A stretch of 64,000 bases of DNA from a virus. Taxonomy: Duplodnaviria > Heunggongvirae > Uroviricota > Caudoviricetes. The stretch's first letter is position 1. Each line of letters begins with the position of its first letter. Made by a program: the position numbers and the translations under genes. Positions 1 to 64,000 of the stretch are shown one piece after another. The stretch lies in the IMG/VR virus record IMGVR_UViG_2541047680_000004; one strand, given 5' to 3'. The notes beneath the pieces were generated by a model. The model had not been told where the DNA came from. It ran no database searches and saw only the letters and a list, made by a program, of their open reading frames with translations.

Positions 1-175
1 GCGGGCGTTCATGCTCAGAAACAAGGTTGGGACAAGCACTTCCAGGCTAACACAGTCAGAAATCGAAACGTACTCTCAACAGTTCGCTTAGGCATGGAAG
101 TTTTGCGGCATTCTGGCTACACAATAACAAGGGAAGACTTACTCGTGGCTGCAACCCTACTAGCTCAAAATTTAT

Positions 176-487
176 TCACACATGGTTACGCTTTGGGGAA
201 ATTATGAGGGGATCTCTCAGCGCACTACATGCCCCCATATAAGCGCCAATTTCGCTGGCATGATTTGACAACAAAGGTTCAGCTGCGAGCTGTTCTAATG
301 AAATGCCATGAACGGCTTGAGCTTTCGGATCTATGTTTCTGCGAGGGTTAAAACGCATCTCCAGACTATCAATATGTCTCTGTGTCTCCAGTTCATAGCG
401 GGTAATTGCGATTTCAATAATTTTATGACCAGCAAGGAAATCCAGTCCCGTAGACTCGATATCGATGCCTGCAACAATCGTTGTCAT
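176..487 (-). CDS. DEDD-family 3'-5' exonuclease-like domain protein (short, possibly truncated)
   Basis: N-terminal GIDIESTGL matches the Exo I motif of DnaQ/RNase T-like exonucleases; ORF stops after 103 aa with no Exo II/III; no continuation seen in other frames toward the window start. Confidence 0.35.
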   Translation of the reverse strand: MTTIVAGIDIESTGLDFLAGHKIIEIAITRYELETQRHIDSLEMRFNPRRNIDPKAQAVHGISLEQLAAEPLLSNHASEIGAYMGACSALRDPLIISPKRNHV

Positions 488-496
488 CAGAACTCC

Positions 497-916
497 TTAC
501 AACTTCTTAGCGCCCTTAAGTAGTGCGCTACGTACAAATTGAGCCGCTTTTTTCAAAGTTTCTTCACTGGTTTCACAGACAATCGGATCTTTCCACTTAC
601 CTGACGCAGTGTTGAGAATATTGATTTGGTTGCTATCCAGACAAACAGAGATATAAAGCACCGTGCCACCAGCCAGCATCAAATGCATAGGAAACAGAGG
701 CTTTTTACTGTCTTCACTGAACTGAGACATGGCGATGTTAATGGCTTCACCTACTTGTGCGCCAACAAGCCCCTGCGCAGTTTCGAATATGGCACGAATA
801 GCCAGGCGAGCCTCTCGATCGCTCATAAGCGACCGGGAATGTTCGTCCGCTACACGAATCAAAGCCTCTGTTGTTTTCCGATCCAGTTCATCTTCAAGCA
901 ACATTTCACTAAACAT
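497..916 (-). CDS. hypothetical protein
   Basis: 139-aa ORF co-oriented and tightly spaced with neighbours; no recognisable motif. Confidence 0.4.
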   Translation of the reverse strand: MFSEMLLEDELDRKTTEALIRVADEHSRSLMSDREARLAIRAIFETAQGLVGAQVGEAINIAMSQFSEDSKKPLFPMHLMLAGGTVLYISVCLDSNQINILNTASGKWKDPIVCETSEETLKKAAQFVRSALLKGAKKL

Positions 917-977
917 TTTTTATCCTTAACCCATTTTGAGAGTTTTATTGTCGCAATGTCGAAGAGGCGAACAATTT

Positions 978-1622
978 CTAATGAACGGTCACTCGGCCAC
1001 AGAACCGGTTTTCTATCTTTTCTACAGCGTTATCTAGCATTCTCATCACTGATCTGGCTCTTGCTTCAACCGTGCGATATCGGTTGGAAACGACGAAGGT
1101 TTGCAGATCCCCCCTTTGCGGATGCAGGTGAATTTTTGTCAGTTCCCCGCACATCAACGCATCAATACGAGCGACATACAGACGGTCTAATGATGCTCGT
1201 TGTGACCGCAAGTAATCTCGCTCTGAGAGAGCGACCCCCGGGCGTAGGCCAGCAATGGCGTTAAAGTTTGAAATAGCAGTTTTGTGGCAAAACTTTTCGA
1301 TATCGAGGGCTAACTCAATACATCGATCTTCATTGGTATGGCCGACCAAATCCAACGTGTAGGCCATAACATCAGCAGGTGTGCGATCGATAACAAAGCC
1401 TTCAACACCACGCGTAAGTAGCTCTATATGCTTTGCTATTTCCATTTGAATCTGAAGCCGCTCATATAGAGGCATAGACTCACCTACTCGAACACCGAGT
1501 CGGCTCATCAAACTTCCGACACCAGCATCCACGTAAGGGATTCCGTAATGTTTGTCGATATATTTTGCCAGGGTTGTTTTCCCACTGCCCTGAGCACCAG
1601 TGATCCCAATCCGGTAATCCAT
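978..1622 (-). CDS. P-loop NTPase, putative (deoxy)nucleotide kinase
   Basis: Walker A GITGAQGSGKTT at N-terminus; stop/start coupled with DHFR gene at 1622; sits in nucleotide-metabolism operon. Confidence 0.55.
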   Translation of the reverse strand: MDYRIGITGAQGSGKTTLAKYIDKHYGIPYVDAGVGSLMSRLGVRVGESMPLYERLQIQMEIAKHIELLTRGVEGFVIDRTPADVMAYTLDLVGHTNEDRCIELALDIEKFCHKTAISNFNAIAGLRPGVALSERDYLRSQRASLDRLYVARIDALMCGELTKIHLHPQRGDLQTFVVSNRYRTVEARARSVMRMLDNAVEKIENRFCGRVTVH

Positions 1623-2098
1623 TACGACCTTCTGTATACGATCTGCGAAAAGCCAGGCTCTTCCTCGCTGGCTCGTTGGGTAAAAACTGTTTCAACAGGC
1701 ACAAAGCCTAAATTACGCATCATGCTTGCCGGGAAGAATGCATCGGCGTTTGGCACATCAACGCCGATGTGGGAGAGCCAAATCTCTTCAACATGCGGCA
1801 TGAATAGCGAGTAAATTTGTTCCCCGCCAATCACCCACACAGGCTCTGGTAATCGCAACACATCATCCACACCAGCAGGGTAGAATCCATTTGGTACAAA
1901 GCCATGAGAGCGCGTCAAAACGAGGTTATGACGCTCTGGAAGAGGGCGTTTGAGACTTTCCATCGTTTTACGCCCCATAACGACAGTGGCGTTTTTGGTG
2001 AGTCTCTTAAATAGCTTCAGATCGGTAGAACAACGCCAGGGCAGTTCGTTCGCTATGCCGATCTCATAGTTACGGCCAACAGCAGCTATCATCTTCAT
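1622..2098 (-). CDS. folA: dihydrofolate reductase
   Basis: MIAAVGRNYEIGIANELPW ... VVMGRKT pattern typical of DHFR; 158 aa; ATGA overlap with upstream ORF. Confidence 0.85.
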   Translation of the reverse strand: MKMIAAVGRNYEIGIANELPWRCSTDLKLFKRLTKNATVVMGRKTMESLKRPLPERHNLVLTRSHGFVPNGFYPAGVDDVLRLPEPVWVIGGEQIYSLFMPHVEEIWLSHIGVDVPNADAFFPASMMRNLGFVPVETVFTQRASEEEPGFSQIVYRRS

Positions 2099-2556
2099 TT
2101 GCTCACCTCATAGATGACCGGTCTATGATGAGAGTCAGCTAAAGCGGCACGGAGTCGAGGATCGTGCACCAGCGCAGCGATAAGCAGATCGCCTTTATGC
2201 TCCGCTAATGTGCGCTTAATATGCTTCTCATAACTGGTGCCATTCGGTACGAGATGAAGCCAGTCGTAATCAACGCCAAAATCTTTCAGCCATCGTTTAG
2301 TGGGCGCTTCAAGAGTTTCAGAGCGGCTACTGATAAGCACCACTTCAGCCCCTGAGCGAGCAAAACCACGCAACATACGGCTGGTGGGGAAAATGAGTTC
2401 ATCACCGGCAATGAGCTGGCCTGCATCCGCGTCAGATACAGATTTACGATGGCTGGTATTTGCCAGCACACCTTCAATTTCGCATAAGACATACATACCT
2501 CTTGCCATATCACACCGCCACTGGAACCTTGATCCACGGTAGAGGGTCATAGCCAA
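2095..2556 (-). CDS. hypothetical protein in thyA-folA operon (start uncertain, possibly 2508)
   Basis: ORF overlaps thymidylate synthase 3' end by 46 nt if first Met is used; an internal Met at about 2508 would give a coupled start; no motif recognised. Confidence 0.4.
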   Translation of the reverse strand: MAMTLYRGSRFQWRCDMARGMYVLCEIEGVLANTSHRKSVSDADAGQLIAGDELIFPTSRMLRGFARSGAEVVLISSRSETLEAPTKRWLKDFGVDYDWLHLVPNGTSYEKHIKRTLAEHKGDLLIAALVHDPRLRAALADSHHRPVIYEVSK

Positions 2557-3640
2557 GAATCAGAATATCGTCCCATTTGAAATCATCCAGCTCAGACCAT
2601 TCATGAGGGAAAATAACGACCGGATCTGAATGCTCTGGAGCCTGTCGTTTCATTAGCTCACACACACCTTCCATGTGGTTGTTGTACAAATGCACGTCAA
2701 AGCCAAAATGTACAAATGCACCGGCCATGTGACCCGTAATCTTCGCGAGAAAATGAGTGAGAATGCCATAGCCAGCAATATTGAATGGCATACCAACAAA
2801 AGTGTCTACGCTACGCTGTACGAGGCAGGAGTTGAGGATGCGTTTGGGGATTCCAAGTTCATCCAGTTCAGTTTCAGTAACACTGCCGTCCATCTCCAGA
2901 TCGTATAGCATCTTGGTGTAGATAGACTCATAACCGAGGCGACTGTGTTGAAGACCAATGTCAGTTGCCATCGTTAAACGGGTTTCAAAATCAAGCTCAC
3001 GACTCCACAAAGAGAAGACAAAGTGGCAAGGTGGCAGTTTCATATCCTCAAGCTCGCCTACGTTCCATGCGTTAAGCATGATACGACGATCGGTGGGGTT
3101 CGTGCGCAGTGTATCGACAATACGCTGTAGCTGATCGATTTCACGGGACAGCACTACGCGATCTTCACTGATACCCAGGTATCCCTCGACTTTGTACCCG
3201 CGTTCACGGAAAGTATCGATCTTGCTCAGATATTCACTATGGCTCACGATGCGGGTATCTTCCCATCGACGCCACTGCTTACCGTAAACCGGCCCCAAAT
3301 CGCCATTCTCATCGGCCCATGCATCCCAAATCTTAACGCCGTTATCCTTGAGAAATTGGATGTTGCCCGTGCCTTTCAGATACCACTCAAGTTCGACAAG
3401 CAGTGGCTTAAGATTTACCGCCTTTCCAGAAATAAGCGGCACAGTCCCACCAGTAAGCATGTAGTAAGAGGGAACGTAGCAGGTGCTTAAAGTACCAGTG
3501 CCTGTGCGATCATCAGCCTGCACGCCGCTTTTAAGCACCGTCTCAATAACTTTTGCATACGATGCGTTTGTTACCTGACCGTTCGTATGCTCACGATTCA
3601 AAAGGAGTGACACAAAAACCTCACAAAGATAAGTAACCAC
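2510..3640 (-). CDS. thyA: thymidylate synthase (long form with insertion)
   Basis: DRTGTGT, YGKQWRRW and LPPCH (catalytic Cys) motifs; GTG start; 376 aa is longer than the roughly 264-aa bacterial enzyme. Confidence 0.85.
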   Translation of the reverse strand: MVTYLCEVFVSLLLNREHTNGQVTNASYAKVIETVLKSGVQADDRTGTGTLSTCYVPSYYMLTGGTVPLISGKAVNLKPLLVELEWYLKGTGNIQFLKDNGVKIWDAWADENGDLGPVYGKQWRRWEDTRIVSHSEYLSKIDTFRERGYKVEGYLGISEDRVVLSREIDQLQRIVDTLRTNPTDRRIMLNAWNVGELEDMKLPPCHFVFSLWSRELDFETRLTMATDIGLQHSRLGYESIYTKMLYDLEMDGSVTETELDELGIPKRILNSCLVQRSVDTFVGMPFNIAGYGILTHFLAKITGHMAGAFVHFGFDVHLYNNHMEGVCELMKRQAPEHSDPVVIFPHEWSELDDFKWDDILILGYDPLPWIKVPVAV

Positions 3641-3690
3641 TTATTCCTTAAGTGAGTTTACATTTATTGAGGGAACAAGGCCAGATAGAT

Positions 3691-3720
3691 AAAAAAATGG
3701 TGGCCATAGGCCACCAAAAA
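3691..3720 (-). terminator. rho-independent terminator-like hairpin (bidirectional appearance)
   Basis: tggtggcc-ata-ggccacca stem-loop flanked by A7 and A5 runs; lies just downstream of the 3785..4654 gene on the minus strand. Confidence 0.55.
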
Positions 3721-3784
3721 CGAATAGTTGTTTCAGAAATTTAACGCGCCAACGCAATATACACAGATAGATAACTACCTACAA

Positions 3785-4654
3785 TTATTTTTTGATCATT
3801 CCGTACATTGCTGAGGCTTTAGCTTGCTCAACAAAGGAGGATAAATCGACATCACTATAGGTTGGAGACTTCAGAATCTTTCCATCGGAAATTCGAAAAC
3901 CGATCATCTTATCGGTGCCATCAGCATGGCGAAATCCCAGGTCAGAAGAGTCGTATTTGCAGTTGGCCACAGCATGGCGACGCTCTTCGGCATCTGCAGG
4001 CCATAATTTTGTCATGTTGGACCGATGAATTTCGCCAACCAGCTCGACGACATTGATACCGAGGAAATCAGCCAGTCGATAGGTCATCATGCACGCCACA
4101 TAGATTTTGTTCATTACACGGCGCAGTTCCTGAATCAGCTCAGAATCCTTAACAGTCTTGTTCTCAAGTTTATCTGCCAGCTCTTCGAGCATACATGACG
4201 CCTCACGAGCTTCCTGAAATGGCATTGCCATATCATCGAAAACAGTGTTACCAGGCACAAAAATTGTCTGCATAAAGCGATCAATGCTCTGTTCCTGCGT
4301 GTAATAGGTCATGCCGGTAGAAATACCACCTTTGATGGCGACCATCGTACCAACACCAACGTATAAAAAGTCGGCCATTGCATCCAGCAGTTGCTCAATA
4401 TCCCCATTCATTGCGGCTGGAATACCTTCCACTACAGCTTCTTCATGAATCAGGCTTGCACGGAGACGAAGCAGCTCTGGTGTCGGCATAACGCGTCTCG
4501 GATGCTGGAAGAGTTCATGAAACTGATCGACCATCTTGTAAATACTTTCAGTAGCTACACCATGACCTTCATGCAACTCATATGGTTCTGGCTTAAATCC
4601 AATGAGTCGATCGGTGGCAAGTTTCAGGTGGTCAGTCAGTTTGGTAAAGTTCAT
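3785..4654 (-). CDS. putative all-alpha NTP pyrophosphohydrolase (MazG / dimeric dUTPase-like)
   Basis: Acidic EE..E...D-type motif region (HEEAVVEGIPAA ... DIEQLLDAMADFLYV) reminiscent of the MazG/HisE superfamily; context next to nrdAB/thyA. Confidence 0.4.
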   Translation of the reverse strand: MNFTKLTDHLKLATDRLIGFKPEPYELHEGHGVATESIYKMVDQFHELFQHPRRVMPTPELLRLRASLIHEEAVVEGIPAAMNGDIEQLLDAMADFLYVGVGTMVAIKGGISTGMTYYTQEQSIDRFMQTIFVPGNTVFDDMAMPFQEAREASCMLEELADKLENKTVKDSELIQELRRVMNKIYVACMMTYRLADFLGINVVELVGEIHRSNMTKLWPADAEERRHAVANCKYDSSDLGFRHADGTDKMIGFRISDGKILKSPTYSDVDLSSFVEQAKASAMYGMIKK

Positions 4655-4731
4655 GCTAGTTTTGTTCCTTCTTAATTCTTGTGATCCATTGTGGCCCAGC
4701 GTTGCCAGGCCACATAATGCTTTGTATCGGT

Positions 4732-5874
4732 TTACAGGTCTGCAAACTGGCTTAGAGAAGCCTTATCCACGGTAGAATCGATCTGACCTACCAGATATGT
4801 GCTTTGCTCTGCCTCTTGTGGTGCAATTTGCAGTGTGTCGGTTAACAACCACTTGTTCATCCAGACCAGCGGATCTGTGGTAACTTCTGGAAATAAAGCC
4901 TTCAGGCCAAGACGATTCATAGCCAGATTGGTGCGGTATTTTACATAGGTCTTCAGAATATCCGCGTTTAAACCAATCATCGAACCGTCTTTGAAGAGAT
5001 AGTCTGCCCAGTTCATTTCTTGTTCGGCGACTGATTTCATGGTGTCGTAAATGACGTTTTCTTCATCAGCAGCAATCTCTTTCCACAATAAACCTTCGCG
5101 ACCGGTACGCATGAAGCGGATCATGCGTTCAGTTCCTTCGCAATGCAGAGCTTCATCACGGGCAATAAAGCGCATAATTTTGGTGTTGCCCTCAAGCAAC
5201 TTCCGTTCGCCAAAGGCAAACGTACATGCAAAACTTACATAGAAACGGATCGCCTCAAGCGCATTAATGGACACCAACGTGCGGAAAAGCTGACGGTGCA
5301 AAGGGTATGGCTCCCAGCCATATTCATTTACGTACAGACGTTCAAACTCTTTCTCACCTAACGACTGGCGCTCGCAGGTCATCCCATAAAGCCTGTCATA
5401 TTCAGCAGAGATACTGATCGCTCGGTTGATGATTTCTTCATCCGTAACAATACCGTTAAAAACAATGCTCGGATCGTCCACCATGCCACGAATAATGTGG
5501 GTGTAGCTGCGGCTATGGATAGTCTCAGAGAAAGACCATGTTTCAACCCACGTTTCCAGTTCAGGAATAGAGATAAGCGGCAGCAGCGTTGCATTTGGGC
5601 TACGTCCCTGAACTGAATCGAGTAACGTTTGATAACGGAGATTGCTCAGAAAAATGTGACGTTCGTGGTCCCGCAGCTTCGTGTTGAAGTCGATACGATC
5701 GCTCGAAATATCAACTTCTTCCGGCCGCCAGAAGAAAGACAATTGACGTTCAATCAACTTTTCAAAATCACGGTATTTTTGCTGATCGTAACGTGCCACG
5801 TTGACAGATTGTCCGAGGAACATAGGCTCTTTGGTTGCATCATTAGCACCCAAACGGAACGTTGAATATGACAT
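4732..5874 (-). CDS. nrdB: ribonucleotide reductase small (beta) subunit
   Basis: [14 protein letters not shown] and EALHCEG iron-ligand/tyrosyl-radical region motifs; 380 aa; adjacent to nrdA. Confidence 0.9.
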
Positions 5875-5978
5875 GTGTTTTCCTTTTGCTTATTGATGTG
5901 TTTAAACAAGTTGTTATCTTATTTGTTTAAACAAGGTTTACAAATCAAAGAGAAGGTGGGGATATCCCCCACCATATG

Positions 5979-8294
5979 TCAGATTTTGCAGGCTCCGTCG
6001 CACTCATCTTCTGGCTCGACGGCTACAGCTTGCGTCAGTGGATTCTGCGGTTCGTCGTCATCACGCTTTCCTGCCCCATCTCTGGTGTTGTGGTAGTAAA
6101 GCGTTTTAACTCCCATCTTGTAGGCGAGAAGCAAATCTGACAGTAGCGTCATCATTGGGACTTTATCGCCTTCAAAGCGAGAAGGGTCATAGTTGGTATT
6201 GGCTGAAATAGCCTGGTCAAAGAACTTCTGGATGATCGCCACCTTTGTCAGATAGCCGCGGTTGTCCGGCATATCCCACAGGTATTCATACTGTTCCTTC
6301 AGTTTTTCAAACTCAGGCACGACCATCTTAACGATGCCGTCCTTAGAAGATTTCACCGACACCGGGCCACGAGGCGGTTCGATGCCGTTGGTGGAATTAG
6401 TGATCTGGCTGGAAGTCTCGCATGGCATTTGTGCCGTCAGTGTGGAGTTGCGAAGGCCGTATTTTGCAATACGTTCACGCAGTTCTTCCCACGGCATCTT
6501 TAACTCAAAGTTGGTTTCGCCACTTTCGTCTAATGAAGAACGGTAATGGTCGATCGGCAACTGACCAATTGCGTACTTGGTCTGCTCAAACCAGTCACAC
6601 TCACCTTTTGCTTCAGCAAGTCGGCAGCTGGCATCAAGAAGGTAATACTGGATAGCTTCGAACGTTTCATGCACCAGTTTATTGCCAGCGGTATCAGAAT
6701 AACGAACGCCATTCTTTGCCAGGTAATAAGCAAAGTTGGTTACACCAATTCCCAAGCTACGACGAGCTTTGGCAGGCACTGCGGCTGCCTCCATCGGATA
6801 GTCTTGATAATCCAGTAACGAATCCAGTGCAGCAACGGCATAGAACGCCACCTCTTTAAGAGACTCCAGTGAACGGATGGCTCCGAGGTTAAAAGCGGAT
6901 AAAGTGCATAGCGCGATCTCACCGTTCGGTTCGTCGGTAAATGCCAGTGGACGAGTGGGTAGAGTGATCTCCATGCACAGGTTTGACTGGCGGACAGGTG
7001 CAAGAGCAGGAATGAAAGCGCCATGCTCATTAATATGATCGACGTTCGCAATATAAATTCGGCCCGTGGACGCTCGTTCCTGCATCAGAGATGAGAACAG
7101 CTCAATGGCAGACACTGACTTCTTGCGAATTGAATCATCGGCTTCGTATTTATGGTACAGCTTTTCAAACAGATCCTGGTCTGTGAAGAAGGCTTCGTAC
7201 ATATCAGGCACATCATGCGGGCTGAACAGAGTGATGTTCTCGCTTCTGACGAGTCGACGGTACATTAGACGGTTACTCATGACGCCGTAATCAAGATGGC
7301 GAACGCGGTTTTCATCAATACCACGGTTATTTTTCACCACCAGCAGACTTTCAACTTCAAGATGCCAGATCGGGTAAAACGCTGTTGCTGCGCCACCACG
7401 AACACCACCTTGCGAACAAGATTTAACAGCCGTCTGGAAATGCTTCAGGAATGGAATAACTCCGGTATGGGTGGCTTCACCATTGCGGATCTCGCTGCCC
7501 AGCGCACGGATACGGCCAAAACCAATACCAATTCCAGCACGACGTGAAACGTAGTCGATAATTGCGGCTGAAGCTGCACTAATCCCTTTCAGACTATCGC
7601 CAGACTCAATCAGCACACAACTGGAGAACTGACGGGTTGGAGTACGGACGCCGGCCATGATTGGTGTGGGCAGAGACAGTTTGAACGTACTTGTAACGTC
7701 ATAGAAACCTTTGACCATCTCCATACGTGTTTTGCCAGCGCAGTCGTCTTCCCAATTCTGGAACAGACACATGCCTACCAGCATATAGATATGTTGCGGC
7801 CCCTCATGAATCTCACCAGTAACACGGTTTTGAACGAGGTATTTGCTTTGCAACTGCACCGTAGCTGCATAGCCAAAAAGATCGTCACGTTTCGGCTTAA
7901 TGTAATTGCCGAGTTCTTCGATCTCTTCAAACGAATAATGTGTCAGCAAATCCTTGTCATAAACGCCCTTGTTAACGTTCTTGACAATGTGTTGGTAGAA
8001 GTTCGGATAGTCGTAACGACCGAAGGCATCTTTGCGGATTTTAAAAATGTTCAGGCGGGCAGCCACCTGTGAGTAATTTGGTGCTTCTGGTGAGATCAAA
8101 TCAGCGGCAGATTTAACCAAAGCCTCATGCAACTGGCTGGTGGTAATCCCATCAAAAATGCTGGCCGCAGCTCCCATTGCTACAGCGGATGCGCTTACAC
8201 CACGAATGCCTTCTACGCCATACATTACGACGCGGTTGTATTTTTCTTCGGATAACGGCTCTGTTTGGCCGTTACGTTTTACGATGCTTATCAT
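5979..8294 (-). CDS. nrdA: ribonucleotide reductase large (alpha) subunit
   Basis: N-terminal ATP-cone (VKRNGQTEPL), SNLCMEI active-site motif, 771 aa. Confidence 0.92.
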   Translation of the reverse strand: MISIVKRNGQTEPLSEEKYNRVVMYGVEGIRGVSASAVAMGAAASIFDGITTSQLHEALVKSAADLISPEAPNYSQVAARLNIFKIRKDAFGRYDYPNFYQHIVKNVNKGVYDKDLLTHYSFEEIEELGNYIKPKRDDLFGYAATVQLQSKYLVQNRVTGEIHEGPQHIYMLVGMCLFQNWEDDCAGKTRMEMVKGFYDVTSTFKLSLPTPIMAGVRTPTRQFSSCVLIESGDSLKGISAASAAIIDYVSRRAGIGIGFGRIRALGSEIRNGEATHTGVIPFLKHFQTAVKSCSQGGVRGGAATAFYPIWHLEVESLLVVKNNRGIDENRVRHLDYGVMSNRLMYRRLVRSENITLFSPHDVPDMYEAFFTDQDLFEKLYHKYEADDSIRKKSVSAIELFSSLMQERASTGRIYIANVDHINEHGAFIPALAPVRQSNLCMEITLPTRPLAFTDEPNGEIALCTLSAFNLGAIRSLESLKEVAFYAVAALDSLLDYQDYPMEAAAVPAKARRSLGIGVTNFAYYLAKNGVRYSDTAGNKLVHETFEAIQYYLLDASCRLAEAKGECDWFEQTKYAIGQLPIDHYRSSLDESGETNFELKMPWEELRERIAKYGLRNSTLTAQMPCETSSQITNSTNGIEPPRGPVSVKSSKDGIVKMVVPEFEKLKEQYEYLWDMPDNRGYLTKVAIIQKFFDQAISANTNYDPSRFEGDKVPMMTLLSDLLLAYKMGVKTLYYHNTRDGAGKRDDDEPQNPLTQAVAVEPEDECDGACKI

Positions 8295-8311
8295 GTATCA
8301 CCAAATAAAGA

Positions 8312-8333
8312 GGGCCACTAAATATAGTGGCCC
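8312..8333 (-). terminator. terminator-like hairpin between resolvase gene and nrdA
   Basis: gggccacta-aata-tagtggccc 9-bp stem; downstream of the 8368..8937 gene on the minus strand. Confidence 0.45.
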
Positions 8334-8367
8334 ATGTTAATAGATAAGCACTTACCTATCAACGAGA

Positions 8368-8937
8368 TCAAATGAGAGACTTGAGAACATCGCGCACCTG
8401 GCGAAACTGATCTGTTTGCATACCGGTATGGATGGCAGCCACCGCATCAGCCAAATGTTCGTTTTTGTTCACGAGAACATCCTGTCCAGATTGCTTACGA
8501 CGCAGCCACGGTGCTTTAGGGTATTTTTTCGTAGCCCACTGGATAATCTCTTCTTTCGATGTAGTAAGTTTATTGCCGACAAAATGCTTGATTTCGTTTG
8601 GAGTAACCTGGATCAATGGCTTATCCACACACGCAAGTACACCGATACAAATACCGTAAGACGTCTGCGAACGAGAGTTTTGGCTCCCAACCGGTAGCTC
8701 ACAAAAAACCATATTTGCCTTATCAATGATTGGCTTCGCAACACGCCATATTTCACTGGCTCGGCGCAGATCGTCACTGTTCACACGAACGGTCTTTTTG
8801 TTACTCCCCGCTTTAGTCTCAACAAGAGTAAGGCCGTGAATCTCAAGTTCGTCCGTCTCAAGGTCTAAAGTGCCCACAGCAAGCCCAAAGTTGCTCATTG
8901 AGGGATCAACACCAACTACGCTGATTTTTTTACTCAT
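8368..8937 (-). CDS. RuvC-like Holliday junction resolvase
   Basis: N-terminal VVGVDPSMSNFGLAV and C-terminal EHLADAVAAIHTG resemble the RuvC/YqgF catalytic fold; follows sbcCD-like genes. Confidence 0.6.
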   Translation of the reverse strand: MSKKISVVGVDPSMSNFGLAVGTLDLETDELEIHGLTLVETKAGSNKKTVRVNSDDLRRASEIWRVAKPIIDKANMVFCELPVGSQNSRSQTSYGICIGVLACVDKPLIQVTPNEIKHFVGNKLTTSKEEIIQWATKKYPKAPWLRRKQSGQDVLVNKNEHLADAVAAIHTGMQTDQFRQVRDVLKSLI

Positions 8938-8946
8938 ATAGTCTCC

Positions 8947-9690
8947 TTACCATGTTCCCCATATAGGGTTTTCCAATAATCTCGCCTCCAACGAATTGGC
9001 TACTATTGCCGTTTGCAACGTTGGTTGGGGATAGTTTGCAAAGTCTGAATACTCATTTTCCTGCGTGACACGTTTATCTGCGGCATGTTTAACACCACTT
9101 GCTATGAAATGACGCATGATGCCCAACAGCCTCCGACTGTCTGCACTATCGTTTGCTAAAACATGAGGGAGCTGAAGTTCGATTTCTACCATTTCTCCAT
9201 ACTTACCAACAAACTGTAGTTTGTCCGCACTGTACTTTTTATCCCTCCTTTGGATAAGGAAACCAGTAAAAGCATCACCTGGCGATGCCAAACTATCCGC
9301 CCGCTTATTGGCAAGTCGAATAAGGTTCGTGAAAGCCATACAGAGATGCGCATCCATTGCCCCAAAGAACCCTTCGCTATTAATGTTAAGATCTTCAGTT
9401 TCATGGGTTGCGATAAACCCAGGTCCGACGTTGGGAAGATATCCCCCCTCAACAAAAGGATTAATCAAGATCGGCGCAATACATCCAGACGGCAGTGATT
9501 CCAAACTTTGCATCAATGGTGTCTCGGATATTAGACCAAGCAACGGGGCGAATTGTGCTTTGTCAATATTATTGCTGCCCCACAGAATACGTGGAGCCGC
9601 ACTATTGGAAGTATGCCCATTGATCAGTTTTATCGACTGCATCACTGCAAACACCTGCAAAAACTGCGAGCGGCTTAATTTAAACGACAT
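8947..9690 (-). CDS. hypothetical protein
   Basis: 247-aa ORF, start overlaps SbcC-like stop by 11 nt; no motif recognised. Confidence 0.4.
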   Translation of the reverse strand: MSFKLSRSQFLQVFAVMQSIKLINGHTSNSAAPRILWGSNNIDKAQFAPLLGLISETPLMQSLESLPSGCIAPILINPFVEGGYLPNVGPGFIATHETEDLNINSEGFFGAMDAHLCMAFTNLIRLANKRADSLASPGDAFTGFLIQRRDKKYSADKLQFVGKYGEMVEIELQLPHVLANDSADSRRLLGIMRHFIASGVKHAADKRVTQENEYSDFANYPQPTLQTAIVANSLEARLLENPIWGTW

Positions 9691-11596
9691 AGCTGCGCCC
9701 CTCTTTAACTTCCAGCGTAATAGTTTCGCGGAACCATGACTTCATCTCTTTATGGGAGATAATCAGCACAGTGCCCCGTTCGCGAGCTTTGGACTCCAGA
9801 ATACCCATGAGGCGTTCAAGACCGGCTGTATCGAGTGCATCGTCAATTTCGTCGCCGATAAACAAATCGATGTTTTTACTCGCCCGGTTACTAACCAGAT
9901 CCTGCAATGCCAAAGAACACGCAATGCGAACCTTCCGCTTCTCACCACCAGAGAGGGTCTGGAACGACTTACTTGAACCTTTCTTCTGCACACTAATGTT
10001 GAATTTGTCGCGATACTCACCTTTTTTAGTGACATCCATCGTCGACCACTCAGCAGTAATATTCCCGTCAGACAACGTATTGAGATACTCGGCTGTGCGT
10101 GTATTCAGGAAAGGCGTAACAGACGTCAAAATATGAGAACGCACCCCGGCAGGAGAGTAGACCTGACGAGCTTTTTCCAATAGCAACGTTTGTTCCTGAA
10201 TAGCCTTCAACTCATCTTTTAAGGACTTGAAGGTAGACTTACTGGATACCAGGTTATCTTCGTGTCTGGCGATAAGAGCAATAAACGGATTAATCTCTTT
10301 TGATATACGATCGACCTCAGTACGAGCACGAGTAACAAGAGACTCAATAGCAACAACCTCCTTCTCACGATGACGCAAAGATGAGAGTTGTTTAGTAAGT
10401 TCTTCAATCCGGGCAATGATAGCCGTTACATCAGGTGTCGTTTTAACAAGGGCAGACTCAATGCTTAACGCCTTCTCAAGATTCGTTTTGTGTTTAGCCA
10501 TTGCCTCTGCAAGTGTCTTCGCCTGACCAATTTCCTGACGTGCTTGTTCAATGAAATTCTCCTTCACCGTTGATAGATCTTTTTCGCAGTAGGCTTTGCC
10601 ACAAGTAGGGCATGGTGATCCTACTTTAGTACCAACCTCTTCTGCTTTGGTCTTAAAATTGCGCGCGCGGCTCATTGCATCAGCCTGACTATTTTCTGTA
10701 GCTTTGATGCTTGCCCGAATATCAGTTATCGCTCCACGCACTTTGAGCAACTTGGCGTCATGTTCTTCTTTTGAGGCTAACTTTTTGCGCTCACTTTCGA
10801 TTGCCTTCTCGGTATCACAGATCTGTTCGGGAAGAGTGCGGATCTCAAGTTCAACTTCTGTTAACTCAACTTCGGCACTTGCCAGCCCAGCCAGGGCATC
10901 GTCATAACGTTTAGAACGCTCTTGTTCCCATGATTCAGAGGAGGCTTTCGCGGACTCAATTTCTGACTGTGTTGCCTCAATGGTCGAGATTGTCGACTCC
11001 AATTTGGTTTTAACCACGTCCATACGTGCGGCAGCTGCGTTAGCTCGTTCACGAGCAATAGCGTAGGCGCGTGTCAGTCTGTCAACGCCAGCGGCTTCTT
11101 CTACGATGGTTTTGAGGTTTTTGTCGGACATTCCAGGTAGATCTGGCATAGCTTCTTGGCTTGCATAGATGGAAGCCATGAAAACCTCTTTAGATGCACC
11201 GATCAGACGTTCGACGAACTCTTGCGTCAGCGCATCTTTGCCTTTCGTCATATCGCCGTCTTCACCACGAACGATAAGCCGATTTTTGAACTCTTTGTGT
11301 TTACGGTGACGAATGATCGCATATCTCTTGCCTTCATCCTCGATGGTTACTGCAACACGACAGTTCTTTTCATGGTCGGTAGACAACACATCGTCCCCCT
11401 TCACACCATGAGCTGTTTCACCATAAAGACACCACATCAGGCTATTCATTAGAGTTGACTTTCCAGAGCCATTACTTGATGCGGAACTATCATCACTATT
11501 AACGCCCTGAATTAACACTAAACCACGCTGATCTAACTCGACCTCCGCGCTGGCGATAGCCATAAAATTCTCAACCTGGAGTTTTAAAAACTTCAT
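9680..11596 (-). CDS. SbcC/Rad50-like recombination ATPase
   Basis: N-terminal FMAIASAEVELD ... GVNSDDSSASSNGSGKST (Walker A), long central coiled coil with CPTCG zinc hook, C-terminal LSGGEKRKV signature and DE Walker B. Confidence 0.8.
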   Translation of the reverse strand: MKFLKLQVENFMAIASAEVELDQRGLVLIQGVNSDDSSASSNGSGKSTLMNSLMWCLYGETAHGVKGDDVLSTDHEKNCRVAVTIEDEGKRYAIIRHRKHKEFKNRLIVRGEDGDMTKGKDALTQEFVERLIGASKEVFMASIYASQEAMPDLPGMSDKNLKTIVEEAAGVDRLTRAYAIARERANAAAARMDVVKTKLESTISTIEATQSEIESAKASSESWEQERSKRYDDALAGLASAEVELTEVELEIRTLPEQICDTEKAIESERKKLASKEEHDAKLLKVRGAITDIRASIKATENSQADAMSRARNFKTKAEEVGTKVGSPCPTCGKAYCEKDLSTVKENFIEQARQEIGQAKTLAEAMAKHKTNLEKALSIESALVKTTPDVTAIIARIEELTKQLSSLRHREKEVVAIESLVTRARTEVDRISKEINPFIALIARHEDNLVSSKSTFKSLKDELKAIQEQTLLLEKARQVYSPAGVRSHILTSVTPFLNTRTAEYLNTLSDGNITAEWSTMDVTKKGEYRDKFNISVQKKGSSKSFQTLSGGEKRKVRIACSLALQDLVSNRASKNIDLFIGDEIDDALDTAGLERLMGILESKARERGTVLIISHKEMKSWFRETITLEVKEGRSYVV

Positions 11597-11825
11597 ATAA
11601 CACCTTTGATACCGTGTGTTAGCTTTTGACCTTCTTTCAATCTGAACTCCGTATGCGCCGGGAAGGATCTGCGCCTCAATACGCCTTTTCTGGTTAACCT
11701 TCCAAGATAAAACGCTACGGGATTTCCTTGTGGCGGGTAGGGCTTGTGAAACATCACCGTCTGGCCTCGTTCAAGTCTTTTCATCGTGATGGCAAAGTCT
11801 CGAAAGCTCCCATAACGACTTTGCC

Positions 11826-12941
11826 TCACACAGCCTCCGAACTCTCCGCTTCGGTGAGGATTTCCTGACACAAAATATCCAACTTGCTCAGATCAAATCC
11901 GCCGTCAGTATCGTGGACAATCTTGCAATAAGCAGATACCGACTCTCCCAGGCTATCGATTTTGCTGGTTTCCGTTGTGCTTGCTGTCCCTTCCATCATT
12001 GATGACTTACGGATGAAGTTGCACACAACACCTTTTGCACCCATTGTTTTGAGGATGTTCTGGTACTTAATGCCTTCTTCGTCGTTCTCGATTACGGCGC
12101 GGAAACGCACGTAGTTGCCGCGAATTTGGTCATCAGCAACATAATCTTCCAGGTTAATGAATTTAGGCGCACTGGTTTCGTAGTGACTGAAACTGCCGTC
12201 CGGGTTTACGATCATGTAACCAGCCAGAGATCCAACATCTCCCCAATTTTGATGGGTCAGTGCACCGACACTGATAACTCCAGGAATGACCTCTTTGTGG
12301 TTGTGGTAATGCCCACTAAGCACGAGACGAAAGCCGATATCCTTTAACTCCTGCGCATCGATACCGACGTCAGGCATTGTTGGAATGGCTTTGTTAATGG
12401 ATGTATGGATAACAACATCATGATTATCACCTTCTACGCTCTTACGTAATGCTTTCAGATCGCTGATAAGCTCTGCATGATTGTTACGCCAGCTAATCAG
12501 GTGGACAGTCACATCACCAATTTTTATTGAGTGTGGGCGCTTGCCACATACGATTACCACGCCGATAGAACTCAGCGATGCTGCTGCGTTGGCGCTATAT
12601 ACTGAATCGTTGGTTTCAAGATCGTGATTACCGGCCAGCATTACTACTGTCAGATCAAGCTCGTTGATAATCCACTTGTACGTTTCAGTTACGTAATGCA
12701 AAACAGAAGGGGACACAGTTCCTCGGACGTGAAATGTATCACCGGCAACCAACATGTACTTACAACCGGCCTTCTTCATGGCGATGGCTGCTTCTTTCGT
12801 TGCTTCCAACTGTATTTCAAGTCTGGAGTTAAGCCCCTCAGCGTTCGTCGTGGAGAACGCATCCCATTTGTGGTAGTGGCAGTCAGAAATGACGCCGTAT
12901 GGCAAAGTCATGTGTTTTTCCTTTGTGGTTATTTGATACAA
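11826..12941 (-). CDS. SbcD/Mre11-like nuclease (calcineurin-like phosphoesterase)
   Basis: Metallophosphatase motifs ISDCHYH, AGDTFH, GNHD and GHYH; upstream partner of the SbcC-like gene. Confidence 0.8.
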   Translation of the reverse strand: MYQITTKEKHMTLPYGVISDCHYHKWDAFSTTNAEGLNSRLEIQLEATKEAAIAMKKAGCKYMLVAGDTFHVRGTVSPSVLHYVTETYKWIINELDLTVVMLAGNHDLETNDSVYSANAAASLSSIGVVIVCGKRPHSIKIGDVTVHLISWRNNHAELISDLKALRKSVEGDNHDVVIHTSINKAIPTMPDVGIDAQELKDIGFRLVLSGHYHNHKEVIPGVISVGALTHQNWGDVGSLAGYMIVNPDGSFSHYETSAPKFINLEDYVADDQIRGNYVRFRAVIENDEEGIKYQNILKTMGAKGVVCNFIRKSSMMEGTASTTETSKIDSLGESVSAYCKIVHDTDGGFDLSKLDILCQEILTEAESSEAV

Positions 12942-13232
12942 ATCTTAAGCTTGCTCGAGAGGTGAGCAACCAAGACAGCACGGCACAGAAGAACATCAAC
13001 AGGCATAGTATTACAAAATAAATAGGTAAGTGAATACCTACCAAAATTGTTGAATGGATTGCTTACAAGGCGGCTAGAGTTTCATTGAAGTGCTTAGATG
13101 TATATGGTAGGCAAAAGTCTCATCGTTACATATGAATGAACTATCTCATGGGTCATGTATCATTTGATATTTTTATTATCAACAATTACTGTATAAGAGG
13201 AATTTTCCAAATTGAAAAAGGATTGATTATCA

Positions 13233-13490
13233 ATGGCTATTGATGAAAGAAATATTGTTGTTGGTGGATTGTACAAGACCCATACGAATCAAGAACGGGT
13301 CGTTCTAGAAATAAAAGATGATGAAGTGAAATACGCTCCTCGAGGTGGAAATGTAGAAAATAAATTTGACCATATGCAAAAAGCCAAATTGATCACATTT
13401 GCAGGAGCATGTTCAGAAAAAATTAAAGATTTACCCTCCGATGAATTTAATAAAATTCGACAACTATTTGTGGATAGAAAACTTATTTAA
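13233..13490 (+). CDS. hypothetical small protein (plus-strand moron-like)
   Basis: 85-aa ORF in AT-rich region, opposite strand to neighbours, followed by a terminator. Confidence 0.35.
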   Translation: MAIDERNIVVGGLYKTHTNQERVVLEIKDDEVKYAPRGGNVENKFDHMQKAKLITFAGACSEKIKDLPSDEFNKIRQLFVDRKLI

Positions 13491-13581
13491 ATAGTTGTAT
13501 TAGTTTTGAGGGTTTGTCTCTTAAAGGATTACCATTACTTGGATGAGTAAATTTTAAACAGGAAAAGTTCTAAAAGCCAAT

Positions 13582-13611
13582 GAGCGCCTATGTAACGAGC
13601 GCTCTTTTTTT
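13582..13611 (+). terminator. rho-independent terminator
   Basis: gagcgc ... gcgctc stem followed by T8 run. Confidence 0.5.
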
Positions 13612-13637
13612 GTTTGTGGATGGGCCTACTAAACCAT

Positions 13638-14291
13638 TTAAATCGTGTCGGAGGGCTTTTTACGCGCGTTACGCGCTGCGTTTATGCTTATGACGCCAGC
13701 TTTTGGACGTGGGTCAACAAGGTTAAGCTCTTCTTCACTGTGGTATTCGAGGTCGAACTCACGTTTTACATGTCTGATGTAGATTGCGGTGAGCAGGCTA
13801 TCTTTGGTTAGGAAGTGTCCGTAGGATTTGCGGATCACTTCTTCTACCTTCTCGATTTTCTCACCCCCCATACAGAGATGATTAAACCGGCTGTGTTTTC
13901 GCAACATTTCGTCTACTGGACCTGAGTAAACCTTGTCTACTTTCCCAAAACGGATGATTTTCCCTGTGTCTGCGGATACAAGGCAAATCAGCTTGTCTGG
14001 TGATAAACGATCTCGCCACGTCACACCTGAACGGAGTGTGTTGAAGTAGGGGGCATCCAATCCGATGATCGGTTTACGAAATGCGAGCAATGGAACGTAC
14101 CTGATGCAACTGTTTAAATGAAAATTCACACCAGCCTTATCAAGTTTAATTCTGGTTTCGTAGATCGGGCACTTCGCCGCTATACCGCAGATGTCACAAA
14201 GCAACTTCTGCTTATTCAGGTTGGAATTTGATTCGATAGTGTAGGAGCCGTCTTCAAGACGACGAACCCAGCGCGTGCGTTTTAGATCCAT
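13638..14291 (-). CDS. hypothetical protein
   Basis: 217-aa ORF with several Cys/His residues; no confident family assignment. Confidence 0.4.
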   Translation of the reverse strand: MDLKRTRWVRRLEDGSYTIESNSNLNKQKLLCDICGIAAKCPIYETRIKLDKAGVNFHLNSCIRYVPLLAFRKPIIGLDAPYFNTLRSGVTWRDRLSPDKLICLVSADTGKIIRFGKVDKVYSGPVDEMLRKHSRFNHLCMGGEKIEKVEEVIRKSYGHFLTKDSLLTAIYIRHVKREFDLEYHSEEELNLVDPRPKAGVISINAARNARKKPSDTI

Positions 14292-14490
14292 ATGTCATTT
14301 TTCTGTGATTGTTAGCCGAGGCAACGATAACCCACCAGGTGCGCCGAAGGTAGTAAATGCCTGTTTTAATTATTCACATATCCACAGGATAGATCCTAAT
14401 AAAGAGATCCATAGATAGATCCTTGTATAGATCAAATAAGATCCCCGATCGCTGTAAGCCGCGCCACGACTGGTCTGAAGCCATGTTCAT

Positions 14491-14593
14491 GTATGCTACC
14501 AGCGGTAATTGATAGTCTGTCAACGGTTCGCCGTATGCTGCCAACTGTTTTTGGTATGCTGCCAGCGGCAAATCAAGTATGCTGTCAGCGGTT
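14491..14593 (+). repeat. iteron cluster I (4 direct copies of a 16-bp repeat, consensus RTATGCTRYCAGCGGT)
   Basis: Copies at about 14491, 14533 (degenerate), 14554 and 14578; core GCTGNCAGC is itself palindromic. Confidence 0.8.
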
Positions 14594-14612
14594 GAATGAC
14601 AAAGGTGTCCAC

Positions 14613-15707
14613 ATGTCCACAAAAAATAAAAAAGGTAAAAATAACAAAGAAGTAGAAGATAATCTCGACAACTTTGAAGAAGGTTCCCTTGAATTGTACA
14701 CAGGGGAACTTGTCCCTAATAGCAACAATACAGTCCAACCAATTGCGTTGATGCGGCTGGGGTTGTTCGTGCCCACGCTCAAGGGGACAAAATACAGCAA
14801 GCGTAACAAGCCAAATGAGATCGATGCTTCAAAGGAGCTTGTTCAGCTCGAAGTAGCCCGTTCTGAAGGTTATTCCGATATCAAGATAACCGGTCCTCGT
14901 CTCGACATGGATCATGATTTCAAAACGTGGGTGGGCGTTGTGCGTTCGCTGGCAGAATACGGCGAACCTAACGGTCGTGTCGAGTTAAGCATCACGAAAT
15001 TTGCGAAGTTTTGTGGCTATCCATCGTCACAGATCCGCAAAACACTCCGCGACCGGCTTACAAACAGTCTTTTGAAGATCATGCGTACAACTCTGTCTTT
15101 TCAGAGAACGTATGAAGAAAAGAACGTCGACGGCTCTAACAAGATCTCGCTTCTGATGGTGCACCTCATCAATAGCGTGGACTACAACGAGCAGAAAGAT
15201 ACGGTGGTGTTCTATGCAGAACCGAAGCTGGCCGAACTATATCGCTTTGACCATAAGGTTCTTTTGCAGTTAAAGGTTATCAATAAGCTACCACGCAAAG
15301 AAACAGCACAGGCTCTGTACACCTTCATCGAAAGTCTTCCAACCAAGCCTGCGCCGGTATCGCTTGCTCGATTACGTGCGCGACTCAATTTGAGTAGCAG
15401 GAATGTCAGCTCGCAGAATCAGACTATACGTAACGGCTTAAAAGCTCTCCAAGATTTGGGCTATCTCGAATACAGCGAGATTAAGCGAGGGCGGTCGATC
15501 TATATCCAGATTCACAGCCGCAATCCAAAACTCAAAGTCGCACCGCCAAAACCTGAAGACATCGAACCCAAAAAACCAGATGAGAAAGCTGGGGAAATTG
15601 ATGCCAAACAGAACATTATCAACAAGATAACCGAACTTTCGCAGAATTTGACGCCTGAAAATATCAAGATGATTGAGATCCTTTCCAATAGTCTCAAACT
15701 GCTTTGA
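14613..15707 (+). CDS. putative iteron-associated DNA-binding / replication-initiator-like protein
   Basis: Plus-strand ORF (ATG at 14613; the ORF-track start 14493 lies inside the iterons) flanked on both sides by the 16-bp direct repeats; basic N-terminus; family not confirmed. Confidence 0.4.
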   Translation: MSTKNKKGKNNKEVEDNLDNFEEGSLELYTGELVPNSNNTVQPIALMRLGLFVPTLKGTKYSKRNKPNEIDASKELVQLEVARSEGYSDIKITGPRLDMDHDFKTWVGVVRSLAEYGEPNGRVELSITKFAKFCGYPSSQIRKTLRDRLTNSLLKIMRTTLSFQRTYEEKNVDGSNKISLLMVHLINSVDYNEQKDTVVFYAEPKLAELYRFDHKVLLQLKVINKLPRKETAQALYTFIESLPTKPAPVSLARLRARLNLSSRNVSSQNQTIRNGLKALQDLGYLEYSEIKRGRSIYIQIHSRNPKLKVAPPKPEDIEPKKPDEKAGEIDAKQNIINKITELSQNLTPENIKMIEILSNSLKLL

Positions 15708-15824
15708 TATGCTGTCAGCGGTGAAATGTATGCTATCAGCGGCTATTTTTCTGAAAAGTATGCTGTGAACGGTTAAAGATATGCTACCAGCGGTATAGTG
15801 AGATAAACGTATGCTGTGAGCGGT
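15708..15824 (+). repeat. iteron cluster II (5 direct copies, 21/30-bp spacing)
   Basis: Copies at about 15708, 15728, 15758, 15779 and 15809, same orientation as cluster I. Confidence 0.8.
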
Positions 15825-15984
15825 AAATCATCTATCACCACTCAATGCTCTGGCATACCTCCCCAGTGGTTACTAACCTCGAAGAGTGCATTCCATATAG
15901 GTTTGCGCTCACTAACATTCTATTGCCGTTGCGCTGATTGCTTGTAGTGAAAGGCATTTATTGCCTGCTGCTCCCTGATAGAAC

Positions 15985-16239
15985 GTATGCTGTCAGCGGT
16001 GTTTTATTGAGGAATTTTTGTTTGGATATGCTATCAGCGGTAATTAATGGTATATGTCAGACCTTCGTATGCTGCCAGCGGTAATTTTGTTCTGGTTATA
16101 ACCATACCGGTACACATTATTCATGCAATGTCTTAAGTATGCTGTCAGCGGTAAAAAATCGAGTAAAGTATGCTGTGAGCGGTGAGATAAACTCTCGATA
16201 TGCTATCAGCGGTAATTGATTGTGTATGCTGTCAGCGGT
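15985..16239 (+). repeat. iteron cluster III (7 direct copies)
   Basis: Copies at about 15985, 16026, 16067, 16137, 16168, 16198 and 16224, spaced 26 to 70 bp. Confidence 0.8.
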
Positions 16240-16255
16240 GACGACTATGAAATAT

Positions 16256-16277
16256 GACTGCGGCACGTGCCGCAGTC
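16256..16277 (-). terminator. perfect 22-bp palindrome, terminator-like
   Basis: gactgcggcac/gtgccgcagtc; directly downstream of the minus-strand gene ending at 16287. Confidence 0.45.
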
Positions 16278-16286
16278 AGTTTGCAT

Positions 16287-16499
16287 TTAGTGTATTTTCT
16301 TTAACAGACCCCAAAGTGTTCCGGCTTTTGTAGTCAGTTTTCCTGTTTCTGGATCGTACATACGCCATTCACGCCGCTGGTGGACGATATACCCATCTTC
16401 ACGTTCCAGACGCTCAAGAATGCCAGGCTGCTTGAAACCCTTAGCACGCCAGTAGCCGCTTGTTTTCTCGATTTCCAGACCTGCCAGTGTTAATGCCAT
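16287..16499 (-). CDS. hypothetical protein
   Basis: 70-aa ORF, start coupled to the stop of the upstream gene. Confidence 0.35.
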   Translation of the reverse strand: MALTLAGLEIEKTSGYWRAKGFKQPGILERLEREDGYIVHQRREWRMYDPETGKLTTKAGTLWGLLKKIH

Positions 16500-16834
16500 T
16501 ATCCAACCTCCTTGCAGTCATCGAAAAGGTAGCTTTGCTGAGAAGCGTGAACGCCATAGAAGCCCTTGTATTTGTTGTATACGAAGTGGTCTTCTCCGAC
16601 GCCGGTTAATTTGCCATTACGGTTTGTGAGATATGGGGATGACAATACTCGATCGTCACGCACTACATAGAACTGGTCGCCGCTGTCTACGACCATCGCG
16701 CCATATGGTGCTTTTATGACGTCGGTAAAAGCGCCATTCTTAATGTCGGCTACAGACATTTCACACTGATAAACAGTGGTGTCGGCCACAACGATCGAAG
16801 AAAGGAACAACAAAGCGAATGGGATGGCCTTCAT
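16499..16834 (-). CDS. secreted hypothetical protein (signal peptide)
   Basis: N-terminal MKAIPFALLFLSSIVVA looks like a Sec signal peptide. Confidence 0.45.
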   Translation of the reverse strand: MKAIPFALLFLSSIVVADTTVYQCEMSVADIKNGAFTDVIKAPYGAMVVDSGDQFYVVRDDRVLSSPYLTNRNGKLTGVGEDHFVYNKYKGFYGVHASQQSYLFDDCKEVG

Positions 16835-17010
16835 GCTGCCACCTCTTTGATTACATCAAATGCTGAATTAAATACGAGCACGATAGCCAAAGCGTTTATG
16901 ACTACTTCGTTCACCGGGGAAAATACTTTACGAATGACACCAGTGAAAATGCAGTCGATGACAAAAGCTATTGACACGATGAGTAACAAGTATTCAATAA
17001 AAATCTTCAT
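16831..17010 (-). CDS. small hydrophobic membrane protein (below ORF-track size cutoff)
   Basis: Manual translation gives a 57-aa hydrophobic peptide (MKIFIEYLLLIVSIAFVIDCIF ...); its TGA overlaps the ATG of the 16499..16834 gene. Confidence 0.3.
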   Translation of the reverse strand: MKIFIEYLLLIVSIAFVIDCIFTGVIRKVFSPVNEVVINALAIVLVFNSAFDVIKEVAA

Positions 17011-17049
17011 GATAGGTAGATACTAACTTATATAAATTTTACTGTAAAC

Positions 17050-17325
17050 TCACTCAAAAGTGCTGATGCTTAAAATACGCTCAAGATGTGCGGCATCTTC
17101 ATCACTGATTTGTTGAGTCTCTTCTACGTACCAACAGTTGCCGTTATGCCAACAAACACCATCATCATCAACCATCACTGAATCAGCGTCATGACCTGTA
17201 TATTCAACGAGAATGTGCTGGATCAGCGCGTCAGTTTCTTCGTCGTTAAGGCCATCGGCTTTGACCATAAAAAGCGGAAACACGTCATAGACAGTGCTGG
17301 TAACGATTCGAACTAAAACTCTCAT
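17050..17325 (-). CDS. hypothetical acidic protein
   Basis: 91-aa ORF preceded by the conserved translation-initiation sequence (finding at 12942-12975). Confidence 0.4.
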   Translation of the reverse strand: MRVLVRIVTSTVYDVFPLFMVKADGLNDEETDALIQHILVEYTGHDADSVMVDDDGVCWHNGNCWYVEETQQISDEDAAHLERILSISTFE

Positions 17326-17380
17326 GTGTTTTTCCTTTTGTGGTTAGTGTTTACTTATTTTGTTAGTTATGAATAGGCGA

Positions 17381-17806
17381 TCAATCTTCTTGTTTAGGGA
17401 AAAACTGTTCAATAACTCTGTCAACGGCTGTGTCTATATGGAGTAGATGCCACACAACCATATCTTTGCTTCCCATGCCTTGTGTGAATATCACGTCATA
17501 CTTACGCCATGCGCAGTGGAACCAATATGCTGAGTCATCAATTGGTAAATCCTCTCCCGCCTCTTTGAAGTATTTCAGCAGCATTGCCTGCTCTGCCGTT
17601 GGCGTTGGACCTATTTCCTGAGCGTACATACGGATGAATCGCTGCCAGTCTGTCTCGTCGGGGGTTGGATCTGGTGGGGTCATTTCTGCGATAGCGTTTC
17701 GTAGCTGATGCGCCCAATCAGGTTCAGGAAAGCCTTTTGCTACTTCATCATCAATAACATCCAGAGCCACGTTTGCGGCATCGTAGAGTTTCTTAATAGC
17801 TGCCAT
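17381..17806 (-). CDS. hypothetical protein
   Basis: 141-aa ORF; palindromic motif B immediately upstream. Confidence 0.4.
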   Translation of the reverse strand: MAAIKKLYDAANVALDVIDDEVAKGFPEPDWAHQLRNAIAEMTPPDPTPDETDWQRFIRMYAQEIGPTPTAEQAMLLKYFKEAGEDLPIDDSAYWFHCAWRKYDVIFTQGMGSKDMVVWHLLHIDTAVDRVIEQFFPKQED

Positions 17807-17856
17807 GTTTTCTTATCCTTTTAAACAAATTGTTTTCTTAATAAGATAATTGCGAT

Positions 17857-17890
17857 AAAAAAGGCGTCCAACTGGACGCCTGAACTTTTT
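17857..17890 (-). terminator. rho-independent terminator (bidirectional hairpin)
   Basis: ggcgtcc-aact-ggacgcc stem-loop with A6 upstream and T5 downstream on the plus strand. Confidence 0.6.
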
Positions 17891-17897
17891 AGGGGAG

Positions 17898-18728
17898 TTA
17901 TTTCACTGTAATGAAAGGAGTGTTAGCCCCTTGAGTCATGTACTGCGGTAACTGGCCATTCCATTTATTGATGGCTTCCAGTTCCATAACGTTCGGGTTT
18001 TGACGCAGAGCTTCACCGCGCAGACGAATGGCGTCTGCTTCTGCTTGCGCACGAGCACGGATAGCATCAGCTTCACCATTAGCCTGTTCACGTAGCATAT
18101 TCGCCTCAGCTTTACGTTGTTCAACTTCCTGCTGACGTTGCAGAGTACGCTGGTTAGCCGTTACTTTGGCGTTAATAGATTCAATGACAGTTTTTGGGTA
18201 ATCAGGCTTTCCAACCCATGACAGGCTCAGTACCTCAATACCAACCGGAGACATCTCTTTCTGAATATCTTTCAGTGCGTTGTCCAGCAATTGTGCCTTA
18301 CCACCGTCGATAAATGAGTCAGTGGTCATACGGCTGGCCAAACGGTTTAGAGAGTCGGCAATTTTCTGACGCAGATCTGATTCGGTGATATCGTCTACGC
18401 CTTTGCGATAGGTCTGGAACACCGTCGTTACCTTGTCACGATTAACCAGATACGCAACGCCAATTTTGTGACCAATAGCAGTACCGTCACTCATCTGGAA
18501 TGTGAACGGCTCGTCGTAGGTCTTCATTTGTTTGAAGGTCGGGAATACGTAAAGTTCGGTGTTAAGACCTGTCCATTGGCGACCAACGCCAACCACTTCA
18601 CCAATCCCTTTGTCTTCACCTAATTTGTTTACTTTGATGCCAACGTATCCAGGCTCCACGCGATCGCAGCCAGTAAGACCCATTGTGCAAATAGCCGCCA
18701 GAGCAACTGCAAGTAAACCTTTCTTCAT
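17898..18728 (-). CDS. SPFH/band-7 (stomatin/prohibitin-like) lipoprotein
   Basis: Lipobox LTGC after signal peptide; central band-7-like region; C-terminal Ala/Glu/Arg/Gln-rich coiled coil typical of HflK/C-like proteins. Confidence 0.65.
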   Translation of the reverse strand: MKKGLLAVALAAICTMGLTGCDRVEPGYVGIKVNKLGEDKGIGEVVGVGRQWTGLNTELYVFPTFKQMKTYDEPFTFQMSDGTAIGHKIGVAYLVNRDKVTTVFQTYRKGVDDITESDLRQKIADSLNRLASRMTTDSFIDGGKAQLLDNALKDIQKEMSPVGIEVLSLSWVGKPDYPKTVIESINAKVTANQRTLQRQQEVEQRKAEANMLREQANGEADAIRARAQAEADAIRLRGEALRQNPNVMELEAINKWNGQLPQYMTQGANTPFITVK

Positions 18729-18731
18729 TAC

Positions 18732-18932
18732 TTATTTCCCCTTTGCTTTGATTAATGAGTTGATAAACTTACGACCAGCAATAAGACCGATTACAGGAGC
18801 ACCAAAACCAACGATAACTCCAAACATGACGGCTAAATCACTCTTGGTAGAAATCAGCGACGGAACCAGTAAACCGTAGATGAGAGCCACTGAAAGGCCT
18901 GTGGCTACTGCCAATAGATAGATTTTGAGCAT
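18732..18932 (-). CDS. small membrane protein (possible NfeD-like partner of the SPFH protein)
   Basis: 66-aa ORF with two hydrophobic helices, ends 4 nt before the SPFH gene start. Confidence 0.45.
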   Translation of the reverse strand: MLKIYLLAVATGLSVALIYGLLVPSLISTKSDLAVMFGVIVGFGAPVIGLIAGRKFINSLIKAKGK

Positions 18933-18994
18933 GTGTTTTCCTATGTGGTTGTTATGCGAAAATAATAAGTAAGCACTTATATATTTTCAAGAGA

Positions 18995-19020
18995 TAAAAA
19001 AGGCGTCCTGTGGACGCCTT
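18995..19020 (-). terminator. rho-independent terminator
   Basis: ggcgtcc-tgt-ggacgcc hairpin followed on the minus strand by a T-run; downstream of the recA-like gene. Confidence 0.6.
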
Positions 19021-19024
19021 GTGT

Positions 19025-20098
19025 TTACTCTTCTACTGACTCGGTGGGGTTGTCTTTTGCTCTTCGGTCGTCGATTGCCTGCAAAGCCGCAATGATTTCA
19101 GCCAGTGGCTTCTCCCGATACATCTCGACGATCTGCGATTTGGTGTATTTCTTGTCACCAATTTCAACTCGCCCGCTGGCGTTCTTTGGCAGGTATCCTT
19201 CTTCCAGCATGTACTCGACGAGCGATTCGATAACGTCGAGGCCACGAGTAGGATCGAAGTAGAATTTCCAGGTGCATTTGCCATACGGTGGTGCAACTTT
19301 GTTTTTGATGCATTCTGCGCCTACGTCCTGGCCGATCTTCTCTTTACCATCCTTCATCACCGATGCACCAAGACGGATACGTACAGAAGCGTAGAACTTC
19401 GGTGAATCTCCACCTGGCGACGTAGTAGGGTCGCCAAACATTACACCGATTTTTGTGCGAACCTGATTCAAGAAGATGATGCAGGCGTTGTATTTGCGTG
19501 CCCACAAAGCCAGAGTAGGGAAGTTCGCACTTGTCGCACGAGCCAGTGCCGTATTGTCGTTCATGTTTAGCTGATCTTTGTCTTTGGCAGTGCCTTCAGC
19601 CATCTTTTCGAACTTCTCGGCTTTGGTGTTCGGAACCATAGACGCAAGTGAGTCAGCCACGATACAGATAGGTGCTGATTCAGGGATAAGCTCTTCATCA
19701 CGTACCAATTTAAGTATTGTGCCGATCAACTCTACAGAGTCTTCGAAGGTGTCAGGCTGCTTGTATACCCACTGACCGTCATCCTCATCTGCGTTCAGGC
19801 CATTGGCTACAGCCAGGCCAACGTCAAAACTGTTTTCATGATCGAGGAATACCGCCAGACCATCTTGTTTTTGAGCGGAGATCATCGCTGCTGTCGCAAG
19901 GAACGTTTTCCCTGCACTTGGAGGACCGAATACTTCGACGATACGACCACATGGGAAGCCGCCATCGTAACGACCGGAAATAGCTTTGTTTAACGGTGGA
20001 AAGCCTGTATCAATCCAATGAGTTACTTTCTGAATTTCGTCGTTGCTACCGATTTTCTTTTTCAGAGCAAGTGCCAGTGCGGATTTTCCTTTTGCCAT
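19025..20098 (-). CDS. RecA-like recombinase
   Basis: GRIVEVFGPPSAGKTFLA (Walker A), ICIVADSLASM (Walker B region) and FLNQVRTKIGVMFGDPTTSPGG match the RecA core closely; 357 aa. Confidence 0.8.
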   Translation of the reverse strand: MAKGKSALALALKKKIGSNDEIQKVTHWIDTGFPPLNKAISGRYDGGFPCGRIVEVFGPPSAGKTFLATAAMISAQKQDGLAVFLDHENSFDVGLAVANGLNADEDDGQWVYKQPDTFEDSVELIGTILKLVRDEELIPESAPICIVADSLASMVPNTKAEKFEKMAEGTAKDKDQLNMNDNTALARATSANFPTLALWARKYNACIIFLNQVRTKIGVMFGDPTTSPGGDSPKFYASVRIRLGASVMKDGKEKIGQDVGAECIKNKVAPPYGKCTWKFYFDPTRGLDVIESLVEYMLEEGYLPKNASGRVEIGDKKYTKSQIVEMYREKPLAEIIAALQAIDDRRAKDNPTESVEE

Positions 20099-20100
20099 GA

Positions 20101-20373
20101 TCAGGCTCCTTTTGTTTCGTTGATTCGTTTTAAAGCGGCGGATTCGTCGAATACAATCGCATCGTGATTAAGGAGTCTGGATACACGAGCGAGGATTTTT
20201 ACGACCTGCTCGCTGACTAATCCAAACTCGCGATCTGTCGCTTTCATTCCGGCAGCGCCCAGAATTGACGGCAGTGCGATGACAGCGTACTCACCGTGAT
20301 AAAAGACAATCTCTTTTGCCAGTTGGGTGGGGGTGGTTGTAGCGCCATTAATAATCGATTTAAGCATTAGCAA
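20101..20373 (-). CDS. hypothetical protein
   Basis: 90-aa ORF between recombinase and flap endonuclease genes. Confidence 0.35.
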   Translation of the reverse strand: MLMLKSIINGATTTPTQLAKEIVFYHGEYAVIALPSILGAAGMKATDREFGLVSEQVVKILARVSRLLNHDAIVFDESAALKRINETKGA

Positions 20374-21362
20374 TACCTTTCGAATGGAAGAACAAACACT
20401 TCAAGGTCTTCAAGGAACGAACGGAAATTCAGCTCGTAGCACAGTTGCTCGAATGCTTTCACGTCACGATTGCCTTTGATTGTTTCGATTTCGGTAGGCG
20501 GAAACTTCGTCTCAATCAGGTTCATTAGCGTGATGTTTCTCTTGAACGCTTCGAGCATTCGACAGCCTGTTTTCTCGTTGAAGGCATTCTTCGCTAGTTT
20601 GTTGAAGGCGGTCTTATGGCGTCCTTTGTCAACCACGATTGAGCCGTCGTTGATGCCGCGTACCATCGTTGCGACACTTCCCCATTCATGCAGCAGCTCT
20701 TTCGCACCGCCAGCACCAATGCCACCAACACCGCTAATGTTGTCCGATTTATCGCCTTGTAATGCTTTTGCTTCCAAAAATGCGCGAGGAGTAGCGAATC
20801 CTGTCAGCTCCGCAAATTGCTCAAAATTAACCTGCTTGTTTTTGGCGTCTTCGCGCAGGCTTACCCAGCTTACGTTTTCGCGAACTAACTGAAGCCAGTC
20901 GCTATCGCCTGTTAACAGATAGATGTGTTCAACGGTTGGCTGCGCTGCCATGCGGGATACCAGCAGCCCGGCCAGATCATCCGCTTCTGCATCTTTTGCA
21001 ATGAGTTGGGTAACTCCAAGCGCGGTCATCATTTTGAGGATGTATGGCTTCTGGATAGCAAAGCCTTCCTTCATCTTTTTCATATCAGGATCGTCGTCGC
21101 GATTTGCTTTGTAGTCCGGGTAAAAGTCGCGACGCTTGTCACTAAATCCATCCCAAAGAATCATAGGTCGGGCATGGAGGATGGAGGCATAACGACGGAC
21201 GTTCTTAACAAAGCCGAAAGCAGCCTGTACTTCCATTTCGCCGTTGTGCAATTTGTCAGATTGTTGGTGGTAATAACCCAGGCTATTGCCATCTACGAAG
21301 AGATAATTCACCGGTACATTCCTTCCAAAAAGTAAGGCGTCCGTAGACGCCTTACTGGTCAC
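20367..21362 (-). CDS. flap endonuclease / 5'-3' exonuclease
   Basis: VDGNSLGYY N-terminus, GDKSDNISGVGGIGAGGA helix-hairpin-helix region; 331 aa. Confidence 0.85.
   Translation of the reverse strand: MTSKASTDALLFGRNVPVNYLFVDGNSLGYYHQQSDKLHNGEMEVQAAFGFVKNVRRYASILHARPMILWDGFSDKRRDFYPDYKANRDDDPDMKKMKEGFAIQKPYILKMMTALGVTQLIAKDAEADDLAGLLVSRMAAQPTVEHIYLLTGDSDWLQLVRENVSWVSLREDAKNKQVNFEQFAELTGFATPRAFLEAKALQGDKSDNISGVGGIGAGGAKELLHEWGSVATMVRGINDGSIVVDKGRHKTAFNKLAKNAFNEKTGCRMLEAFKRNITLMNLIETKFPPTEIETIKGNRDVKAFEQLCYELNFRSFLEDLEVFVLPFERYC
21331..21356 (-). terminator. terminator-like hairpin
   Basis: 11-bp stem agtaaggcgtc/gacgccttact with cgta loop, T-run on the minus strand; overlaps the annotated 5' end of the flap endonuclease ORF. 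Confidence 0.45.
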
Positions 21363-21371
21363 GTAATGGGA

Positions 21372-22400
21372 TTACAGAGAGTCCAGCTCTCTCAGTAGGT
21401 CATCCAGACCTTCATCTTCCGTCGCAGATGCGGTTGCTACAGATGTCGCTGCGACTGCTTCAGACTCTTTGACTGATACGGCAACGGCAGCGGAACTTGC
21501 CTCTGGTTTAAATTCAGTTTCAACGGCACGGAGGATTTCTTCATCAACCAGACTGGTTGGTTCAGAAGCCGGTGTGTGCGCGGTTGCTACAGCCGTCGCT
21601 CCTTCTGTATGACCAGTGACAGAGCCAAATCCAGGTAGTGCCGCAGCCGATGTTTTCGCGGTTGAGGAAATTGCTGGTGCAGATGCTGCGGCAGTTGGTG
21701 CAGCGATGCCAATCAGACGACCCATAGTGCGAACTGTCGACAGAAGACGAGTTTCATCAGCCTGATTTGCGTATGCGATCAGATCATGCTGGGTGTTCCA
21801 GAATTTATCTTCGATATCGCCTTTGTAGACTTTACGCTTAGGCGAGACGTCATATTTGGTATCGCGACCAGAGCCAGTACGTTTAATCAGGAATGCGTAG
21901 CCTTCCTCTTTGCTCAGTGGATTGCCGATATCATCAGCGATGTCTTCGGTGATTGCTTTGCAGATATCATCGAATACAGTAGACGGCAGCTCGATTAACT
22001 GGCATTTCTCAGCATCTGCGAAATCCTCACGAGCAGAAAGAATGCCGTTGACCAGGTAGCGAGGAGTGGCACGCATTTGACCGATGCGTTCTTCCATTGC
22101 TTTGTTACCCTTGTGACGAGCGCGACCTTCCATCACCATTTCGCATAGCTGACAAGCGCGACCGTGAGTATGTTGCTCACAAATATAAGCGTTGGTTGCT
22201 TCTTTACCTTCCTCGTTCTGATACTTAACGTAGTGCATACCGAAAGTCTGGAAGAACTTACCGTTTGGGTCGTCTTTATTCGGGAAGATGCGGATATAGT
22301 TGACGCCGTCTTTTAAGCGAGTCAGATCAACGTTGTTACCACGTTTGGCGGCAATGTCTTCACGAGTTTTGTTAAGCAAATCAAGTAATGTCTTAGACAT
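21372..22400 (-). CDS. single-stranded DNA-binding protein (T4 gp32-like)
   Basis: IRIFPNKDDPNGKFF ... CEQHTHGRACQLC resembles the gp32 Zn-binding OB-fold region; Ala/Ser-rich linker and acidic C-terminal tail DEGLDDLLRELDSL. Confidence 0.55.
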   Translation of the reverse strand: MSKTLLDLLNKTREDIAAKRGNNVDLTRLKDGVNYIRIFPNKDDPNGKFFQTFGMHYVKYQNEEGKEATNAYICEQHTHGRACQLCEMVMEGRARHKGNKAMEERIGQMRATPRYLVNGILSAREDFADAEKCQLIELPSTVFDDICKAITEDIADDIGNPLSKEEGYAFLIKRTGSGRDTKYDVSPKRKVYKGDIEDKFWNTQHDLIAYANQADETRLLSTVRTMGRLIGIAAPTAAASAPAISSTAKTSAAALPGFGSVTGHTEGATAVATAHTPASEPTSLVDEEILRAVETEFKPEASSAAVAVSVKESEAVAATSVATASATEDEGLDDLLRELDSL

Positions 22401-22517
22401 GTGTTTCTCCTTGTTGTGATTTGGCCGATGGCGCTATGCGCGTTGGGCTTTCGTTCATTCGTGGCTCTTTCGAGCTGTTAAATGATAGATCAGTACTTAC
22501 TTATTATCTATCAAAAA

Positions 22518-22973
22518 TCAACGGGGAGTAATAAAGCGTTCAGAGCCTAATCGCTCTAATTCAACGATGGCCATCTTTGACGCCTGAACGATCATGTCTC
22601 GGCGATGCGAAAAGGCGGCGACAGCATGTTTGTATATGTCTGCGATGTGCCGTGCTTCATCCAACTTCTGCCGTTTAGACAGATACTGTGGGTTTGTTTT
22701 AACCTTAGCGTCCAGTACAGATTCGTTGAACTTAATGCCGTTCATACTCAAGTTCTTACGCTCTGTGTCGTATAGCTTTGCTTCAACAGCTTCAAGGTTA
22801 AGTTTTGCTTCTGCGACACTTCTTTCTGCATGGGCGAGTTTTGAGCCATATTCCATCAACAGGCGGGGTTGTCTACGCCAGACTTCTTCCAGATTGTCTC
22901 GGTCAAACTCGAGATCAGACATTATTTTCTCGTAAATATCGGCGATCATGCACATTTCCTTATCACTTATCAT
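22518..22973 (-). CDS. hypothetical protein
   Basis: 151-aa ORF, predicted helical; no motif recognised. Confidence 0.4.
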   Translation of the reverse strand: MISDKEMCMIADIYEKIMSDLEFDRDNLEEVWRRQPRLLMEYGSKLAHAERSVAEAKLNLEAVEAKLYDTERKNLSMNGIKFNESVLDAKVKTNPQYLSKRQKLDEARHIADIYKHAVAAFSHRRDMIVQASKMAIVELERLGSERFITPR

Positions 22974-23044
22974 TTTGTATTGATTATATCATTGTAATGA
23001 TGAGGCAATGAGCTTGAAGATAGGGGGGGGTGAGGGGATAAGGG

Positions 23045-23069
23045 AAAACATGGCCTTTATGGCCATGTT
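23045..23069 (-). terminator. rho-independent terminator
   Basis: aaacatggcc-ttta-tggccatgttt hairpin immediately downstream of the polymerase gene. Confidence 0.55.
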
Positions 23070-23076
23070 TATTGGA

Positions 23077-26000
23077 TCACGTCTTAATAGTTTCTGCTAC
23101 GTCGGCTAATATCGCTTCTAGTCGTTCTCCCTCTTCAGGTCTGAAGTAAAGAATGTTGGGGTTAAACCCGTAAAAGACAGTAACGTCAAGGTCTGGAAGA
23201 TACTCCTTCCTGCCGACCAAATCGGATGGCTTGTTTTTGTTGTTAAACAATGCCGTTGCCCGGCTGCCACACGTCAGCACATAGGTCGGACGCACCAGAT
23301 TGATCTCTTCACGTATAAAGTCGGTGAACTGGCCGATCTCGTCTTTGGTGTAGTCTTTTTCTTTGTCTTTAACCTTCTTGCAAACGCCTGTGACATAGAG
23401 ATCGCCCATGCGTAAATCTCCAGCCGTCAATAGCTTGGCCTTAAAGTCGTCGTATCCGTTCTCCATAAAGTAACCGGTTCGAGCATCATTGCCGTTCGCA
23501 TTGTCCAGAATGATCATGATTTTCGGCTTAATACCAATGCTGGGGCGGATTAGTTCATCACCTAAGCCCATTTCAGCCGCCATCCGCGTCATGAGTACGT
23601 TAATTTCAGCCGAACGTTTGGGGTTCATCTCAAACGGACGTGAGGCTTTAACTGCGTCTATGACAAGATTTCCCATCAATTCAGCCTGGTCGCGTAGGCG
23701 CTCTGGAGCAGTTGCTGGCAGACTACCTGGCTCGATGGATGCAAACGCCCCTACTTTTTGCAGCGATTCGCGCACTCGACTATTACAGGCACGTTTCTCG
23801 ACAGCTTCTTCGAATTGCGCCAGTGACTCGAATTTGCCGCCAACTTTTTCTCGCGCTCTCATGATGGCTTGGCAGCCATTCTCAGAACACCCCTTCACAG
23901 CAGAGAATGGCGCATACAGCACCTGGCTGCCATCTTCAAGCGTGCGGATCTCGATTCGGTTAGATGACACGTTAACGTCTGGTGGCAATACGCGAATGCC
24001 ATAGGTCAGCGCATCTTTAACCAGCCCCTGGTGTTTATCTTCGCCAAGAATAGTGAGAGCAGCAGCGAAAAACTCTGCGGGATAATGAGTTTTCAACCAC
24101 ATAGATTGATAACTGATTAAGGAGTAAGCAACAGAGTGTGATTTGTTGAACTGGTAGGCACCATTTTTTTCGAATGCGGTCCAGATCTCCTTCGCTTTCA
24201 TCTCTGATAGCCCTGGATGTGACGCTGTAACGCGTACTGCGTTTATAGGTAGTTTTGCGCCGTGCTCAAGTGCCTCTTCGACAGTTTTCAGAGTTCCGTC
24301 TTCGCATTTAAAATGTTCCGCACGGTGAATGCGCTGTGTAGTGCCATCTTCCAGCTCAACGTCTATCCAGCCAGCTTGAGCCTGAACGATGAACTTCTCG
24401 CCCATGCTCTTCATTTTTTCCATGTTCTTCTTACCGATTGCGGAACGCACAGCGTCAGCTTCAGCCATTGTGAAGCCGGCAAGCAATCGAGTCGCGTTCA
24501 TCGTCTGTTCCTGATAGAGAATCACGCCATTTGTTTCCGCGGTAAGTTCATCAAGAACGGGGTGTAATGATTCCGGCGTCATAAAGCCTTTGGCGACAGA
24601 AACATAGTCATCCAACATGCCTGATTGAATTGGCCCTGGCCGGAAGAGCGCAGTCGTAGCGACGACCGTTTTAAAGCTCATTGGCTCAATTCCACCACCT
24701 AAATCTTTAAGCAGCTTGCGCATTGGGCCTGATTCAAGCTGGAAAACACCTTGAGTATACCCAGCAGCAAAACCATCCAGCACCTTGCGATCTTCAAGAG
24801 AAATGGCATCAAGATTGATATCTTCACCTGTGTTCTCTTTTATGTAGCGTTTTGCACTATCGAGCAAATCGAGAGTTGCCAGGCCAAGCACGTCCAGCTT
24901 AATTAGGCCCATAGCCTCGCAGTAACGCTTGTCAAATGCGATACAACGCGCGTCACCACGGCGCTCAACCGGTGTACGTTCTGTCAGAGGAACACCTGCT
25001 ACGATCATCCCTGCCGCATGTCTACCAAAGCCACGCATAAGGCTTTGTAACTTGCAGGCTGCATTGAATGCATCAGGATATTTTGTTGCGTATTTGTCGA
25101 GACTTGCCAGTTGTTCGCGCAGCTCTTCCAATGGAAGGCTATCATCCTCGACGTTCTTCAGTTCTTTTGATACCGCCATATCTGCGGACTCCACACCATA
25201 AATACGAGCGGTATCACGTAGTGCAGAGGCTGCGCCCAGGTAGGTGAAGTTCGGAATGCCTGCAACGTAATCTTCGCCGTAGCGTTCATTCAGATACTCG
25301 ATCACTTCATGGCGACGTGCCTGGCTGAAGTCCAAATCCGCATCCGGCAAGTCGAGACGCTCAGGGTTGATGAAACGTTCAAACAGAAGACCGTGACGGA
25401 TTGGGTCGACGTTGGTTATGCCTATGCACCATGCCACCAGAGATCCAGCGGAGGAACCACGACCAGGCCCGACAGGAATGCCAGTTTCACGGCTGTGATT
25501 CATCAGATCGCGTACCATCAGGAAGTAACCACAAAATCCCAGGCGAGTCAGCGTGTCCATTTCGTACTTTAGCCGCTCAACATAAACCCTGTTCTCAGAA
25601 GCAGGTGGTGTGTAGCCAAACTCTTTTGTGGTAAGACGTTTACGCAGCCCTGCAACAGCCAGTTTCATAAGCGTTGCAGGCTCGTCGTCTGCCATCTTTG
25701 GCAGTGCTGGCGGCAATTCATGCCAGCGCCATGTGCAGGCATCGATAATGGTATCCTGCGTTGTTGAGGCCATTGCAGCTGTTACCGGCACATCCATGCG
25801 AACGGAGAAGGCTTTAAGCGCCTCAAGGAGATGGCGGCGACCATTGACGGCGTTATCTCGCTGGTGGGGGATACGCAGACGATGCGGCTGGTCGATTTTG
25901 ATGTTGTTCGTAACCATGTGCGCAATGTCTTTAATGTCTGCATCGTCGATCGATTCGTAATAAGCGGGATAGAACGCCACTGGCTCTATTTTCAATGCGC

Positions 26001-26595
26001 TGGCGACTTTCATCGCCCGGACGTTAATCTGGTCGTAGAATGGGGTAGGGTGCGGATAAACCACACTATAGAAGTTGTCTTTTCCACCCGCTGTAATCAG
26101 TGTGCTTATGATTTTTGCAAAATCGTTGCGTTGGAACACGCTACCGATGTCGGAAGTAAGCAGGATGATGTTGCCTTTGGCATATGTAGAAACCAACTGT
26201 TCGAGCGAGAGACGCGGTACAAAGTAGAACTGTTCTCGTGTGTTGGCCGCCGTCATTAGTTCGCAGATGTCGCGATATCCTTTCTCATTTTTAATTAGAG
26301 CGGTAAACGAGTAGTTACGTCCTCGCTCTAATGATTCCATACATCCCTTAGATTCTTTAGCAAGTTTAGCCCGGTGCTCGTATGTGGGATCATCAACGAT
26401 ATTTAGTTTCACACCACAAATAACCGCCATGTCGTCACCAGCGGCACGTTGTAGTGGAATAACACTCGCAATATTCATGCTATCTGCTGAAATTACAGCG
26501 GTGTAGCCAGCTTCTCTGGCAATCTTCACCGCGTTTTCTGCTTTTAAAGCCGACTCCCCAAGTGAGAAGTCAGTTCGAACCATCAGTGCCTTCAT
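23077..26595 (-). CDS. dnaE: DNA polymerase III alpha-like replicative polymerase (DnaE family)
   Basis: N-terminal PHP-like region and the GPGRGSSAGSLVAWCIGITNVDP ... LLFERFINPER signature of DnaE-family polymerases; 1172 aa. Confidence 0.85.
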   Translation of the reverse strand: MKALMVRTDFSLGESALKAENAVKIAREAGYTAVISADSMNIASVIPLQRAAGDDMAVICGVKLNIVDDPTYEHRAKLAKESKGCMESLERGRNYSFTALIKNEKGYRDICELMTAANTREQFYFVPRLSLEQLVSTYAKGNIILLTSDIGSVFQRNDFAKIISTLITAGGKDNFYSVVYPHPTPFYDQINVRAMKVASALKIEPVAFYPAYYESIDDADIKDIAHMVTNNIKIDQPHRLRIPHQRDNAVNGRRHLLEALKAFSVRMDVPVTAAMASTTQDTIIDACTWRWHELPPALPKMADDEPATLMKLAVAGLRKRLTTKEFGYTPPASENRVYVERLKYEMDTLTRLGFCGYFLMVRDLMNHSRETGIPVGPGRGSSAGSLVAWCIGITNVDPIRHGLLFERFINPERLDLPDADLDFSQARRHEVIEYLNERYGEDYVAGIPNFTYLGAASALRDTARIYGVESADMAVSKELKNVEDDSLPLEELREQLASLDKYATKYPDAFNAACKLQSLMRGFGRHAAGMIVAGVPLTERTPVERRGDARCIAFDKRYCEAMGLIKLDVLGLATLDLLDSAKRYIKENTGEDINLDAISLEDRKVLDGFAAGYTQGVFQLESGPMRKLLKDLGGGIEPMSFKTVVATTALFRPGPIQSGMLDDYVSVAKGFMTPESLHPVLDELTAETNGVILYQEQTMNATRLLAGFTMAEADAVRSAIGKKNMEKMKSMGEKFIVQAQAGWIDVELEDGTTQRIHRAEHFKCEDGTLKTVEEALEHGAKLPINAVRVTASHPGLSEMKAKEIWTAFEKNGAYQFNKSHSVAYSLISYQSMWLKTHYPAEFFAAALTILGEDKHQGLVKDALTYGIRVLPPDVNVSSNRIEIRTLEDGSQVLYAPFSAVKGCSENGCQAIMRAREKVGGKFESLAQFEEAVEKRACNSRVRESLQKVGAFASIEPGSLPATAPERLRDQAELMGNLVIDAVKASRPFEMNPKRSAEINVLMTRMAAEMGLGDELIRPSIGIKPKIMIILDNANGNDARTGYFMENGYDDFKAKLLTAGDLRMGDLYVTGVCKKVKDKEKDYTKDEIGQFTDFIREEINLVRPTYVLTCGSRATALFNNKNKPSDLVGRKEYLPDLDVTVFYGFNPNILYFRPEEGERLEAILADVAETIKT

Positions 26596-26776
26596 GTGTT
26601 TTTACCTTTCTGGTTTTTTTTGATTTTGTCATTTGGGAAGCCTACGAACTTCCCATGCATCGAAATCGCAACTTCTTTTGCTGATTGGTGACAATCAGGC
26701 TTGTCTGGACACACCAGACAAGCCTGACCAGTTTCAGAAGCAGCGATAAGAGAGCCGAAACATCCTTTACGCACGA

Positions 26777-28012
26777 TCAACCAAATATTTTTTGAACAAC
26801 TTCACGAGCCGCTTGTGCAGAAGCTGAAGGGAGTTTGTTAATGAAAGAACGCTCAATACCTGTCACAAAGTCGCCTCGCATCATTCCAATCTTGGCCGAC
26901 AACAAAAGTTCACGAGGGCCAATTGGCTGACTGATAAGGTGTTCTTCGTATCCATCGCGAACGATACCGGCAAACTTAACCATCTTTTCTGCGTATTCAT
27001 CCACGATACCGGCATTTATCAACATGTTGATCTCTGCCTCTTTGCTCATGTATTTCACATTCGAAACGATGCCAAAACGCGAAAAGTTCGCGGCGTTCTG
27101 GATGTTTGTACCCTGGTACAAGCCGGTTTCATCACCAGATCCGTTCGTGTTGCCAGTGCCAATGAAAGCAAACCGTTCATGCGGAGTAATGCGACGCCAT
27201 TCTGGAGTTGCCTCTTTGATGACCAACGCTTCACCTTCCAGCACTGGCTGATACACGCCAAGAATTTGTGGAAACGCAAAGTCGTATTCATCCGCGAGGT
27301 AAACCCAGCCATGCTTCATTGCGAGCGCAAGCAAGCCAGGTTCGAAATACGTAGAGCCATCACGCGCCAGAATTTGCCCCGTAACATGTGCCTCTTCCAT
27401 TGATGCTGTATGTTGGGCACGGATCAACGGACGATTGAGCAAAGCACATAGCTGTGTAGGCAATGACGATTTGCCTGTTCCTGCATGACCCCACAAATAG
27501 CCAGGTATGCCAAGTTCAAGCATCATGAAAATATCTTTGATCAGTTCGAAGTCGCCATATACGTAGCCTTTCTTCACTTCGGGAACGAACTCTGGATACG
27601 GCGTATTGACGTTGACGCTAACCATGAGCGGCGTCCCACGTTTTGTTCCGAGTTCTTCCACCGTTACGTTTAGCAGTTCGTGAGCTGCGACCAGATCTGT
27701 CTTGTACTCAACTGTGCCTGTGTAGCCAGGGCTACTGGTCAAGCCAGAAGATTTGGCCATTTCGCTTTTTTGCTCGGCACGTTTAGCTTGAATTGCATCA
27801 AGTGCCTTTTTCGATAGCGTTGGTTCATCTGGAAACTGCGTTGTGTACATTTTCAGTACGGTGTCAGGATCGGCATCTTTTACTGACTCAGGAATGCCCT
27901 CGCAATTACCATTGGCTACATGGGACTTAAAATAGTGAAATGATTTGCCGCACCACTTGCAAACAAGGTAATCAGAAGGATTTTTTTCATTTTGCAGTGC
28001 AGTAGTCGTCAT
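26777..28012 (-). CDS. CobS/MoxR-like AAA+ ATPase
   Basis: Walker A GHAGTGKSS, Walker B VYLADEYD; N-terminal Cys/His cluster; followed upstream by a vWA-domain partner. Confidence 0.65.
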   Translation of the reverse strand: MTTTALQNEKNPSDYLVCKWCGKSFHYFKSHVANGNCEGIPESVKDADPDTVLKMYTTQFPDEPTLSKKALDAIQAKRAEQKSEMAKSSGLTSSPGYTGTVEYKTDLVAAHELLNVTVEELGTKRGTPLMVSVNVNTPYPEFVPEVKKGYVYGDFELIKDIFMMLELGIPGYLWGHAGTGKSSLPTQLCALLNRPLIRAQHTASMEEAHVTGQILARDGSTYFEPGLLALAMKHGWVYLADEYDFAFPQILGVYQPVLEGEALVIKEATPEWRRITPHERFAFIGTGNTNGSGDETGLYQGTNIQNAANFSRFGIVSNVKYMSKEAEINMLINAGIVDEYAEKMVKFAGIVRDGYEEHLISQPIGPRELLLSAKIGMMRGDFVTGIERSFINKLPSASAQAAREVVQKIFG

Positions 28013-28107
28013 GCGTTTTTCCTTTGTTCTCTAATGAGCGTTCAACTTCTTATATAAATATATCATTATCTATCGTAAGTGGTTACTTATCGTTGAGGCT
28101 GTTTTGT

Positions 28108-30216
28108 TCACTTTAAAATGATACGAGATAGTTCAGTAACTACAGATGAACCAAGACTATCAACGCTCGTTACCAGGGCATGATTTGAGTAAAATCTTTC
28201 CGGTGCGTCAGTCATGATGCCAATTGCCATCAAATCAATATCAGTCTGCGTTTCAATTTGCTTCGCAACTGAACGCAAATGAGCGTCAAAACCTCTCCCA
28301 ACAGCCCACGGCGCGCCATCACTCAGAACAAGCATGATCTTCCTGTCCTCCAAGCGACCGGAAAATAACGATGCAAGGCTGGCTATGCTTTCACCATCCA
28401 CGTTATTAAGAAGTGGGAATGTGTAGCCTACGCACCCCATACGTGAGCGAACTTCGCGAGAATTTACCTTTTCATTCCAATTTTTGATGATAGGTAGCAT
28501 TAAAGATTCAAAGCGAGAGAACTCATACTTGACAGCCTTAAGTTCTCCTGCCGCCATATGACTACCAAATGTAGTGAAGCCGGTGATAATGTTGGGAACA
28601 TTTATTCGATCAAGGGCATCTGCGATGGTATATGCACTTGCAAGAGCCAATTGTATCGTTATACCACTCATTGAACCTGATAAATCAATCACTTGTTGAA
28701 CACAGGCGTTAACGGCTTTAGATTCTTCTTTTTTACGAAACACGCGATCATCATTCATTGCTAATCTGTAGATACTAGAACCATGAATGCGCCCCCGACG
28801 CTGGCCCGGTATAAACTGAACTCTGTTTCTGCTTGCTATTGCTCGCTCCAGGTCTTTTGCCAGCGTCGACGAAACACCTGACGAAAGATGCTTTTCAATA
28901 TATTTGTCGAAGAGCTGGTTGCCTTCAGGAACGATGCGATAGCGGCTGATTGGATATCCTCCTAAATCAATATCGGAGAATGTTTTAATAAGCCGTTTGA
29001 TATGGGCTTCTGCCTGATCAATCGAGCCGATGAAGTCGTATGAGCGATTGTATGGCCTGTATTCGCTTTTCGAGCTTTCTGTTAACTCGCTTTTAATCGT
29101 TTCGGATAGAGCATCTTCTGTCATGCCTCCGACTTCATCTTCTATGCTATCCAGCTCCTCTAAAGCCTCTTCCAGACTCATTTTTGACGGAGTTGGAATA
29201 TCTGAAGAGCCGTCTTCTGTCGTTTTTCTTTTTTCGTGGTCAGCGATAAATGATTCTGACACCGCGTTATCAGAAGCATCAGAATCTGATACCTCTTTAT
29301 CATTTTCTGTATCATCGAATATTGTTTCTGATGATTCAGAATTATCTGAATCATCACTGTCGTTATTATCATGTTTGTGCTTACTGTGTGATTCTGATTT
29401 GATAGATTTGTGATTATCTAACGCTGAGGGTGTCTCATGATCTTCGTTGTCTTCATTGTTTTCTCCAGAGGCATCCGTCTGGTCAGCGTCTGAAGGATCG
29501 GAAGTTTTTCCCGGAGCTGACTCCTTACCTTTGCTTTCACTTTCAGTGTCTTTGAGGATCTTAGCTATGGTCGCAGCCACCTTTACACAATCCTCGGTGC
29601 AAGACATGTTACGCACGGCCACATCGATACCATGTTCTTTTAATAATGAAATTGGTTTCTCAATGACAGGCCAATATTCATCCATGAAATCTACGAACGG
29701 TGCTTGGCCATCCCAGGCTCTTACAACCGGACAGAGAAAGAAGTTTAGAAAAAGCGCGCGCTGATCTTTGCCACAATAAGCAATAGCCTCTGAAGCCTTT
29801 GGTTTAAAGACTTTTTCGATTATAAGGCGCTGAGTTGCCATCAGATTACGTCTTGTTCCGTTAAAGACCTGACCCATTTTTCGCTCGATGAACACGTCTT
29901 CTAAGGCATTCCATAGCGACCAGGAAGGAACGCGTCCTTTTTCTCTCATTTTGTTGGACACACGAATATCGGTAAACAAAATGTGAGCAACCTCATGATC
30001 GAGAAATCCGCGCACAGCATTCATCAATGCCGGTGTTGCGTTATCCGGGATTGATGGGATGTTTACGAGAATTGGCTCTCCATCATCGTTATAGCGTACA
30101 TAAGCGTCGTCCCCTCGTTCTGCAACAGGGATGTTTTTACCTGAAAGGAGAGCGACTACTCGTTTTACACTGTCACGGAAGTCCTGAACCTCTTTGATAG
30201 AACGTTTTTTAGACAT
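28108..30216 (-). CDS. CobT-like von Willebrand factor A domain protein
   Basis: Central highly acidic Ser/Asp/Glu-rich low-complexity region and C-terminal vWA domain with MIDAS motif DLSGSMSG. Confidence 0.65.
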   Translation of the reverse strand: MSKKRSIKEVQDFRDSVKRVVALLSGKNIPVAERGDDAYVRYNDDGEPILVNIPSIPDNATPALMNAVRGFLDHEVAHILFTDIRVSNKMREKGRVPSWSLWNALEDVFIERKMGQVFNGTRRNLMATQRLIIEKVFKPKASEAIAYCGKDQRALFLNFFLCPVVRAWDGQAPFVDFMDEYWPVIEKPISLLKEHGIDVAVRNMSCTEDCVKVAATIAKILKDTESESKGKESAPGKTSDPSDADQTDASGENNEDNEDHETPSALDNHKSIKSESHSKHKHDNNDSDDSDNSESSETIFDDTENDKEVSDSDASDNAVSESFIADHEKRKTTEDGSSDIPTPSKMSLEEALEELDSIEDEVGGMTEDALSETIKSELTESSKSEYRPYNRSYDFIGSIDQAEAHIKRLIKTFSDIDLGGYPISRYRIVPEGNQLFDKYIEKHLSSGVSSTLAKDLERAIASRNRVQFIPGQRRGRIHGSSIYRLAMNDDRVFRKKEESKAVNACVQQVIDLSGSMSGITIQLALASAYTIADALDRINVPNIITGFTTFGSHMAAGELKAVKYEFSRFESLMLPIIKNWNEKVNSREVRSRMGCVGYTFPLLNNVDGESIASLASLFSGRLEDRKIMLVLSDGAPWAVGRGFDAHLRSVAKQIETQTDIDLMAIGIMTDAPERFYSNHALVTSVDSLGSSVVTELSRIILK

Positions 30217-30314
30217 GGCTAATCCTTTGTTATGAAAACAAATTATTTACTAGTGTGTTTAATGTAGCACTGCGCGAACAGGGAACTAAGCCATTCGCGC
30301 AGGGAGAAGAGGGG

Positions 30315-30527
30315 TTAACAGATTCTGACGGCTAAAGACCCGGAGCCGGTATTGAGAAGCGTGAAGCGTTTGTTGTTAAGTTCGAATATAAAGCCAGTTG
30401 TGTCATTCACACCAACCTGAATCTGCTCATTCGGTAGATCGGTGAGGATGTCAGCTACACACTCATCAGCTAATTTCTGTACGTGTCCGATCTCAAGAGC
30501 GATTAGGCTGGAAATAGTGGTGTTCAT
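30315..30527 (-). CDS. hypothetical protein
   Basis: 70-aa ORF upstream of the CobT-like gene. Confidence 0.3.
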   Translation of the reverse strand: MNTTISSLIALEIGHVQKLADECVADILTDLPNEQIQVGVNDTTGFIFELNNKRFTLLNTGSGSLAVRIC

Positions 30528-30778
30528 TCAATCAATCCATTCTAACTTATACTATGGTAAGGAATACTACTAAAATTTGTATCAATACTGAATACATTCA
30601 TATCATATGCAAGTTAATTTTCTTACCTATTTTGGGCTAGTTTTTCTCCGTGCAATGGCCTTTAACCGGTCTTTTAAGTGCCTATCGAAAAAAATGATAA
30701 TAGCTTTACAACCCTAACCTTTGATGTAATATCGGTAAGCACTTACCAGAGAGAATTGAACGCGCAAAGGTTGTAACC

Positions 30779-31165
30779 ATGTCTGATAACAAGATTGAAT
30801 TTATAGAAAGTCGCTACGCTGCTTTTATCGCAGGGTTGATTGAATCCTCACCTATGAGCCAGTCCCAGATAGCCAAAACAATTGGGTATAAAAACGCCAA
30901 CAACCTTTCTTTAATTAAAAGCGGCAAAATTCCTTTGCCTATCGATAAGGTTCGTCCGCTGGCGCTGGCACTGGGTATTGAGCCAAGTCGTCTTATGATG
31001 ATGGTGCTGGAAGAACGCCAACCCGAACTCGCAGCATTTTTATACAAAGAAGGCACTGCTCCTCTTAACGAGGACGAAAAACAGGTTCTTGCTGCATATA
31101 ACGAGCGATTCGGTAAAGAGAAAGGCGCATCACAAAAGGTTGTTGAGGCCATAAAGTCTCTATGA
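30779..31165 (+). CDS. helix-turn-helix transcriptional regulator (XRE/Cro-CI-like)
   Basis: SQSQIAKTIGYKNANNLSLIKSGK HTH motif; plus-strand gene with palindromic motif A (ggtaagcacttacc) about 40 nt upstream. Confidence 0.6.
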   Translation: MSDNKIEFIESRYAAFIAGLIESSPMSQSQIAKTIGYKNANNLSLIKSGKIPLPIDKVRPLALALGIEPSRLMMMVLEERQPELAAFLYKEGTAPLNEDEKQVLAAYNERFGKEKGASQKVVEAIKSL

Positions 31166-32263
31166 AAAATTTACACGAATAAGCTCTGTTGATAGACGAT
31201 CTCCCTTAAATTTGTGGTCAATTTCGTCTAAATCCGGTTGCTCTACGATTGATGCGATGTACGTCGAGAAACTTTCTAAGGCGTCTCGCATCTCGTCCAT
31301 ATAATCGTGCCGGTCGTAGACCCGATCTATCCCCTCAAGACTGTGGTTCATGATTTTACGTGATACCTCCTGGCTTATGCCTAATGCTGGGAAGTAACTA
31401 CGCGCAGTACGGCGCAAATCTCGGGGTGTAAATGGCTCAAGCTCCATCAGTTCTGGTCGTTCCAGAATACGACGTAATGCCTGGGCTATTGCCACTTTAG
31501 ACATAGGAAGGTCTTTCCCGATTTTTTTATTCGAAGGCACGAGCCACTGGCTGTCTTTACCGTATTCGAACAACTCTTCAATGCATGTGCGCATTAATGT
31601 GCTTAAAGGCAGCGAATGCTCACGTGCTGACTTGTTTCTCTTGCCTTGATTCCAAACCCCACGCTTAAGATTGAACTCACTTTTTTTAGCCCGCAGTACT
31701 TCGTCAGGTCGTCTTGCTGATACAAGACACAGTCTGGCCGCCCATTTTGTACCAGCGCACACATTGAAGTAGTCCCATATATTCCAGAACACCCATACCT
31801 CTGCGTCAGTCAGCTTCCGCTCGCGGGGCGTGGGCTTTGCGCCACCGGCAACTTTGTTAAGTGACATATCGTTTAACGGTGACACGTCTATCATCCCCTG
31901 GAAGGCGCACCAGCTAAGGAACTGCTTCATCAGAGAGAAAACGCGGCGGCCCATAACAATTTTGCCATCCAGTATTAGTGGGTTGACCAGTTGGTTCACC
32001 ATGAACCTATTAATGTCACTTACTTTTACATCGGCAATGTGCGGCAAAACATGTATCAAAATACAATGAACAGCGATCTCTGGCCGACGTCTGGTTATCA
32101 GCAGAGATAAGCGAGTGAATAACAGGAATGCGTCCGAGAATCTCATGTCATTGCTGACCTGGGAGATCATAACGGCCTGCATTTGAGATGCTCTTTCGAG
32201 ATACTCTATCGCCTCTTTTGAGGTGTTCTCCGCAGCGCGTGCTCTGTCAAAGCTATTTTTCAT
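31160..32263 (-). CDS. tyrosine site-specific recombinase (integrase/Cre/Xer family)
   Basis: C-terminal catalytic signature: R..PDEVLR, HSLP, PRDLRRTARSY (box II), IMNHS, VYDRHDY (nucleophile Tyr). Confidence 0.75.
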   Translation of the reverse strand: MKNSFDRARAAENTSKEAIEYLERASQMQAVMISQVSNDMRFSDAFLLFTRLSLLITRRRPEIAVHCILIHVLPHIADVKVSDINRFMVNQLVNPLILDGKIVMGRRVFSLMKQFLSWCAFQGMIDVSPLNDMSLNKVAGGAKPTPRERKLTDAEVWVFWNIWDYFNVCAGTKWAARLCLVSARRPDEVLRAKKSEFNLKRGVWNQGKRNKSAREHSLPLSTLMRTCIEELFEYGKDSQWLVPSNKKIGKDLPMSKVAIAQALRRILERPELMELEPFTPRDLRRTARSYFPALGISQEVSRKIMNHSLEGIDRVYDRHDYMDEMRDALESFSTYIASIVEQPDLDEIDHKFKGDRLSTELIRVNFS

Positions 32264-32361
32264 ATGACAATCACCGAGTTACGCCGATGCACTGTATAAG
32301 TAAACAGTATATTAGGCATAGATTCTTATAGGATCAAGAGTAAAAGTAACTCATTTTCAGC

Positions 32362-32396
32362 AATGATTCCATACATAGTAGGTATGGAATCATTTT
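32362..32396. promoter_or_regulatory. lox/dif-like candidate recombination site: 13-bp inverted arms with 7-bp spacer
   Basis: aatgattccatac-atagtag-gtatggaatcatt, perfect inverted repeat about 100 bp upstream of the tyrosine recombinase gene. Confidence 0.5.
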
Positions 32397-32473
32397 GACG
32401 TTGTTTTTTGAATTTTAAGGGAAATGGGAGTGAGTTTGGTGGGAATAAAAACGGCTCCTGTGAGCCGTTAAAA

Positions 32474-32719
32474 TCAGAGGGTGCTGACGTATGCAGCCAG
32501 TTCTGTGTATCCGCCAATCGGCTGGCCTTCGATCAGCACCTGGGGGATAGTCTCTACCGGTTTACCAACAATTTCACTTAGTTTTTCCTTGTCGATACCG
32601 GCAGTGGTGATGTCGATGTACTCATAATCACCGTAGCCATGTCCCTTTAGTTGCTTCGCTAGCTCGACCGCACGTTTGCAGTATGAGCAGTTATCTCGTC
32701 CGTAGATAGTGATCGTCAT
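32474..32719 (-). CDS. glutaredoxin / NrdH-like redoxin
   Basis: MTITIYGRDNCSYCKRA with CxxC active site near the N-terminus and thioredoxin-fold length; start taken at the internal Met with GAGG RBS. Confidence 0.7.
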   Translation of the reverse strand: MTITIYGRDNCSYCKRAVELAKQLKGHGYGDYEYIDITTAGIDKEKLSEIVGKPVETIPQVLIEGQPIGGYTELAAYVSTL

Positions 32720-32893
32720 TGTTACCTCATAGAATTGATATGCAACTTTACTCACAAAGAAGATAGGTATGTGCATACTTATCTTTGCAGTCTGCATTAT
32801 AAAGCTATTAAAGCCTCGATCAATCTATTAATTAAGGCATTGTTTGGTTAACATTACCCTAATATTTTATAGTTAGTAGAGTGAAATACATAC

Positions 32894-34156
32894 ATGCCTT
32901 TTTTAATTTTCATTATTATACTACTGCTCACCGTGATTTTTTGGGATTGGGTTGTTTTAAATGGTCAAATTGTTGGAACATTGGCTACAGCATTTGCTTT
33001 TATAGCAACAGCATGGAATGCCTACGAAGCGAGAAAAAGTGCAAAAGCAGCTTTTTCAGCCCTTCAATTAACAACAGAATCATTGTTCGAAATGCGAAAG
33101 AGTGCATTTAAACAATGGTTTGATTCCTTATTAAATCAACATGATGAGCTATGTCTTCTTGCAAAACAAATTATCGATAAACGCAAAATTAATTTAAACA
33201 GCGATGAGTTACATAGACTATATTACCCATTGGTAAAACAGCATGAGGTAATACAGTATGTGAAGCATATTATTAATATTTTTGAGTATGTGGATAGTTC
33301 ATTTTATATTGATGGGGAATGTCTAAAGGAAAAAAGAGCGTATGTGTCACAATTAATTTTCAAAATCCCACCTCAGATGAAGTTGATCATTGCTATCTTT
33401 GGATTAAAGATCGATTATTGTGAACATATTAATTCGGGAAAACTGTGTTGTTTATTAAATAAATATGATTTTTTCAATGATGAAATATTTTTTGATGATG
33501 CTTATTCAGATATGCCTTATCTGGATGCATTCATAAACCTTAGATTCAACAAAATATTCAAATCTCGAATGATAAATTATTTTGATAATATCATTAAAAG
33601 TTATTATGTTCCATCGGACGTTAAAAGGGACTGGATGTTTCGAGACCCAAAGCTCGTACCGTCGGTTCTTATGAATTATAAAACTCCTTGTTCTCCTATA
33701 ATTAATGATTACTTTGAGAAGTTGCCTTTACATGTAAGAAACTACTTTGAGGAACTACTTAAAACCGCGAATGATAGAGTTACTCATTTTGACGTTTACA
33801 TCCCACGCCTTATTGGTTGTTCAATCGTGCAACATTACGAAGATGTGCCTTCCGAAAAAAACAGGTTAAATGACAGGAATGATGTAATAGCTATGGCTGA
33901 AGATTACATCGAGAAAAGAAAATCTAATCAACTAGATTACATACTTGAAGATATATACTTCAAGAGTGACGAAGATATAATCCCAGGCCACCATTTGATT
34001 GTGGCATTTGATGACTATGAATTTAAATTATCACTCATTAAGATAAATGAGAATAAAGATAGCGATAATCTTTTAAATCGAATTTATACTGAATCCAGTA
34101 GCATGGTTAAAGAATATAAGCGCGAAATATTAAAACTGGGCGACTATGTAAAGTAA
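32894..34156 (+). CDS. AT-rich membrane-anchored hypothetical protein (candidate accessory/defence-type gene)
   Basis: 420-aa ORF on the opposite strand to its neighbours; two N-terminal hydrophobic helices; sequence visibly more AT-rich than flanking genes; own terminator downstream. Confidence 0.5.
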   Translation: MPFLIFIIILLLTVIFWDWVVLNGQIVGTLATAFAFIATAWNAYEARKSAKAAFSALQLTTESLFEMRKSAFKQWFDSLLNQHDELCLLAKQIIDKRKINLNSDELHRLYYPLVKQHEVIQYVKHIINIFEYVDSSFYIDGECLKEKRAYVSQLIFKIPPQMKLIIAIFGLKIDYCEHINSGKLCCLLNKYDFFNDEIFFDDAYSDMPYLDAFINLRFNKIFKSRMINYFDNIIKSYYVPSDVKRDWMFRDPKLVPSVLMNYKTPCSPIINDYFEKLPLHVRNYFEELLKTANDRVTHFDVYIPRLIGCSIVQHYEDVPSEKNRLNDRNDVIAMAEDYIEKRKSNQLDYILEDIYFKSDEDIIPGHHLIVAFDDYEFKLSLIKINENKDSDNLLNRIYTESSSMVKEYKREILKLGDYVK

Positions 34157-34174
34157 ATTGCACTGTTCAACAAA

Positions 34175-34200
34175 AAAGGGGCCGAAGCCCCTTTGAATTT
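34175..34200 (+). terminator. rho-independent terminator
   Basis: aaggggc-cgaa-gcccctt hairpin followed by tgaatttt. Confidence 0.55.
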
Positions 34201-34348
34201 TGCGCTGAAAAAAGTGTTGCTAGGATGTTAGCAAGCTATGGTTAAGAACGTCTGCCGTAATTATCTATCACAGCGTTGAGCGGTCTGGTTTATGTTAGCG
34301 GAGTCTTAATCGAGTTGATTAAAAGGCCAAACCGCTCAACGCTGTGTC

Positions 34349-34435
34349 TGGCGGAGAGTAATGGAATCGAACCATCATCGTTTGCACAATGGGACGGTTT
34401 TCAAGACCGCTTGAGCACCATGCTCCCTACTCTCC
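34349..34435 (-). tRNA. tRNA-Ser (anticodon UGA), long variable arm
   Basis: Manual fold of the reverse complement: acceptor ggagagt/actctcc, anticodon loop cuUGAaa, T-arm ggttcgattcc, encoded CCA; about 87 nt. Confidence 0.6.
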
Positions 34436-34755
34436 AGCTATTGTGATGGTCGGTGCTGAACTCCGACACAGGGTTGTAGCAAGCCCCGCAAAGCGCGCAC
34501 TACTGTAGTTGCGGCACATCAGCCTGTGCATTCATCACAATGGTAAGATCACTACCTTTCGACCAGTCATTGTGCACATGAACGACGATTAACCGTAATG
34601 ATATTATCGTTGTGTTGTGAAGCCAGATGCTTATCTTCTGGTTGCTTCAAAGAGCTGCACTTCCTCACAACGGTAAGAGCACTGGTCTGACTCTATCGAT
34701 TTACGGCCTTGTGGGTCAGTATCGCCGATTCGCCCAATGCTCTTACCTGTTGTGT

Positions 34756-34831
34756 TGGTGCCGGTTAACGGACTTGAACCGCTGGCCATTCGCTTACAAA
34801 ACGACTGCTCTACCAACTGAGCTAAACCGGC
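34756..34831 (-). tRNA. tRNA-Thr (anticodon UGU)
   Basis: Reverse complement gccggtttagctcagttggtagagc ... ttUGUaa ... ggttcaagtcc ... aaccggcacca; one mismatch at the top of the anticodon stem. Confidence 0.55.
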
Positions 34832-34835
34832 AATT

Positions 34836-34922
34836 TGGTGGGGAGTGATGGAGTCGAACCACCCGAGTCGCCATGACAGTAGATTTACAGTCTACACCGC
34901 TACCTCTACGGACTAACTCCCC
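34836..34922 (-). tRNA. tRNA-Tyr (anticodon GUA), long variable arm
   Basis: Reverse complement ggggagt ... actGUAaatc ... ggttcgactcc ... actccccacca. Confidence 0.6.
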
Positions 34923-34927
34923 TAAAT

Positions 34928-35002
34928 TGGCGATGGTGGGTGGATTCGAACCACCGACCAGTTGGTTAACAGCCAACTGCTCTACCGCTGAGCTACACCA
35001 TC
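34928..35002 (-). tRNA. tRNA-Asn (anticodon GUU)
   Basis: Reverse complement gatggtgtagctcagcggtagagc ... ctGUUaa ... ggttcgaatcc ... caccatcgcca. Confidence 0.65.
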
Positions 35003-35780
35003 AATTCAGCACTGCCAGTATTTATTACTCAACAGTGCCAATCGCGACGGTTTAGTTTCTGCCAGGAAACGCACCGCTACTTGCACTTTTCGTTAGTGCC
35101 AGACGCTTTCGACTTCGCTCAATAGTAGAAGGCAAAATCTTTAAGTAGATGATGTTTCTGAGGACAGCACCTACTTTGTAATTTATACAATGTGATGTAT
35201 GGAATCATTTGTTGTGAAAACAGGCACCAATGGCAACAGTGGTTAAACCTACACAACAATCCCGTCTTCACAACGTTGAGGCCACTACTCCGATTGAATG
35301 TTTGCCCAACATGTTACATATCAACGCTCGCCGGTATCTCTGTGAATAGAACCTTAGAATTGATAAAAATGTAATGGCCTCAACGTTGTGTGCTGGCTAA
35401 CCATACCAGCCGGGCTACGTCGCCGCTTTTTAACCCAGTATAAACGACATAATTGAACAAAATGACGTAACAGGATGGGCGGTCAGTGGCTAAGAATCCG
35501 GGAGTCATATGGAGTTGAAAATATACCAACCGCCCATTCTGTTACTTCATCGGAGGGAACATGAATGTTCCCTCCTGCGTTCTGCAATCACACTCGCTCA
35601 GTGTGTCCCATTTCGGTAACGAGGCTGGAAACTGACCTCGCTGGTGTTTGGCTTATTAGGCTACTGCCAGATAGACTTCTTCGTTTGCACTTGTATTTAA
35701 GTTCAAACAGTCGCGTCTCAACGAAAACAAAGTCATCTTATACACAAAAGATAAGTAAGTAAATACTTATCATTGTATTT

Positions 35781-36071
35781 TTATTCGGTTGTGACTTTTT
35801 TGATCAAGGCCACTCTACGACTAGGTGTTCTTGTGATGGTGGCAGTGAATCGTTTCGCCTGGATAGTAATGGTTTCGTTCTCCTTAAGTTGCCCGTAGCG
35901 AGTTTCCACCAGGGTGCCAAGACGCCACAGACCATCATCGATACGTTTATGACTAGCAAATTTAATCAGCAACAGTTTTACGACTAACTGACCTACGTAA
36001 AAGGCGAATGCGACTCCGGCCGCTAAGAAATAGGTGGCCAACCACCAGTCCCAAGAAGTTAAATTGCTCAT
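35781..36071 (-). CDS. small membrane-anchored hypothetical protein
   Basis: 96-aa ORF with N-terminal hydrophobic helix. Confidence 0.35.
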   Translation of the reverse strand: MSNLTSWDWWLATYFLAAGVAFAFYVGQLVVKLLLIKFASHKRIDDGLWRLGTLVETRYGQLKENETITIQAKRFTATITRTPSRRVALIKKVTTE

Positions 36072-36591
36072 TTTCTAACCTTTGTTTCATGAACTACCCG
36101 ATACACACGCTTTCCGATACACAGTGTTTTGGTTTTAAGTTCCTGCTTAATTAAATCACGACAGATGCCGAAGCCGATAAGGAAGCCACCCATAAAAGCT
36201 AATGAGATGTATGGAATCATTTTAACACTCCTGATTCTACTAATTGCTGTAGCAATACTTTCCCTTTATCAGTTAACTGGTAGTTGGCCGAACACTTCGT
36301 TTCAGAAACGTTTGCAACCAACCCTAACCGCTCTAACTTAGCTCGCGTTTTAGGCTTCCAGTACTCAGGGAACTCCGGCCACTTACTGATTTCATGAAGC
36401 GTTTCCTTCTCCCGTTTACTTAATACGATCATCCTTAATCTCCTTCACGGTGTTGGTTATTTCTACAATGCGATAAATGCGACCTCGTCTTTCTATAACA
36501 CCGTTTTTAATGTAGTCATTAATGCAACTGGACATCACCACAATACCGATGAAAAAACCAACTGCTAAAAATGCAATCATCCAGCCGAGCA

Positions 36592-37914
36592 TCATTCTTT
36601 ATCTCCGATTCGATCTTCTGTATCGCGTAAGCAACGCGGCCATTTCAGTCGTGGGTGGCGTAAGCTGCCATCCGGCGTTTTCTCGTGACAATGAACCTCG
36701 ACAATACGACCACGGTACTTCTCTTTGTTGTTCCAGATCTCGTCCAGATATTTATGCTTAATGCCGCTCGCACGAACAATCACACCGTTTTCAAGGCGAA
36801 TAACAATTTTTCCAAGCGTGTTGGCAAAACCAGAGTCCGGGTCGCCCGGCTCAAAGTCGATAATTTCACCATCTTCTGAATCTTCGTCTTTTAACTTCCA
36901 CCAGCTGCGGGTACGTTTAAACTCGTAAACAGAGTTCGGATCTTTGCCCATCTCCCCTTCTTCGTTATCGTCCAGGCGTTTCATGAAGCGTTCGATGAAA
37001 TCTTCGTGGCTATGGATGATATAGAACGGATGCAGGTGAATGTCTTGTGCGTAGCCTTCACTGCGATCGTTTTTAAACAACGCCACCAGCATAGCCAGGC
37101 GCTCTTTCAGCTTCATACCTGTCTTTGCATACTCTTTGGATTTAGCCTGTGCCCGCCATTCCGGTAGGAAGAAGTCGAAAACATGATAAATAGCGCCAAT
37201 TGCCTGCACGTTCTTTTTGCGCAATGCAGATACGGACTGGTTAAATGAACCGGCTGTTCCTTCACCATCGAAGAAGATGTGTTTGTGGCCTGAAAGTTTG
37301 CCTAATTCGAGCATTGCTGGCTTTAGGTGATCGAGAGACGTGATTGGATTACCAGTACGAGAAAGGAAGTTAACCTCTTCCTCGTCAACAATAACCTCGC
37401 AAATTACTCGCAAACCATCGAGCTTAAGACTGCCAATCATCGGCCATTTTGCTTTAGGATTTGGCTTGAAGGGGTATTTGTCGCCTTTTTCTTTATACGG
37501 TGACGCCAGCTGCACCTCGAATTTCGGAATGGGATTTTCAAAAACCTTGTTGCATAGGCTAATCCCAACACCTGCTTTCGGGTCTTTTAAGAGGAAACGA
37601 CGGAACACGTCCTGCCCATCGGCGCACATTGACGCCACGATAGACTCAACAGCTGCTATTGCTGCGTTCCCCGTTAGCTCGCGAGAGGCCAGCTTATTCA
37701 GTATATCAATGGCTTTTTCGTCACTTGGGACGGACTCACTAAGCGGCTCTGCCACTTTGTATTTCTTTACCCCAAAACGGATGAAAGGGTTGAGCATCAA
37801 TGAAACCATGCTTTGTTCAAAGTCATCCATGTTGGCCAATGCCTCTTTTTTTGCATTGGTTCCCATAGCTTTCATTTCGTCCAGCTTATGCTTAAGTGCG
37901 ATCAACTTTTTCAT
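36592..37914 (-). CDS. ATP-dependent DNA ligase
   Basis: Adenylation motif I KLDGLR, motif III FFDGEG, motif V WWKLK; 440 aa. Confidence 0.8.
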   Translation of the reverse strand: MKKLIALKHKLDEMKAMGTNAKKEALANMDDFEQSMVSLMLNPFIRFGVKKYKVAEPLSESVPSDEKAIDILNKLASRELTGNAAIAAVESIVASMCADGQDVFRRFLLKDPKAGVGISLCNKVFENPIPKFEVQLASPYKEKGDKYPFKPNPKAKWPMIGSLKLDGLRVICEVIVDEEEVNFLSRTGNPITSLDHLKPAMLELGKLSGHKHIFFDGEGTAGSFNQSVSALRKKNVQAIGAIYHVFDFFLPEWRAQAKSKEYAKTGMKLKERLAMLVALFKNDRSEGYAQDIHLHPFYIIHSHEDFIERFMKRLDDNEEGEMGKDPNSVYEFKRTRSWWKLKDEDSEDGEIIDFEPGDPDSGFANTLGKIVIRLENGVIVRASGIKHKYLDEIWNNKEKYRGRIVEVHCHEKTPDGSLRHPRLKWPRCLRDTEDRIGDKE

Positions 37915-38381
37915 TGTTGTTTTGCCTCCATATGTTGATCGATTTGCTCATGTGTTTCTTTTGTTGTTTCTTCAAGCAACGCCGCATACACGTCAGTGAT
38001 CGCTGTTTGTGATGTGGCGCTCTTCTTAACCATGCTATTAATCGTTACACTGTCACGTTTTCGTTTTATAGTTCTGGCTTGTTTATTCCGTTCTTCAACC
38101 TCCTTAATGAGTGCGGTCATATCTTCAAAATACAGAGATTCTCCTTTACGAATCTCTTCAACCATCATTTTTAACGCCTTGCATTTGCCTGCTTTAATAG
38201 CGGTTGCGCACGACTGGAAAGAAGTTCGAGGAAGACGGTTTTCTTTGAAGGCAAGAATGGTGTGCTGGCAAACGGAATAGCTGCAATATGCCGACTCACC
38301 GTTTATCTTTACTTCCTCACAACGAAGTGAATAACTGTTATTTCCTGAAATAGAAGGGATTTTTGACAAATCAGCTTTCAC
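37911..38381 (-). CDS. hypothetical protein
   Basis: 156-aa ORF with GTG start; palindromic motif A about 20 nt upstream. Confidence 0.4.
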   Translation of the reverse strand: MKADLSKIPSISGNNSYSLRCEEVKINGESAYCSYSVCQHTILAFKENRLPRTSFQSCATAIKAGKCKALKMMVEEIRKGESLYFEDMTALIKEVEERNKQARTIKRKRDSVTINSMVKKSATSQTAITDVYAALLEETTKETHEQIDQHMEAKQQ

Positions 38382-38448
38382 AATTACCGCCAGAAATAAT
38401 CTTGTGCTTACCTATCATTATTTGCGTAAAAAACGACACACAGAGAGC

Positions 38449-39225
38449 TTACCAACTTCCCCAGCTAATCATCTTGCGCTGATCGCTTTCTAAGCGATAA
38501 GGGGCAAGAAGCTCTGTGACATGATTGGTGGCGTATGATTTAGCCTCTTGCTTAATCATCGGTAATTCGTTAGCAATCCTGACCATCTTCCCAGCAAATT
38601 CCGCCATTACGCCATCACAAGCCTTCCCCGCATCAACAACGATATGCACAAGATCCAACTGGCTTTTGCACATATCCCAAAGAGACGCGTATTCACTCTC
38701 TCTGATTACATTTACGGCACTATTAGCCCCTTTATTAATCAAAACTTCCAACAGATTTTTCGGGGTAACGAAATCTGCTTTCAGAGATAATGTCTTTTCA
38801 CCACTTATCGAACGCAAGTACTCTTCGTAGTTATTCTTCATCAAACCGCTGCTGCGCATTGCTAGAACTGCTTCTTGAATGGCCGCTTCAATAGTTTCGT
38901 CGTTTGAAAGACAAAAAACGGTATTTGTGTAGATCACTCTGCCATCAAGCCATGCTCCAACCTGCACTTTAAGACTGAGCGGGTTTTCTTTGCTAATAAA
39001 AACAACTAATGCAGAACGCCGTGCACAAGAAGGTTCGCCCCATACGTGTAACTCAACTTTCAGATAAGGCAACCCTGGTAGCGGGATCTCGTCCATACGA
39101 GCAGCGATATGATTCATTGCTGTATTGACGACCTTTCCAATGATGTCTAGTCGACTGCCCTCGCTGATTTCTAAACCTGTTTTATCAATGATGTCACAGG
39201 CCAATTTCTGAATTTCGTCTTTCAT
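38449..39225 (-). CDS. hypothetical protein
   Basis: 258-aa ORF; no motif recognised. Confidence 0.4.
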   Translation of the reverse strand: MKDEIQKLACDIIDKTGLEISEGSRLDIIGKVVNTAMNHIAARMDEIPLPGLPYLKVELHVWGEPSCARRSALVVFISKENPLSLKVQVGAWLDGRVIYTNTVFCLSNDETIEAAIQEAVLAMRSSGLMKNNYEEYLRSISGEKTLSLKADFVTPKNLLEVLINKGANSAVNVIRESEYASLWDMCKSQLDLVHIVVDAGKACDGVMAEFAGKMVRIANELPMIKQEAKSYATNHVTELLAPYRLESDQRKMISWGSW

Positions 39226-39350
39226 ACCAACTCCTAGCTAACAGATGAAAGTATTCTTACAAAAAACTAAGTATGTATCTACTTATCATTTTAGGCGCAA
39301 TAGTTCCCTATACGAAGATGCCGGGCTTATAGTCTGCCCGGCATTCACCA

Positions 39351-39764
39351 TTAATGAGCTACAGCCTCACTGTTGCACATCTTTCTGTAGACCTGCTTAT
39401 AACGCTGTAAGTCATGAGGATCATTAGGTGCCAACGACTTCGATAGGATTTTGTATACCACCCCTTTCGAAAACATGCCCTTTGGCTTCATTTCGAGTTC
39501 AACAACATATGAGTGATAGCCCACGTATGCACCAAAGCCATTTTTGGCGTTCAATTCTCCGCACACAAAGCCTGTCACACTCCCATCGTCATGATCAGTC
39601 CTGACAAACTTATCTTTCCTAAACATCACCGACGTGGGATCTTTCATATCATCCGCAATTGCTTGTTGGCCCAGAGCAATAGCCTTCTCGTCTGTAGGCT
39701 TACACCCCACTAAAGCAAACAAAGACAATAAAGCTCCTGTTAAAATCAGCTTATTTTTGCTCAT
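39351..39764 (-). CDS. putative lipoprotein
   Basis: Signal peptide with lipobox LVGC (MSKNKLILTGALLSLFALVGC). Confidence 0.5.
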   Translation of the reverse strand: MSKNKLILTGALLSLFALVGCKPTDEKAIALGQQAIADDMKDPTSVMFRKDKFVRTDHDDGSVTGFVCGELNAKNGFGAYVGYHSYVVELEMKPKGMFSKGVVYKILSKSLAPNDPHDLQRYKQVYRKMCNSEAVAH

Positions 39765-39996
39765 GTTGGCTTCCCTTTATTTATATTTATCGCAGGTATT
39801 AGTTAATCAAAACACGAGCAGTGCCACAATAATTAAATGGCGTACTATTTCTTATGGTTATTAGTTTCCCAGTAACTTTACCGACCATAAACTAAATCAA
39901 CAAAGCTGACATATTAACTAAATTTAAGTACCCTTTTTCGCACACTTGACGCTTGCCGCGTCTAAACTGTTCATCCTATATCAACAGAAAAAAAAC

Positions 39997-41142
39997 ATGA
40001 AATACATAAAATCTTCATCGTTGCTGGCATTAACTTTGCTTTTTAACTCTGGATTCGTTAACGCAGACAATAAACAAACGCTGATAGAAGCCGCTACCGC
40101 AGGGGATACCGCAGCACAAAGTGAGTTAGGTACAAATTATTTTGATGGTGTCAATGGTTTTGATAAGGATGTAGTTGAGGCCAAGAAGTGGATTGATCTA
40201 GCTGCAGAAAAGGGAGATAAAGTAGCATATTATGCACTTGGAGTTATGTACACATTTGGCGAGGGTGTAGATAAAGACCTAAATAAAGCTGTTGAGTACT
40301 ACAAACTTGCGGGGGATGCTCGTGAAGGTAGAGCCTACAACAATCTTGGTGCTATTTATCAAAAGGGGATGCTTGGTAAAGTAGATCATGCACTCGCCAT
40401 TAAATACTTCAAACTAGCCTCTGATGCCGGGTATGTTAAAGCAACTTCAGTTCTTGGGGCGTATTACCAATATGGTAAAGGCGTTAAAAAGAATTATAAA
40501 AAGGCTTTTACTTATTACAAAAAGGCGGCAGACCAAGGCAGTTCAGAAGCTATGATAGGATTAGGAATACTATACGATGATGGGTTAGGCGTTAAACGCA
40601 ATGATGCAGAAGCAGTTAAGTGGTATAAAAAGGCAGCGGAACTTGGAAACGCCGACGCCATAACCAATCTTGGCATTATGTATGAGAATGGGGAAGGTGT
40701 AAAAAAGGACTATAAAAAAGCAGCCGACCTTTATCAGACTGCTTGCGATAAAGGAGAAAAAAGAGGCTGCGATTACATTGCAGAACTGAAAGAAAGCGGC
40801 AAATATCGAGCGCCGGCTTCCAAAGCCAAAACAAAATCCGCCACCCAGCGACTTATTGCTAAATCCATTGATAAGGGCGTTAACGCTACATTTACCTGGC
40901 AGGGTGATGATGCTACCTTCACCGCTAATGATGGCAAAGTTGACTGCACCTTCCTGAAGGATTTTTCAGAGAAAGGAGGCAATCTGGCTACCTCGTTTGT
41001 TTGCACCGATAACGTTCAAATCATCCTGAAGCAATTCAGAGATACCAAGAATGCCTACCTCGCGGTAATGACTGACAACTTCAATACAGAAGTTAAATCA
41101 TTTTCGGTCAATGTGTATGTGACTAATACTGGTTCAAACTAG
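39997..41142 (+). CDS. secreted Sel1-like repeat (TPR-like) protein
   Basis: Signal peptide MKYIKSSSLLALTLLFNSGFVNA followed by at least 7 Sel1-type repeats (A..YY.LG.MY..G.GV.KD...A..WY.KAA pattern); plus strand, opposite to neighbours. Confidence 0.7.
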   Translation: MKYIKSSSLLALTLLFNSGFVNADNKQTLIEAATAGDTAAQSELGTNYFDGVNGFDKDVVEAKKWIDLAAEKGDKVAYYALGVMYTFGEGVDKDLNKAVEYYKLAGDAREGRAYNNLGAIYQKGMLGKVDHALAIKYFKLASDAGYVKATSVLGAYYQYGKGVKKNYKKAFTYYKKAADQGSSEAMIGLGILYDDGLGVKRNDAEAVKWYKKAAELGNADAITNLGIMYENGEGVKKDYKKAADLYQTACDKGEKRGCDYIAELKESGKYRAPASKAKTKSATQRLIAKSIDKGVNATFTWQGDDATFTANDGKVDCTFLKDFSEKGGNLATSFVCTDNVQIILKQFRDTKNAYLAVMTDNFNTEVKSFSVNVYVTNTGSN

Positions 41143-42315
41143 TGCTGCAATGCCTTTCACCTTGCTTAAGAGTTCAAGCTGTCGTGAATAAGGTTTTGCG
41201 CAATAGTAGGCTTTGATAATCTGCCCCGGTGTCGCATCGCCGGGGTCGAGTCCTTCCTCGCCCAAACACGCAACTTTGACATTAAGACCAATACTTGTGA
41301 GTCGCCTGGCTGCGGCCATAGTGTTGCGTATAGCTTGCTTTTCACTATCCCACATCATGATCACATTACGTAATCCACGCGCCTTGAGCGTCAGGAACGC
41401 GCCCAGCTGATCTTCTGCATCCTGAGTGGTGTTGCCAGATAGATGCATCCCGAACGTTCCTATTGGTTCCACGTAATCACGTAATGTTTCTTCGTCAAAA
41501 ATAGCTCGTTTAACTCCCATAACATCGAACGCCCCCTCACAGACAACTACAGTCTGTTTGCCAACTGCATTATGGCCGTTGTAGAGAAACTTACCTGAAG
41601 CTGGAAGCTGCATAGGAAAGAGGTAGCGGCGGTCTGCTGTACCGGTAATGTCTCGTCCCTGAAATGTCTTCATTACCCCATCCAGATCGTAAACCGGTAT
41701 CAGTACTCGCATATCGAATATCTGTCCTTTTACCTGATCTGTATACGGATCTACATAAGCGTGCTTGCCTTCGACGCAGTATCGTAGGTCAAAATACTTT
41801 GCCATTTCAGGCGATATGTTTCGTTCAACCAGATAGTCTGGAAGACGGCCATCTATAGGAAGTTCGTAATGACGAGGGAGTGCAAGTGGTCCCTCTAACT
41901 CGACTGTGCTTGTAAGCACTATCTCTTCTTTCTTTGGTGCCCACCCCTGGGAAAGAAGAGCGTTCTGCACATATTCCTCGAACTGTCGTCGTGATTTACC
42001 GCTGTAGTACTTGAGGAAGACCAGCTTATTGAACTGAATCTCTTCGGGATGATCACCAGCGAAGCATTTGCCGACGCCACTGGTCAGATTGAAATATACC
42101 TTCCAGTTGGAGCTGCCGCATACCGGACACTCCTTGATATTCACTTCACGACCGCGAGCACTCACGCCTCCACGTCGATAAACGATACCTTCAGTGTCCA
42201 ACCATTGTTCAAAATCTAATTCGGTAATTAGCTCTTTCAGCTCGCTCACGATAATTCCACTTTTAACAGGCAATATTGTGACCAACCTAAATGTTGATAT
42301 AACATAAAGGCTCAT
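41134..42315 (-). CDS. DNA primase (zinc-ribbon + TOPRIM)
   Basis: CPVCGSSNW ... C zinc ribbon and TOPRIM VVVCEGAFDVMG; start placed at the Met preceded by the conserved RBS (ORF track extends to 42387). Confidence 0.7.
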   Translation of the reverse strand: MSLYVISTFRLVTILPVKSGIIVSELKELITELDFEQWLDTEGIVYRRGGVSARGREVNIKECPVCGSSNWKVYFNLTSGVGKCFAGDHPEEIQFNKLVFLKYYSGKSRRQFEEYVQNALLSQGWAPKKEEIVLTSTVELEGPLALPRHYELPIDGRLPDYLVERNISPEMAKYFDLRYCVEGKHAYVDPYTDQVKGQIFDMRVLIPVYDLDGVMKTFQGRDITGTADRRYLFPMQLPASGKFLYNGHNAVGKQTVVVCEGAFDVMGVKRAIFDEETLRDYVEPIGTFGMHLSGNTTQDAEDQLGAFLTLKARGLRNVIMMWDSEKQAIRNTMAAARRLTSIGLNVKVACLGEEGLDPGDATPGQIIKAYYCAKPYSRQLELLSKVKGIAALV

Positions 42316-42396
42316 GTGTTTTTCTTTTGTGGTTTGGCAAAAGAAAAGTTGTTTCACCAATGAATCAAGCGTGGAGGTGTTCTCCACGCTTATTTT

Positions 42397-43737
42397 TTAG
42401 GTAACGTCTAAGATCCGCTCAATGAAGCGCATTTGTTCGAGGTTTTGTTTAACACGAATGCTGATCCCTCCCTGCTGGTTACGTGAACCAGCAAAGTAGA
42501 GACGAGCCTCTCCTTTCGCTTCTTCTTCTTCGGTTTTGTTGATCGTTATTACCAGGTCAGCAATACGTACTTTTTCGATGTTGTCGGCGGCGTGCATCAT
42601 TGTGGCAACTTCTGACGCGCCACCTTCACGGTTTGTCTGCGATGCCGTGATTCCAGCAACGTTATGTTTGTCATAAAGAGCACGTAAATCGGTGTAGATA
42701 CTACGAATGTTGGCGCGATCATCACGAAGGTCATAACTGGCACGCATCAAATCTGCGTAGTCGACAACAAGCATGTCAGGCACCATGCCATTGGCTTTCA
42801 TACTGTTAAGCATACGGTCCAGATCTGCCGGTGACATACTTCCTGACGGACGCTCAACCACCCACAAACTACCAATCCCCTTCGTGGCTCCCAACTCTGC
42901 CAACTTACGATGAACCTCATCGCGCCGTTCCACCAGCTTGGACATTTCTGTCTCCGACAATCTTGCATCAAAACGGTCGGATAAAATGGTGGTGTGAACC
43001 TCCAGCGAAAGATACAGAACATTGTAGCCAGCAAGCGTTGCATTTATGGAAAATTCACCCATTGCGGTCGATTTACCGGATTTAGCGAACCCCATGAAGA
43101 GCACCATTTCACGCTTCGCCCAGCCTTTTTGGTACAGCAACCTATCGAGCAGAGGGAGTCCAGTTGTAATGCTGTTTGGCACATACTCCTCTGAAGCCTC
43201 ATATTCACGCGCTTTCAATCGCTCACTTGCGGAGGTGTAGTAGTCATAGATTCCGGTCGCTTCGTTCGATCCAATCTGCTGAACCTTGGCCATGATTGCC
43301 ATCGCCCCCTGAAAGTCGCCTTTCTCTTTCAGTTCAGCAGCCTTAATCAGAGCATCATCAAACGCTACACTTTTTGCGAAGGTTGATACCTGGTCAACCA
43401 TGTACGAGGTATCGGACAATTTTTCTGCAAGAATGCGCTTAAACGCAGCAACAACATCGGCGAATAGTTCCTCACGGATAGTCTTATCGCGTTTCGCACG
43501 CTTAAGCATATCCAGAATTGCAGATGAAGAGGGCGCGCTCTTGTACATACGGTAATAGCCCGAAACCATATTAACCAATATGGCATTGGCCGCATTGGCA
43601 AATTGGCTAGGCACAACCAGATCTCCCGCACGAGTAAGAAACTCGTGATCACGACAAAAATATGCCGTCAGTCTGTTCTGGAAATCTTCATCAAACTCTT
43701 CGGACAGCCCGCGTCCTGTATGGCAAAGTTCTGTCAT
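42397..43737 (-). CDS. DnaB-like replicative helicase
   Basis: RecA-like C-terminal domain with Walker A LFMGFAKSGKST and Walker B MLVVDYADLM; 446 aa. Confidence 0.8.
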   Translation of the reverse strand: MTELCHTGRGLSEEFDEDFQNRLTAYFCRDHEFLTRAGDLVVPSQFANAANAILVNMVSGYYRMYKSAPSSSAILDMLKRAKRDKTIREELFADVVAAFKRILAEKLSDTSYMVDQVSTFAKSVAFDDALIKAAELKEKGDFQGAMAIMAKVQQIGSNEATGIYDYYTSASERLKAREYEASEEYVPNSITTGLPLLDRLLYQKGWAKREMVLFMGFAKSGKSTAMGEFSINATLAGYNVLYLSLEVHTTILSDRFDARLSETEMSKLVERRDEVHRKLAELGATKGIGSLWVVERPSGSMSPADLDRMLNSMKANGMVPDMLVVDYADLMRASYDLRDDRANIRSIYTDLRALYDKHNVAGITASQTNREGGASEVATMMHAADNIEKVRIADLVITINKTEEEEAKGEARLYFAGSRNQQGGISIRVKQNLEQMRFIERILDVT

Positions 43738-43780
43738 GTGCTTTCCTTTGTTTTTTAAACAAATTGTTTTCTAGTATTAG

Positions 43781-44530
43781 TTAATTAGATAGGGGATCAA
43801 TAAACCGCCGTGCTTCTTCCAGTTCTTCTGGAAAGTGGGCGGAAATAAGGCGCTCTGGAACGATTTCCATTAGCCAGATAGCGGAGAAAATTGCGCGTAT
43901 GCGCTTGCTGCGAGGGATGGTGCGCAAACGCTCCAGAATCCACTCAAAATAGCTTTCCTGAATCGGGTTGAACTGCATGTCTCCCATATGCTTAAAGCTA
44001 ACAAGAGAGTCATCCAGACGGGTTGTTGCGCGTCTGGCTAATTTCTCTTCGAATATCTCAACCAGCTCTGGCTGCCACAAATGCTGTGGGCGCGGCAGCT
44101 TGTCCCACAGCCGTCGTGCAGCTGCGGAAAGAACGGTGGAGATAAAGTAGTCGTATGAGCAGCAATAGCGGTCAGCAAACTGGCGTGCTTTCCATAGAGA
44201 CGTTTTATTGGCAGTCGACAACTCCTGATAAGGCAGGCGTTTTAACCCGGTGGTGAACGGAGCTGTTTCAAAGTGTTCGCGACCGTGCGTCAGCATGATA
44301 TTTGAGTACTGACGTTTGTATGCCTCCGTAAACAGACAGGTGGCCATAAGAGGATGCATGTCTCGGTAATCAAACCACTTCGTCTCGAAGAGTTCAGCCT
44401 CGTCTTTACAGCGCGACAAACCAATGTTTTCAGCGACCCACTTGTCCATAACAGCGGTATTCCACTCTGTCATGAAGTCGTACTGGTCGTTGTCGATGGT
44501 ATCGAAAAAGATTTGGCTCATGTGGCTCAC
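43781..44530 (-). CDS. hypothetical protein
   Basis: 249-aa ORF; motif A immediately upstream. Confidence 0.4.
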   Translation of the reverse strand: MSHMSQIFFDTIDNDQYDFMTEWNTAVMDKWVAENIGLSRCKDEAELFETKWFDYRDMHPLMATCLFTEAYKRQYSNIMLTHGREHFETAPFTTGLKRLPYQELSTANKTSLWKARQFADRYCCSYDYFISTVLSAAARRLWDKLPRPQHLWQPELVEIFEEKLARRATTRLDDSLVSFKHMGDMQFNPIQESYFEWILERLRTIPRSKRIRAIFSAIWLMEIVPERLISAHFPEELEEARRFIDPLSN

Positions 44531-44795
44531 CTGGTAGGTAGTTACTTACTTATCACGATGGACGGATGATAGCGACTGGTGTCAGTTTTTGGAAGTGAAA
44601 ACGGAAGGGAGTTGTTCTGGTGGTGTCTTTTAAAAGACCTGCTTCCGTATATATTTAATAAGTTACTTATTATTTATATACAGAAACAGGCTCCTAATGG
44701 ATACCAAGAACAACATAATTTGACTCCAACTCCAGATGCTATGTCATTGACAGATTTATCAAGGGAGATCATGTTAGAATTAGTGTTTTAGCCTC

Positions 44796-45869
44796 GTGGA
44801 TATTGTCACCATGCGCATGAATAGACTTCCAGGATATGGCCTTCCCGAACTGGCTTTTTGGCCTCAGCCTAAATATGAACGGAATAAATGGTCGATGTTC
44901 TGTCTGAAACTCCGTAATGATGGAACCCTTGCTTGGTATCGGCGATATGTTGATCGTGGTATGCCAAACCACGCTGTTGATGACGACTACGATAACTATC
45001 CTGAAGCAAGAAAAGCGGCATTAGAGCTGAATAAAAACGTGAGCTTTGACATTGAAAAACTTCCTCTATCTATGTTTCAAAAGAAGTCATTGCGTTTGAA
45101 AGTTGACAAAGCACTCAAAGCCAAATCACGTCTCATGGATGAAGAGTATATAATGCTCAACGAAGCAATTAAGGCACACGCCAACGATCCGCGAGTGACA
45201 TTAAATGAGTTAATAATTAACCCAGATTACGAAACTTTGCGTCAACCCCTTTTTGACGTGCTAAGCGAGATGCCTTACTTACATTTTGTTTTTCTTCCCA
45301 AATTCCAAGTTTCACTTCAACTCGTTGCTCCTAACACTTGGGAATGTTCATATAACAACAAAGCTAAGACAGCGAAGATCTGCTACCAAGAACGCATAGC
45401 CAGAGGTTTTGGTTTATCAGGTGCTGCACATTGGGGAAAAACAAAAGCGACTATTCGCTCAATGCTTCTGCCGCGTGCTAACCGGTTACTGCAACTCGCC
45501 AGCGTAAAAAGAATGCTGGATGAAGCTCTCAGGAATGGGCAAAAGGTACTGGTTGTTGGCAACTTTGTTTTCTGGTTTGAGGACAAAAATCAGGTAGGTT
45601 GGAGTGTTAAAGTTGCTAGCGAAAGCGAAACCACCTCAAGAGGCAATACGCTCTGGAAAGAAGGAACTATCATTTCAAAAAATCACGGTCGAATTGTCGT
45701 GCTGCCGTATACAAAAGAAAACGGTAAACATGTAAAAGGTTATACCAAGAATGCCCCTAACGACGGCAATGCAATTCCTAGACATAAGGATGAGTATGTT
45801 GAGTTGCCCTTTGAAATTTTGGATGGTGACTTGATGTTCAGTCTGTTCGGTGAGCTTAACTACGAATAG
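44796..45869 (+). CDS. hypothetical protein (plus-strand insert)
   Basis: 357-aa ORF on the opposite strand to the surrounding replication and partition genes. Confidence 0.45.
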   Translation: MDIVTMRMNRLPGYGLPELAFWPQPKYERNKWSMFCLKLRNDGTLAWYRRYVDRGMPNHAVDDDYDNYPEARKAALELNKNVSFDIEKLPLSMFQKKSLRLKVDKALKAKSRLMDEEYIMLNEAIKAHANDPRVTLNELIINPDYETLRQPLFDVLSEMPYLHFVFLPKFQVSLQLVAPNTWECSYNNKAKTAKICYQERIARGFGLSGAAHWGKTKATIRSMLLPRANRLLQLASVKRMLDEALRNGQKVLVVGNFVFWFEDKNQVGWSVKVASESETTSRGNTLWKEGTIISKNHGRIVVLPYTKENGKHVKGYTKNAPNDGNAIPRHKDEYVELPFEILDGDLMFSLFGELNYE

Positions 45870-45929
45870 CTTTCATAGAACGAAATATTTCTAAGGCTGT
45901 CCAATGCAGACCAGCCTTAGAGATTTATA

Positions 45930-46289
45930 TCAACCTTTCTTCATTAACTCGCGTTTAATTTCATCGGTACGCATCGTGACATCGGCAGCAGTGATCGCCT
46001 CGTTCAGCTTCACGATGTCCTCGATTTCCTGCGGTGTCTTCTCCGCAAGATGGAAAATAGCAGCACGAATCACATCAGAGCGGGTGAATTTCTCGAAGCG
46101 AGGGATGAACTTCATCATCTCCAGCAGTTCGAAGTATTCGTCTTCCAGTGACATTGTGCGGCTTTTAATTTTCTCTTTGCCACGAGTCGGGCGTCCCTGT
46201 GGTCTGACTGGTTGGCGCAAAGGAGTTGTGTTCTTAGCCGGTGCATCAGGCTCTTTGCGCTTTGCTAGGTCACCCATTTTCATGGACAT
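45930..46289 (-). CDS. small partition-associated DNA-binding protein (ParB/ParG-like candidate)
   Basis: 119-aa basic protein translationally coupled (ATGA-type overlap at 46289) to the ParA-like gene; arrangement typical of type Ib partition loci. Confidence 0.45.
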   Translation of the reverse strand: MSMKMGDLAKRKEPDAPAKNTTPLRQPVRPQGRPTRGKEKIKSRTMSLEDEYFELLEMMKFIPRFEKFTRSDVIRAAIFHLAEKTPQEIEDIVKLNEAITAADVTMRTDEIKRELMKKG

Positions 46290-46957
46290 TATTCTTCTTC
46301 CTCCAGACTCAACAGATAATCTACAAATTCTTCAAACTCGGCTTCCGCCTTTTTGTCGCGCTCGCTACCGGTCATTTCAAAGATAGAACGACCAGACTCT
46401 TCCGCATCATCATAGACGTTGCGGTTATATAGATTGACTGGCGCAGACTCGATGCCAAACGTCTCAACAATCTCTTTAGCCGCCAGAATGCGAGACACTT
46501 GTGATGGCAAAGCCGGGCACTGGTTCATGACCGCGCGGACCTTCACTTTATCGTTTACATTACGAACATTGTCGATAATAGGATCGATGTCACGCAGAGA
46601 TTTCAAATCACGACGCTTAGGACGAAGCGGGATAATGATAACGTCGGCCATCAGCATCGCTTGTCGCTGAATTTCGGAGTCAAAGCCACCAGCATCTACC
46701 ACTACATACTCAGCTCTACCCTGAAGCGATTTTAGGTGCTTAATGATGTCATCCTGAACGTATGCAAAAGGAATCAGCTCAAGGTCTTCGTTCTGTCGAC
46801 GGTCTTCACACCAGCTCGTTGTCGTGCGCTGAATATCTATATCGGTGATATAAACCTTCTTCTTCTTTTTGACTTTCAGGCAAACGGCAATTTGCTGGGC
46901 TACGGTGGATTTGCCTGGCCCGCCCTTTGTGCCGCCAACCACAAAGATCTTGGTCAT
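46289..46957 (-). CDS. parA: ParA/Soj-family partition ATPase
   Basis: Deviant Walker A KIFVVGGTKGGPGKST at N-terminus; 222 aa (small ParA class). Confidence 0.8.
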   Translation of the reverse strand: MTKIFVVGGTKGGPGKSTVAQQIAVCLKVKKKKKVYITDIDIQRTTTSWCEDRRQNEDLELIPFAYVQDDIIKHLKSLQGRAEYVVVDAGGFDSEIQRQAMLMADVIIIPLRPKRRDLKSLRDIDPIIDNVRNVNDKVKVRAVMNQCPALPSQVSRILAAKEIVETFGIESAPVNLYNRNVYDDAEESGRSIFEMTGSERDKKAEAEFEEFVDYLLSLEEEE

Positions 46958-47087
46958 TGGAGAGTTCCCTTTGCGTATATAATTATCGTCTGAAACAACT
47001 TGTTTTCTTATATGTGATATAGCCTAAATGCCTACGGCTGTGGTGTAAAGGTTTAATGATAGGTACATAGGTGGGCTTAATAACAAA

Positions 47088-47107
47088 AAACCCGCCGTAG
47101 CGGGTTT
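47088..47107 (-). terminator. rho-independent terminator (bidirectional hairpin)
   Basis: aaacccgc-cgta-gcgggttt with A6 upstream and T-rich downstream. Confidence 0.6.
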
Positions 47108-47879
47108 ATTGATTCATAGATCGTTTACTCAGAATGTTCACTATATGAGTACAAGCACCTGGGGTGAGATTGATTTTATTAGTCCCCCACTCTTCACGTC
47201 TTCGCATCTGGCCTCCGTCAGACTTACCGATATCCCACGGAATAAAACCACTTACGCCACAGGCATCCTCACCCAATTCCTCTATAAAATTTTCGTTCTT
47301 CGTATCGTAAATTTCGACCAGTCCATGTTTGCGCATACTCACAGCCCAAAGAGTTGCGCCTTTTATCGTCTGTAACGTATCGCAAACCAAGTACTGATAC
47401 TTATCTACGAGATAAAGGTAAGCAAAACTTGCGATGCCTAATCCCATATAATCAGCATGAGTAAAAACCCCTCTAATCTGCTTGGCGCTGACTTTTACTC
47501 CAGATTTATCCTTGATTGGAAACTCGCAGTAGGCCACGCGGAAGACTGTTTGGACTGGCTGCCCCACATGCAACTTGTAGGATTCAATTTCTGCTCCTAT
47601 CTCAAGAGGTGTGTAACCAGCACGTTTGAGTCGCTTAACTTCCTGCTCTTGGTAATCAGGATCACATGACTCAAGACACTCGCCAACAATACAGCGTTCA
47701 TAGGCCGAATCAACAAGCTCGTATTCGGTAAATCGAATTAGATCGAAACCTCGGGAGATAAAATAGAACTCACCGAGAGCGATAATTCTCGTCGCTCTCG
47801 GCATTTCAGACAAGACCTTGCTGTAGTCTTCTATTTCAGGGATTAATCTGTTCGCCTGACCAATTAGAGATGGTGCCAT
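47106..47879 (-). CDS. hypothetical protein
   Basis: 257-aa ORF; no motif recognised. Confidence 0.4.
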   Translation of the reverse strand: MAPSLIGQANRLIPEIEDYSKVLSEMPRATRIIALGEFYFISRGFDLIRFTEYELVDSAYERCIVGECLESCDPDYQEQEVKRLKRAGYTPLEIGAEIESYKLHVGQPVQTVFRVAYCEFPIKDKSGVKVSAKQIRGVFTHADYMGLGIASFAYLYLVDKYQYLVCDTLQTIKGATLWAVSMRKHGLVEIYDTKNENFIEELGEDACGVSGFIPWDIGKSDGGQMRRREEWGTNKINLTPGACTHIVNILSKRSMNQ

Positions 47880-48283
47880 GAAGTATTCTGTGCCGTTGAT
47901 GGTTCCATATCATCGATTTTACAGAATTTCTTCATAAAAGACTCTACAACTTGTTTGATTCGTGAAGAAATATCACGATCTAAACACTTCAAGTCAGGAT
48001 ATTGTTCAGCAACATCTAAAACAAAAGAGGTTCGTTTACCGTTAGCGACAACCTCGGCCAACGGTTTAACCAGTGACGTAGAATTAGAGACCTTTTCGGC
48101 ACGCGCCACATCGCTCTTAAAAGTGACGATGAAGTGCTGGCGGTTAGCTGATTCACGGCACAACATACGTCGCACTTCTACTGCGTCTTCACTGTTGTGA
48201 ATACGCATAGGAAAGCTGTCGATAACCGCAGTATTGGTGCGGATCGTCTGCATAGAACGCGTATTGTCATGATAATTTAGCAT
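47864..48283 (-). CDS. hypothetical protein
   Basis: 139-aa ORF overlapping the downstream gene start. Confidence 0.35.
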   Translation of the reverse strand: MLNYHDNTRSMQTIRTNTAVIDSFPMRIHNSEDAVEVRRMLCRESANRQHFIVTFKSDVARAEKVSNSTSLVKPLAEVVANGKRTSFVLDVAEQYPDLKCLDRDISSRIKQVVESFMKKFCKIDDMEPSTAQNTSWHHL

Positions 48284-48492
48284 ATATCCACCTTAGCCGT
48301 TAACACAAGTGTCATTGCGGCACCCCTCTCGGGGTTGAAGGCTACGAGAATGCGTAGCCTGTATGTGCCCACTTACGTGGATGCCTAATAAATCTACATC
48401 AAATTACTAAATGATTCAACATGAGCTTGAGTGAACAGGCGTGTATATGAGTGAAGATGCCATCTTTAGGATAAAAGGTAAACTGAGATCAA

Positions 48493-48729
48493 TCATCGAC
48501 TCAGTTCAGGTGCCCCCCACTCACACAGCCTTTCACCTATCGTATTGTGGATAAGCAACTGTCGCTCCGTTTCCTCAGTCATAAAATCCTCTCTACTCAC
48601 ATAGATAGGATTTGCAGCATCGCAGAATAGCACGCCTGGAGCCTGCGTCTTAATCACGCACCCATTTATCAAACAGCTCGCGATGAACACCAGAGGCATC
48701 TTTTTGCCGCACTTCATTAACCGTTTCAT
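48493..48729 (-). CDS. o-spanin-like outer-membrane lipoprotein (Rz1-like), overlapping the i-spanin gene
   Basis: Internal start gives MKRLMKCGKKMPLVFIASCLINGC with lipobox; begins inside the 3' end of the upstream Rz-like ORF in another frame. Confidence 0.45.
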   Translation of the reverse strand: MKRLMKCGKKMPLVFIASCLINGCVIKTQAPGVLFCDAANPIYVSREDFMTEETERQLLIHNTIGERLCEWGAPELSR

Positions 48730-48901
48730 TTTTGACATCCACTGTGCTTTGAAGTCGTTTTCTGTCTTCCTGTTTTGCCTTCTCTTCCATTGCTCGTCGC
48801 GCCGCATTCCCGCCCATCGTGTAAGCGCCGACCAGAACGAAAAGAACGGCAGCCAGCGTAATCAAAGCAACTTTTAGCTTTGTCATCAGGCTGCCTAGCA
48901 T
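48650..48901 (-). CDS. i-spanin-like protein (Rz-like)
   Basis: N-terminal TM helix then charged helical periplasmic region; directly downstream of the putative endolysin. Confidence 0.4.
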   Translation of the reverse strand: MLGSLMTKLKVALITLAAVLFVLVGAYTMGGNAARRAMEEKAKQEDRKRLQSTVDVKNETVNEVRQKDASGVHRELFDKWVRD

Positions 48902-48902
48902 A

Positions 48903-49622
48903 TTAGACCATCCCTTTCTGGTGTTTTCTTACCTGCGACCAGGCAATGAATCCTGCCACAACAATAGTGGCAATACCGAAGATGATGCGTACTGTATCCC
49001 CGCTAGAGATATGACCTTGTGCTTTATCCATAGCAGCGGAAACCTGTGGCATAACATCGGCCAGCTGTGCCAGACCAATACCTGCTGTAACAGTTGCGCC
49101 TGCGGTTTCTTTAGTTACAGGAACAGCCTTCACGGTTTTCACCGGCTTAACGACGCCAGCTCGACGCAGACCTTCCTCAATAACTTCTGCCGCATACCAG
49201 GTGTTCAGCGTTTTTAGCGGACCTCGCCCATTCTCATGGCGAATGATTGCCTCAACCAAAGGTCGAAGGATGTCGTAATCATGCAGATCGATGATCATGT
49301 CTGCGGTTACACCAACGGCTTTAGACACCTCATTAATGTAGGCGTCAGTGTTGTTTTCATTCGGCGGTGCCCAACGTTCAATAACTTCACGAATGGTATC
49401 GATACTTGAGCCGTCTTTTGCGCGACGTTTGTCGTGGTAGGTAATTAGAGTCACCGCCAGCGCACGAATCCCCCAAACAGGGTCTTTAAACGTGCAAAAG
49501 CGCGGTTCGTCTGGATTCGCAACCAGACCTTGCCACGGTGATCCTTTATCAAGATTACCGGGGTTATTATTACGAATGCCTCTCGGAGTCTTCATCCTTG
49601 ATCTCCTGTTATTGCAGTCCAT
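48903..49622 (-). CDS. putative lysis protein / peptidoglycan hydrolase with C-terminal membrane anchor
   Basis: Position between holin-like and spanin-like genes; conserved N-terminal GIRNNNPGNL motif; C-terminal hydrophobic helix; catalytic class not established. Confidence 0.3.
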   Translation of the reverse strand: MDCNNRRSRMKTPRGIRNNNPGNLDKGSPWQGLVANPDEPRFCTFKDPVWGIRALAVTLITYHDKRRAKDGSSIDTIREVIERWAPPNENNTDAYINEVSKAVGVTADMIIDLHDYDILRPLVEAIIRHENGRGPLKTLNTWYAAEVIEEGLRRAGVVKPVKTVKAVPVTKETAGATVTAGIGLAQLADVMPQVSAAMDKAQGHISSGDTVRIIFGIATIVVAGFIAWSQVRKHQKGMV

Positions 49623-49944
49623 TTTTTACGCCATACGCGGCTAACCCCAAAAGCAGTGCAGTAATAATGAACGACGTTATTTTAGAAACAATGCCGCCAA
49701 AGAACCCACTGGAGATGGAATCTAACCGGTTAAGGAGTTTGTCCAGATTGGAGTGTTGAATACTATGTTGCGCCGGGGTCATATCACCAAAGTAGGTTTT
49801 CAGCTGATCATTGACCTCTTGGCCAATTTCTTCACGTAGCTCTTTACCTAATTTACCAACAACCTCCCGAGCAACGATCGCGGCAATACGCTCAACTTGC
49901 TCTGTTGTAACGCCCGCCATCTCGTTCGACATATTTTCCTCCAT
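49609..49944 (-). CDS. holin-like small membrane protein
   Basis: 111-aa protein with C-terminal TM segment, first gene of the putative lysis cassette. Confidence 0.35.
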   Translation of the reverse strand: MEENMSNEMAGVTTEQVERIAAIVAREVVGKLGKELREEIGQEVNDQLKTYFGDMTPAQHSIQHSNLDKLLNRLDSISSGFFGGIVSKITSFIITALLLGLAAYGVKNGLQ

Positions 49945-50013
49945 GAAAAGTCAAATCGGGATGGCGGATTTATATCACATTTCACCCTTTTGTTGTAGGT
50001 GTGTGCTTACCTA

Positions 50014-50244
50014 TCATTCAGCATTGCAACGGACTGATGAGAAAGCACCTACTCCAACCCATCGCCAGTTATAGATGCTACCCGCTTTGTATAAGGTATA
50101 GTCGTTCACTTTTTTAACAGCATATATGGGTATGACTGTCTCCTGTCCACCAATGATAGCCTCACCATAACATATAGGTGTCGGCAATTTCTGGCAGCCA
50201 GTAAGAGAGAGAACAACAGCTATTGTTAGAAATAATCTTTTCAT
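50014..50244 (-). CDS. small lipoprotein (Llp-like superinfection-exclusion candidate)
   Basis: 76-aa precursor with lipobox LTGC; sits immediately downstream of the tail-fibre genes, as phage T5 llp sits beside its receptor-binding gene. Confidence 0.45.
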   Translation of the reverse strand: MKRLFLTIAVVLSLTGCQKLPTPICYGEAIIGGQETVIPIYAVKKVNDYTLYKAGSIYNWRWVGVGAFSSVRCNAE

Positions 50245-50254
50245 CGTTTACTCA

Positions 50255-50863
50255 TCAGTTATACAGATTTCTATTTATTACCGGTACTCTGCCATTTACA
50301 CTAAAACTATGGCCGCCATTAAGTTGGTTTACGAATATAGAGCTAACAGTATTTCCATATGCCGCATATCCATAAACCATTGTCATGGCCCCGCCCGGTA
50401 CTGGAACCGCGAACACATTTGCATATGTTGGGATTATCGCTGGCGGGTAATCAAAAACATGCCCTCCAGAACTGTTCCACTCCGTATTATTAAGAAAGGT
50501 AAATGAAAGTGGGATATTTGCCGTATTATAGATCTCCTCTCCTCGCGCATTGAAAAAACTCATGCCCCAAGTTTCTTTTTTGGCTATACCTTTCGAAAAT
50601 ACGTATATCGTGGCACTAGAGTCGCTACCCTGACCTCCGAAACTGTAAATCACCTGGTTGTTACGCACTATTCTGTTGGCTATTAATGAAACAGCTTTCG
50701 AATAGGCAACAAAAATCATCGGTGAACGATCTGGAGATATTTGGGTGTTAAACTCTGTCCCGCCGGACAAAGAAACAACCTGCTTTCTCTGAAAAACGAT
50801 AGGAGACAAAGAAGGAGACATCCAGACCTTCCCGTCAGATCGATATATCTTGCTTCCGTACAT
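50255..50863 (-). CDS. tail-fibre-associated hypothetical protein
   Basis: 202-aa Gly/Ser/Asn-rich ORF coupled (TAATG) to the upstream 84-aa ORF, downstream of the L-shaped fibre gene. Confidence 0.4.
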   Translation of the reverse strand: MYGSKIYRSDGKVWMSPSLSPIVFQRKQVVSLSGGTEFNTQISPDRSPMIFVAYSKAVSLIANRIVRNNQVIYSFGGQGSDSSATIYVFSKGIAKKETWGMSFFNARGEEIYNTANIPLSFTFLNNTEWNSSGGHVFDYPPAIIPTYANVFAVPVPGGAMTMVYGYAAYGNTVSSIFVNQLNGGHSFSVNGRVPVINRNLYN

Positions 50864-51117
50864 TATTTTTGAAAAACCAATATGTTTAAATTACCACTAG
50901 CTCCAGACCACGAAATGGTATTTCCAGAAACCGTAAGACTTGTGTATTTTCCATTGGTTACGTCCATTATGTAATAGTCGATTCCCAATCCCGCCTCAAC
51001 CTCATATGTTCTACTTCCTGAACCAGAGGGAGTAAAATAATCGAGGTAATAAACAGGGGCCAACGCATCGACCATCTCCTGTCTTGATGGCGACCAAACC
51101 TGTGCACCATAGCTCAT
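50863..51117 (-). CDS. hypothetical protein
   Basis: 84-aa ORF between the fibre gene and the 50255..50863 gene. Confidence 0.35.
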   Translation of the reverse strand: MSYGAQVWSPSRQEMVDALAPVYYLDYFTPSGSGSRTYEVEAGLGIDYYIMDVTNGKYTSLTVSGNTISWSGASGNLNILVFQK

Positions 51118-51177
51118 AAATATATCCTTATACTTTTAAGCAGGGGCTGGTTTAGTTCCAGCCCCGATTGAAGTTGT

Positions 51178-54100
51178 TTATTCTTTAGGTGAATTTAACT
51201 TCGTTTCAAGCTCCTCAACCCTTTTGGTCAATTGCTGAATATGATGAATGAGTGGTACAACCAAACGCTCATACATCACTCCTTCAGCGACCATACCATT
51301 TGAGGAAATATCTCCTGGAGAATCATTATTTGTTGGTTCACGCCAATGGACATATTGCGGGGCAATCTCACCAACCTCTTCAGCAATAAGGCCGTAATAC
51401 CCCCAATCCTTTCGGTCACCTCGACAAATTGAACGATACCAAACAGGTCTTAATGACAAAAGTTCATCAGCATATCGATCTTGTAATGTTTCAATATCCT
51501 TTTTATAGCGCCTTGAAGATGTTGAACGCCAAACTGTATTGATACCTGGGTTTGGATCAATGTACATATTGGCACCGCTAGTAGTTGTGCCAATATCCCA
51601 TATAGCAAACCCTCCACTACCGCCTGATTTGACAACCAGTGTTTCAGCAATAATATCCAGGTTGCCACTATAGCCTGTCAGTGATGATCTGCTTGCATAG
51701 GAACTTAGAAGGTTTGTTACCTCTGTTTTCGTATAAGCATTAAGGTTAGCCGCAGTCAAAGTAATATCGGCAGAGCCATCAAACGCCACACCAGCAATTT
51801 TCCTTGCTGTCTGCAATTTTGTGGCTGTTGCGGCATTACCAGTAGTATTCTGATTACCGGTTGTATTCACACCAGGGATTGAATCCTTAGCGGTATATAC
51901 CTGCGCCCACGCTGACCATGCCGCATCAGTGGTATCTCTTCTGGAGCGAATGAAAACCGGCGCATGTGCACCGCTCGTACCACTCCAGCCAATAAGCAAC
52001 TCGCCCTCACCAGCAGCACTCGCACCTTTCATGTGCAATACGTTGCCATACGTGGTCGGGTAGCTATTGTTGTACGCCTCGTACATTTGAATGCCAGCAG
52101 TACCTTGAGTAGAACCGCTTAAAGCCGTAACTCGACCACGAGAAACCAATGTATTAATATTGATATCACCTGAACCATCAAACTTAACACCATTGATGTT
52201 TCTCGCTGTTTGCAACTTCGTAGCTGTTGAAGCATTGCCATTCAAGCTACCATTTACGCCACCAGTAACATTTAGTCCATTACCAATAGACACAACACCG
52301 CTGCTATTATTAATTATAATCGGTCGCAAACTGTTCCATGAACCTAACGTATCTCCTGATGCTGTTAGCATGAAATATGTGCTGCCGCCGTCATTACGGA
52401 TAAAGAACCCGTAGTTACCGTAAGCAATGCGGAAACCATTTGCATATTTTGAAACGATCTCACCAGAAGACGTCAACCCTCCAGATAATGTGCCACCTGA
52501 AAGCGGTAATGCTCCTACATCAGAAGCTGTTGGTTTGTTTCTAGTGTTATAAGAACGACGCCAGCCTGGCGCATAATCACTCCCATTGTACACATAAATA
52601 AATTCCGCATTATTAACACCACCATGACCTGATGTTGTTGCCGTTGTAACACGAATAGTGTAGTGGCTTGTTGCCTTATTACTAAACACCTCAATCACGG
52701 AACCAGATAGATCGATCCTACCGCAACCAGTGTCGTCTATATAATTATTGTTGGCGTAAGTCCATGAGCACCGTGCGATCCAATGTTTGTTTGTAAATGC
52801 CCCCTGATTGTTTAGCCAAGTTATAAATTGAGCAGTCGTAAATGCCGTTCCGTTACCACTATTTAACCATCCAGCGGCAGCGGTTGGTGCGTTTATATCA
52901 GCCGGCTGAGGCATAAATCCAGTCGTGTAAACCTGCTCCCAACCACTTTCAAAACCATAGCCATCTCTTGAGGAACGGTAGAACAGACCACCATTTTTAT
53001 AGTGAGCTTTAATTTGAAGCGTACGGCAACTACCTACACCGGTATAAAAGTTGGCAAGAATATAACTGGCGCCTGTTCTAGTTACATTGTAAGCACCAGA
53101 TTCAGCATTCCACGGCACGCCACCATCAGCATCCGCATATGACCCTGTTGCCCTTCTTGCGAAAGCGGCAACATGCGCAGCGGTTAAAGTGATATCAGTA
53201 GAACCATCAAATGGAACACCGGATATTTTTCTTGCAGTCTGAAGTTTTGTAGCAGTTGCAGCATTACCAGTGGTGTTCTGATTACCCGTAGTGTTTACAC
53301 CTGGAAGGTTGATATTTGCAGAACCGTCGAAACCAACTCCACCGATAGATCTTGCCGTCTGCAATTTCGTTGCTGTACTTGCATTACCATTTAATGTTCC
53401 GGTGATCCCACCAGTAACAGACAACGGACCTGAAACTGTTCCTCCGGTTGTTGGCAGTGCTCCAATATCTAACGGCGTCGGTTTCTGATGTGTGCTATAC
53501 ATCGTATAAACAACACCATCGGTAACGCTGGAAGGCTTACTCGCTGAATATGTTGGCGATGTATAAACAGAAACTGACGCATTTGCAGTACAATCCCAAT
53601 GGATATTTACACTCGTCGCATAATTGCCAATTTCAACGTAAATATCATATGTATCGCCGGATGTGTTGATCCAGGCGAAATTCGTTAATCCGACAGCTGT
53701 ACGCTTCCACAAAGCACCTGTAATCCCTTTGGGGTTTCCATTGCCTGCTCGTAGAACCAGTTCTGAAATGCCTGCCTGATGTGGGGAGCCGACGTTGTAA
53801 CCAGCGCCACCAATCAATGCGATGTAAACGATGGAACTCGCTTGTGGCATTGTAACAGTAGCCAGTTTGAACCACCCGGCCCCGCCAGAGAAAGACATCG
53901 TTATTGAATTTAAAGTACCAATATCTTTCGGCGTTAATGTGATATCCGCAGTCAGTGCTTTCCCGTTAATTTTTCGGTTAGATGGCACCCTGCTGTTCGC
54001 ATTGTCATTGACTACTTTAACTGCTTTTGGCGTTGCGGCCAGCGATTCACTGGTGCTGTCGACAGCACTGCTAAGTTTCACAACACCTTTAGTTGTAAGG

Positions 54101-55476
54101 CTTGCGTCTTCCATCGCAACTGCACCGGCAATCTCTTCAGCACGATCAGCAGCAGCTTCCGCACGGGTCGCAGCGGATTCAGCAGCAGTTTTGCTCTGAG
54201 ATGCTGCCGTCGCACTGCCTGCCGCCTCTGTTGCTTTCGTGGATGCCGTCGTGGCGCTGCCCTTCGCTGCTGACGCCTGTCTGGTCGCCTCATCTTTTGA
54301 AGCAGACGCAGATGATGCCGATGACGCTGCCGAACTGGCGGACGATGCGGCTGCCGTTTTTGAGGATTCTGCACGGGTTTCCGACGCTTTCGCGTTCGTT
54401 TCGGATGTCTTCGCTGCGGAAGCAGACCTCGCTGCTGCGCTGGCCTGTTCAGTGGCTTCGCCAGCCTTCGTTGTGGCTGTTGAAGCAGATGATGCGGCAC
54501 TTTCTGCCGATTTTCCGGCGGCGGTGGCACTGGCTGAGGCCTGCCCGGCACTTGTTGACGCGGCACTGGCAGACGACGCAGCCGCTGTTTTTGAGCCTGC
54601 CGCAGCCGAGGCGCTCTGTCCCGCTGCCGTTTCAGAAGACCTGGCGTTCGTCTCGGACGTTTTTGCCGCCTTCGCGGAATTTCCTGCCGCCGTTGCCGAG
54701 GAAGCGGCATTACTGGCGCTCGAGGCTGCGCTCGTTTCTGATGATTTCGCTGCCTCTTTTGAGGCCGCCGCATCCCGGGCTGAGGTGGCAGCTTCTGACG
54801 CCTTCGTGGTCGCGGTGGATGCAGAAGTGGCTGCAGATTTTTGTGACGCTGCAGCATTCGTTTCAGACGTTTTCGCGGCACCGGCACTGGTGGCCGCCGC
54901 GCTTTTTGAGGACTCTGCAGCGGATGCACTTTGAGACGCTTGAGAGGCTTTTTCTCCAGCGGTATTGGCGCTTTCTGCTGCTGCGGCAGCACTGGCCGCC
55001 GCCTCACGAGCTTTGTCGCCAGCAGCATCAATCGCGTCAGTGTTATTTTTATACCACTCAACGTTTTCGTTGTGCTCGTTGACGATCTGCATTAGCGGCT
55101 TAACGGTCACTTCTGTACCGTCTTCACGCTCGATTGTCACCTCATCCAGAGCAGTCAACCAACTGCGCATGGACTTGGAATCAGCCGACATACGCGACAT
55201 TAGTGCTGTAAAGCGCGCGCTAAACTGTGTTAAGTCGCCTTCATAGGTCGTAATGATTCGGCACGGAACTTCAGACTGAGTTTCGCCGGTATAGGGTTCT
55301 GAGAGAACAATGTTCGTATCACTGGTTACGCGCTTGATCTCATACAGCTTATTGTCGGGGCCAATGACGATCATCCCCGGCAACACACCATTAGCTGTTA
55401 CGTTCCAGGCTGTCCCTGCCCCAACCAGAGTATTGCTGCCCTGTGTAAATGTGATAGTACCTTCCCTGTACCACAT
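51178..55476 (-). CDS. long tail fibre with C-terminal intramolecular-chaperone (peptidase S74-like) domain
   Basis: 1432 aa; Ala/Ser/Thr-rich stalk; triplicated GNASTATKLQTAR ... FDGS modules; C-terminal SRRYKKDIETL ... chaperone/autoproteolysis-like domain as in T5 pb1-type fibres. Confidence 0.75.
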   Translation of the reverse strand: MWYREGTITFTQGSNTLVGAGTAWNVTANGVLPGMIVIGPDNKLYEIKRVTSDTNIVLSEPYTGETQSEVPCRIITTYEGDLTQFSARFTALMSRMSADSKSMRSWLTALDEVTIEREDGTEVTVKPLMQIVNEHNENVEWYKNNTDAIDAAGDKAREAAASAAAAAESANTAGEKASQASQSASAAESSKSAAATSAGAAKTSETNAAASQKSAATSASTATTKASEAATSARDAAASKEAAKSSETSAASSASNAASSATAAGNSAKAAKTSETNARSSETAAGQSASAAAGSKTAAASSASAASTSAGQASASATAAGKSAESAASSASTATTKAGEATEQASAAARSASAAKTSETNAKASETRAESSKTAAASSASSAASSASSASASKDEATRQASAAKGSATTASTKATEAAGSATAASQSKTAAESAATRAEAAADRAEEIAGAVAMEDASLTTKGVVKLSSAVDSTSESLAATPKAVKVVNDNANSRVPSNRKINGKALTADITLTPKDIGTLNSITMSFSGGAGWFKLATVTMPQASSIVYIALIGGAGYNVGSPHQAGISELVLRAGNGNPKGITGALWKRTAVGLTNFAWINTSGDTYDIYVEIGNYATSVNIHWDCTANASVSVYTSPTYSASKPSSVTDGVVYTMYSTHQKPTPLDIGALPTTGGTVSGPLSVTGGITGTLNGNASTATKLQTARSIGGVGFDGSANINLPGVNTTGNQNTTGNAATATKLQTARKISGVPFDGSTDITLTAAHVAAFARRATGSYADADGGVPWNAESGAYNVTRTGASYILANFYTGVGSCRTLQIKAHYKNGGLFYRSSRDGYGFESGWEQVYTTGFMPQPADINAPTAAAGWLNSGNGTAFTTAQFITWLNNQGAFTNKHWIARCSWTYANNNYIDDTGCGRIDLSGSVIEVFSNKATSHYTIRVTTATTSGHGGVNNAEFIYVYNGSDYAPGWRRSYNTRNKPTASDVGALPLSGGTLSGGLTSSGEIVSKYANGFRIAYGNYGFFIRNDGGSTYFMLTASGDTLGSWNSLRPIIINNSSGVVSIGNGLNVTGGVNGSLNGNASTATKLQTARNINGVKFDGSGDININTLVSRGRVTALSGSTQGTAGIQMYEAYNNSYPTTYGNVLHMKGASAAGEGELLIGWSGTSGAHAPVFIRSRRDTTDAAWSAWAQVYTAKDSIPGVNTTGNQNTTGNAATATKLQTARKIAGVAFDGSADITLTAANLNAYTKTEVTNLLSSYASRSSLTGYSGNLDIIAETLVVKSGGSGGFAIWDIGTTTSGANMYIDPNPGINTVWRSTSSRRYKKDIETLQDRYADELLSLRPVWYRSICRGDRKDWGYYGLIAEEVGEIAPQYVHWREPTNNDSPGDISSNGMVAEGVMYERLVVPLIHHIQQLTKRVEELETKLNSPKE

Positions 55477-55567
55477 GTTGAATATGCTCCTTGATTTGGT
55501 GGGCTATCCTTGCCCCCATTAAGTGTGTACCTACTTATTTTTACCGATATAAATATTTTTTTCTACA

Positions 55568-58500
55568 TTACAGAAGGCCAATTCTTACTCGTAGGACGTT
55601 GTTATCGTCATAAACGTCAATCCGCTGACCATTTATGACCAGTCGCCCATTACCCCCGCTATTACCGTTGATCTCAAGCGTTCCATTTTTGCCGAACCGC
55701 CATCCAGATCTACCGCTAACAAAATTGGTAGATTGCAGATCGCCTACTTTTGCATTGGTGATTGTGCCATCCTTGATATACGCACCATTCATATAGGCGA
55801 TACTGTTTTCGATAACAAATGGCGTGGTGATCTTCCCGTTAACAGAGTTGACCAAACCAAACCTGTCAGCCTGCACCAAAAACTGAGAAAGGCCAGTGGT
55901 GTCGATACCAAGCGCAATACCAGCAACATACTTCTGCCCTCCGCTCGTTGAAGTTTCCATTTTCAACGTCCACGCGGTTGACACTTTTTTGTTGGTATCA
56001 GCAATAGCTGTTGCCTGCTGTTGAATTGTCGCGGTATTTCCATCCACCTCTGCTTTCAGAGTATCGATTCGCCCACTCAGAGCATTATCTGCCTGCGTTC
56101 TCGCTGTCGTTTCAGTTGTTACCGCCGCGGAAATGTTGGCTGCCGTTTGAGACTCTAAGTTTGTGATTTGAGTCGCCAATGCAGCATCTTGCTCTGTACG
56201 CGTTTTCGTTTCGGTTGCTACAGCCGCTTTAATATCCTCTTTGTATTGAGAGGTCAGCTTGGTGATCTGAGACGACAACGCCGAGTCAGCATCAGTTCGA
56301 GCCTGCGTTTCAACTGCAACGGCCGCACTAATATCTTTCGCTGTCTGTGCTTTTAAACTTGAAACCTCTTTTGTTAAAGCGGTATCACCATCAGCACGAG
56401 CCGTTGTTTCTCTGGCAAGAGATGCCTCGAGATCATTAGCTTTTGCTGTAAGAGACGAAATCTGAGTGGACAATGCACTATCGGCATCAGTCCTTGCCTT
56501 TGTCTCTACAGCAACCGCTGCGGCAATATCAGTTCCGGTTTGTGCTCGCAGGCTGTTAATTTCTCGTGAGAGCGCCTGGTCAGCACTTGCTCTGGCCTCC
56601 TGCTCCTGAGTGATGGCAGCGGATATATCACCGTCAACCTTTGACTGAAGCTGGTTTATTAGTTTGGCTAACGCAGAGTCCCCGCTTGCTCGGGCCTCCT
56701 GCTCACTACGTATTGCAGCAGAAATATCATCATCAACCTTTGCCTGAAGTTGGGTGATCTGGCTTGCCAGAGCCGAATCTTCCGTTGCTCGGGCTTCTTG
56801 CTCTTCCTTAATAGCTGCGACGATATCGTTGCTTACTTTCGACTCAAGCTGAGTGATCTGTGTCGTCAGAGCTTCATCGGCAGATGTGCGAGCCTCCTGC
56901 TCTGTACTAATCGCCGCGCTGATATCTCCTTCAAACTTAGATTGCAGCTGAGTGACACGCTTTGCCAACGCTTCATCGCCATCGGCACGAGCGGTGGACT
57001 CTTCCAGAATACTGGCCTTAATGTCTTCGCCAATTTCTACGCGAATTTCCTCAACCTTCGTGGCCATTGCAGACATATCATCAGCAAAGGTTTTCTGTGT
57101 TGTTGCGATCTTCGCGTTATTGACCATCTGCTTGTGCTGGTCTTCATCTTGACGAAGAGCCAGGTCAATATTTGTTTTGGCTAACGCCTCAATGTTCGTA
57201 GTCAGTTCTGCACTGGCACGATCGACCTCTGCAACCGTCTTTTTCATTTCTTCAACGGCAGCGGAGCTTTCCTCTACCGTTGACTGCAACACTTCCAGTT
57301 GTTTAGCGTTTGCAGCATCGCCTTCAACACGAGCCTCGCTTTCCTTAGCAATAAGAGCCGCCGCTTCATCTCTTGCAGCCTTTATTGCCTCGACTGTATT
57401 AGCGAGAGCTTTATCGTGTTCAGATACGGTGTTTTCGATTTCAACAATTGCAGCATCAGTGGCATCAATTTTTTCAAACGCTTCATTGACCTTGTCGATC
57501 GTTGCCGAAACCTCACCTTTAAGCTCGGTTTGTGCGTTCTCCAAAGCATCGCTACGCTCGTTGAATTTTATTTCAAAACCCGCGAGGTTATCGCTGAACT
57601 GCTTATCTAATTCAGCTATATCTTCCTTAACGTCGTTTACCGACCCCTCCAAAGATTCGACGCTCTGGTTGATATGCTCATTTAACTCGTCAACTGCTTC
57701 TTGAGAGGCTTTGCTGTTGATGTCCTCAAGCAGAGCCTGACCAAGCTCGGAAGATGTAATTTTGCCAGCCAGGAACGACAGTACATCGCGAGTTGTCGCC
57801 TCTGTACCCAAGTTTGAGTTCGGAGGGCTTAACATACCTCGCTTGTTCGATGCTCGAACCCAGTAATACCACGTTTCGCTATCCCCAAGACCAGCATGTG
57901 TAAAGGTGGTGCTTGCAGACTCTGCGATCAGTTTCGCCGTATCCAGATTGTTGGTCTGGGATGCGTAAACATTAATGTGATCAAGGTCTACCGAATCTGG
58001 ATTAACCCAATTCAGTATCACATTACGATAGTCTCCAACGGCCGTTAATGACGTTGGGGCATCCGGCGGTGTCATTGTGCCCAACACCTGATAAACGGTA
58101 CTGATAATCTCTGTTTTTTTACCGTTGAATGAAACCGCATACAGTTGGAAGTCGTAGCGTCCATTCTCCGCGACATTAACGATTTCGTATTGCTCTTCGG
58201 TTACACGCGCCGATTGCCAGTTCGATACATTGTTTTCATCAGAACGTCGCCAACTGATCCAATACTCTGGAGATTTTCCTTCCCATGTTGCAGTCAGTTT
58301 TACTGACAGGTTGCCCGGGCTTGAGAGATAAGTCCCTTCAGTGATTTGCAGATTAGATGGCTTGGAGTAAGTTGGGTCCAATACCGTCGTATTCTGCGGG
58401 ATCAGCGTTGCACCATTGTCGATTGCCTCATATTTAGACGGATTGTTCTCAACAGCGGTGATGTCAAAGCTACCCGGCGTTTCCCCCTGCGCGATGTTAA

Positions 58501-60298
58501 CGATGCGAACGCGCATAGGTTCGAGATCTGGTTCTGTAATTGTCCAGACACCGTTCAAAACAGGCGTTTCCGCTGACGACAGGGCTTTTGAAAACGTAAC
58601 CTTTGTTATGTTTTCGCCAGTTTCAAGAACATCGCGTTCAACGATTTTGCCTTCCTGATTCAATATCCGAATAAAGCTGCCGCTTTTAGCTAACGACACA
58701 GGCGCATCGAGAGTGATGCTGTTTTTGGTAAACTCCACAATTCGACCGGAGTTACGTTTACCTGCACGATATTTGTTCTGAATCAGAACGGTTTCACCGG
58801 GCATCAGAAATGAGGCGTCTAAGCCGGCAGTAAATGTAATTACATCCGACTCCATTCTGGCGGTATACAAAAGCCACAAACCAACTCGGTGAGCCTGGCC
58901 TCGGCTTGTACATCCAAATGCTACGACTTCTGTTTTACGCTCACCATAACGGCGCATTGCGTCCTGATCTTCAACGTACTCGATGTTTTGCTTATAACCG
59001 TCCTCCTTGTTGTTGTAGGTTACGAGCGCAACGGATGGGCGATCTTTACGCGCAGAACCTTTATAGGTAAACAGTCCATCTTTGACGTTGGAGTTGGTAA
59101 ACATCATTACCGGATCTGATGGGCTATCCTGCATGATGTTAACCATGCCACCAGCCCAAAACACCATGCCGCGGAATGCACCGGCAATATCCTGAATTAA
59201 TCGGTATGCGTCTTGTCGACTGGTGATCTGCGTATTGATTGCAAAGCGTTTCTCTTTACCCCCAAAGCCATCATCGACCTCTTCGTCACAATATCGACCA
59301 ATCTGGTAGAGCTGGCCGAGGTCAATCATGGATTCCGACACAAATTGCCCAAGACCATACCGAGTATTGGTAAGCAAATCGTAGAGAATCCACGCAGGGT
59401 TTGAAGAAGACAACAGCTTAAAAGTACCGTCCCATACGCCGACATAAGTATTGGTGTATTCGTTGTAGTTTGACGGTACTCGGATTTTGATACCGCGCAC
59501 CAAATACGAACGGGAAGGCATTGTGCTACCAAACTGCTCTGAATTGACCTTCAAGCCAACAAGAGCAGAGTTAGGGTAGTTCATTGGCGTGTCGACAATC
59601 TCACCGATGGAATCAACCCATGTGTCGTTGTAGAGGTACTGGCTACTATTATCATCTGTAAGACGAATCACCCTAACCTTGTATGCACGACCAGGCTTAG
59701 GCAGTTTCAGCTCATAGCTACGGTAATACACGCCGGTTTTCTTTGCCGTTAGCGTGATATCAACGCTTTTCTCACCTTCTGCCACTACATCAGAAAATGT
59801 TGCGTCTGCGTTGGCGATCTGGAATTTGTACTTCACCGTAGTGCCATTTGTATCGCCAGAGCTTTTATCAACGCTACGTAAAGAGGGGAATTTCATGATG
59901 ACACGAACGCGATCAGCTTCATCGTTATCGATTGAAACCGTAACGTCGTGTGTTTTTTTAAGCTGAATATTTACGGACTTAGGCGTTTCGACAAAATCAA
60001 AACCAGCCATTGGCGTCTGATCTTGTGAGCCGTCACGAAAATCCCATGTAATACCGCTGAAGTTGGAAGAGCCATCTTCATTCAAGATCGGTAAATCGTC
60101 GATGAAGATCGACTTTGCGCCATTTACCAGGCCACCGATAACCCCCTCGCCAAGAAGGTCGAGGATGGCTGCCATAGCACGAGAATTGACAGTATCATCA
60201 GCTTCAACCGGGGTACGGCTGGAGCTTTTACTTTTCTTGCCACCAGCACCGGCAATAAGAAGCGGTAATTTTTTCTTCTTGAACTGTTCCATGTCCAA
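55568..60298 (-). CDS. lambda J-like central tail fibre / tail tip protein with C-terminal coiled-coil repeat array
   Basis: N-terminal and central regions align in motif order with lambda gpJ (SRSYLVRGIKIRVPSNYN, WDGTF, FGCTSRGQAHRVGLWLL, fibronectin-like segment); about 12 tandem 29-aa repeats in the C-terminal third. Confidence 0.8.
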   Translation of the reverse strand: MDMEQFKKKKLPLLIAGAGGKKSKSSSRTPVEADDTVNSRAMAAILDLLGEGVIGGLVNGAKSIFIDDLPILNEDGSSNFSGITWDFRDGSQDQTPMAGFDFVETPKSVNIQLKKTHDVTVSIDNDEADRVRVIMKFPSLRSVDKSSGDTNGTTVKYKFQIANADATFSDVVAEGEKSVDITLTAKKTGVYYRSYELKLPKPGRAYKVRVIRLTDDNSSQYLYNDTWVDSIGEIVDTPMNYPNSALVGLKVNSEQFGSTMPSRSYLVRGIKIRVPSNYNEYTNTYVGVWDGTFKLLSSSNPAWILYDLLTNTRYGLGQFVSESMIDLGQLYQIGRYCDEEVDDGFGGKEKRFAINTQITSRQDAYRLIQDIAGAFRGMVFWAGGMVNIMQDSPSDPVMMFTNSNVKDGLFTYKGSARKDRPSVALVTYNNKEDGYKQNIEYVEDQDAMRRYGERKTEVVAFGCTSRGQAHRVGLWLLYTARMESDVITFTAGLDASFLMPGETVLIQNKYRAGKRNSGRIVEFTKNSITLDAPVSLAKSGSFIRILNQEGKIVERDVLETGENITKVTFSKALSSAETPVLNGVWTITEPDLEPMRVRIVNIAQGETPGSFDITAVENNPSKYEAIDNGATLIPQNTTVLDPTYSKPSNLQITEGTYLSSPGNLSVKLTATWEGKSPEYWISWRRSDENNVSNWQSARVTEEQYEIVNVAENGRYDFQLYAVSFNGKKTEIISTVYQVLGTMTPPDAPTSLTAVGDYRNVILNWVNPDSVDLDHINVYASQTNNLDTAKLIAESASTTFTHAGLGDSETWYYWVRASNKRGMLSPPNSNLGTEATTRDVLSFLAGKITSSELGQALLEDINSKASQEAVDELNEHINQSVESLEGSVNDVKEDIAELDKQFSDNLAGFEIKFNERSDALENAQTELKGEVSATIDKVNEAFEKIDATDAAIVEIENTVSEHDKALANTVEAIKAARDEAAALIAKESEARVEGDAANAKQLEVLQSTVEESSAAVEEMKKTVAEVDRASAELTTNIEALAKTNIDLALRQDEDQHKQMVNNAKIATTQKTFADDMSAMATKVEEIRVEIGEDIKASILEESTARADGDEALAKRVTQLQSKFEGDISAAISTEQEARTSADEALTTQITQLESKVSNDIVAAIKEEQEARATEDSALASQITQLQAKVDDDISAAIRSEQEARASGDSALAKLINQLQSKVDGDISAAITQEQEARASADQALSREINSLRAQTGTDIAAAVAVETKARTDADSALSTQISSLTAKANDLEASLARETTARADGDTALTKEVSSLKAQTAKDISAAVAVETQARTDADSALSSQITKLTSQYKEDIKAAVATETKTRTEQDAALATQITNLESQTAANISAAVTTETTARTQADNALSGRIDTLKAEVDGNTATIQQQATAIADTNKKVSTAWTLKMETSTSGGQKYVAGIALGIDTTGLSQFLVQADRFGLVNSVNGKITTPFVIENSIAYMNGAYIKDGTITNAKVGDLQSTNFVSGRSGWRFGKNGTLEINGNSGGNGRLVINGQRIDVYDDNNVLRVRIGLL
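56000..57300 (-). repeat. tandem repeat array of roughly 87 bp inside the J-like gene
   Basis: Repeating DNA units encoding ...DISAAI.(E/T)EQEARA(S/T)(A/G)D.AL...I..L..K... ; boundaries approximate. Confidence 0.6.
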
Positions 60299-60309
60299 AA
60301 AATCCTTGA

Positions 60310-60900
60310 TTACATAAGCTGGTCGATGGTGATAGAAGAACTCACGACCTGTGAGCCAACTAAAATTTCCTCGCCATAGATAAGCTGTACAGGGTTCCCC
60401 TGGTTTGTTGTGTTTTGAGGTCCATCAAAGTAATAAGAGTTCGAGTTATCCGCCTGCCTCACACTTTCGTTAGTGGCTTGCGGAGATATGATTTGCGCTA
60501 TACCGCCCATCATCAGTGACAAACCGAGAGGCGCAAGAGCGGGCACCCATATCGAGGCAACCATTAATACTGCTCCAACAACCGTCTGAAACCATCCAAA
60601 AGCAGATCCACCACTTCCTCGCGGAACAGGGGTAATGCGGATTTTTGCAATATTGTCAGACTGCCCCATCATCTGATATTCACTCTCGTCCACAGACCAC
60701 TTGTGGCCCTGTTTATTGGTGATCTGGATGTGGTATCTGTCATAGGTTTTGATATTGCGCTTCATCCATGCTTTAAACCCAGGCTTGTTGGCCTCAATTA
60801 AATCCAGAGCCTGTTTTGTATTACGCACCTTTAGATGCCAGTGGCGGCCAAAATGTTTGGCCATAGGGCCGCCAAGCTGCACATGAACTAACTCAGACAC
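60310..60900 (-). CDS. tail assembly protein (lambda gpI-like)
   Basis: 196-aa protein with hydrophobic stretch, positioned between K-like and J-like genes as in lambda. Confidence 0.55.
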   Translation of the reverse strand: MSELVHVQLGGPMAKHFGRHWHLKVRNTKQALDLIEANKPGFKAWMKRNIKTYDRYHIQITNKQGHKWSVDESEYQMMGQSDNIAKIRITPVPRGSGGSAFGWFQTVVGAVLMVASIWVPALAPLGLSLMMGGIAQIISPQATNESVRQADNSNSYYFDGPQNTTNQGNPVQLIYGEEILVGSQVVSSSITIDQLM

Positions 60901-61712
60901 GTCTCATCTCCCTTGAGCAAGTCTCTGTGACGCAAGTGATGCGTCGTATGTTTCTGATACATCCCGCCGTAATAAGCACGACAACTAAGGCGGTCGATCT
61001 GGTGATGAAGAATCATTCCATCGCCGATATAAACCGCACAGTGGTCAGGCATTTTTCCGTATTGGATAAAGAAGACGTCCCCACGTTGAGGTTCTGTTCC
61101 GGGCGCAAGCCGTACCAATCCTTCGTTTCGGTAGTTCTGATCGAGAATGTCGTTATCGCCGGTGTACCACGATGGAATATGCAGGTGTGCGTTCGGGTTT
61201 AGTTCGACGTTAAACTCACGCTTCAAATAGTCCCGACACAACATCCAGCAATCAAATACGCCAAATACATACGGTCTGCCCAGGTATGGCATTTCGAAAC
61301 CATCAGGTGTGATCACATTCATCTCGCTAAAATGGAAAGGGGCATCTCCCTCAACATTCTTGCGAATAGCCAGAATCATCCACGGAACTTCCGTCGCTTC
61401 GCAGCCTGCACGATCGGCATAAGATGCTTCTGCTGATTCATCAGTATGTGAATGCCAGATTGCGATAACATCACCCGCATCCTCTGCCGCCATAATGTCG
61501 TCAACGTGCATTACAAAAGTGTTCTGCGGGTTCTCCGAAACATTCCGCGCTTCCATAAAGCGATATTTGTCGCCATTAGTTCTAACCAGAAAGCCACACG
61601 CTTCATTAGGGTAGCGATTTATGGCGCAGAGATAGATTTGCTGCATAACGTCAGAGCCAAGCTCAGGGATTGCTTTATTACCCATACCGCGTAGCTCCAA
61701 TAAATCCGCCAA
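60888..61712 (-). CDS. tail assembly protein (lambda gpK-like; MPN/JAMM + NlpC/P60)
   Basis: JAMM-like HSHTD motif and C-terminal NlpC/P60-like Cys/His region; 274 aa. Confidence 0.7.
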   Translation of the reverse strand: MADLLELRGMGNKAIPELGSDVMQQIYLCAINRYPNEACGFLVRTNGDKYRFMEARNVSENPQNTFVMHVDDIMAAEDAGDVIAIWHSHTDESAEASYADRAGCEATEVPWMILAIRKNVEGDAPFHFSEMNVITPDGFEMPYLGRPYVFGVFDCWMLCRDYLKREFNVELNPNAHLHIPSWYTGDNDILDQNYRNEGLVRLAPGTEPQRGDVFFIQYGKMPDHCAVYIGDGMILHHQIDRLSCRAYYGGMYQKHTTHHLRHRDLLKGDETCLS

Positions 61713-62409
61713 AATGGATCACACCGTCGGCAAAATAATTCCGACGCGCATTACAGGCGTCATAACGTTTTGTGCAGTAATCCGCACCAGACATAGACGT
61801 CTGCTGGTTATTTTTGTCGAAATATGGACCGGTATAGCCGCATTCTGGCCCTCGGTATTTCCACGGGCAGGTGTTTTTAATGATCTGACGATACGGCAGT
61901 TGCACCCCCATCAAATCGAACACACTGGACAATTCAAACTCGACAACCTGATGAGTTTCGAGAGTTTTCTGTTCGATAAACCACATTTCATCCGGGAAAT
62001 GTTGGTTTGGATCTGCTGTTGGGTTGCCGTCTTTAAAATTAACGGCATCGAGGAAGCGAGCCAGCGTCATCTTGCGAATAATGCGGCAGCCAACAAGATC
62101 GTCGTTCGCCTGAACTTCCGCAGAGACGGTTCCGGCAAAGTTCGATACCTGAATTTTTGGACGTGGCAACGTTCCCTGGCCAGTTTTGTCAAAGCCTGAT
62201 GCTTTGATTGGCCACGGCTCGTATGTCACTCCTTGCCAGACGACCGGTTGCATCAGTTCGTTTGTTCCGGCGTGGAAGAATAGCTTCCCCCCTGAAGTTG
62301 TGTTCGACATATCCAGTACGAACAACTCAATGAGTGCAGAGGGAGATAAGCTCTGAATATCAGCTTTAATTCCCATTGTTTCATCCTTGAAATAAGTAGG
62401 CGCTAACAT
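61678..62409 (-). CDS. minor tail protein (lambda gpL-like)
   Basis: 243 aa with C-terminal Cys cluster (CPWKYRGPECGY ... C ... C) like the gpL iron-sulfur region; synteny M-L-K-I-J. Confidence 0.65.
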   Translation of the reverse strand: MLAPTYFKDETMGIKADIQSLSPSALIELFVLDMSNTTSGGKLFFHAGTNELMQPVVWQGVTYEPWPIKASGFDKTGQGTLPRPKIQVSNFAGTVSAEVQANDDLVGCRIIRKMTLARFLDAVNFKDGNPTADPNQHFPDEMWFIEQKTLETHQVVEFELSSVFDLMGVQLPYRQIIKNTCPWKYRGPECGYTGPYFDKNNQQTSMSGADYCTKRYDACNARRNYFADGVIHFGGFIGATRYG

Positions 62410-62458
62410 CCTGTCAGCGCCACAATGATAGTAAATTAGTACTTACTTATCCAGATAC

Positions 62459-62794
62459 TTAAGCCTCAAATACTTGTCTGAATGTAGCAGTTAAGACACA
62501 GTACCCCTGATATCGCTTGACCGTATGACTGTCACATACAACTACAATCTGCTTGCCTCTTGGATTAACCCAATAGAACGATTCAACACCTGATCGCTCA
62601 GTCAGGAAGTCATCGATTGCATTAATTTCGTTGTATGATCTGGTAAAGGTTAACGACCATTCTTCTTTAATACGATTAAGACCTTGAGCCTGTCGCTGCT
62701 CGTAGTCATCACCAAAATTAAGTACCGTTACATTCGGTTTTACGCTCTTTTCAGATTCGTAATCTGGATACCAATTAAACGTTTGTCTTTCCAT
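62459..62794 (-). CDS. minor tail protein (lambda gpM-like)
   Basis: 111 aa; FGDDYEQR and SFYW segments parallel lambda gpM (FGDGYSQR ... SFLW); immediately downstream of tape-measure gene. Confidence 0.65.
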   Translation of the reverse strand: MERQTFNWYPDYESEKSVKPNVTVLNFGDDYEQRQAQGLNRIKEEWSLTFTRSYNEINAIDDFLTERSGVESFYWVNPRGKQIVVVCDSHTVKRYQGYCVLTATFRQVFEA

Positions 62795-62836
62795 CTCACA
62801 TCCTTGTGAGACTGCCCCGGTCGGGGCAGTCGATAG

Positions 62837-64000
62837 TTAGTTACGTTGAGTGTTTGGGTTGAGTGATCCGCCAGGGCGTTTCTCTTGAGCGATAGTCTCA
62901 AGCGCGATTGCTTTCATCCGTTGAGCGGCATTGTTCCATATGCTTTCTGTATCGCCGGATTCTGTCGTGCTACCGTCACTATGGACGTTGATCTCAATTG
63001 ATACAGGAGAAAGAACATTTCCGCCTCCACTCATACCATCGGTACTGAGCGTTACAGGGATTGTTCGGCCATCAGGCAATGGAACATACGCCTCATTCAT
63101 AGAACCTTCCCCAAACAACGCTAATTGAGGCGAGTTAGCAATACCGCCTTTCTGGTATGCCCCGAGCGGGATCACGCCGTCTTTTCCGAATATTCCTCCA
63201 TTTGCAAACTTCGGGATTGCAGGAATGCCTTTAGTTCCGTCAGCCACACTGCTGGTTGCGGTTTTAGCAGAGCTTGATGTCACGCTGTCGAAACCACCGC
63301 CAGCCCAAGCTGAAACAAGACCAGATGCAACCGTTGCTCCAAAACTCAACCACTTATTACCAGAGCCGGAAGCATTAGCTCCAAGCATTGCAAACGCGGC
63401 AGACAGCGCGCCGGTAACAGAGCTGAGGTTCTGCATCGAGAAGATGGAGTCCTTCACGGCTTTTGTCTCGGCATCTTTGGCTTCAGTGCTATCAAATAGC
63501 CCTGATACCCAGCTACCAATCGCATTTGTTGCAGTGCCAATTGCGCTGGTGGTCTGCTGTGTTGTTTGCCCCAATCCAGTTACCGAACTGGACGTCTCCT
63601 TCGTGGCTTCTCCTACCGACTTGTCGCCGTTAACAGTGTTGCCCATTCGTACCCCTTGATTGGCAACGGCGGAAGCAACCCCGGTCAGCAAATTACCACT
63701 CTGTGAACTACCAGCTGCGGTGGTTCCCATCCCCAACATGTTCATTAGAGGCAGCGTGATTTGCGACTTCACGACCATATTGGTGATATCTTTCAAAATG
63801 GACTGAGATAGGCTGGAGAAGCTCATCTTCCCGTTAATAACGAAATCAGTCAGGACATCAGTTAAGCCACTAAACAAATCAGTCCAGGTGCTTTCGATCT
63901 GCTCTGCCAAGTTTTCGTATTCCAGTGCCAACTTCTGCGTCGCAGTCCCCGTCTCTTTAATAAGCGCGGTATTGCCAGCAGCAATCAGTTGATTGATTTT
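62837..64000 (-). CDS. tail tape-measure protein, C-terminal part (gene continues beyond window end)
   Basis: Open frame runs to the window edge; Gly/Ser/Ala/Thr-rich sequence typical of tape-measure C-terminal regions; upstream of M/L/K/I/J-like genes. Confidence 0.6.
   Translation of the reverse strand, partial: KINQLIAAGNTALIKETGTATQKLALEYENLAEQIESTWTDLFSGLTDVLTDFVINGKMSFSSLSQSILKDITNMVVKSQITLPLMNMLGMGTTAAGSSQSGNLLTGVASAVANQGVRMGNTVNGDKSVGEATKETSSSVTGLGQTTQQTTSAIGTATNAIGSWVSGLFDSTEAKDAETKAVKDSIFSMQNLSSVTGALSAAFAMLGANASGSGNKWLSFGATVASGLVSAWAGGGFDSVTSSSAKTATSSVADGTKGIPAIPKFANGGIFGKDGVIPLGAYQKGGIANSPQLALFGEGSMNEAYVPLPDGRTIPVTLSTDGMSGGGNVLSPVSIEINVHSDGSTTESGDTESIWNNAAQRMKAIALETIAQEKRPGGSLNPNTQRN

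Follow-up and report, generated by a model that had tools for sequence, protein, structure and literature searches.

The window analysed here, the whole stretch of 64,000 nucleotides from a Caudoviricetes record of IMG/VR (IMGVR_UViG_2541047680_000004), carries in front of five of its genes a 15-17-bp palindrome, AGAAAACAA-n-TTGTTT (motif B), which is real, conserved and functionally placed. Motif B is probably the operator of one dimeric or tetrameric repressor made by the phage-plasmid itself and, as judged from sequence comparison, this dispersed operator is likely to define a regulon of ~18 promoters in SSU5-like phage-plasmids of Enterobacteriaceae. Bases 15000-21000 of the window show 98-99% identity to Escherichia phage CMS-2020a, 97% (about 98% as a summary value) to phage Cyrano (pLF82), and 78% to Salmonella phage SSU5; thus, the window is part of an SSU5-like E. 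coli phage-plasmid. The minus strand carries nearly all window genes, so that motif B is to be read on that strand, and the non-coding share of the window is 7%.

Sequence and Frequency of Motif B

The gene-strand form of motif B is tAAGAAAACAAnTTGTTTaA, and in the direction of transcription of the minus-strand genes it reads TAAGAAAACAAnTTGTTTAA. The 13-bp core (AAACAAnTTGTTT), with ≤1 mismatch, is found at 5904-5916, 17823-17835, 30236-30248, 43757-43769, and 46993-47005, which gives five sites in the window versus 0.55 expected (0/100 shuffles reach five). For the 20-nt extended form (TAAGAAAACAANTTGTTTAA, ≤3 mismatches) five matches are observed versus 0.01 expected, and for the 15-mer AAAACAAnTTGTTTT, evaluated by Markov simulation, three versus 0.07 (≤1 mismatch) and five versus 0.86 (≤2 mismatches). 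All five window matches with ≤2 mismatches are intergenic, each preceding a minus-strand gene (Table 1), with 16, 19, 19, 29, and 35 nt between the end of the motif and the ATG; window matches with 3-4 mismatches lie nearly all within coding sequence and represent noise.

The first-pass annotation had reported the palindrome before nrdB, the gene starting at 17806 (encoding a DUF7238 protein), the helicase gene and parA, had placed it shortly before the start codon in each case, and had suggested a genome-wide motif scan. All four sites are real, with the core present at each and an occurrence beyond chance; the placement is borne out by the gaps above; and the scan puts the frequency of the extended form far above expectation. 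The list of four was nevertheless incomplete, as it lacked the degenerate fifth site at 30231..30250, and a complete genome of this type holds ~18. The claim of two overlapping copies before nrdB does not hold: the second (about 5922-5935, TTGTTTAAACAA) has an everted arrangement rather than AAACAA-n-TTGTTT and lies in the -35/-10 spacer, and its AAACAA half is AACCAA, CACCAA or AGCACA in orthologues. Because it is everted and this half is not kept, it is not counted as a site.

Table 1. Motif B sites of the window with their neighbouring promoter elements, terminators and genes.
Feature	Coordinates	Strand	Details
Motif B site before DUF7238 gene (focal)	17821..17840	-	TAAGAAAACAATTTGTTTAA; centre 17829; 16 nt before ATG
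Candidate -10 TATCTT, DUF7238 promoter	17844..17849	-	Putative, read from the sequence; under the consensus-scan threshold
Intrinsic terminator	17862..17881	-	AGGCGTCCAGTTGGACGCCT plus T-run; ends upstream gene 17898-18728
DUF7238 gene	17381..17806	-	141 aa; heads small operon
Rest of DUF7238 operon	17050-17325, 16831-17010, 16499-16834, 16287-16499		
Motif B site before nrdB	5902..5921	-	TAAGATAACAACTTGTTTAA; 5' end TAAGAT (5916-5921) is the conserved putative -10
nrdB -35 TTGTAA	5938..5943	-	Putative; 16-nt spacer to TAAGAT; orthologue alignment by eye
Terminator-like hairpin	5955..5973	-	GGTGGGGGATATCCCCACC; after nrdA, upstream of nrdB promoter
nrdB	4732..5874	-	Ribonucleotide reductase small subunit
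Motif B site before cobT-like gene (fifth, degenerate)	30231..30250	.	Gene strand GTAAATAATTTGTTTTCATA; centre 30242; 19 nt before ATG
Extended -10-like TGcTACATT, cobT promoter	30261..30269	-	Putative; TGaTAAATT in other clades
cobT-like gene	28108..30216	-	702 aa; CobT and CobT_C VWA domain
Motif B site before helicase gene	43755..43774	-	CTAGAAAACAATTTGTTTAA; centre 43763; 19 nt before ATG
Helicase promoter	43773..43800	-	Putative; -35 TTGATC (43795-43800), 16-nt spacer, -10 AATACT (43773-43778)
DnaB-like replicative helicase	42397..43737	-	Followed by primase (41134-42387)
Motif B site before parA	46991..47010	-	TAAGAAAACAAGTTGTTTCA; centre 46999; 35 nt before ATG
parA promoter	47021..47049	-	Putative; -35 TTTACA (47044-47049), 17-nt spacer, -10 TAGGCT (47021-47026)
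parA	46289..46957	-	Small Walker-type partition ATPase, 222 aa, without N-terminal DNA-binding domain; type Ib
119-aa gene overlapping parA stop	45930..46289	-	Candidate centromere-binding protein; candidate reader of motif B

Motif B in Complete Relatives

Scanned with ≤2 mismatches allowed, the complete Cyrano genome yields 19 matches, of which about 18 lie between genes. These loci comprise parA, the helicase gene, cobT, the DUF7238 gene, nrdB, a TerB/TciA-like gene, and ~ten small early genes; the terminase small subunit gene has two tandem sites upstream, 25 bp apart. The position-frequency table built from the Cyrano sites gives AG-AAAACAA-n-TTGTTT-(A/T), in which positions -7..-1 and +1..+6 of the dyad AAAACAA-n-TTGTTTT are identical in 13-16 of 16 sites and the central base is free. 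The AG extension at -9/-8 is consistent and one-sided, and is left unexplained by a simple symmetric dimer. The Klebsiella plasmid NZ_CP097685 has 18 matches, many of which belong to modules that combine a reverse site ~39 nt upstream of the start point with a forward site near +13 (51 bp between the pair). In Cyrano as well as in the Klebsiella plasmid, AAAACAA/GAAAACA ranks with the most enriched 7-mers of intergenic DNA; the other enriched intergenic word, TAAGTAA, belongs to a second palindrome family (family A, see below).

The co-regulation of nucleotide supply, helicase loading and partition by one dimeric factor, as first proposed, stands as regards the shared site, and a single dimeric factor is well supported by the non-random occurrence, the promoter-proximal placement and the footprints. 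The proposed set of targets was too narrow: in complete relatives cobT, the terminase operon and ~ten small early genes are likewise preceded by the site.

Conservation at Orthologous Promoters

Upstream regions of the helicase, DUF7238, cobT, and nrdB homologue loci were taken from viral contigs and compared. At orthologous promoters of diverged relatives the palindrome stays while the flanks and the central base change, and motif B is constant between clades. Among 80 related loci, 79 have the helicase site unchanged, and the remaining one is truncated. The helicase loci represent 38 distinct upstream sequences in three clades, between which the 25 nt 5' of the motif are unalignable; all retain (C/T)TAGAAAACAAnTTGTTTAA, with T, A or C as the central base, and the position of the -10 is occupied in other clades by TAGTAT or TACGAT. 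Of 53 related loci, 40 keep the DUF7238 site, which is present wherever the gene is the first of a transcription unit of its own. For nrdB, six diverged clades retain TTGnnn, a 16-nt spacer, TAAGAT and then AACAAyTTGTTT; the direct succession of the last two means that the nrdB -10 and the left arm of the palindrome overlap. The degenerate cobT site of the window (TAAATAATTTGTTTT) is a perfect AGAAAACAAATTGTTTTA in Salmonella/Klebsiella-type relatives, and the cobT element is thus a 15-bp palindrome that has decayed in the window.

The retention of motif B extends to elements with no more than 31-64% identity between their ParA-operon proteins. Upstream of parA in two such elements (L268 and L271; 48-64% identity) just three blocks are retained, namely the -35 (TTTACA or TTGTCA), the 17-nt spacer with the -10 TAGGCT, and CATAAGAAAACAnnTTGTTTTCA.

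Promoter Context and Level of Action

Because terminators lie directly upstream of both the nrdB and the DUF7238 sites, the respective promoter must be located within the same 55-100 nt as the motif; for the DUF7238 unit, the terminator at 17862..17881 leaves 55 nt, holding motif B, for a promoter of its own. The promoter hexamers are weak (8/12 consensus matches, as at the helicase promoter) and a consensus scan lists none; we assign them by eye from conservation. Measured from these putative -10 elements, the site centre lies 6 nt downstream at nrdB, 10 nt at the helicase gene, 15 nt at the DUF7238 gene (from TATCTT), 19 nt at cobT (from the extended -10-like element), and 22 nt at parA, where this distance is always kept (about +15). 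In relatives, three to five sites lie at about -39 to an extended -10 (TGnGAAAAT or GATAAT). Motif B is found in both orientations, and some sites are upstream of the -10 and hence outside the transcript.

These positions bear on whether motif B acts in DNA or RNA. An RNA-level role, as a leader hairpin or as a translational operator upstream of the Shine-Dalgarno sequence, possibly bound by an FljA/Hfq-like protein, would accord with a distance to the start codon (16-35 nt) that is steadier than that to the -10, and with the FljA-like protein with an Hfq-like segment that motif B relatives encode and the Providencia element lacks. However, predicted leader folds are weak (-2 to -5 kcal/mol; z-scores -1.8 to 0.1) and no better than shuffles, and an Rfam search of the window matches only three tRNAs located elsewhere and nothing at the motif B sites; we reject RNA-level function on these two grounds. 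Moreover, dyad symmetry with a free central base would be meaningless for single-stranded RNA, and the occurrence in both orientations and outside the transcript does not fit such a role, which we regard as highly improbable. Weak folds, the lack of an Rfam match, both orientations, and symmetry about a free centre together point to recognition of double-stranded DNA.

The same positions are relevant to a special promoter class or activator site, at which a phage activator or a modified RNA polymerase would turn on early/middle genes after induction. The three to five sites of relatives at about -39 occupy the classic class II activator position, and the 5' extension TAAGA(A/T) is -10-like and is itself the putative -10 at nrdB. 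Most sites, however, lie between -2 and +22, where a bound protein would block rather than recruit polymerase; the distance to the -10 varies among all five window sites; and the sites have next to them conserved hexamers of recognisable sigma70 type. Activation is possible for the -39 subclass and misfits the majority of sites.

Expression in the Lysogen

RNA-seq of the LF82 lysogen (Cyrano) gives a background reading of 9.8, with 5.7 for the DUF7238 gene, 7.8 for cobT, 12.9 for nrdB, 21 for the helicase gene, 6-25 for the small early genes, and 7 for terminase (PMC9928086, supplementary file 2). The parA operon reads 50, 89, and 55, of which 89 is the 119-aa protein gene (PMC9928086). Motif B genes are thus silent in the lysogen (5-25), save for the moderately expressed parA operon. 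These readings fit a repressor that is present and a parA promoter that is partly shut. The silence could alternatively reflect a requirement of the promoters for an activator that lysogens lack, although the parA operon has the site and is nevertheless expressed; taking sites and expression together, we consider an activator or special promoter class improbable for motif B as a whole.

Proposed Mode of Action

In the favoured interpretation, motif B as a repressor operator, we infer that a protein binds the copies at the promoters of the regulon (in the window, those of nrdB, the DUF7238 operon, cobT, helicase-primase, and parA) and that repression is the effect. The repressor would sit on the -10/+1 region, overlapping it, at nrdB and the helicase gene; at about +8 to +22 at the DUF7238 gene, cobT, and parA; and over the -35 region in relatives. 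Given these site positions at or after the promoter, a bound protein would occlude RNA polymerase or block promoter escape. Where sites occur as a pair around a promoter, at a distance of 25 or 51 bp, binding would probably be cooperative. In the plasmid-prophage state the regulon would be held off, with the parA operon, whose promoter is the best of the set and bears one site only (at +15), escaping in part. This regulon would be separate from that marked by the family A palindrome.

Candidate Binding Proteins

Family A, identified from all intergenic gaps, is a second dispersed palindrome of the form (G/A)TAAGT-N2-6-ACTTA(C/T), or GTAAG-N2-CTTAC. A perfect copy (GGTAAGCACTTACC) lies 31 nt before a helix-turn-helix (HTH) gene (30779-31165) that is a homologue of the 'putative repressor' CYRAN_45 of Cyrano. 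The region between this gene and a divergent 70-aa gene (30528-30778) contains no motif B, and holds the family A copy instead. The family A sequence differs between clades, unlike motif B; from this variation and its location at the HTH gene, family A rather than motif B is assigned to the HTH repressor, which would act via family A as far as sequence comparison can tell. Since its control region is without motif B, we reject motif B as the operator of a prophage master repressor of the P1 C1 or lambda CI type.

Motif B occurs in elements of Escherichia, Salmonella, Klebsiella, and Cronobacter-type hosts and is absent from Providencia and Xenorhabdus elements. In the SSU5-like Providencia plasmid CP096299 there is no motif B in the 100 of 103 kb scanned; L275, L277, and L278 have none at parA, and L277, a Klebsiella element, has none in 19.6 kb that hold three sites in other Klebsiella elements. 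Elements with motif B and without the Par pair were not found, every apparent case being a truncated locus. The host distribution would suit a transcription factor of the Enterobacteriaceae whose site the phage-plasmid exploits, as would the results of a protein screen that covered 100 of ~112 kb of the Klebsiella plasmid, 100 of 103 kb of the Providencia plasmid, and 17.2-106.9 kb of Cyrano. Proteins found in Cyrano and the Klebsiella plasmid but not in the Providencia plasmid are mostly products of motif B target genes or of unknown function, and none has a DNA-binding signature, the FljA/Hfq-like CYRAN_114 among them looking like an RNA binder; no obvious phage DNA binder therefore emerged. 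On the other side, the Klebsiella element L277 lacks the motif in this region, and the perfect 17-mer, sought in collections of 185,000 genomes, yields among the matches listed scattered chance matches in unrelated phyla, which are uninformative on a host-factor regulon. To our knowledge no E. coli factor has a site like motif B, and the consensus sequences of NrdR, LexA, KdgR, PhoP, IHF, and RcsAB do not fit. An NrdR box in particular is rejected: upstream of nrdB there is no pair of 16-bp boxes of the consensus acaCwAtATaTwgtgt, and motif B is common to non-nrd genes. Overall, a host factor seems quite improbable.

The 119-aa protein encoded after parA is a possible, if doubtful, reader of motif B, as a ParG/omega-like centromere-binding protein of type Ib. 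The sites would then serve as par operator, as dispersed centromere-like sites, and as silencers of lytic genes. The layout is that of type Ib, with a 222-aa ParA without DNA-binding domain, an overlapping 119-aa gene, and motif B upstream; besides the -35 and -10, motif B is the sole conserved block upstream of parA and is fixed in position. The protein is annotated in Cyrano as a RelE/ParE toxin. It has a disordered basic N-terminal tail followed by IKSRTMSLEDEY and FTRSDVIRAAI, a ribbon-helix-helix (RHH)-like pattern. The NCBIfam model aCcr1 gives E = 2e-4, below that model's cut-off, and hhalign against the NikR RHH gives E = 7e-4 with 26% probability, in register; an AF2 monomer (pLDDT 65) has helices where RHH helices would sit. 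There is no Pfam match, no similarity to ParG or omega, and no structural match.

Several further observations favour this protein. It is expressed in lysogens well above background (89 vs 9.8) while motif B genes are silent, and in motif B-bearing elements its strand IKSRTMS (putatively DNA-reading) and helix TRSDVIRAA do not vary, even where overall identity falls to 31%. The two 7-bp arms of motif B, 8 bp centre to centre, would fit two adjacent RHH dimers, in the manner of the box spacing of MetJ and ParG. The parA leader of L277, which is without motif B, carries TAAACAG-G-TAAACAG, that is, direct half-site-like repeats 8 bp apart. Readers with such a double role have precedents in omega of pSM19035, KorB of RK2, and SopB of N15.

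Against it, the Providencia plasmid CP096299, L275, L277, and L278 encode ParA and a homologue of the 119-aa protein yet lack motif B, the last three at parA, which weakens the idea, raised in the first-pass annotation, of autoregulation by Par proteins. The motif-free homologues have a near-identical putative strand (IKSRTVSMEDEY, ISPRTVSLEDEY, IRSRTFSLEDEF), and the presence of motif B disagrees with the phylogeny of the protein, as L274 (31-36% identity) has the motif and L278 (40%) does not. Neither the motif nor the putative reading strand varies within the motif B clades, so that a co-variation comparison is uninformative. Furthermore, the par locus (46958-47105) has a single palindrome with two subsites and no other repeats or iterated array. 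Of the features that define type Ib centromeres, motif B thus lacks two: the array of iterated subsites and the joint occurrence of site and binding protein.

An extension of this reading, which we consider unlikely, is that the 119-aa protein binds the ~18 palindromes as both a distributed centromere and a second immunity layer, and that induction titrates it and so releases the regulon. If this were true, ~18 sites would silence early genes together with those of replication and packaging, runaway replication would raise the number of sites, and titration of the autoregulated protein would constitute a copy-number-sensing lytic switch.

Comparison With Known Systems

No description of motif B was found in the literature searched, and a review of phage-plasmids published in 2024 contains no regulatory circuit for the SSU5-like group (PMC11652158). 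In functional terms, motif B is like the operators of P1 C1 or of RK2 KorA/KorB or, should the Par protein be its reader, like the sites of pSM19035 omega or N15 SopB; by sequence it is not a member of any of these systems.

The likeness to P1 lies in a plasmid-prophage in which one repressor, C1, reportedly acts at many operators across the genome, over about 100 kb and with two at some promoters; operators lie at replication promoters (P1 ban, a DnaB analogue) and at other lytic functions. The P1 operator, however, is a 17-bp asymmetric sequence (ATTGCTCTAATAAATTT) without similarity to motif B, and P1 operators flank c1, whereas the HTH repressor control region here has family A instead. 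In RK2, a 13-bp palindromic operator that coordinates genes for replication, partition, and transfer occurs ~12 times, its position varying from promoter to promoter, and KorB doubles as regulator and partition protein; the differences are that KorB is an HTH protein of the ParB family with the site TTTAGCSGCTAAA, and that RK2 is not a phage.

Among partition systems, omega also represses copy-control and toxin-antitoxin promoters, and its subsites are 7-8 bp apart, direct or inverted. Omega (pSM19035) and ParG (TP228; its parH is treated in PMC3130281) are RHH centromere-binding proteins that double as transcriptional repressors. As at the present locus, the gene for a small Walker ParA comes first, that for a small protein binding DNA (in the window a candidate binder) comes next, and the parA promoter contains the site. 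These two systems differ in using arrays of 7-12 or more subsites, while motif B occurs as one palindrome per locus at ~18 loci that include phage early and late genes; in addition, the 119-aa protein has no detectable similarity to omega or ParG, and in some relatives it occurs in the absence of motif B. In N15, Ravin et al. are said to have reported in 2008 that the SopB sites affect phage gene expression. N15 is a phage-plasmid with single-palindrome partition sites scattered among phage-gene regions, and its four dispersed single inverted repeats serve as centromeres (PMC7205306), which lends a precedent to the 119-aa protein as reader; it differs in being of type Ia, with a large ParB-family SopB with HTH, a GC-rich 16-bp palindrome, and four sites versus ~18.

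Significance

E. coli, Salmonella Typhi, and Klebsiella commonly harbour phage-plasmids of the SSU5/pHCM2/pSLy3 type, which can carry resistance genes as cargo. Defined lists of targets for both dispersed operator families (A and B) amount to a testable wiring diagram, which would assign promoters to each regulator and couple parA maintenance to nucleotide supply, helicase-primase, and terminase. A motif B oligonucleotide used as bait would offer a handle on the regulator, and motif B may also help to predict cargo-gene expression in the carrier state.

Plasmid Functions and Probable Accessory Genes

The plasmid replication origin lies where 11 iterons of ~22 nt each (CGTATGCTGTCAGCGGT), split over two clusters, sit beside a gene for a Rep3-type initiator (Table). 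The 119-aa gene that follows parA is annotated in the related phage Cyrano as encoding a "RelE/ParE putative toxin." As predicted from its sequence, the protein is instead laid out like a small centromere-binding protein, with a basic disordered tail and an RHH-like core. A set of 1.8 billion proteins yielded just 18 representatives of its tiny family, and every looked-up contig with a family member came from an SSU5-like element.

At the position corresponding to the three consecutive tRNA genes of the window, the Cyrano annotation has Ser, Thr, and Asn tRNAs. The plus-strand genes, among them one for a Sel1-repeat protein and two without assigned function, are absent or replaced in close relatives (CMS-2020a and Cyrano cover only ~70% of this region), and are probably cargo.

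Location of features in the window and in related elements
Feature	Position	Strand	Remarks
Iteron clusters	window 15706-15829, 15984-16244		adjoin Rep3-type initiator gene 14493-15707 (+)
Promoter-like TAAACA-17-GATAAT	window 17822-17850	+	listed by consensus scan
Inverted repeat CTGCGCGAA...TTCGCGCAG	window 30270-30303		directly upstream of cobT promoter
Family A, perfect copy GGTAAGCACTTACC	window 30734-30747		31 nt upstream of HTH repressor-like gene 30779-31165
Family A, further copies	window gaps 8295-8367, 12942-13232, 18933-19024, 22401-22517, 28013-28107, 38382-38448, 39226-39350, 44531-44578, 49945-50013, 55477-55567, 62410-62458		intergenic
Three consecutive tRNA genes	window 34759-35002	-
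Plus-strand genes	window 39946-41142, 32894-34156, 44796-45869	+	break minus-strand backbone
119-aa gene	window 45930-46289	-	overlaps parA stop
FljA-like protein gene	Cyrano 100780-101301 = locus L272 43781-44302	- (L272)
Tandem motif B pair	Cyrano OV696614 56, 81 (locus L403)		25 bp apart
Tandem motif B pair	Klebsiella NZ_CP097685 33042, 33067 (locus L273)		25 bp apart

Candidate Regulatory Sites and Regulators

Motif B, the AAAACAA-n-TTGTTTT-type palindrome, occurs as tandem pairs in the Cyrano and Klebsiella relatives. One of the two pairs with 25 bp spacing precedes the terminase small-subunit gene, and the other sits in the gap separating the two parts into which a PolIII alpha gene is split; pairs at other promoters are spaced by 51 bp. 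In the window, the plus-strand promoter-like match uses a motif B arm as its -35 element and is directed away from DUF7238; it could reflect antisense transcription or chance. The inverted repeat upstream of the cobT promoter, whose place is taken by CTGTACGAACAG...CTGTTCGTACAG in other clades, lacks a T-run; it may therefore function not as a terminator but as a protein site or an attenuator.

The motif B-bearing genomes, unlike the Providencia plasmid, encode a protein that resembles FljA ("repressor of phase-1 flagellin"; E = 1e-80 against Pfam) and also contains an Hfq-like segment. This protein, a product of the phage-plasmid itself, likely regulates gene expression post-transcriptionally.

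A dispersed palindrome family distinct from motif B, (G/A)TAAGT-N2-6-ACTTA(C/T) (family A), has copies upstream of early, replication, and tail genes. Family A is the top enriched intergenic word in the relatives, and its sequence differs from clade to clade. These palindromes are probably the operators at which the master repressor acts.

Follow-up and report, generated by a model that had tools for sequence, protein, structure and literature searches.

A phage-borne two-gene cassette encoding a predicted prohibitin/HflKC-like SPFH lipoprotein and a small membrane partner

The ORF list of the window, i.e. the whole 64,000-nucleotide stretch of phage DNA that was analyzed, contains two consecutive genes on the minus strand, a 66-aa ORF (18932..18732) followed by a 276-aa ORF (18728..17898). 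Both had been singled out in the original prediction, the shorter as a two-helix membrane protein, and both are present. The junction between them reads TAA-GTA-ATG, so that the two genes are spaced by 3 nt and do not overlap, and their translational coupling is plausible. The sequence context suggests that the two genes form a cassette inserted immediately after the recA terminator in a ~108-kb pMT1-type phage-plasmid of E. coli. The features of the locus are the following.

19000..19020, minus strand: predicted intrinsic terminator that follows the recA-like gene and marks the upstream edge of the cassette (hairpin AAGGCGTCC-ACA-GGACGCCTT plus T-run; terminator scan)
18962..18990, minus strand: predicted sigma-70-type promoter of the two-gene unit, TTGAAA-17 nt-TATTAT (10/12 consensus positions; promoter scan)
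18732..18932, minus strand: partner gene, 66 aa (ORF list; PHROG_1130 "membrane protein", E=2.9e-25)
within 18732..18932, minus strand: predicted transmembrane helices of the partner, TM1 (residues 4-23) and TM2 (residues 33-53, with Pro46)
18837-18872, minus strand: predicted periplasmic loop motif of the partner, L21-LVPSLISTKSD-32 (alignment of stand-alone partners and HMM matches in fused SPFH proteins)
18738..18743, minus strand: AAGGGG, resembling a Shine-Dalgarno sequence, within the 3'-terminal stretch of the partner ORF and 9 nt before the ATG of the SPFH gene (read from the sequence)
17898..18728, minus strand: gene for the SPFH (prohibitin/HflKC-like) lipoprotein, 276 aa (Band_7, PHROG_200, RefSeq name, AlphaFold, Foldseek)
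18666..18728, minus strand: predicted signal peptide (residues 1-20) and lipobox L18-T-G-C21, with Asp22 at +2 (read from the sequence)
18102..18662, minus strand: Band_7/SPFH domain, residues 23-209 (Pfam coordinates; secondary structure of models)
18000..18194, minus strand: long Ala/Glu/Arg-rich helix, residues 179-243, 65 residues (AlphaFold model; HflK/prohibitin coiled-coil alignments)
17946..17963, minus strand: C-terminal motif W256-N-G-x-L-P261 (alignment of 105 homologues)
17862..17881, minus strand: second copy of the terminator hairpin, downstream border (AGGCGTCC-AGTT-GGACGCCT plus T-run)

Both cassette genes are under purifying selection: dN/dS is ~0.03 in the SPFH gene and ~0.14-0.23 in that of the partner. 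Because it matches PHROG_1130, shows this dN/dS and is conserved upstream of the SPFH gene, we consider the 66-aa small ORF to be a real gene. The promoter, CTTGAAAATATATAAG.ACTTACTTAT(T/C)AT, is kept in all phage-plasmid alleles, even at coding dS >1.5, and the terminator elements are likewise conserved across alleles. In the 64-kb window, the border hairpin motif occurs in two copies only, one at each end of the cassette. The related plasmids Enterobacter pFJMB80017_2 and Klebsiella p1_115032 have no cassette in the same slot, and both keep one terminator copy (after recA) followed by the same downstream sequence. The pair therefore has the hallmarks of a moron, i.e. its own predicted promoter and terminators together with presence/absence between otherwise syntenic genomes, and on these sequence features we classify it as an autonomous accessory unit of the moron type. 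A search for a compositional signature of foreign origin in the cassette gave none, and an Rfam search of the region for non-coding RNA returned only a sub-threshold match on the terminator.

As assessed by a Pfam search, the 276-aa protein contains the band-7-like core that had been proposed for it. Band_7 (PF01145) is matched with E=2.6e-30 (106.2 bits vs a cut-off of 23.6) by residues 23-209, which correspond to profile positions 2-176 of 176. Because this match spans the whole profile, including the globular domain, the likeness to SPFH proteins is not limited to the coiled coil, and the original prediction faced neither a missing SPFH domain nor a similarity confined to the helical segment. 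The signal region, MKK-GLLAVALAAICTMG-LTGC, consists of a basic n-region, a hydrophobic h-region and a lipobox fitting the pattern [LVI][ASTVI][GAS]C. Conservation reaches at least 90% for both Cys21 and Asp22 in 33 close homologues and, for Cys21, also in a set of 105 diverse ones. The protein, whose LTGC had already been read as a lipoprotein signal, is thus a signal peptidase II lipoprotein by the usual sequence criteria, and its lipidation is predicted. According to the Lol rules of E. coli, Asp at +2 with Arg at +3 acts as an inner-membrane retention signal. Asp22 hence makes it likely that the mature lipoprotein is retained in the inner membrane; distant SPFH homologues have other residues at +2. 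The SPFH domain is predicted to be lipid-anchored and to face the periplasm, where it would have to lie flat on the membrane, because strand 1 begins directly after the lipidated Cys.

The AlphaFold model of the 276-aa protein (pLDDT 92.7) displays the alpha/beta fold of SPFH proteins, with a long helix C-terminal to it. This 65-residue helix corresponds to the Ala/Glu/Arg-rich coiled coil foreseen at the C terminus, and in the model it appears as the counterpart of the helices that form the walls of SPFH cages. Beyond it, the 105 homologues share an invariant W256, and conservation of G258 and P261 among them is at least 90%. By analogy with solved SPFH cages, the WNGxLP C terminus is probably a cap or closure element that would close the cage. 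The top Foldseek matches of the model are HflC/HflK (7vhq_G/E, E about 3e-14), prohibitin and erlin, and the probability is 1.00 for HflK/C, prohibitin, erlin, stomatin, flotillin and the vault shoulder. HflC, HflK, prohibitin and erlin are all exoplasmic-side cage formers. When a profile of the 105 homologues was used, the best match was prohibitin-1 (E=7.9e-10, residues 7-243), with HflK and HflC next. Profile and fold thus both point to prohibitin and HflK/C, not stomatin, as the nearest relatives, so that of the resemblance first suggested, to HflK/C or stomatin-type scaffolds, the HflK/C part holds and the stomatin part gives way to closer kin.

The partner has a predicted N-in/C-in topology, as inferred from the positive-inside rule. 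Only three of its parts are well conserved, i.e. the short periplasmic loop (consensus LVPSLISxKSD across the family), the proline of TM2 and the basic cytoplasmic tail, RKFINSLIKAKGK, of 13 residues. In nearly all loci from enterobacteria, and in most related loci overall, the partner ORF directly precedes the SPFH gene. Temperate phages and N4-like S6 have it just 5' of the SPFH gene, and in two other virulent phages it is separated by one or two genes; among the carriers are Vequintavirinae GAP31, Bruynoghevirus Clew-1, phiP27, Dyella and Luteibacter. Furthermore, a partner HMM, which gave no scoring match on reversed-sequence controls, matches an N-terminal extension of the SPFH protein in 15 of 150 50%-cluster representatives and the C terminus in one, so that the two proteins are fused in ~11% of distant family representatives. 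This combination of conserved synteny and natural fusions bears out the dedicated small membrane partner that had been proposed, and we regard the association as real. Fusion of two TM helices to an SPFH protein also places the SPFH domain at the inner membrane. The partner is not obligatory, because several clades (phiCbK-like, FelixO1-like, loci L116-124 and L187-189) have no detectable partner near the SPFH gene; the lipobox is kept in most loci without it. With the 66-aa protein as query, a word-indexed search reached no relatives below 71% identity, and distant partners were found via synteny and the custom HMM. Single-protein scans of IMG/VR returned mostly the same enterobacterial loci, or nothing, and because they added few new loci the share of distant loci with a partner is only roughly known.

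The gene family is present in 377 of 50,697 phage records and in 283 of 5,426 complete E. coli genomes, and the same block is carried by pMT1 of Y. pestis. Carriers have many lifestyles and include phage-plasmids and P2-like, lambdoid/Stx, N4-like, rV5-like, jumbo, crAss-like and Lak phages; the SPFH protein is 77% identical to its counterpart in P2-like P88 and 67% identical to that in N4-like S6. The SPFH annotation itself is already ordinary, the RefSeq product name being "SPFH domain-containing protein" and some GenBank phage homologues being named "prohibitin family protein", whereas the partner system is under-described. The protein matches PHROG_200 ("lipoprotein", E=3e-108) at positions 80-359 of a profile of 379 positions, which fits members with a fused N-terminal two-helix module. 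Genome papers repeatedly call the presence of the phage SPFH gene unexplained. No mechanistic study of phage SPFH proteins was found in the literature searched, in which the only functional paper deals with PM0222, a Pasteurella prophage protein likened to the phage family by description.

From the observed domain, lipobox, partner conservation and fusions, cassette organization and purifying selection, we infer the localization, oligomerization, partner contact and client of this system as follows. The preferred reading, to which we assign a probability of roughly 60%, is that the lipoprotein forms an SPFH ring or cage on the periplasmic side of the inner membrane, together with its partner, and corrals host membrane proteins, possibly FtsH. 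The first gene would produce a 66-aa inner-membrane hairpin, N-in/C-in, and the second a lipoprotein cleaved at Cys21, whose mature chain would be a complete prohibitin/HflKC-type SPFH protein with a membrane-apposed SPFH1/2 region, the wall helix and a conserved WxGxLP C terminus. As the wall helix and WxGxLP suggest, this chain would multimerize into a ring or cage, as every solved SPFH protein does, tethered to the membrane through its acyl chains. The two-helix partner might nucleate or fence the cage in the bilayer, supplying in trans the TM element that HflK/C and prohibitin have in cis. A patch of inner membrane and its proteins would thereby be isolated, the most likely client being FtsH-type membrane proteolysis/quality control, as for HflK/C and prohibitin. 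Sequestration of this client would stabilize membrane components of phage or host while the plasmid-prophage is carried and early in lytic growth. A bolder version, which we put forward tentatively and with more doubt than belief, is that the PxLIS hairpin and the SPFH lipoprotein represent a distinct "split prohibitin", with its TM fence provided in trans or by fusion, that serves as a general host-takeover tool by capturing, from the periplasm, FtsH or a different conserved machine of the inner membrane.

Other functions can be considered for the pair, for which the original prediction had named envelope remodelling and exclusion as possible roles. The periplasmic scaffold and its partner could act in superinfection exclusion or another anti-phage role, by blocking genome entry at the inner membrane or shielding an entry factor, and would be expressed from their own promoter in the plasmid-prophage state. 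The moron-like architecture with its constitutive-looking sigma-70 promoter and the presence/absence polymorphism of the cassette are in line with such a role, as is the position of the SPFH gene in early regions of virulent phages, which resembles that of T4 imm/sp or T5 llp. A role in adsorption or DNA entry has also been the subject of speculation (PMC13239085). However, the SPFH gene evolves under very strong purifying selection and is highly conserved between phages and hosts that are unrelated, which is atypical of exclusion genes; this conservation would better fit a conserved host target or self-assembly constraint than an arms race. The literature searched holds no link between a phage SPFH protein and exclusion. 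A known defense system was rejected, since neither protein has a match in PADLOC-DB v2 at E<=1. Exclusion is therefore, in our view, unlikely. The pair could alternatively set lysis timing, with the 66-aa protein as a class II holin/antiholin-like hairpin that the SPFH cage restrains or organizes, or with the inner membrane stabilized against premature depolarization. Class II holins have two TM domains, an N-in/C-in topology and a basic tail, and the partner resembles them in its size, two TM helices and highly basic C terminus; one Klebsiella phage SPFH homologue is even labeled "RIIB lysis inhibitor", a label that is probably unreliable. This explanation is very improbable when set against the neighborhood of the cassette, which consists of recombination and replication genes with no adjoining endolysin or spanin, and the early regions that the gene occupies elsewhere. 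Covalent hairpin-SPFH fusions are moreover hard to square with a hole-forming holin, and the conserved element of the hairpin is its periplasmic loop rather than its TM faces.

Little probability is likewise left for a lysogenic-conversion surface or virulence factor, in which the lipoprotein would reach the outer membrane or vesicles and act as a TLR2 agonist in an animal host. The model for this is PM0222 of Pasteurella multocida, a prophage HflK/C-like vesicle protein of 25-35 kDa that signals through TLR1/2 and whose deletion attenuates virulence (PMC9872710), and the block on Y. pestis pMT1 would agree with it. PM0222, likened to the phage family by description only, was found in outer-membrane vesicles (PMC9872710), a location that counts against the inner-membrane model. 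On the other hand, Asp at +2 indicates the inner membrane, as do the fused 2TM-SPFH forms, and the TLR1/2 phenotype is unspecific, because any triacylated lipoprotein activates TLR1/2. In addition, many family members are carried by phages that are strictly virulent and infect environmental hosts (examples are Caulobacter, Erwinia, Rhizobium and crAss/Lak phages), for which a role in virulence is meaningless. Least probable of all is that the pair is a bona fide NfeD-SPFH homologue, with the small protein acting as a minimal NfeD and regulating a scaffold of the stomatin type. This analogy, drawn in the original prediction, fits a small membrane gene that adjoins the SPFH gene and is probably co-transcribed with it, and QmcA-YbbJ does appear among the fold matches, though only at rank 38. 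It fails because the partner has no NfeD domain (no PF01957 match at E<=1 in Pfam, none in NCBIfam), because its 66 aa and 13-residue tail leave no space for a soluble OB-fold, and because the SPFH protein, as a lipoprotein, is predicted to lie in the periplasm, on the side opposite to the cytoplasm-facing SPFH1/2 proteins that pair with NfeD. In keeping with this, no NfeD was found for prohibitin/HflKC-like subfamilies by Hinderhofer et al. (PMC2636767). An NfeD-SPFH operon homologue is thus effectively refuted.

SPFH scaffolds, including prohibitin, HflK/C, stomatin, flotillin and erlin, are a current topic of structural biology, and one form is here widely spread by phages. The unit is now defined as promoter, 66-aa partner, lipoprotein and terminator, with the partner as part of the system and a predicted site for the complex. 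If FtsH or a similar machine is captured, the cassette would exemplify a new way in which phages control the membrane proteostasis of their hosts; if not, it is an ordinary annotated accessory gene.

Among known systems, the two proteins are direct members of PHROG_200 and PHROG_1130, entries that hold no functional knowledge and do not record the pairing of the two groups. QmcA-YbbJ and other NfeD-SPFH operons share the organization as a two-gene unit of a small membrane protein and an SPFH scaffold, sometimes fused, and the phage pair is similarly adjacent and co-oriented (3 nt, one promoter/terminator unit). They differ in the NfeD domain and OB-fold that the phage partner lacks, and QmcA, which is cytoplasm-facing, ranks well below HflK/C and prohibitin in sequence and fold searches. 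E. coli HflK/HflC-FtsH is closer, with a periplasm-facing SPFH cage, an inner-membrane anchor and a classical phage link via lambda CII stability. HflK and HflC are also the nearest NCBIfam models, but in the equivalog search (TIGR01933 and TIGR01932) the phage protein scored 30.2 bits for hflC (cut-off 134.4) and 18.7 for hflK (cut-off 159.4). Furthermore, HflK/HflC are two adjacent TM-anchored paralogues, whereas the phage has a single lipobox-anchored SPFH gene whose mature product would have no TM helix and no cytoplasmic N terminus. Because of these scores, far below cut-off, and the single SPFH paralogue, FtsH binding cannot be assumed. Prohibitin differs in being a PHB1/PHB2 heteropair anchored by an N-terminal TM helix, whereas the phage system would combine one SPFH protein, anchored by a lipobox acyl-Cys, with a dedicated two-helix partner; sequence identity is only ~15-17%, and the phage protein is phage-carried. 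The phage protein, with prohibitin-1 as its best solved relative by profile and no NfeD beside it, is a possible member of the bacterial SPFH4 group of Hinderhofer et al. (PMC2636767), compared by description only, which is marked by closest similarity to prohibitins, a non-cytoplasmic orientation and the lack of an NfeD partner. Prohibitin (PHB1/PHB2) and SPFH4 share with the phage protein the layout of SPFH1/2, long coiled coil and C-terminal cap. Prohibitin is also alike in its length of ~270 aa and in a domain on the non-cytoplasmic face of an energy-transducing membrane, as predicted here, and prohibitin-1 is the best profile match of the phage family to any solved protein.

The pair occupies the minus strand between two terminators, with two further small ORFs downstream.

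19020-19000, minus strand: intrinsic terminator after recA (terminator scan)
18990-18962, minus strand: sigma-70-type promoter, TTGAAA-17-TATTAT (promoter scan)
18932..18732, minus strand: ORF of the 66-aa partner (ORF reading)
18728..17898, minus strand: ORF of the 276-aa SPFH protein (ORF reading)
17881-17862, minus strand: second terminator, which closes the unit (terminator scan)
16831-17010, minus strand: 59-aa hydrophobic protein (ORF list)
16499-16834, minus strand: 111-aa protein with a signal-peptide-like N terminus, matching PHROG_2077 (function unknown)

The stop codon of the partner (TAA) is followed by GTA and then by the ATG of the SPFH gene, whose AAGGGG ribosome-binding site lies inside the final codons of the 66-aa ORF. 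The N terminus of the 276-aa product, MKKGLLAVALAAICTMGLTG-C21-DRVEPG, is predicted to be a textbook lipoprotein signal peptide with the lipobox LTGC, as originally proposed, and Cys21 and Asp22 are each at least 90% conserved in enterobacterial homologues. An Asp at position +2 is an inner-membrane retention signal in E. coli lipoproteins. Pfam Band_7 matches residues 23-209 (E = 2.6e-30; profile positions 2-176 of 176), which bears out the claimed Band-7 core, with similarity spanning the whole profile rather than being confined to the coiled coil. The protein also matches PHROG_200 ("lipoprotein", 3e-108), and the SPFH gene is under purifying selection (dN/dS ∼0.03). The finding is real and the domain identification correct, yet the gene was already annotated, since RefSeq names the exact protein "SPFH domain-containing protein".

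The nearest NCBIfam models are HflC and HflK, with scores far under the equivalog cut-offs. A PDB search with the single sequence gave weak matches to HflK and prohibitin-2, and a profile of 105 diverse homologues found prohibitin-1 as best match over nearly the full length (E = 7.9e-10), followed by prohibitin-2, HflK, HflC, QmcA, and erlin. AlphaFold modelling reached a pLDDT of 78.6 with a shallow alignment and 92.7 with a deep one, low confidence being limited to the final ∼20 residues. In the model, β-strands begin right after Cys21 and lead into an α/β SPFH core, a single helix of 65 residues (179-243), and a second, short helix. With no linker separating the lipidated Cys from the first strand, the modelled SPFH domain must rest right against the membrane holding the lipid. 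Foldseek against the PDB placed HflC, HflK, prohibitin, and erlin on top (E about 1e-13 to 1e-14), with stomatin, flotillin, QmcA, and the vault shoulder at lower ranks; of the proposed resemblance to HflK/C or stomatin, the former therefore stands and the latter recedes. The top three families are exactly those SPFH proteins found on the non-cytoplasmic side of their membranes, in agreement with a lipoprotein topology.

The partner combines two hydrophobic helices with a short loop and a C-terminal tail of charge +5; the positive-inside rule predicts an N-in/C-in topology and a periplasmic loop. It matches PHROG_1130 ("membrane protein", 2.9e-25), and its gene is under purifying selection (dN/dS 0.14-0.23). 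The original prediction that the pair mirrors bacterial NfeD-SPFH operons is effectively refuted, as a Pfam search found no NfeD domain in the partner and no NCBIfam family was found for it. The small membrane partner itself is borne out by adjacency. Of 95 related loci in IMG/VR and GTDB genomes, nearly all have a similarly built small ORF immediately 5′ of the SPFH gene, with a spacing of −20 to +3 nt. The P2-like phage P88 has the pair with an SPFH protein 77% identical and a partner only 24% identical; kept in the diverged partner are the loop motif (L/V)(V/L)P-x-(L/M)(I/V)S-x-x-(S/D), a proline in the second helix, and the basic tail. In temperate phiP27 (AJ298298.1, locus 2756-3001), an unannotated partner ORF (HMM E = 1e-19) ends where L05, the SPFH lipoprotein gene, starts. 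Among virulent phages, the partner overlaps the SPFH gene in N4-like Erwinia phage S6, and lies one gene away in Vequintavirinae phage GAP31 and two genes away in Pseudomonas phage Clew-1. Loci with no detected partner close to the SPFH gene are those of phiCbK-like CcrSwift, FelixO1-like phiEa104, several IMG/VR clades, and Sutterella, so the partner is frequent but not universal; most SPFH proteins at such loci retain a lipobox. Two further loci come from Shigella flexneri and E. coli chromosomes: in L087 a partner-like ORF lies ∼770 nt upstream of the SPFH gene without abutting it, suggesting that an insertion has separated the pair, and L088 appears to have the same arrangement immediately 5′ of its SPFH gene.

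The strongest evidence of a functional link, as read from sequence, comes from natural fusions. When an HMM trained on 13 stand-alone partners was run against the best 150 representatives of 50%-identity clusters, it matched an N-terminal extension in 15 (E 1e-14 to 5e-4) and the C terminus of the SPFH protein in one more, and none of the reversed-sequence controls scored. The N-terminal fusions run hairpin, cytoplasmic linker, lipobox-bearing hydrophobic segment, and SPFH, an order that independently puts the SPFH domain at the inner membrane, on its periplasmic face.

The SPFH protein was found by tblastn in 377 of 50,697 phage records. Temperate carriers include phiP27, Stx2a phages, P88, phi1026b, and Klebsiella prophages; virulent ones include N4-like, Vequintavirinae, FelixO1-like, Bruynoghevirus, phiCbK-like, and jumbo phages, and crAss-like and Lak phages are also carriers. 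Of 5,426 complete E. coli genomes, 283 carry the cassette or its SPFH gene, and HMMER against 1.84 billion representatives returned 2,816 clusters at E ≤ 1e-3, of which 195 also pass E ≤ 1e-30. L05 bears the product name "putative serine protease", an old misannotation; the "serine protease" label recurs across many phage records.

The window matches E. coli phage-plasmids of ∼108 kb, which are in the databases as phages CMS-2020a, PhiR41_1, and Cyrano, and non-mobilisable plasmids of the IncFIB type, which number in the hundreds and include Y. pestis pMT1. Here the pair sits in a replication/recombination module, between a RecA-like recombinase gene and a DUF7238 gene, and is predicted to be its own transcription unit; in P88 it is instead embedded in an early lytic operon, and in S6 and GAP31 it lies within early or DNA-metabolism regions. 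Even between alleles with coding dS >1.5 the promoter block hardly varies, which argues that the predicted promoter is in use. A near-identical hairpin, AGGCGTCC-N3-4-GGACGCCT followed by a T-run, has exactly two copies in the 64-kb window, at the two cassette borders (17862-17881 and 19000-19020), and gave zero matches in shuffled controls. The cassette is missing from related phage-plasmids of Enterobacter and Klebsiella, where recA is followed by one hairpin copy and then by the sequence that lies behind the second copy in cassette-bearing plasmids. The difference is a clean insertion/deletion polymorphism with a duplicated terminator at its edges, and suggests that the cassette was gained or lost through recombination at the recA terminator or through duplication of that terminator.

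Several neighbouring features were also recorded. The recombinase gene (19025-20098, minus strand) is intein-free and encodes 357 aa, whereas an intein/LAGLIDADG homing endonuclease interrupts its counterpart in Cyrano (a CDS of 2340 nt) and in several plasmids of E. coli and Enterobacter, indicating a presence/absence polymorphism of a selfish element. In Y. pestis CO92 pMT1 (NC_003134.1, 50102-52649), the same block of recombinase, SPFH, and 5′-3′ exonuclease genes is present at ∼80% DNA identity, and a Y. pestis contig carries a partner with 58% amino-acid identity. Downstream of the cassette (16499-17010, minus strand), the two small envelope-type ORFs overlap by 4 nt, and a four-tRNA cluster (Ser-TGA, Thr-TGT, Tyr-GTA, and Asn-GTT) lies at 34349-35002 (minus strand).

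Phage-genome papers repeatedly note the gene, calling its role unclear or speculating about lysogeny (PMC13239085, PMC8540360, PMC10269572, and PMC4936722), and phrase searches of the literature found no studies of phage SPFH proteins. The only functional study found concerns an HflK/C-like Pasteurella prophage protein, a possible member of this family, which is reported to be a vesicle-borne TLR1/2 agonist (PMC9872710). A host-directed effect of the lipoprotein is one rival explanation, and control of lysis timing is another. For superinfection exclusion, an arms race sits poorly with the strong conservation of the SPFH protein, which fits a conserved target or an assembly constraint better; neither protein matched defence-system models. 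Our preferred client is a conserved host function, for example FtsH-type membrane proteolysis, with a probability of no more than about 0.25, because the closest relatives that have been characterised all control the degradation of membrane proteins and the SPFH protein is very conserved across unrelated phages and hosts.

Domain identity, the lipobox, a dedicated non-NfeD partner, an autonomous cassette architecture, and strong selection are well supported. Less ordinary are the lipid anchor, the clean moron structure, the very wide phage spread, and the PxLIS partner (the 66-aa hairpin family, named after its loop motif), which is conserved and sometimes fused to SPFH. In the classification of prokaryotic SPFH proteins, the prohibitin-like and HflK/C subfamilies are periplasm-oriented and lack NfeD partners (PMC2636767). 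The phage protein would form a periplasm-facing ring or cage on the inner membrane, anchored by its acyl chains and the two-helix partner. Whereas prohibitin and HflK/C carry their membrane-spanning element in cis, here the partner would supply it in trans.

What the first reader, a model, noticed from the sequence alone, without database searches (positions are those of the whole stretch)
26777..30216. CobS/CobT-like AAA+ ATPase and vWA pair immediately upstream of the DnaE-type polymerase
The 411-aa AAA+ protein (Walker A GHAGTGKSS, N-terminal Cys/His cluster) and the 702-aa protein with an extremely acidic Ser/Asp/Glu-rich linker plus a MIDAS-containing vWA domain form the MoxR-vWA / CobS-CobT arrangement. 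Such pairs act as chaperone-like remodelling machines; their position in one transcription unit with the replicative polymerase suggests a role in replisome assembly or metal insertion rather than cobalamin synthesis. Function in phages is to my knowledge not established.
Basis: partly seen in the sequence, partly recalled or inferred. Interest (0 to 1): 0.5.

Follow-up and report, generated by a model that had tools for sequence, protein, structure and literature searches.

The report
Phage CobS/CobT motor with protease motif
This phage-plasmid of E. coli carries the well-known phage version of the CobS/CobT ATPase pair, which cannot be making vitamin B12 here and, unlike the bacterial enzyme subunit, keeps an intact zinc-protease motif, so it is probably an ATP-driven protein remodeller or protease whose target is unknown.

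Summary
Two minus-strand genes at exactly the stated coordinates encode a 411-aa AAA+ protein and a 702-aa protein with an acidic linker and a MIDAS vWA domain. Both are true homologues of the cobaltochelatase subunits CobS and CobT. The window is an SSU5-like phage-plasmid of E. coli, and the pair has long been annotated in such elements as "porphyrin biosynthesis". A published survey already reports cobST clusters across tailed viruses, so the gene pair is not new.

What I add:
- No CobN partner exists in the window, the RNR is class I, and both proteins score far below the chelatase equivalog cut-offs. A chelatase role here is very unlikely.
- The CobT-like N-domain models confidently as an M48-like zincin. 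It keeps HExxH plus downstream Glu residues in 143 of 146 full-length diverse relatives and in four of five phage lineages read directly. All seven cellular CobT-type proteins lack the motif.
- The CobS-like protein has a lineage-specific N-terminal zinc-finger-like extension.
- The order cobT-cobS-Cys4 gene-dnaE is kept throughout this ~110-kb phage lineage. Other lineages place the pair beside family B or A polymerase genes, or away from annotated replication genes.

Best reading: an ATP-driven, MIDAS-guided remodeller/protease with an unknown client. The replisome link is suggestive only.

The parts
28108..30216 (-). CobT-like gene (702 aa): zincin-like N-domain, acidic disordered linker, 'shaft' segment, and a vWA domain with MIDAS
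   Evidence: Pfam CobT_C 7e-82 and CobT 1.8e-27. PHROG 1576 2e-299. PDB CobT 9uka/21vt 1e-12 to 1e-15.
29557..30216 (-). CobT-like N-domain (aa 1-220) with an M48-like zincin fold. The HEVAH motif (aa 74-78) and N103/E106/D107/E111 are encoded at 29884-29997.
29017..29556 (-). Acidic Ser/Asp/Glu-rich linker (aa 221-400)
   Evidence: Composition is 29% D+E, 18% S and 9% K+R. It varies in length and does not align between relatives. Cellular CobT has an equivalent disordered linker.
28708..28833 (-). 'Shaft' equivalent (aa 462-503), which precedes the vWA fold
   Evidence: It aligns with the Brucella CobT shaft region Q373-R413, which enters the CobS ring. It is among the best conserved stretches between phage lineages.
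28111..28707 (-). vWA domain with MIDAS residues D511, S513, S515 and D633
   Evidence: Alignment to the crystal structure 21vt and to 9uka. These residues are invariant in alignment A1.
26777..28012 (-). CobS-like AAA+ ATPase gene (411 aa)
   Evidence: AAA_5 2e-15. PHROG 249 2e-106. PDB CobS 9ujv 1.8e-25 over aa 142-411. Walker A G175-S182, Walker B D241/E242, sensor-1 N288, Arg finger R312 and sensor-2 R367 are all present.
27590..28012 (-). Lineage-specific N-terminal extension of the CobS-like protein (aa 1-141). It contains a C-x2-C-x4-H-x4-H zinc-finger-like motif encoded at 27902-27961.
   Evidence: Cellular CobS lacks it; the alignment to cellular CobS starts at aa 142. A C-x2-[C/D]-x4-H-x4-[H/Y] motif is found in 36 of 40 diverged homologues. 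No Pfam match.
28013..28107 (-). 95-nt cobT-cobS spacer
   Evidence: No terminator-like site on the minus strand. Sequence read.
26592..26780 (-). 62-aa Cys4 ORF between cobS and dnaE, with 4-nt overlaps at both ends
   Evidence: PHROG 6337 1e-36, and the N-terminal part of PHROG 3616. PHROG 3616 proteins occupy the same position in phages nickie and RHEph10. G6, C7, F8, G9, C21, C24 and C30 are invariant. Overlaps shown.
23077..26595 (-). DnaE-type polymerase (1172 aa) with a C-terminal UDG-like domain; the downstream neighbour in the same block
   Evidence: Pfam PHP, DNA_pol3_alpha, finger and HHH_6. TIGR00758 2.8e-7 at aa 1053-1168.
30315..30527 (-). 70-aa ORF (PHROG 2627), the first gene of the leftward block upstream of cobT
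   Evidence: PHROG 2627 9e-41. Also annotated in phage Cyrano.

Best explanation
The two genes encode the phage-type CobS/CobT machine. It consists of a MoxR-class AAA+ hexameric motor (CobS-like) and an adaptor (CobT-like).

By homology with the solved cobaltochelatase motor, the adaptor would work as follows:
- Its N-domain docks on the small subdomain of the ATPase.
- Its 'shaft' inserts into the ring pore.
- Its vWA/MIDAS face holds a client protein.

In the bacterial enzyme the client is CobN, and the CobT N-domain is a catalytically dead M48-like fold. Here there is no CobN, and the N-domain keeps a complete gluzincin site (HExxH plus Glu on the next helix).

The most likely mechanism is therefore ATP-driven remodelling of a protein client captured at the MIDAS site, coupled to zinc-dependent cleavage by the N-domain. 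The N-terminal zinc-finger extension of the ATPase would serve as a lineage-specific recognition or localisation module. The genes are expressed with the replication and recombination genes from the leftward block that starts opposite the HTH repressor gene.

Shown: homology, the motor and MIDAS residues, the motif and its conservation, the fold, absence of CobN in the window, and gene arrangement. Inferred: complex formation, proteolysis, timing of expression, and the client, which is unknown.
For: - Homology to solved CobS and CobT, with all ATPase catalytic residues, the shaft and the MIDAS residues retained.
- Both proteins fail the chelatase equivalog cut-offs: 84.9 against 558.55 bits, and 70 against 759.05 bits.
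- The window has no CobN-sized candidate; the two ORFs above 1400 aa are tail fibre proteins. Its RNR is class I, NrdA-like.
- E. coli needs about 30 heterologous genes, including cobN, cobS and cobT, to make B12 (10.1101/394338).
- HE[VI][AG]H is present in 143 of 146 full-length representatives clustered at 50% identity. N-x2-E-x4-E follows about 20-24 residues after the second His in most of them.
- The motif is also present in RHEph10, cyanophage S-ShM2, vibriophage JSF27, Gordonia phage Woes and roseophage CRP-810.
- It is absent from all seven cellular CobT-type proteins read. A profile-profile alignment places the phage HEVAH opposite the cellular SMALR.
Against: - There are no experimental data.
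- No Pfam peptidase model matches.
- Phage nickie and 3 of 146 representatives have lost HExxH while keeping everything else. Catalysis is therefore dispensable in some lineages, and the N-domain also has a scaffold role.
- An HExxH site could bind metal for a non-proteolytic purpose.
- The client is unknown.
- In hosts that have CobN (cyanobacteria, haloarchaea), the published 'hijack host CobN' idea is not excluded by anything done here.
Confidence: 0.5

Rival explanations
1. Maturation or metal-insertion chaperone for the element's own replication enzymes. Candidates are the DnaE PHP domain, the Cys4 protein or the class I RNR. It would act like NorQ/NorD, CoxD/CoxE or CbbQ/CbbO act on their clients, without proteolysis.
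For: - The pair shares codon-overlapping genes with the Cys4 ORF and dnaE.
- The order cobT-cobS-(PHROG 3616)-dnaE is kept at about 35% identity in 38 of 38 loci of the lineage.
- The pair also lies next to clamp and clamp-loader genes in cyanophage, and upstream of a helicase and PolA in ICP2-like phage.
- MoxR-vWA pairs are generally dedicated maturation factors (PMC7159879).
Against: - Within-lineage synteny is inherited, so it is not independent evidence.
- The polymerase family differs between lineages (C, B, A), so no single replicase can be the client.
- Woes and CRP-810 show no annotated replication gene nearby.
- The idea does not explain why the zincin motif is kept in 98% of relatives.
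Confidence: 0.2
2. Host-takeover or anti-defence protease. The same machine would have host proteins as clients, for example immunity or replication factors. This is comparable in spirit to the zincin domain of the antirestriction protein ArdC.
For: - The pair occurs widely in unrelated tailed viruses of bacteria and archaea (PMC8651126).
- In CRP-810 it sits among early-region genes at the genome end.
- The N-terminal extensions on the ATPase vary between lineages, as expected for changing targets.
Against: - Neither protein has a significant match in PADLOC, which models defence proteins rather than anti-defence ones.
- No target is known.
- The very conserved sequence and fixed position in the replication module of the ~110-kb lineage are unlike fast-evolving counter-defence genes.
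Confidence: 0.15
3. Auxiliary cobaltochelatase subunits that hijack a host CobN to raise B12 supply. This is the published hypothesis for viral cobST.
For: - Both proteins are true homologues of CobS and CobT.
- The hypothesis is stated in PMC8651126.
- Databases label the genes 'porphyrin/cobalamin biosynthesis'.
Against: - The window has no CobN.
- E. coli lacks the de novo pathway, and Salmonella uses the anaerobic route (10.1101/394338).
- The element's RNR is class I, not the B12-dependent class II.
- Both scores are far below the equivalog cut-offs.
- CobS_N (PF12556) is absent.
- The same genes are core to more than 1000 enterobacterial, Yersinia and Acinetobacter phage-plasmids.
Confidence: 0.04
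4. Motor-adaptor pair in which the HExxH site is a conserved relic or a structural metal site, with no proteolysis and no defined enzymatic output.
For: - The motif has been lost in nickie, in 3 of 146 representatives and in all cellular CobT read, while the rest of the protein is kept.
- In the solved complex the N-domain acts as a docking module for CobS and CobN.
Against: - H74, E75, H78, E106, D107 and E111 are six of only 19 invariant columns in a set with 44% mean column identity.
- Retention in 98% of relatives at 30-58% identity argues for selection on the site itself.
Confidence: 0.11

Closest known systems
Aerobic cobaltochelatase motor CobS-CobT of CobNST (Brucella melitensis cryo-EM and crystal structures 9ujv, 9uka, 21vt, 21vu; preprint 10.64898/2026.07.21.739949)
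   Same: - The AAA+ module has Walker A and B, sensor-1, the Arg finger and sensor-2.
- CobT has the same three-part build: an M48-like N-domain, a disordered acidic linker, and a shaft followed by a vWA domain with MIDAS.
- Sequence homology is significant for both proteins.
   Different: - There is no CobN client.
- Scores are far below the equivalog cut-offs.
- The CobS-like protein has a ~140-aa N-terminal extension with a zinc-finger-like motif and lacks CobS_N.
- The CobT-like N-domain keeps HExxH and the Glu residues, where cellular CobT has SMALR-type degenerate residues.
- Gene order here is cobT then cobS, whereas the cellular loci read have cobS then cobT. Woes and CRP-810 also have the ATPase first, so order is not diagnostic.
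Phage cobS / 'peptidase' (cobT-like) genes of T4-like cyanophages, ICP2-like vibriophages, haloarchaeal tailed viruses and SSU5/pHCM2/pMT1-type phage-plasmids (PHROGs 249, 1576, 459, 17276)
   Same: This is the same family. The window proteins are members of PHROG 249 and PHROG 1576, 97% identical at the DNA level to Escherichia phages PhiR41_1, CMS-2020a and Cyrano, and 80% to SSU5. The zincin motif is shared with the cyanophage, vibriophage, actinophage and roseophage versions.
   Different: Nothing essential differs. The N-terminal zinc-finger extension of the ATPase and the tight coupling to a Cys4 gene and dnaE are specific to the ~110-kb lineage.
MoxR-class AAA+ / vWA chaperone pairs (RavA-ViaA, CbbQ-CbbO, NorQ-NorD, CoxD-CoxE) and Mg-chelatase BchI-BchD
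   Same: An AAA_5-type ATPase is encoded next to a vWA/MIDAS partner with an acidic linker. Weaker sequence matches to CbbQ and NorQ structures support this. The general logic is that a client is captured by the vWA domain and remodelled by the ATPase (PMC7159879).
   Different: These partners carry no zincin domain, and their clients are known metabolic enzymes. Here the adaptor carries a putative peptidase and the client is unknown.
M48 zinc metalloproteases (Ste24/ZMPSTE24, BepA, BlaR1 sensor domain)
   Different: No Pfam M48 match. The protein is soluble and has no membrane segments. It is fused to a vWA domain and coupled to an AAA+ motor.

Membership tests
Aerobic cobaltochelatase CobNST (CobS and CobT subunits) | CobS: AAA+ module homologous to CobS, with a complete set of catalytic residues | tested here: met
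   PDB 9ujv matches at 1.8e-25 over aa 142-411. G175-S182, D241/E242, N288, R312 and R367 align with the residues named in the preprint.
Aerobic cobaltochelatase CobNST (CobS and CobT subunits) | Score above the curated equivalog cut-offs TIGR01650 (CobS) and TIGR01651 (CobT) | tested here: not met
   84.9 against 558.55 bits, and 70 against 759.05 bits.
Aerobic cobaltochelatase CobNST (CobS and CobT subunits) | CobS N-terminal signature (Pfam CobS_N, PF12556) | tested here: not met
   No hit at E<=0.01 for the whole protein or at E<=5 for aa 1-152.
Aerobic cobaltochelatase CobNST (CobS and CobT subunits) | CobT: N-domain, acidic linker, shaft and vWA domain with MIDAS | tested here: met
   Pfam CobT 1.8e-27 and CobT_C 7e-82. 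The PDB alignment covers the shaft and MIDAS.
Aerobic cobaltochelatase CobNST (CobS and CobT subunits) | A CobN catalytic subunit, and its corrin substrate pathway, in the same genome or host | tested here: not met
   No candidate in the 64-kb window; the ORFs above 1400 aa are tail fibre proteins. The host was not searched here. E. coli's lack of the pathway rests on 10.1101/394338 and on established knowledge.
MoxR-class AAA+ / vWA pairs | AAA_5 (PF07728) ATPase above the gathering score, encoded next to a vWA protein with a MIDAS motif | tested here: met
   AAA_5 scores 57.4 bits against a cut-off of 22. The partner has D511-x-S-x-S and D633. The two genes are adjacent with a 95-nt gap.
MoxR-class AAA+ / vWA pairs | Helix-2 insert and pre-sensor-1 hairpin in the ATPase | not tested
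   The alignment to CobS spans these regions, but I did not model the ATPase.
Phage CobS / CobT-like families (PHROG 249, PHROG 1576) | Full-length match to the family profiles | tested here: met
   PHROG 249 matches at 2e-106 over aa 11-410. PHROG 1576 matches at 2e-299 over aa 5-702.
Gluzincin (M48-like) metallopeptidases | HExxH on the active-site helix and a Glu ligand on the following helix | tested here: met
   H74-E75-x-x-H78 lies in helix 62-81. E106, D107 and E111 lie in helix 96-117. All six are invariant in 22 sequences.
Gluzincin (M48-like) metallopeptidases | Fold similarity to solved M48 peptidases | tested here: met
Gluzincin (M48-like) metallopeptidases | Match to a curated peptidase profile (Pfam Peptidase_M48 or a related family) | tested here: not met
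   No peptidase family in the Pfam scans. There is only a weak match to PHROG 459 'peptidase', which is the cyanophage CobT-like family.
Gluzincin (M48-like) metallopeptidases | Zinc binding and peptide-bond hydrolysis | not testable with these tools
   This needs biochemistry.

The most novel reading that the evidence does not exclude
Phage 'CobT' proteins are active zinc proteases driven by a CobS-type AAA+ ring and aimed by a MIDAS site. This would be a previously unrecognised class of ATP-dependent proteolytic or remodelling machine, spread through tailed viruses of bacteria and archaea. The motor of the bacterial cobaltochelatase would then be its pseudo-protease relative. In this lineage the machine would act on a component of DNA replication or on a host factor that blocks it.
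Probability: 0.3. Interest if true: 0.75.

Novelty: new variant of a known kind. Interest (0 to 1): 0.45.

Why it matters
cobS is a core gene of marine T4-like cyanophages. The cobST pair is also core to more than a thousand clinically relevant enterobacterial, Yersinia and Acinetobacter phage-plasmids. Even so, its role has stayed an acknowledged unknown, papered over by 'porphyrin/cobalamin biosynthesis' labels and by confusion between two CobS/CobT nomenclatures.

An E. coli element cannot use the pair for B12. The virus-borne adaptor, unlike the chelatase subunit, keeps a protease active site. Together these turn the puzzle into a directly testable hypothesis in a tractable host, using point mutants, zinc content, substrate traps and replication phenotypes. 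They also caution against counting viral cobS and cobT as auxiliary metabolic genes in virome surveys.

Tried and rejected
- **Foldseek against the PDB.** The N-domain model gave no significant hit. The afdb50 library was unavailable.
- **Locus searches.** The search for related loci with the single CobS-like protein returned only relatives at 78-100% identity. The run with the N-domain alignment used the motif itself as a search pattern, so I did not count its HExxH tally as evidence. I used those loci only for synteny.
- **Structure prediction.** I repeated it without them.
- **Word-indexed homologue search.** It saturated with SSU5-type sequences.
- **Promoter and terminator scan.** The counts were not above the shuffled expectation, so it neither supports nor refutes an operon.
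- **PADLOC.** Only a DrmE match at E = 0.0014, which I treat as insignificant.
- **Pfam on the CobS N-terminal extension and the 62-aa ORF.** Nothing.
- **Weak profile hit to the anti-CRISPR AcrIIA26.** It covers only the 48-residue 'LNxVEDxFIE' stretch (E = 0.002). I treat it as a possible motif coincidence and did not pursue it.
- **Gene order as a phage-versus-cell discriminator.** I considered cobT-then-cobS and rejected it, because Woes and CRP-810 have the ATPase first.
- **Methylobacterium locus.** The longest ORF was in the wrong frame, so I discarded it.
Full report
**What is there.** The region holds two minus-strand ORFs at exactly the reported coordinates: 28108-30216 (702 aa) and 26777-28012 (411 aa), separated by 95 nt.
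- The 411-aa protein has Walker A GHAGTGKS at aa 175-182. It also has an N-terminal C18-x2-C21-x4-H26-x4-H31-x5-C37 cluster.
- The 702-aa protein has a linker (aa 221-400) with 29% Asp+Glu and 18% Ser. Its MIDAS motif is D511-x-S513-x-S515, plus D633.
- Profile matches leave no doubt that the genes are real:
  - AAA_5 scores 2e-15, CobT_C 7e-82 and the CobT N-terminal family 1.8e-27.
  - PHROG 249 ('porphyrin biosynthesis') scores 2e-106 and PHROG 1576 scores 2e-299.
  - A 62-aa ORF (26592-26780) lies between the ATPase gene and dnaE. Its start overlaps the cobS stop and its stop overlaps the dnaE start.

**Where it comes from.** The 10.5 kb around the genes is 96-98% identical to Escherichia phages PhiR41_1, CMS-2020a and Cyrano, and 80% identical to Salmonella phage SSU5.
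- The window is therefore an SSU5-type phage-plasmid of E. coli.
- The CobT-like protein is found in 1020 plasmid records of about 100-115 kb. These come from Klebsiella, Escherichia, Acinetobacter, Enterobacter, Yersinia, Salmonella and others.
- Its closest cluster alone holds 3307 member sequences, labelled 'cobalamin biosynthesis protein CobT', 'cobaltochelatase CobT-related' or 'porphyrin biosynthesis protein'.
- Around the pair lie a DnaB-like helicase, primase, ligase, integrase and an HTH regulator on one side. On the other lie DnaE, a UvsY-like protein, a gp32-like SSB, an exonuclease and a RecA/UvsX-like protein. Farther off are a class I RNR, SbcC and tail fibre genes.

**Homology to the chelatase motor is real and detailed.**
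- Residues 142-411 of the ATPase align with solved Brucella CobS at 1.8e-25. Residues 439-697 of the partner align with solved CobT at 1e-12 to 1e-15.
- I used the residue assignments of the CobSTN cryo-EM preprint (10.64898/2026.07.21.739949). On that basis the phage ATPase has Walker B D241/E242, sensor-1 N288, Arg finger R312 and sensor-2 R367. All five positions are invariant in five divergent phage sequences.
- The partner keeps the segment equivalent to the 'shaft' that enters the CobS ring (aa 462-503), and it keeps the MIDAS residues.
- The acidic linker is also a feature of cellular CobT.
- So the working parts of a CobS-CobT type motor and adaptor are all present.

**It is not a cobaltochelatase here.**
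- Both proteins fall far below the curated equivalog cut-offs: 84.9 against 558.55 bits, and 70 against 759.05 bits.
- The window has no CobN-like gene. The only ORFs above 1400 aa are tail fibre proteins.
- The RNR is NrdA-like class I, not the B12-dependent class II.
- E. coli does not make corrins de novo. Engineering it to do so took about 30 heterologous genes, including cobN, cobS and cobT. Salmonella uses the anaerobic route (10.1101/394338).
- The published idea for viral cobST clusters is that they hijack a host CobN (PMC8651126). That idea therefore has no partner or substrate in this host.

**The new point is an intact zincin site.** The preprint notes that cellular CobT_N has an M48C peptidase-like fold and uses it to dock on CobS and CobN. 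The terms 'zinc' and 'HExxH' do not occur in its text.
- *Motif in the window protein.* The corresponding domain carries H74-E-V-A-H78 and, one helix later, N103, E106, D107 and E111.
- *Structure model.* An AlphaFold model built on 22 diverse relatives is confident (pLDDT 92.1, pTM 0.88). Its topology matches the description of CobT_N: a helix, a three-stranded sheet, then a helical bundle.
- *Fold search.*
  - ArdC, the minigluzincins and Spartan rank lower.
  - These scores are modest, and Foldseek against the PDB found nothing.
- *Conservation.*
  - A full phmmer scan of 1.84 billion cluster representatives found 5029 relatives.
  - Among the best 150 (30-58% identity for full-length members), 143 of 146 full-length proteins keep HE[VI][AG]H. 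N-x2-E-x4-E follows about 20-24 residues later in most of them.
  - The six motif residues are six of only 19 invariant columns in the 22-sequence alignment.
- *Other phage lineages.* The motif is also present in the CobT-like proteins of Rhizobium phage RHEph10, T4-like cyanophage S-ShM2 (where the gene is annotated 'peptidase'), ICP2-like vibriophage JSF27, Gordonia phage Woes and roseophage CRP-810.
- *Losses.* It has been lost in Pseudomonas phage nickie (SEISK) and in three representatives.
- *Cellular proteins.*
  - All seven cellular proteins I read lack it.
  - Four are canonical CobT, from Sinorhizobium, Cereibacter, Pandoraea and Sphingomonas. Three are a second cellular clade, from Caballeronia, Cupriavidus and Photobacterium.
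  - A profile-profile alignment puts the phage GFLDHEVAHILFTD opposite the cellular GLGDSMALRKACHD.
- *Prior work.*
  - I found no paper in the searchable library that draws this distinction or proposes proteolysis.
  - One paper calls the cyanophage 'peptidase' label a mistake.

**The ATPase has its own lineage-specific addition.**
- Residues 1-141 have no counterpart in cellular CobS and no Pfam match.
- They start with a zinc-finger-like motif. It recurs as C-x2-[C/D]-x4-H-x4-[H/Y] in 36 of 40 homologues at 34-67% identity.
- Other phage lineages carry different and longer N-terminal extensions. In Woes the Walker A motif is at residue 279, and in CRP-810 it is at residue 367.
- Variable N-terminal modules on an otherwise conserved AAA+ core are what one expects of recognition or localisation domains. 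This is inference.

**Context and the replisome idea.**
- *Local arrangement.*
  - The genes orf70, cobT, cobS, orf62 and dnaE, then the UvsY-like, gp32-like, exonuclease and RecA-like genes, all run leftward. They start from a divergent region facing the HTH gene.
  - No terminator-like site lies between them on that strand. The scan as a whole was not above chance.
- *The 62-aa ORF.* It is the Cys4 N-terminal module (C7, C21, C24 and C30 invariant) of PHROG 3616. That family is a ~180-aa protein found at the same position in nickie and RHEph10.
- *Synteny within the lineage.*
  - In 38 of 38 diverged viral contigs long enough to judge, the order is DnaB, primase, (ligase), cobT, cobS, 0.5-2.4 kb of small genes, dnaE, then uvsY and gp32. 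DnaE identity across these is about 35%.
  - That is deep conservation, but within one syntenic lineage, so it is not independent evidence.
- *Outside the lineage.*
  - In cyanophage S-ShM2 the order is cobT-like, nrdC, cobS, then one ORF and the gp45 clamp, with gp44 and gp62 following.
  - In JSF27 the pair lies 2.6 kb upstream of a helicase and PolA.
  - In Woes and CRP-810 no replication gene is annotated within 7 kb.
- *Conclusion.* The association is thus with replication-module or early genes in three of five lineages, across polymerase families C, B and A. It is not an association with DnaE as such.

**Most likely mechanism.**
1. A CobS-like hexamer binds the CobT-like adaptor through the N-domain and the shaft.
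2. ATP turnover moves the adaptor.
3. A client held at the MIDAS face, where CobN sits in the chelatase, is remodelled and probably cleaved by the zincin N-domain.

I put this at about 0.5. That the pair is not a chelatase in this element I hold with much higher confidence. That the client belongs to the replisome I hold at about 0.2. Arguments against proteolysis are the lack of any curated peptidase profile match, the modest structural scores, the occasional loss of the motif, and the absence of experiments.

**Verdict.** The gene pair is a long-annotated member of a known phage family, so the finding as stated is ordinary. What raises the interest is the clean split between motif-bearing viral adaptors and motif-less chelatase subunits. 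That split makes the old question of what viral cobS and cobT do testable in E. coli.

Noticed in passing
window 23077-23598 (-), aa ~1027-1171 of DnaE: The DnaE-type polymerase ends in a UDG-superfamily-like domain. TIGR00758 family-4 UDG scores 2.8e-7, and Pfam UDG scores 6e-4, below its cut-off. The RHEph10 DnaE annotation also mentions 'uracil-DNA glycosylase-like'. A polymerase-UDG fusion is conserved in this phage lineage.
   Followed up: partly
window 26592-26780 (-): The 62-aa ORF between cobS and dnaE is a real, conserved gene. It is the Cys4 N-terminal module (GCFG...C-x2-C-x5-C) of PHROG 3616. In phages nickie and RHEph10 that family is a ~180-aa protein at the same position. Its function is unknown.
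   Followed up: partly
L001 (Escherichia phage Cyrano) 18588-22027; paper PMC11288001: There is a nomenclature collision. The Cyrano record calls these genes 'cobalamin synthetase' and 'dimethylbenzimidazole phosphoribosyltransferase', which are the Salmonella-nomenclature CobS and CobT and are unrelated enzymes. The CRP-810 paper describes viral cobS and cobT with those functions too.
   Followed up: yes
window 34349-35002 (-): A cluster of four tRNA genes (Ser-tga, Thr-tgt, Tyr-gta, Asn-gtt). The Cyrano record annotates only three (Ser, Thr, Asn).
   Followed up: partly
window 32000-34200; ORF 32894-34156 (+): A low-GC stretch (0.36 against about 0.46) holds a 420-aa plus-strand ORF with no Pfam match. 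It looks like acquired cargo between the glutaredoxin gene and the tRNA cluster.
   Followed up: partly
window 22973-23077 versus L001 13204-14052: Phage Cyrano carries a hicAB toxin-antitoxin pair between uvsY and dnaE. This window has only about 100 nt there, so the site is a variable insertion point.
   Followed up: no
window 30528-32263: An integrase (31160-32263, minus) and an HTH regulator (30779-31165, plus) sit between the ligase and cobT in SSU5-type elements but not in phage nickie. The leftward replication block begins at the divergent region facing the HTH gene.
   Followed up: partly
L150 (Agrobacterium tumefaciens pAtCG920) 1646-3124: An unannotated 493-aa ORF joins a TIR-like N-terminus (FLSYVRADD...) to a CobT_C-type vWA domain with DNSGS. 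It lies between a DUF262 gene and a TIR-domain gene, in what looks like a defence-type island.
   Followed up: no
PDB 9zq6_B (AcrIIA26) versus aa ~95-140 of the CobT-like protein: The N-domain profile gives a weak hit (E = 0.002, 48 residues) to the anti-CRISPR AcrIIA26 over the 'LNxVEDxFIE' helix. This may be a motif coincidence.
   Followed up: no
L082 (Xanthomonas phage JGB6) 6899-9651: The record is fragmented into short CDSs. Pieces that match the CobS-like and CobT-like proteins are labelled 'DNA polymerase III subunit alpha'.
   Followed up: no
L146 4209-5768 (Gordonia phage Woes); L147 1827-3680 (roseophage CRP-810): The AAA+ partners of CobT-like proteins in other phage lineages carry long, unrelated N-terminal extensions. 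Walker A is at residue 279 of 519 in Woes, whose N-terminus is Cys-rich, and at residue 367 of 617 in CRP-810.
   Followed up: partly
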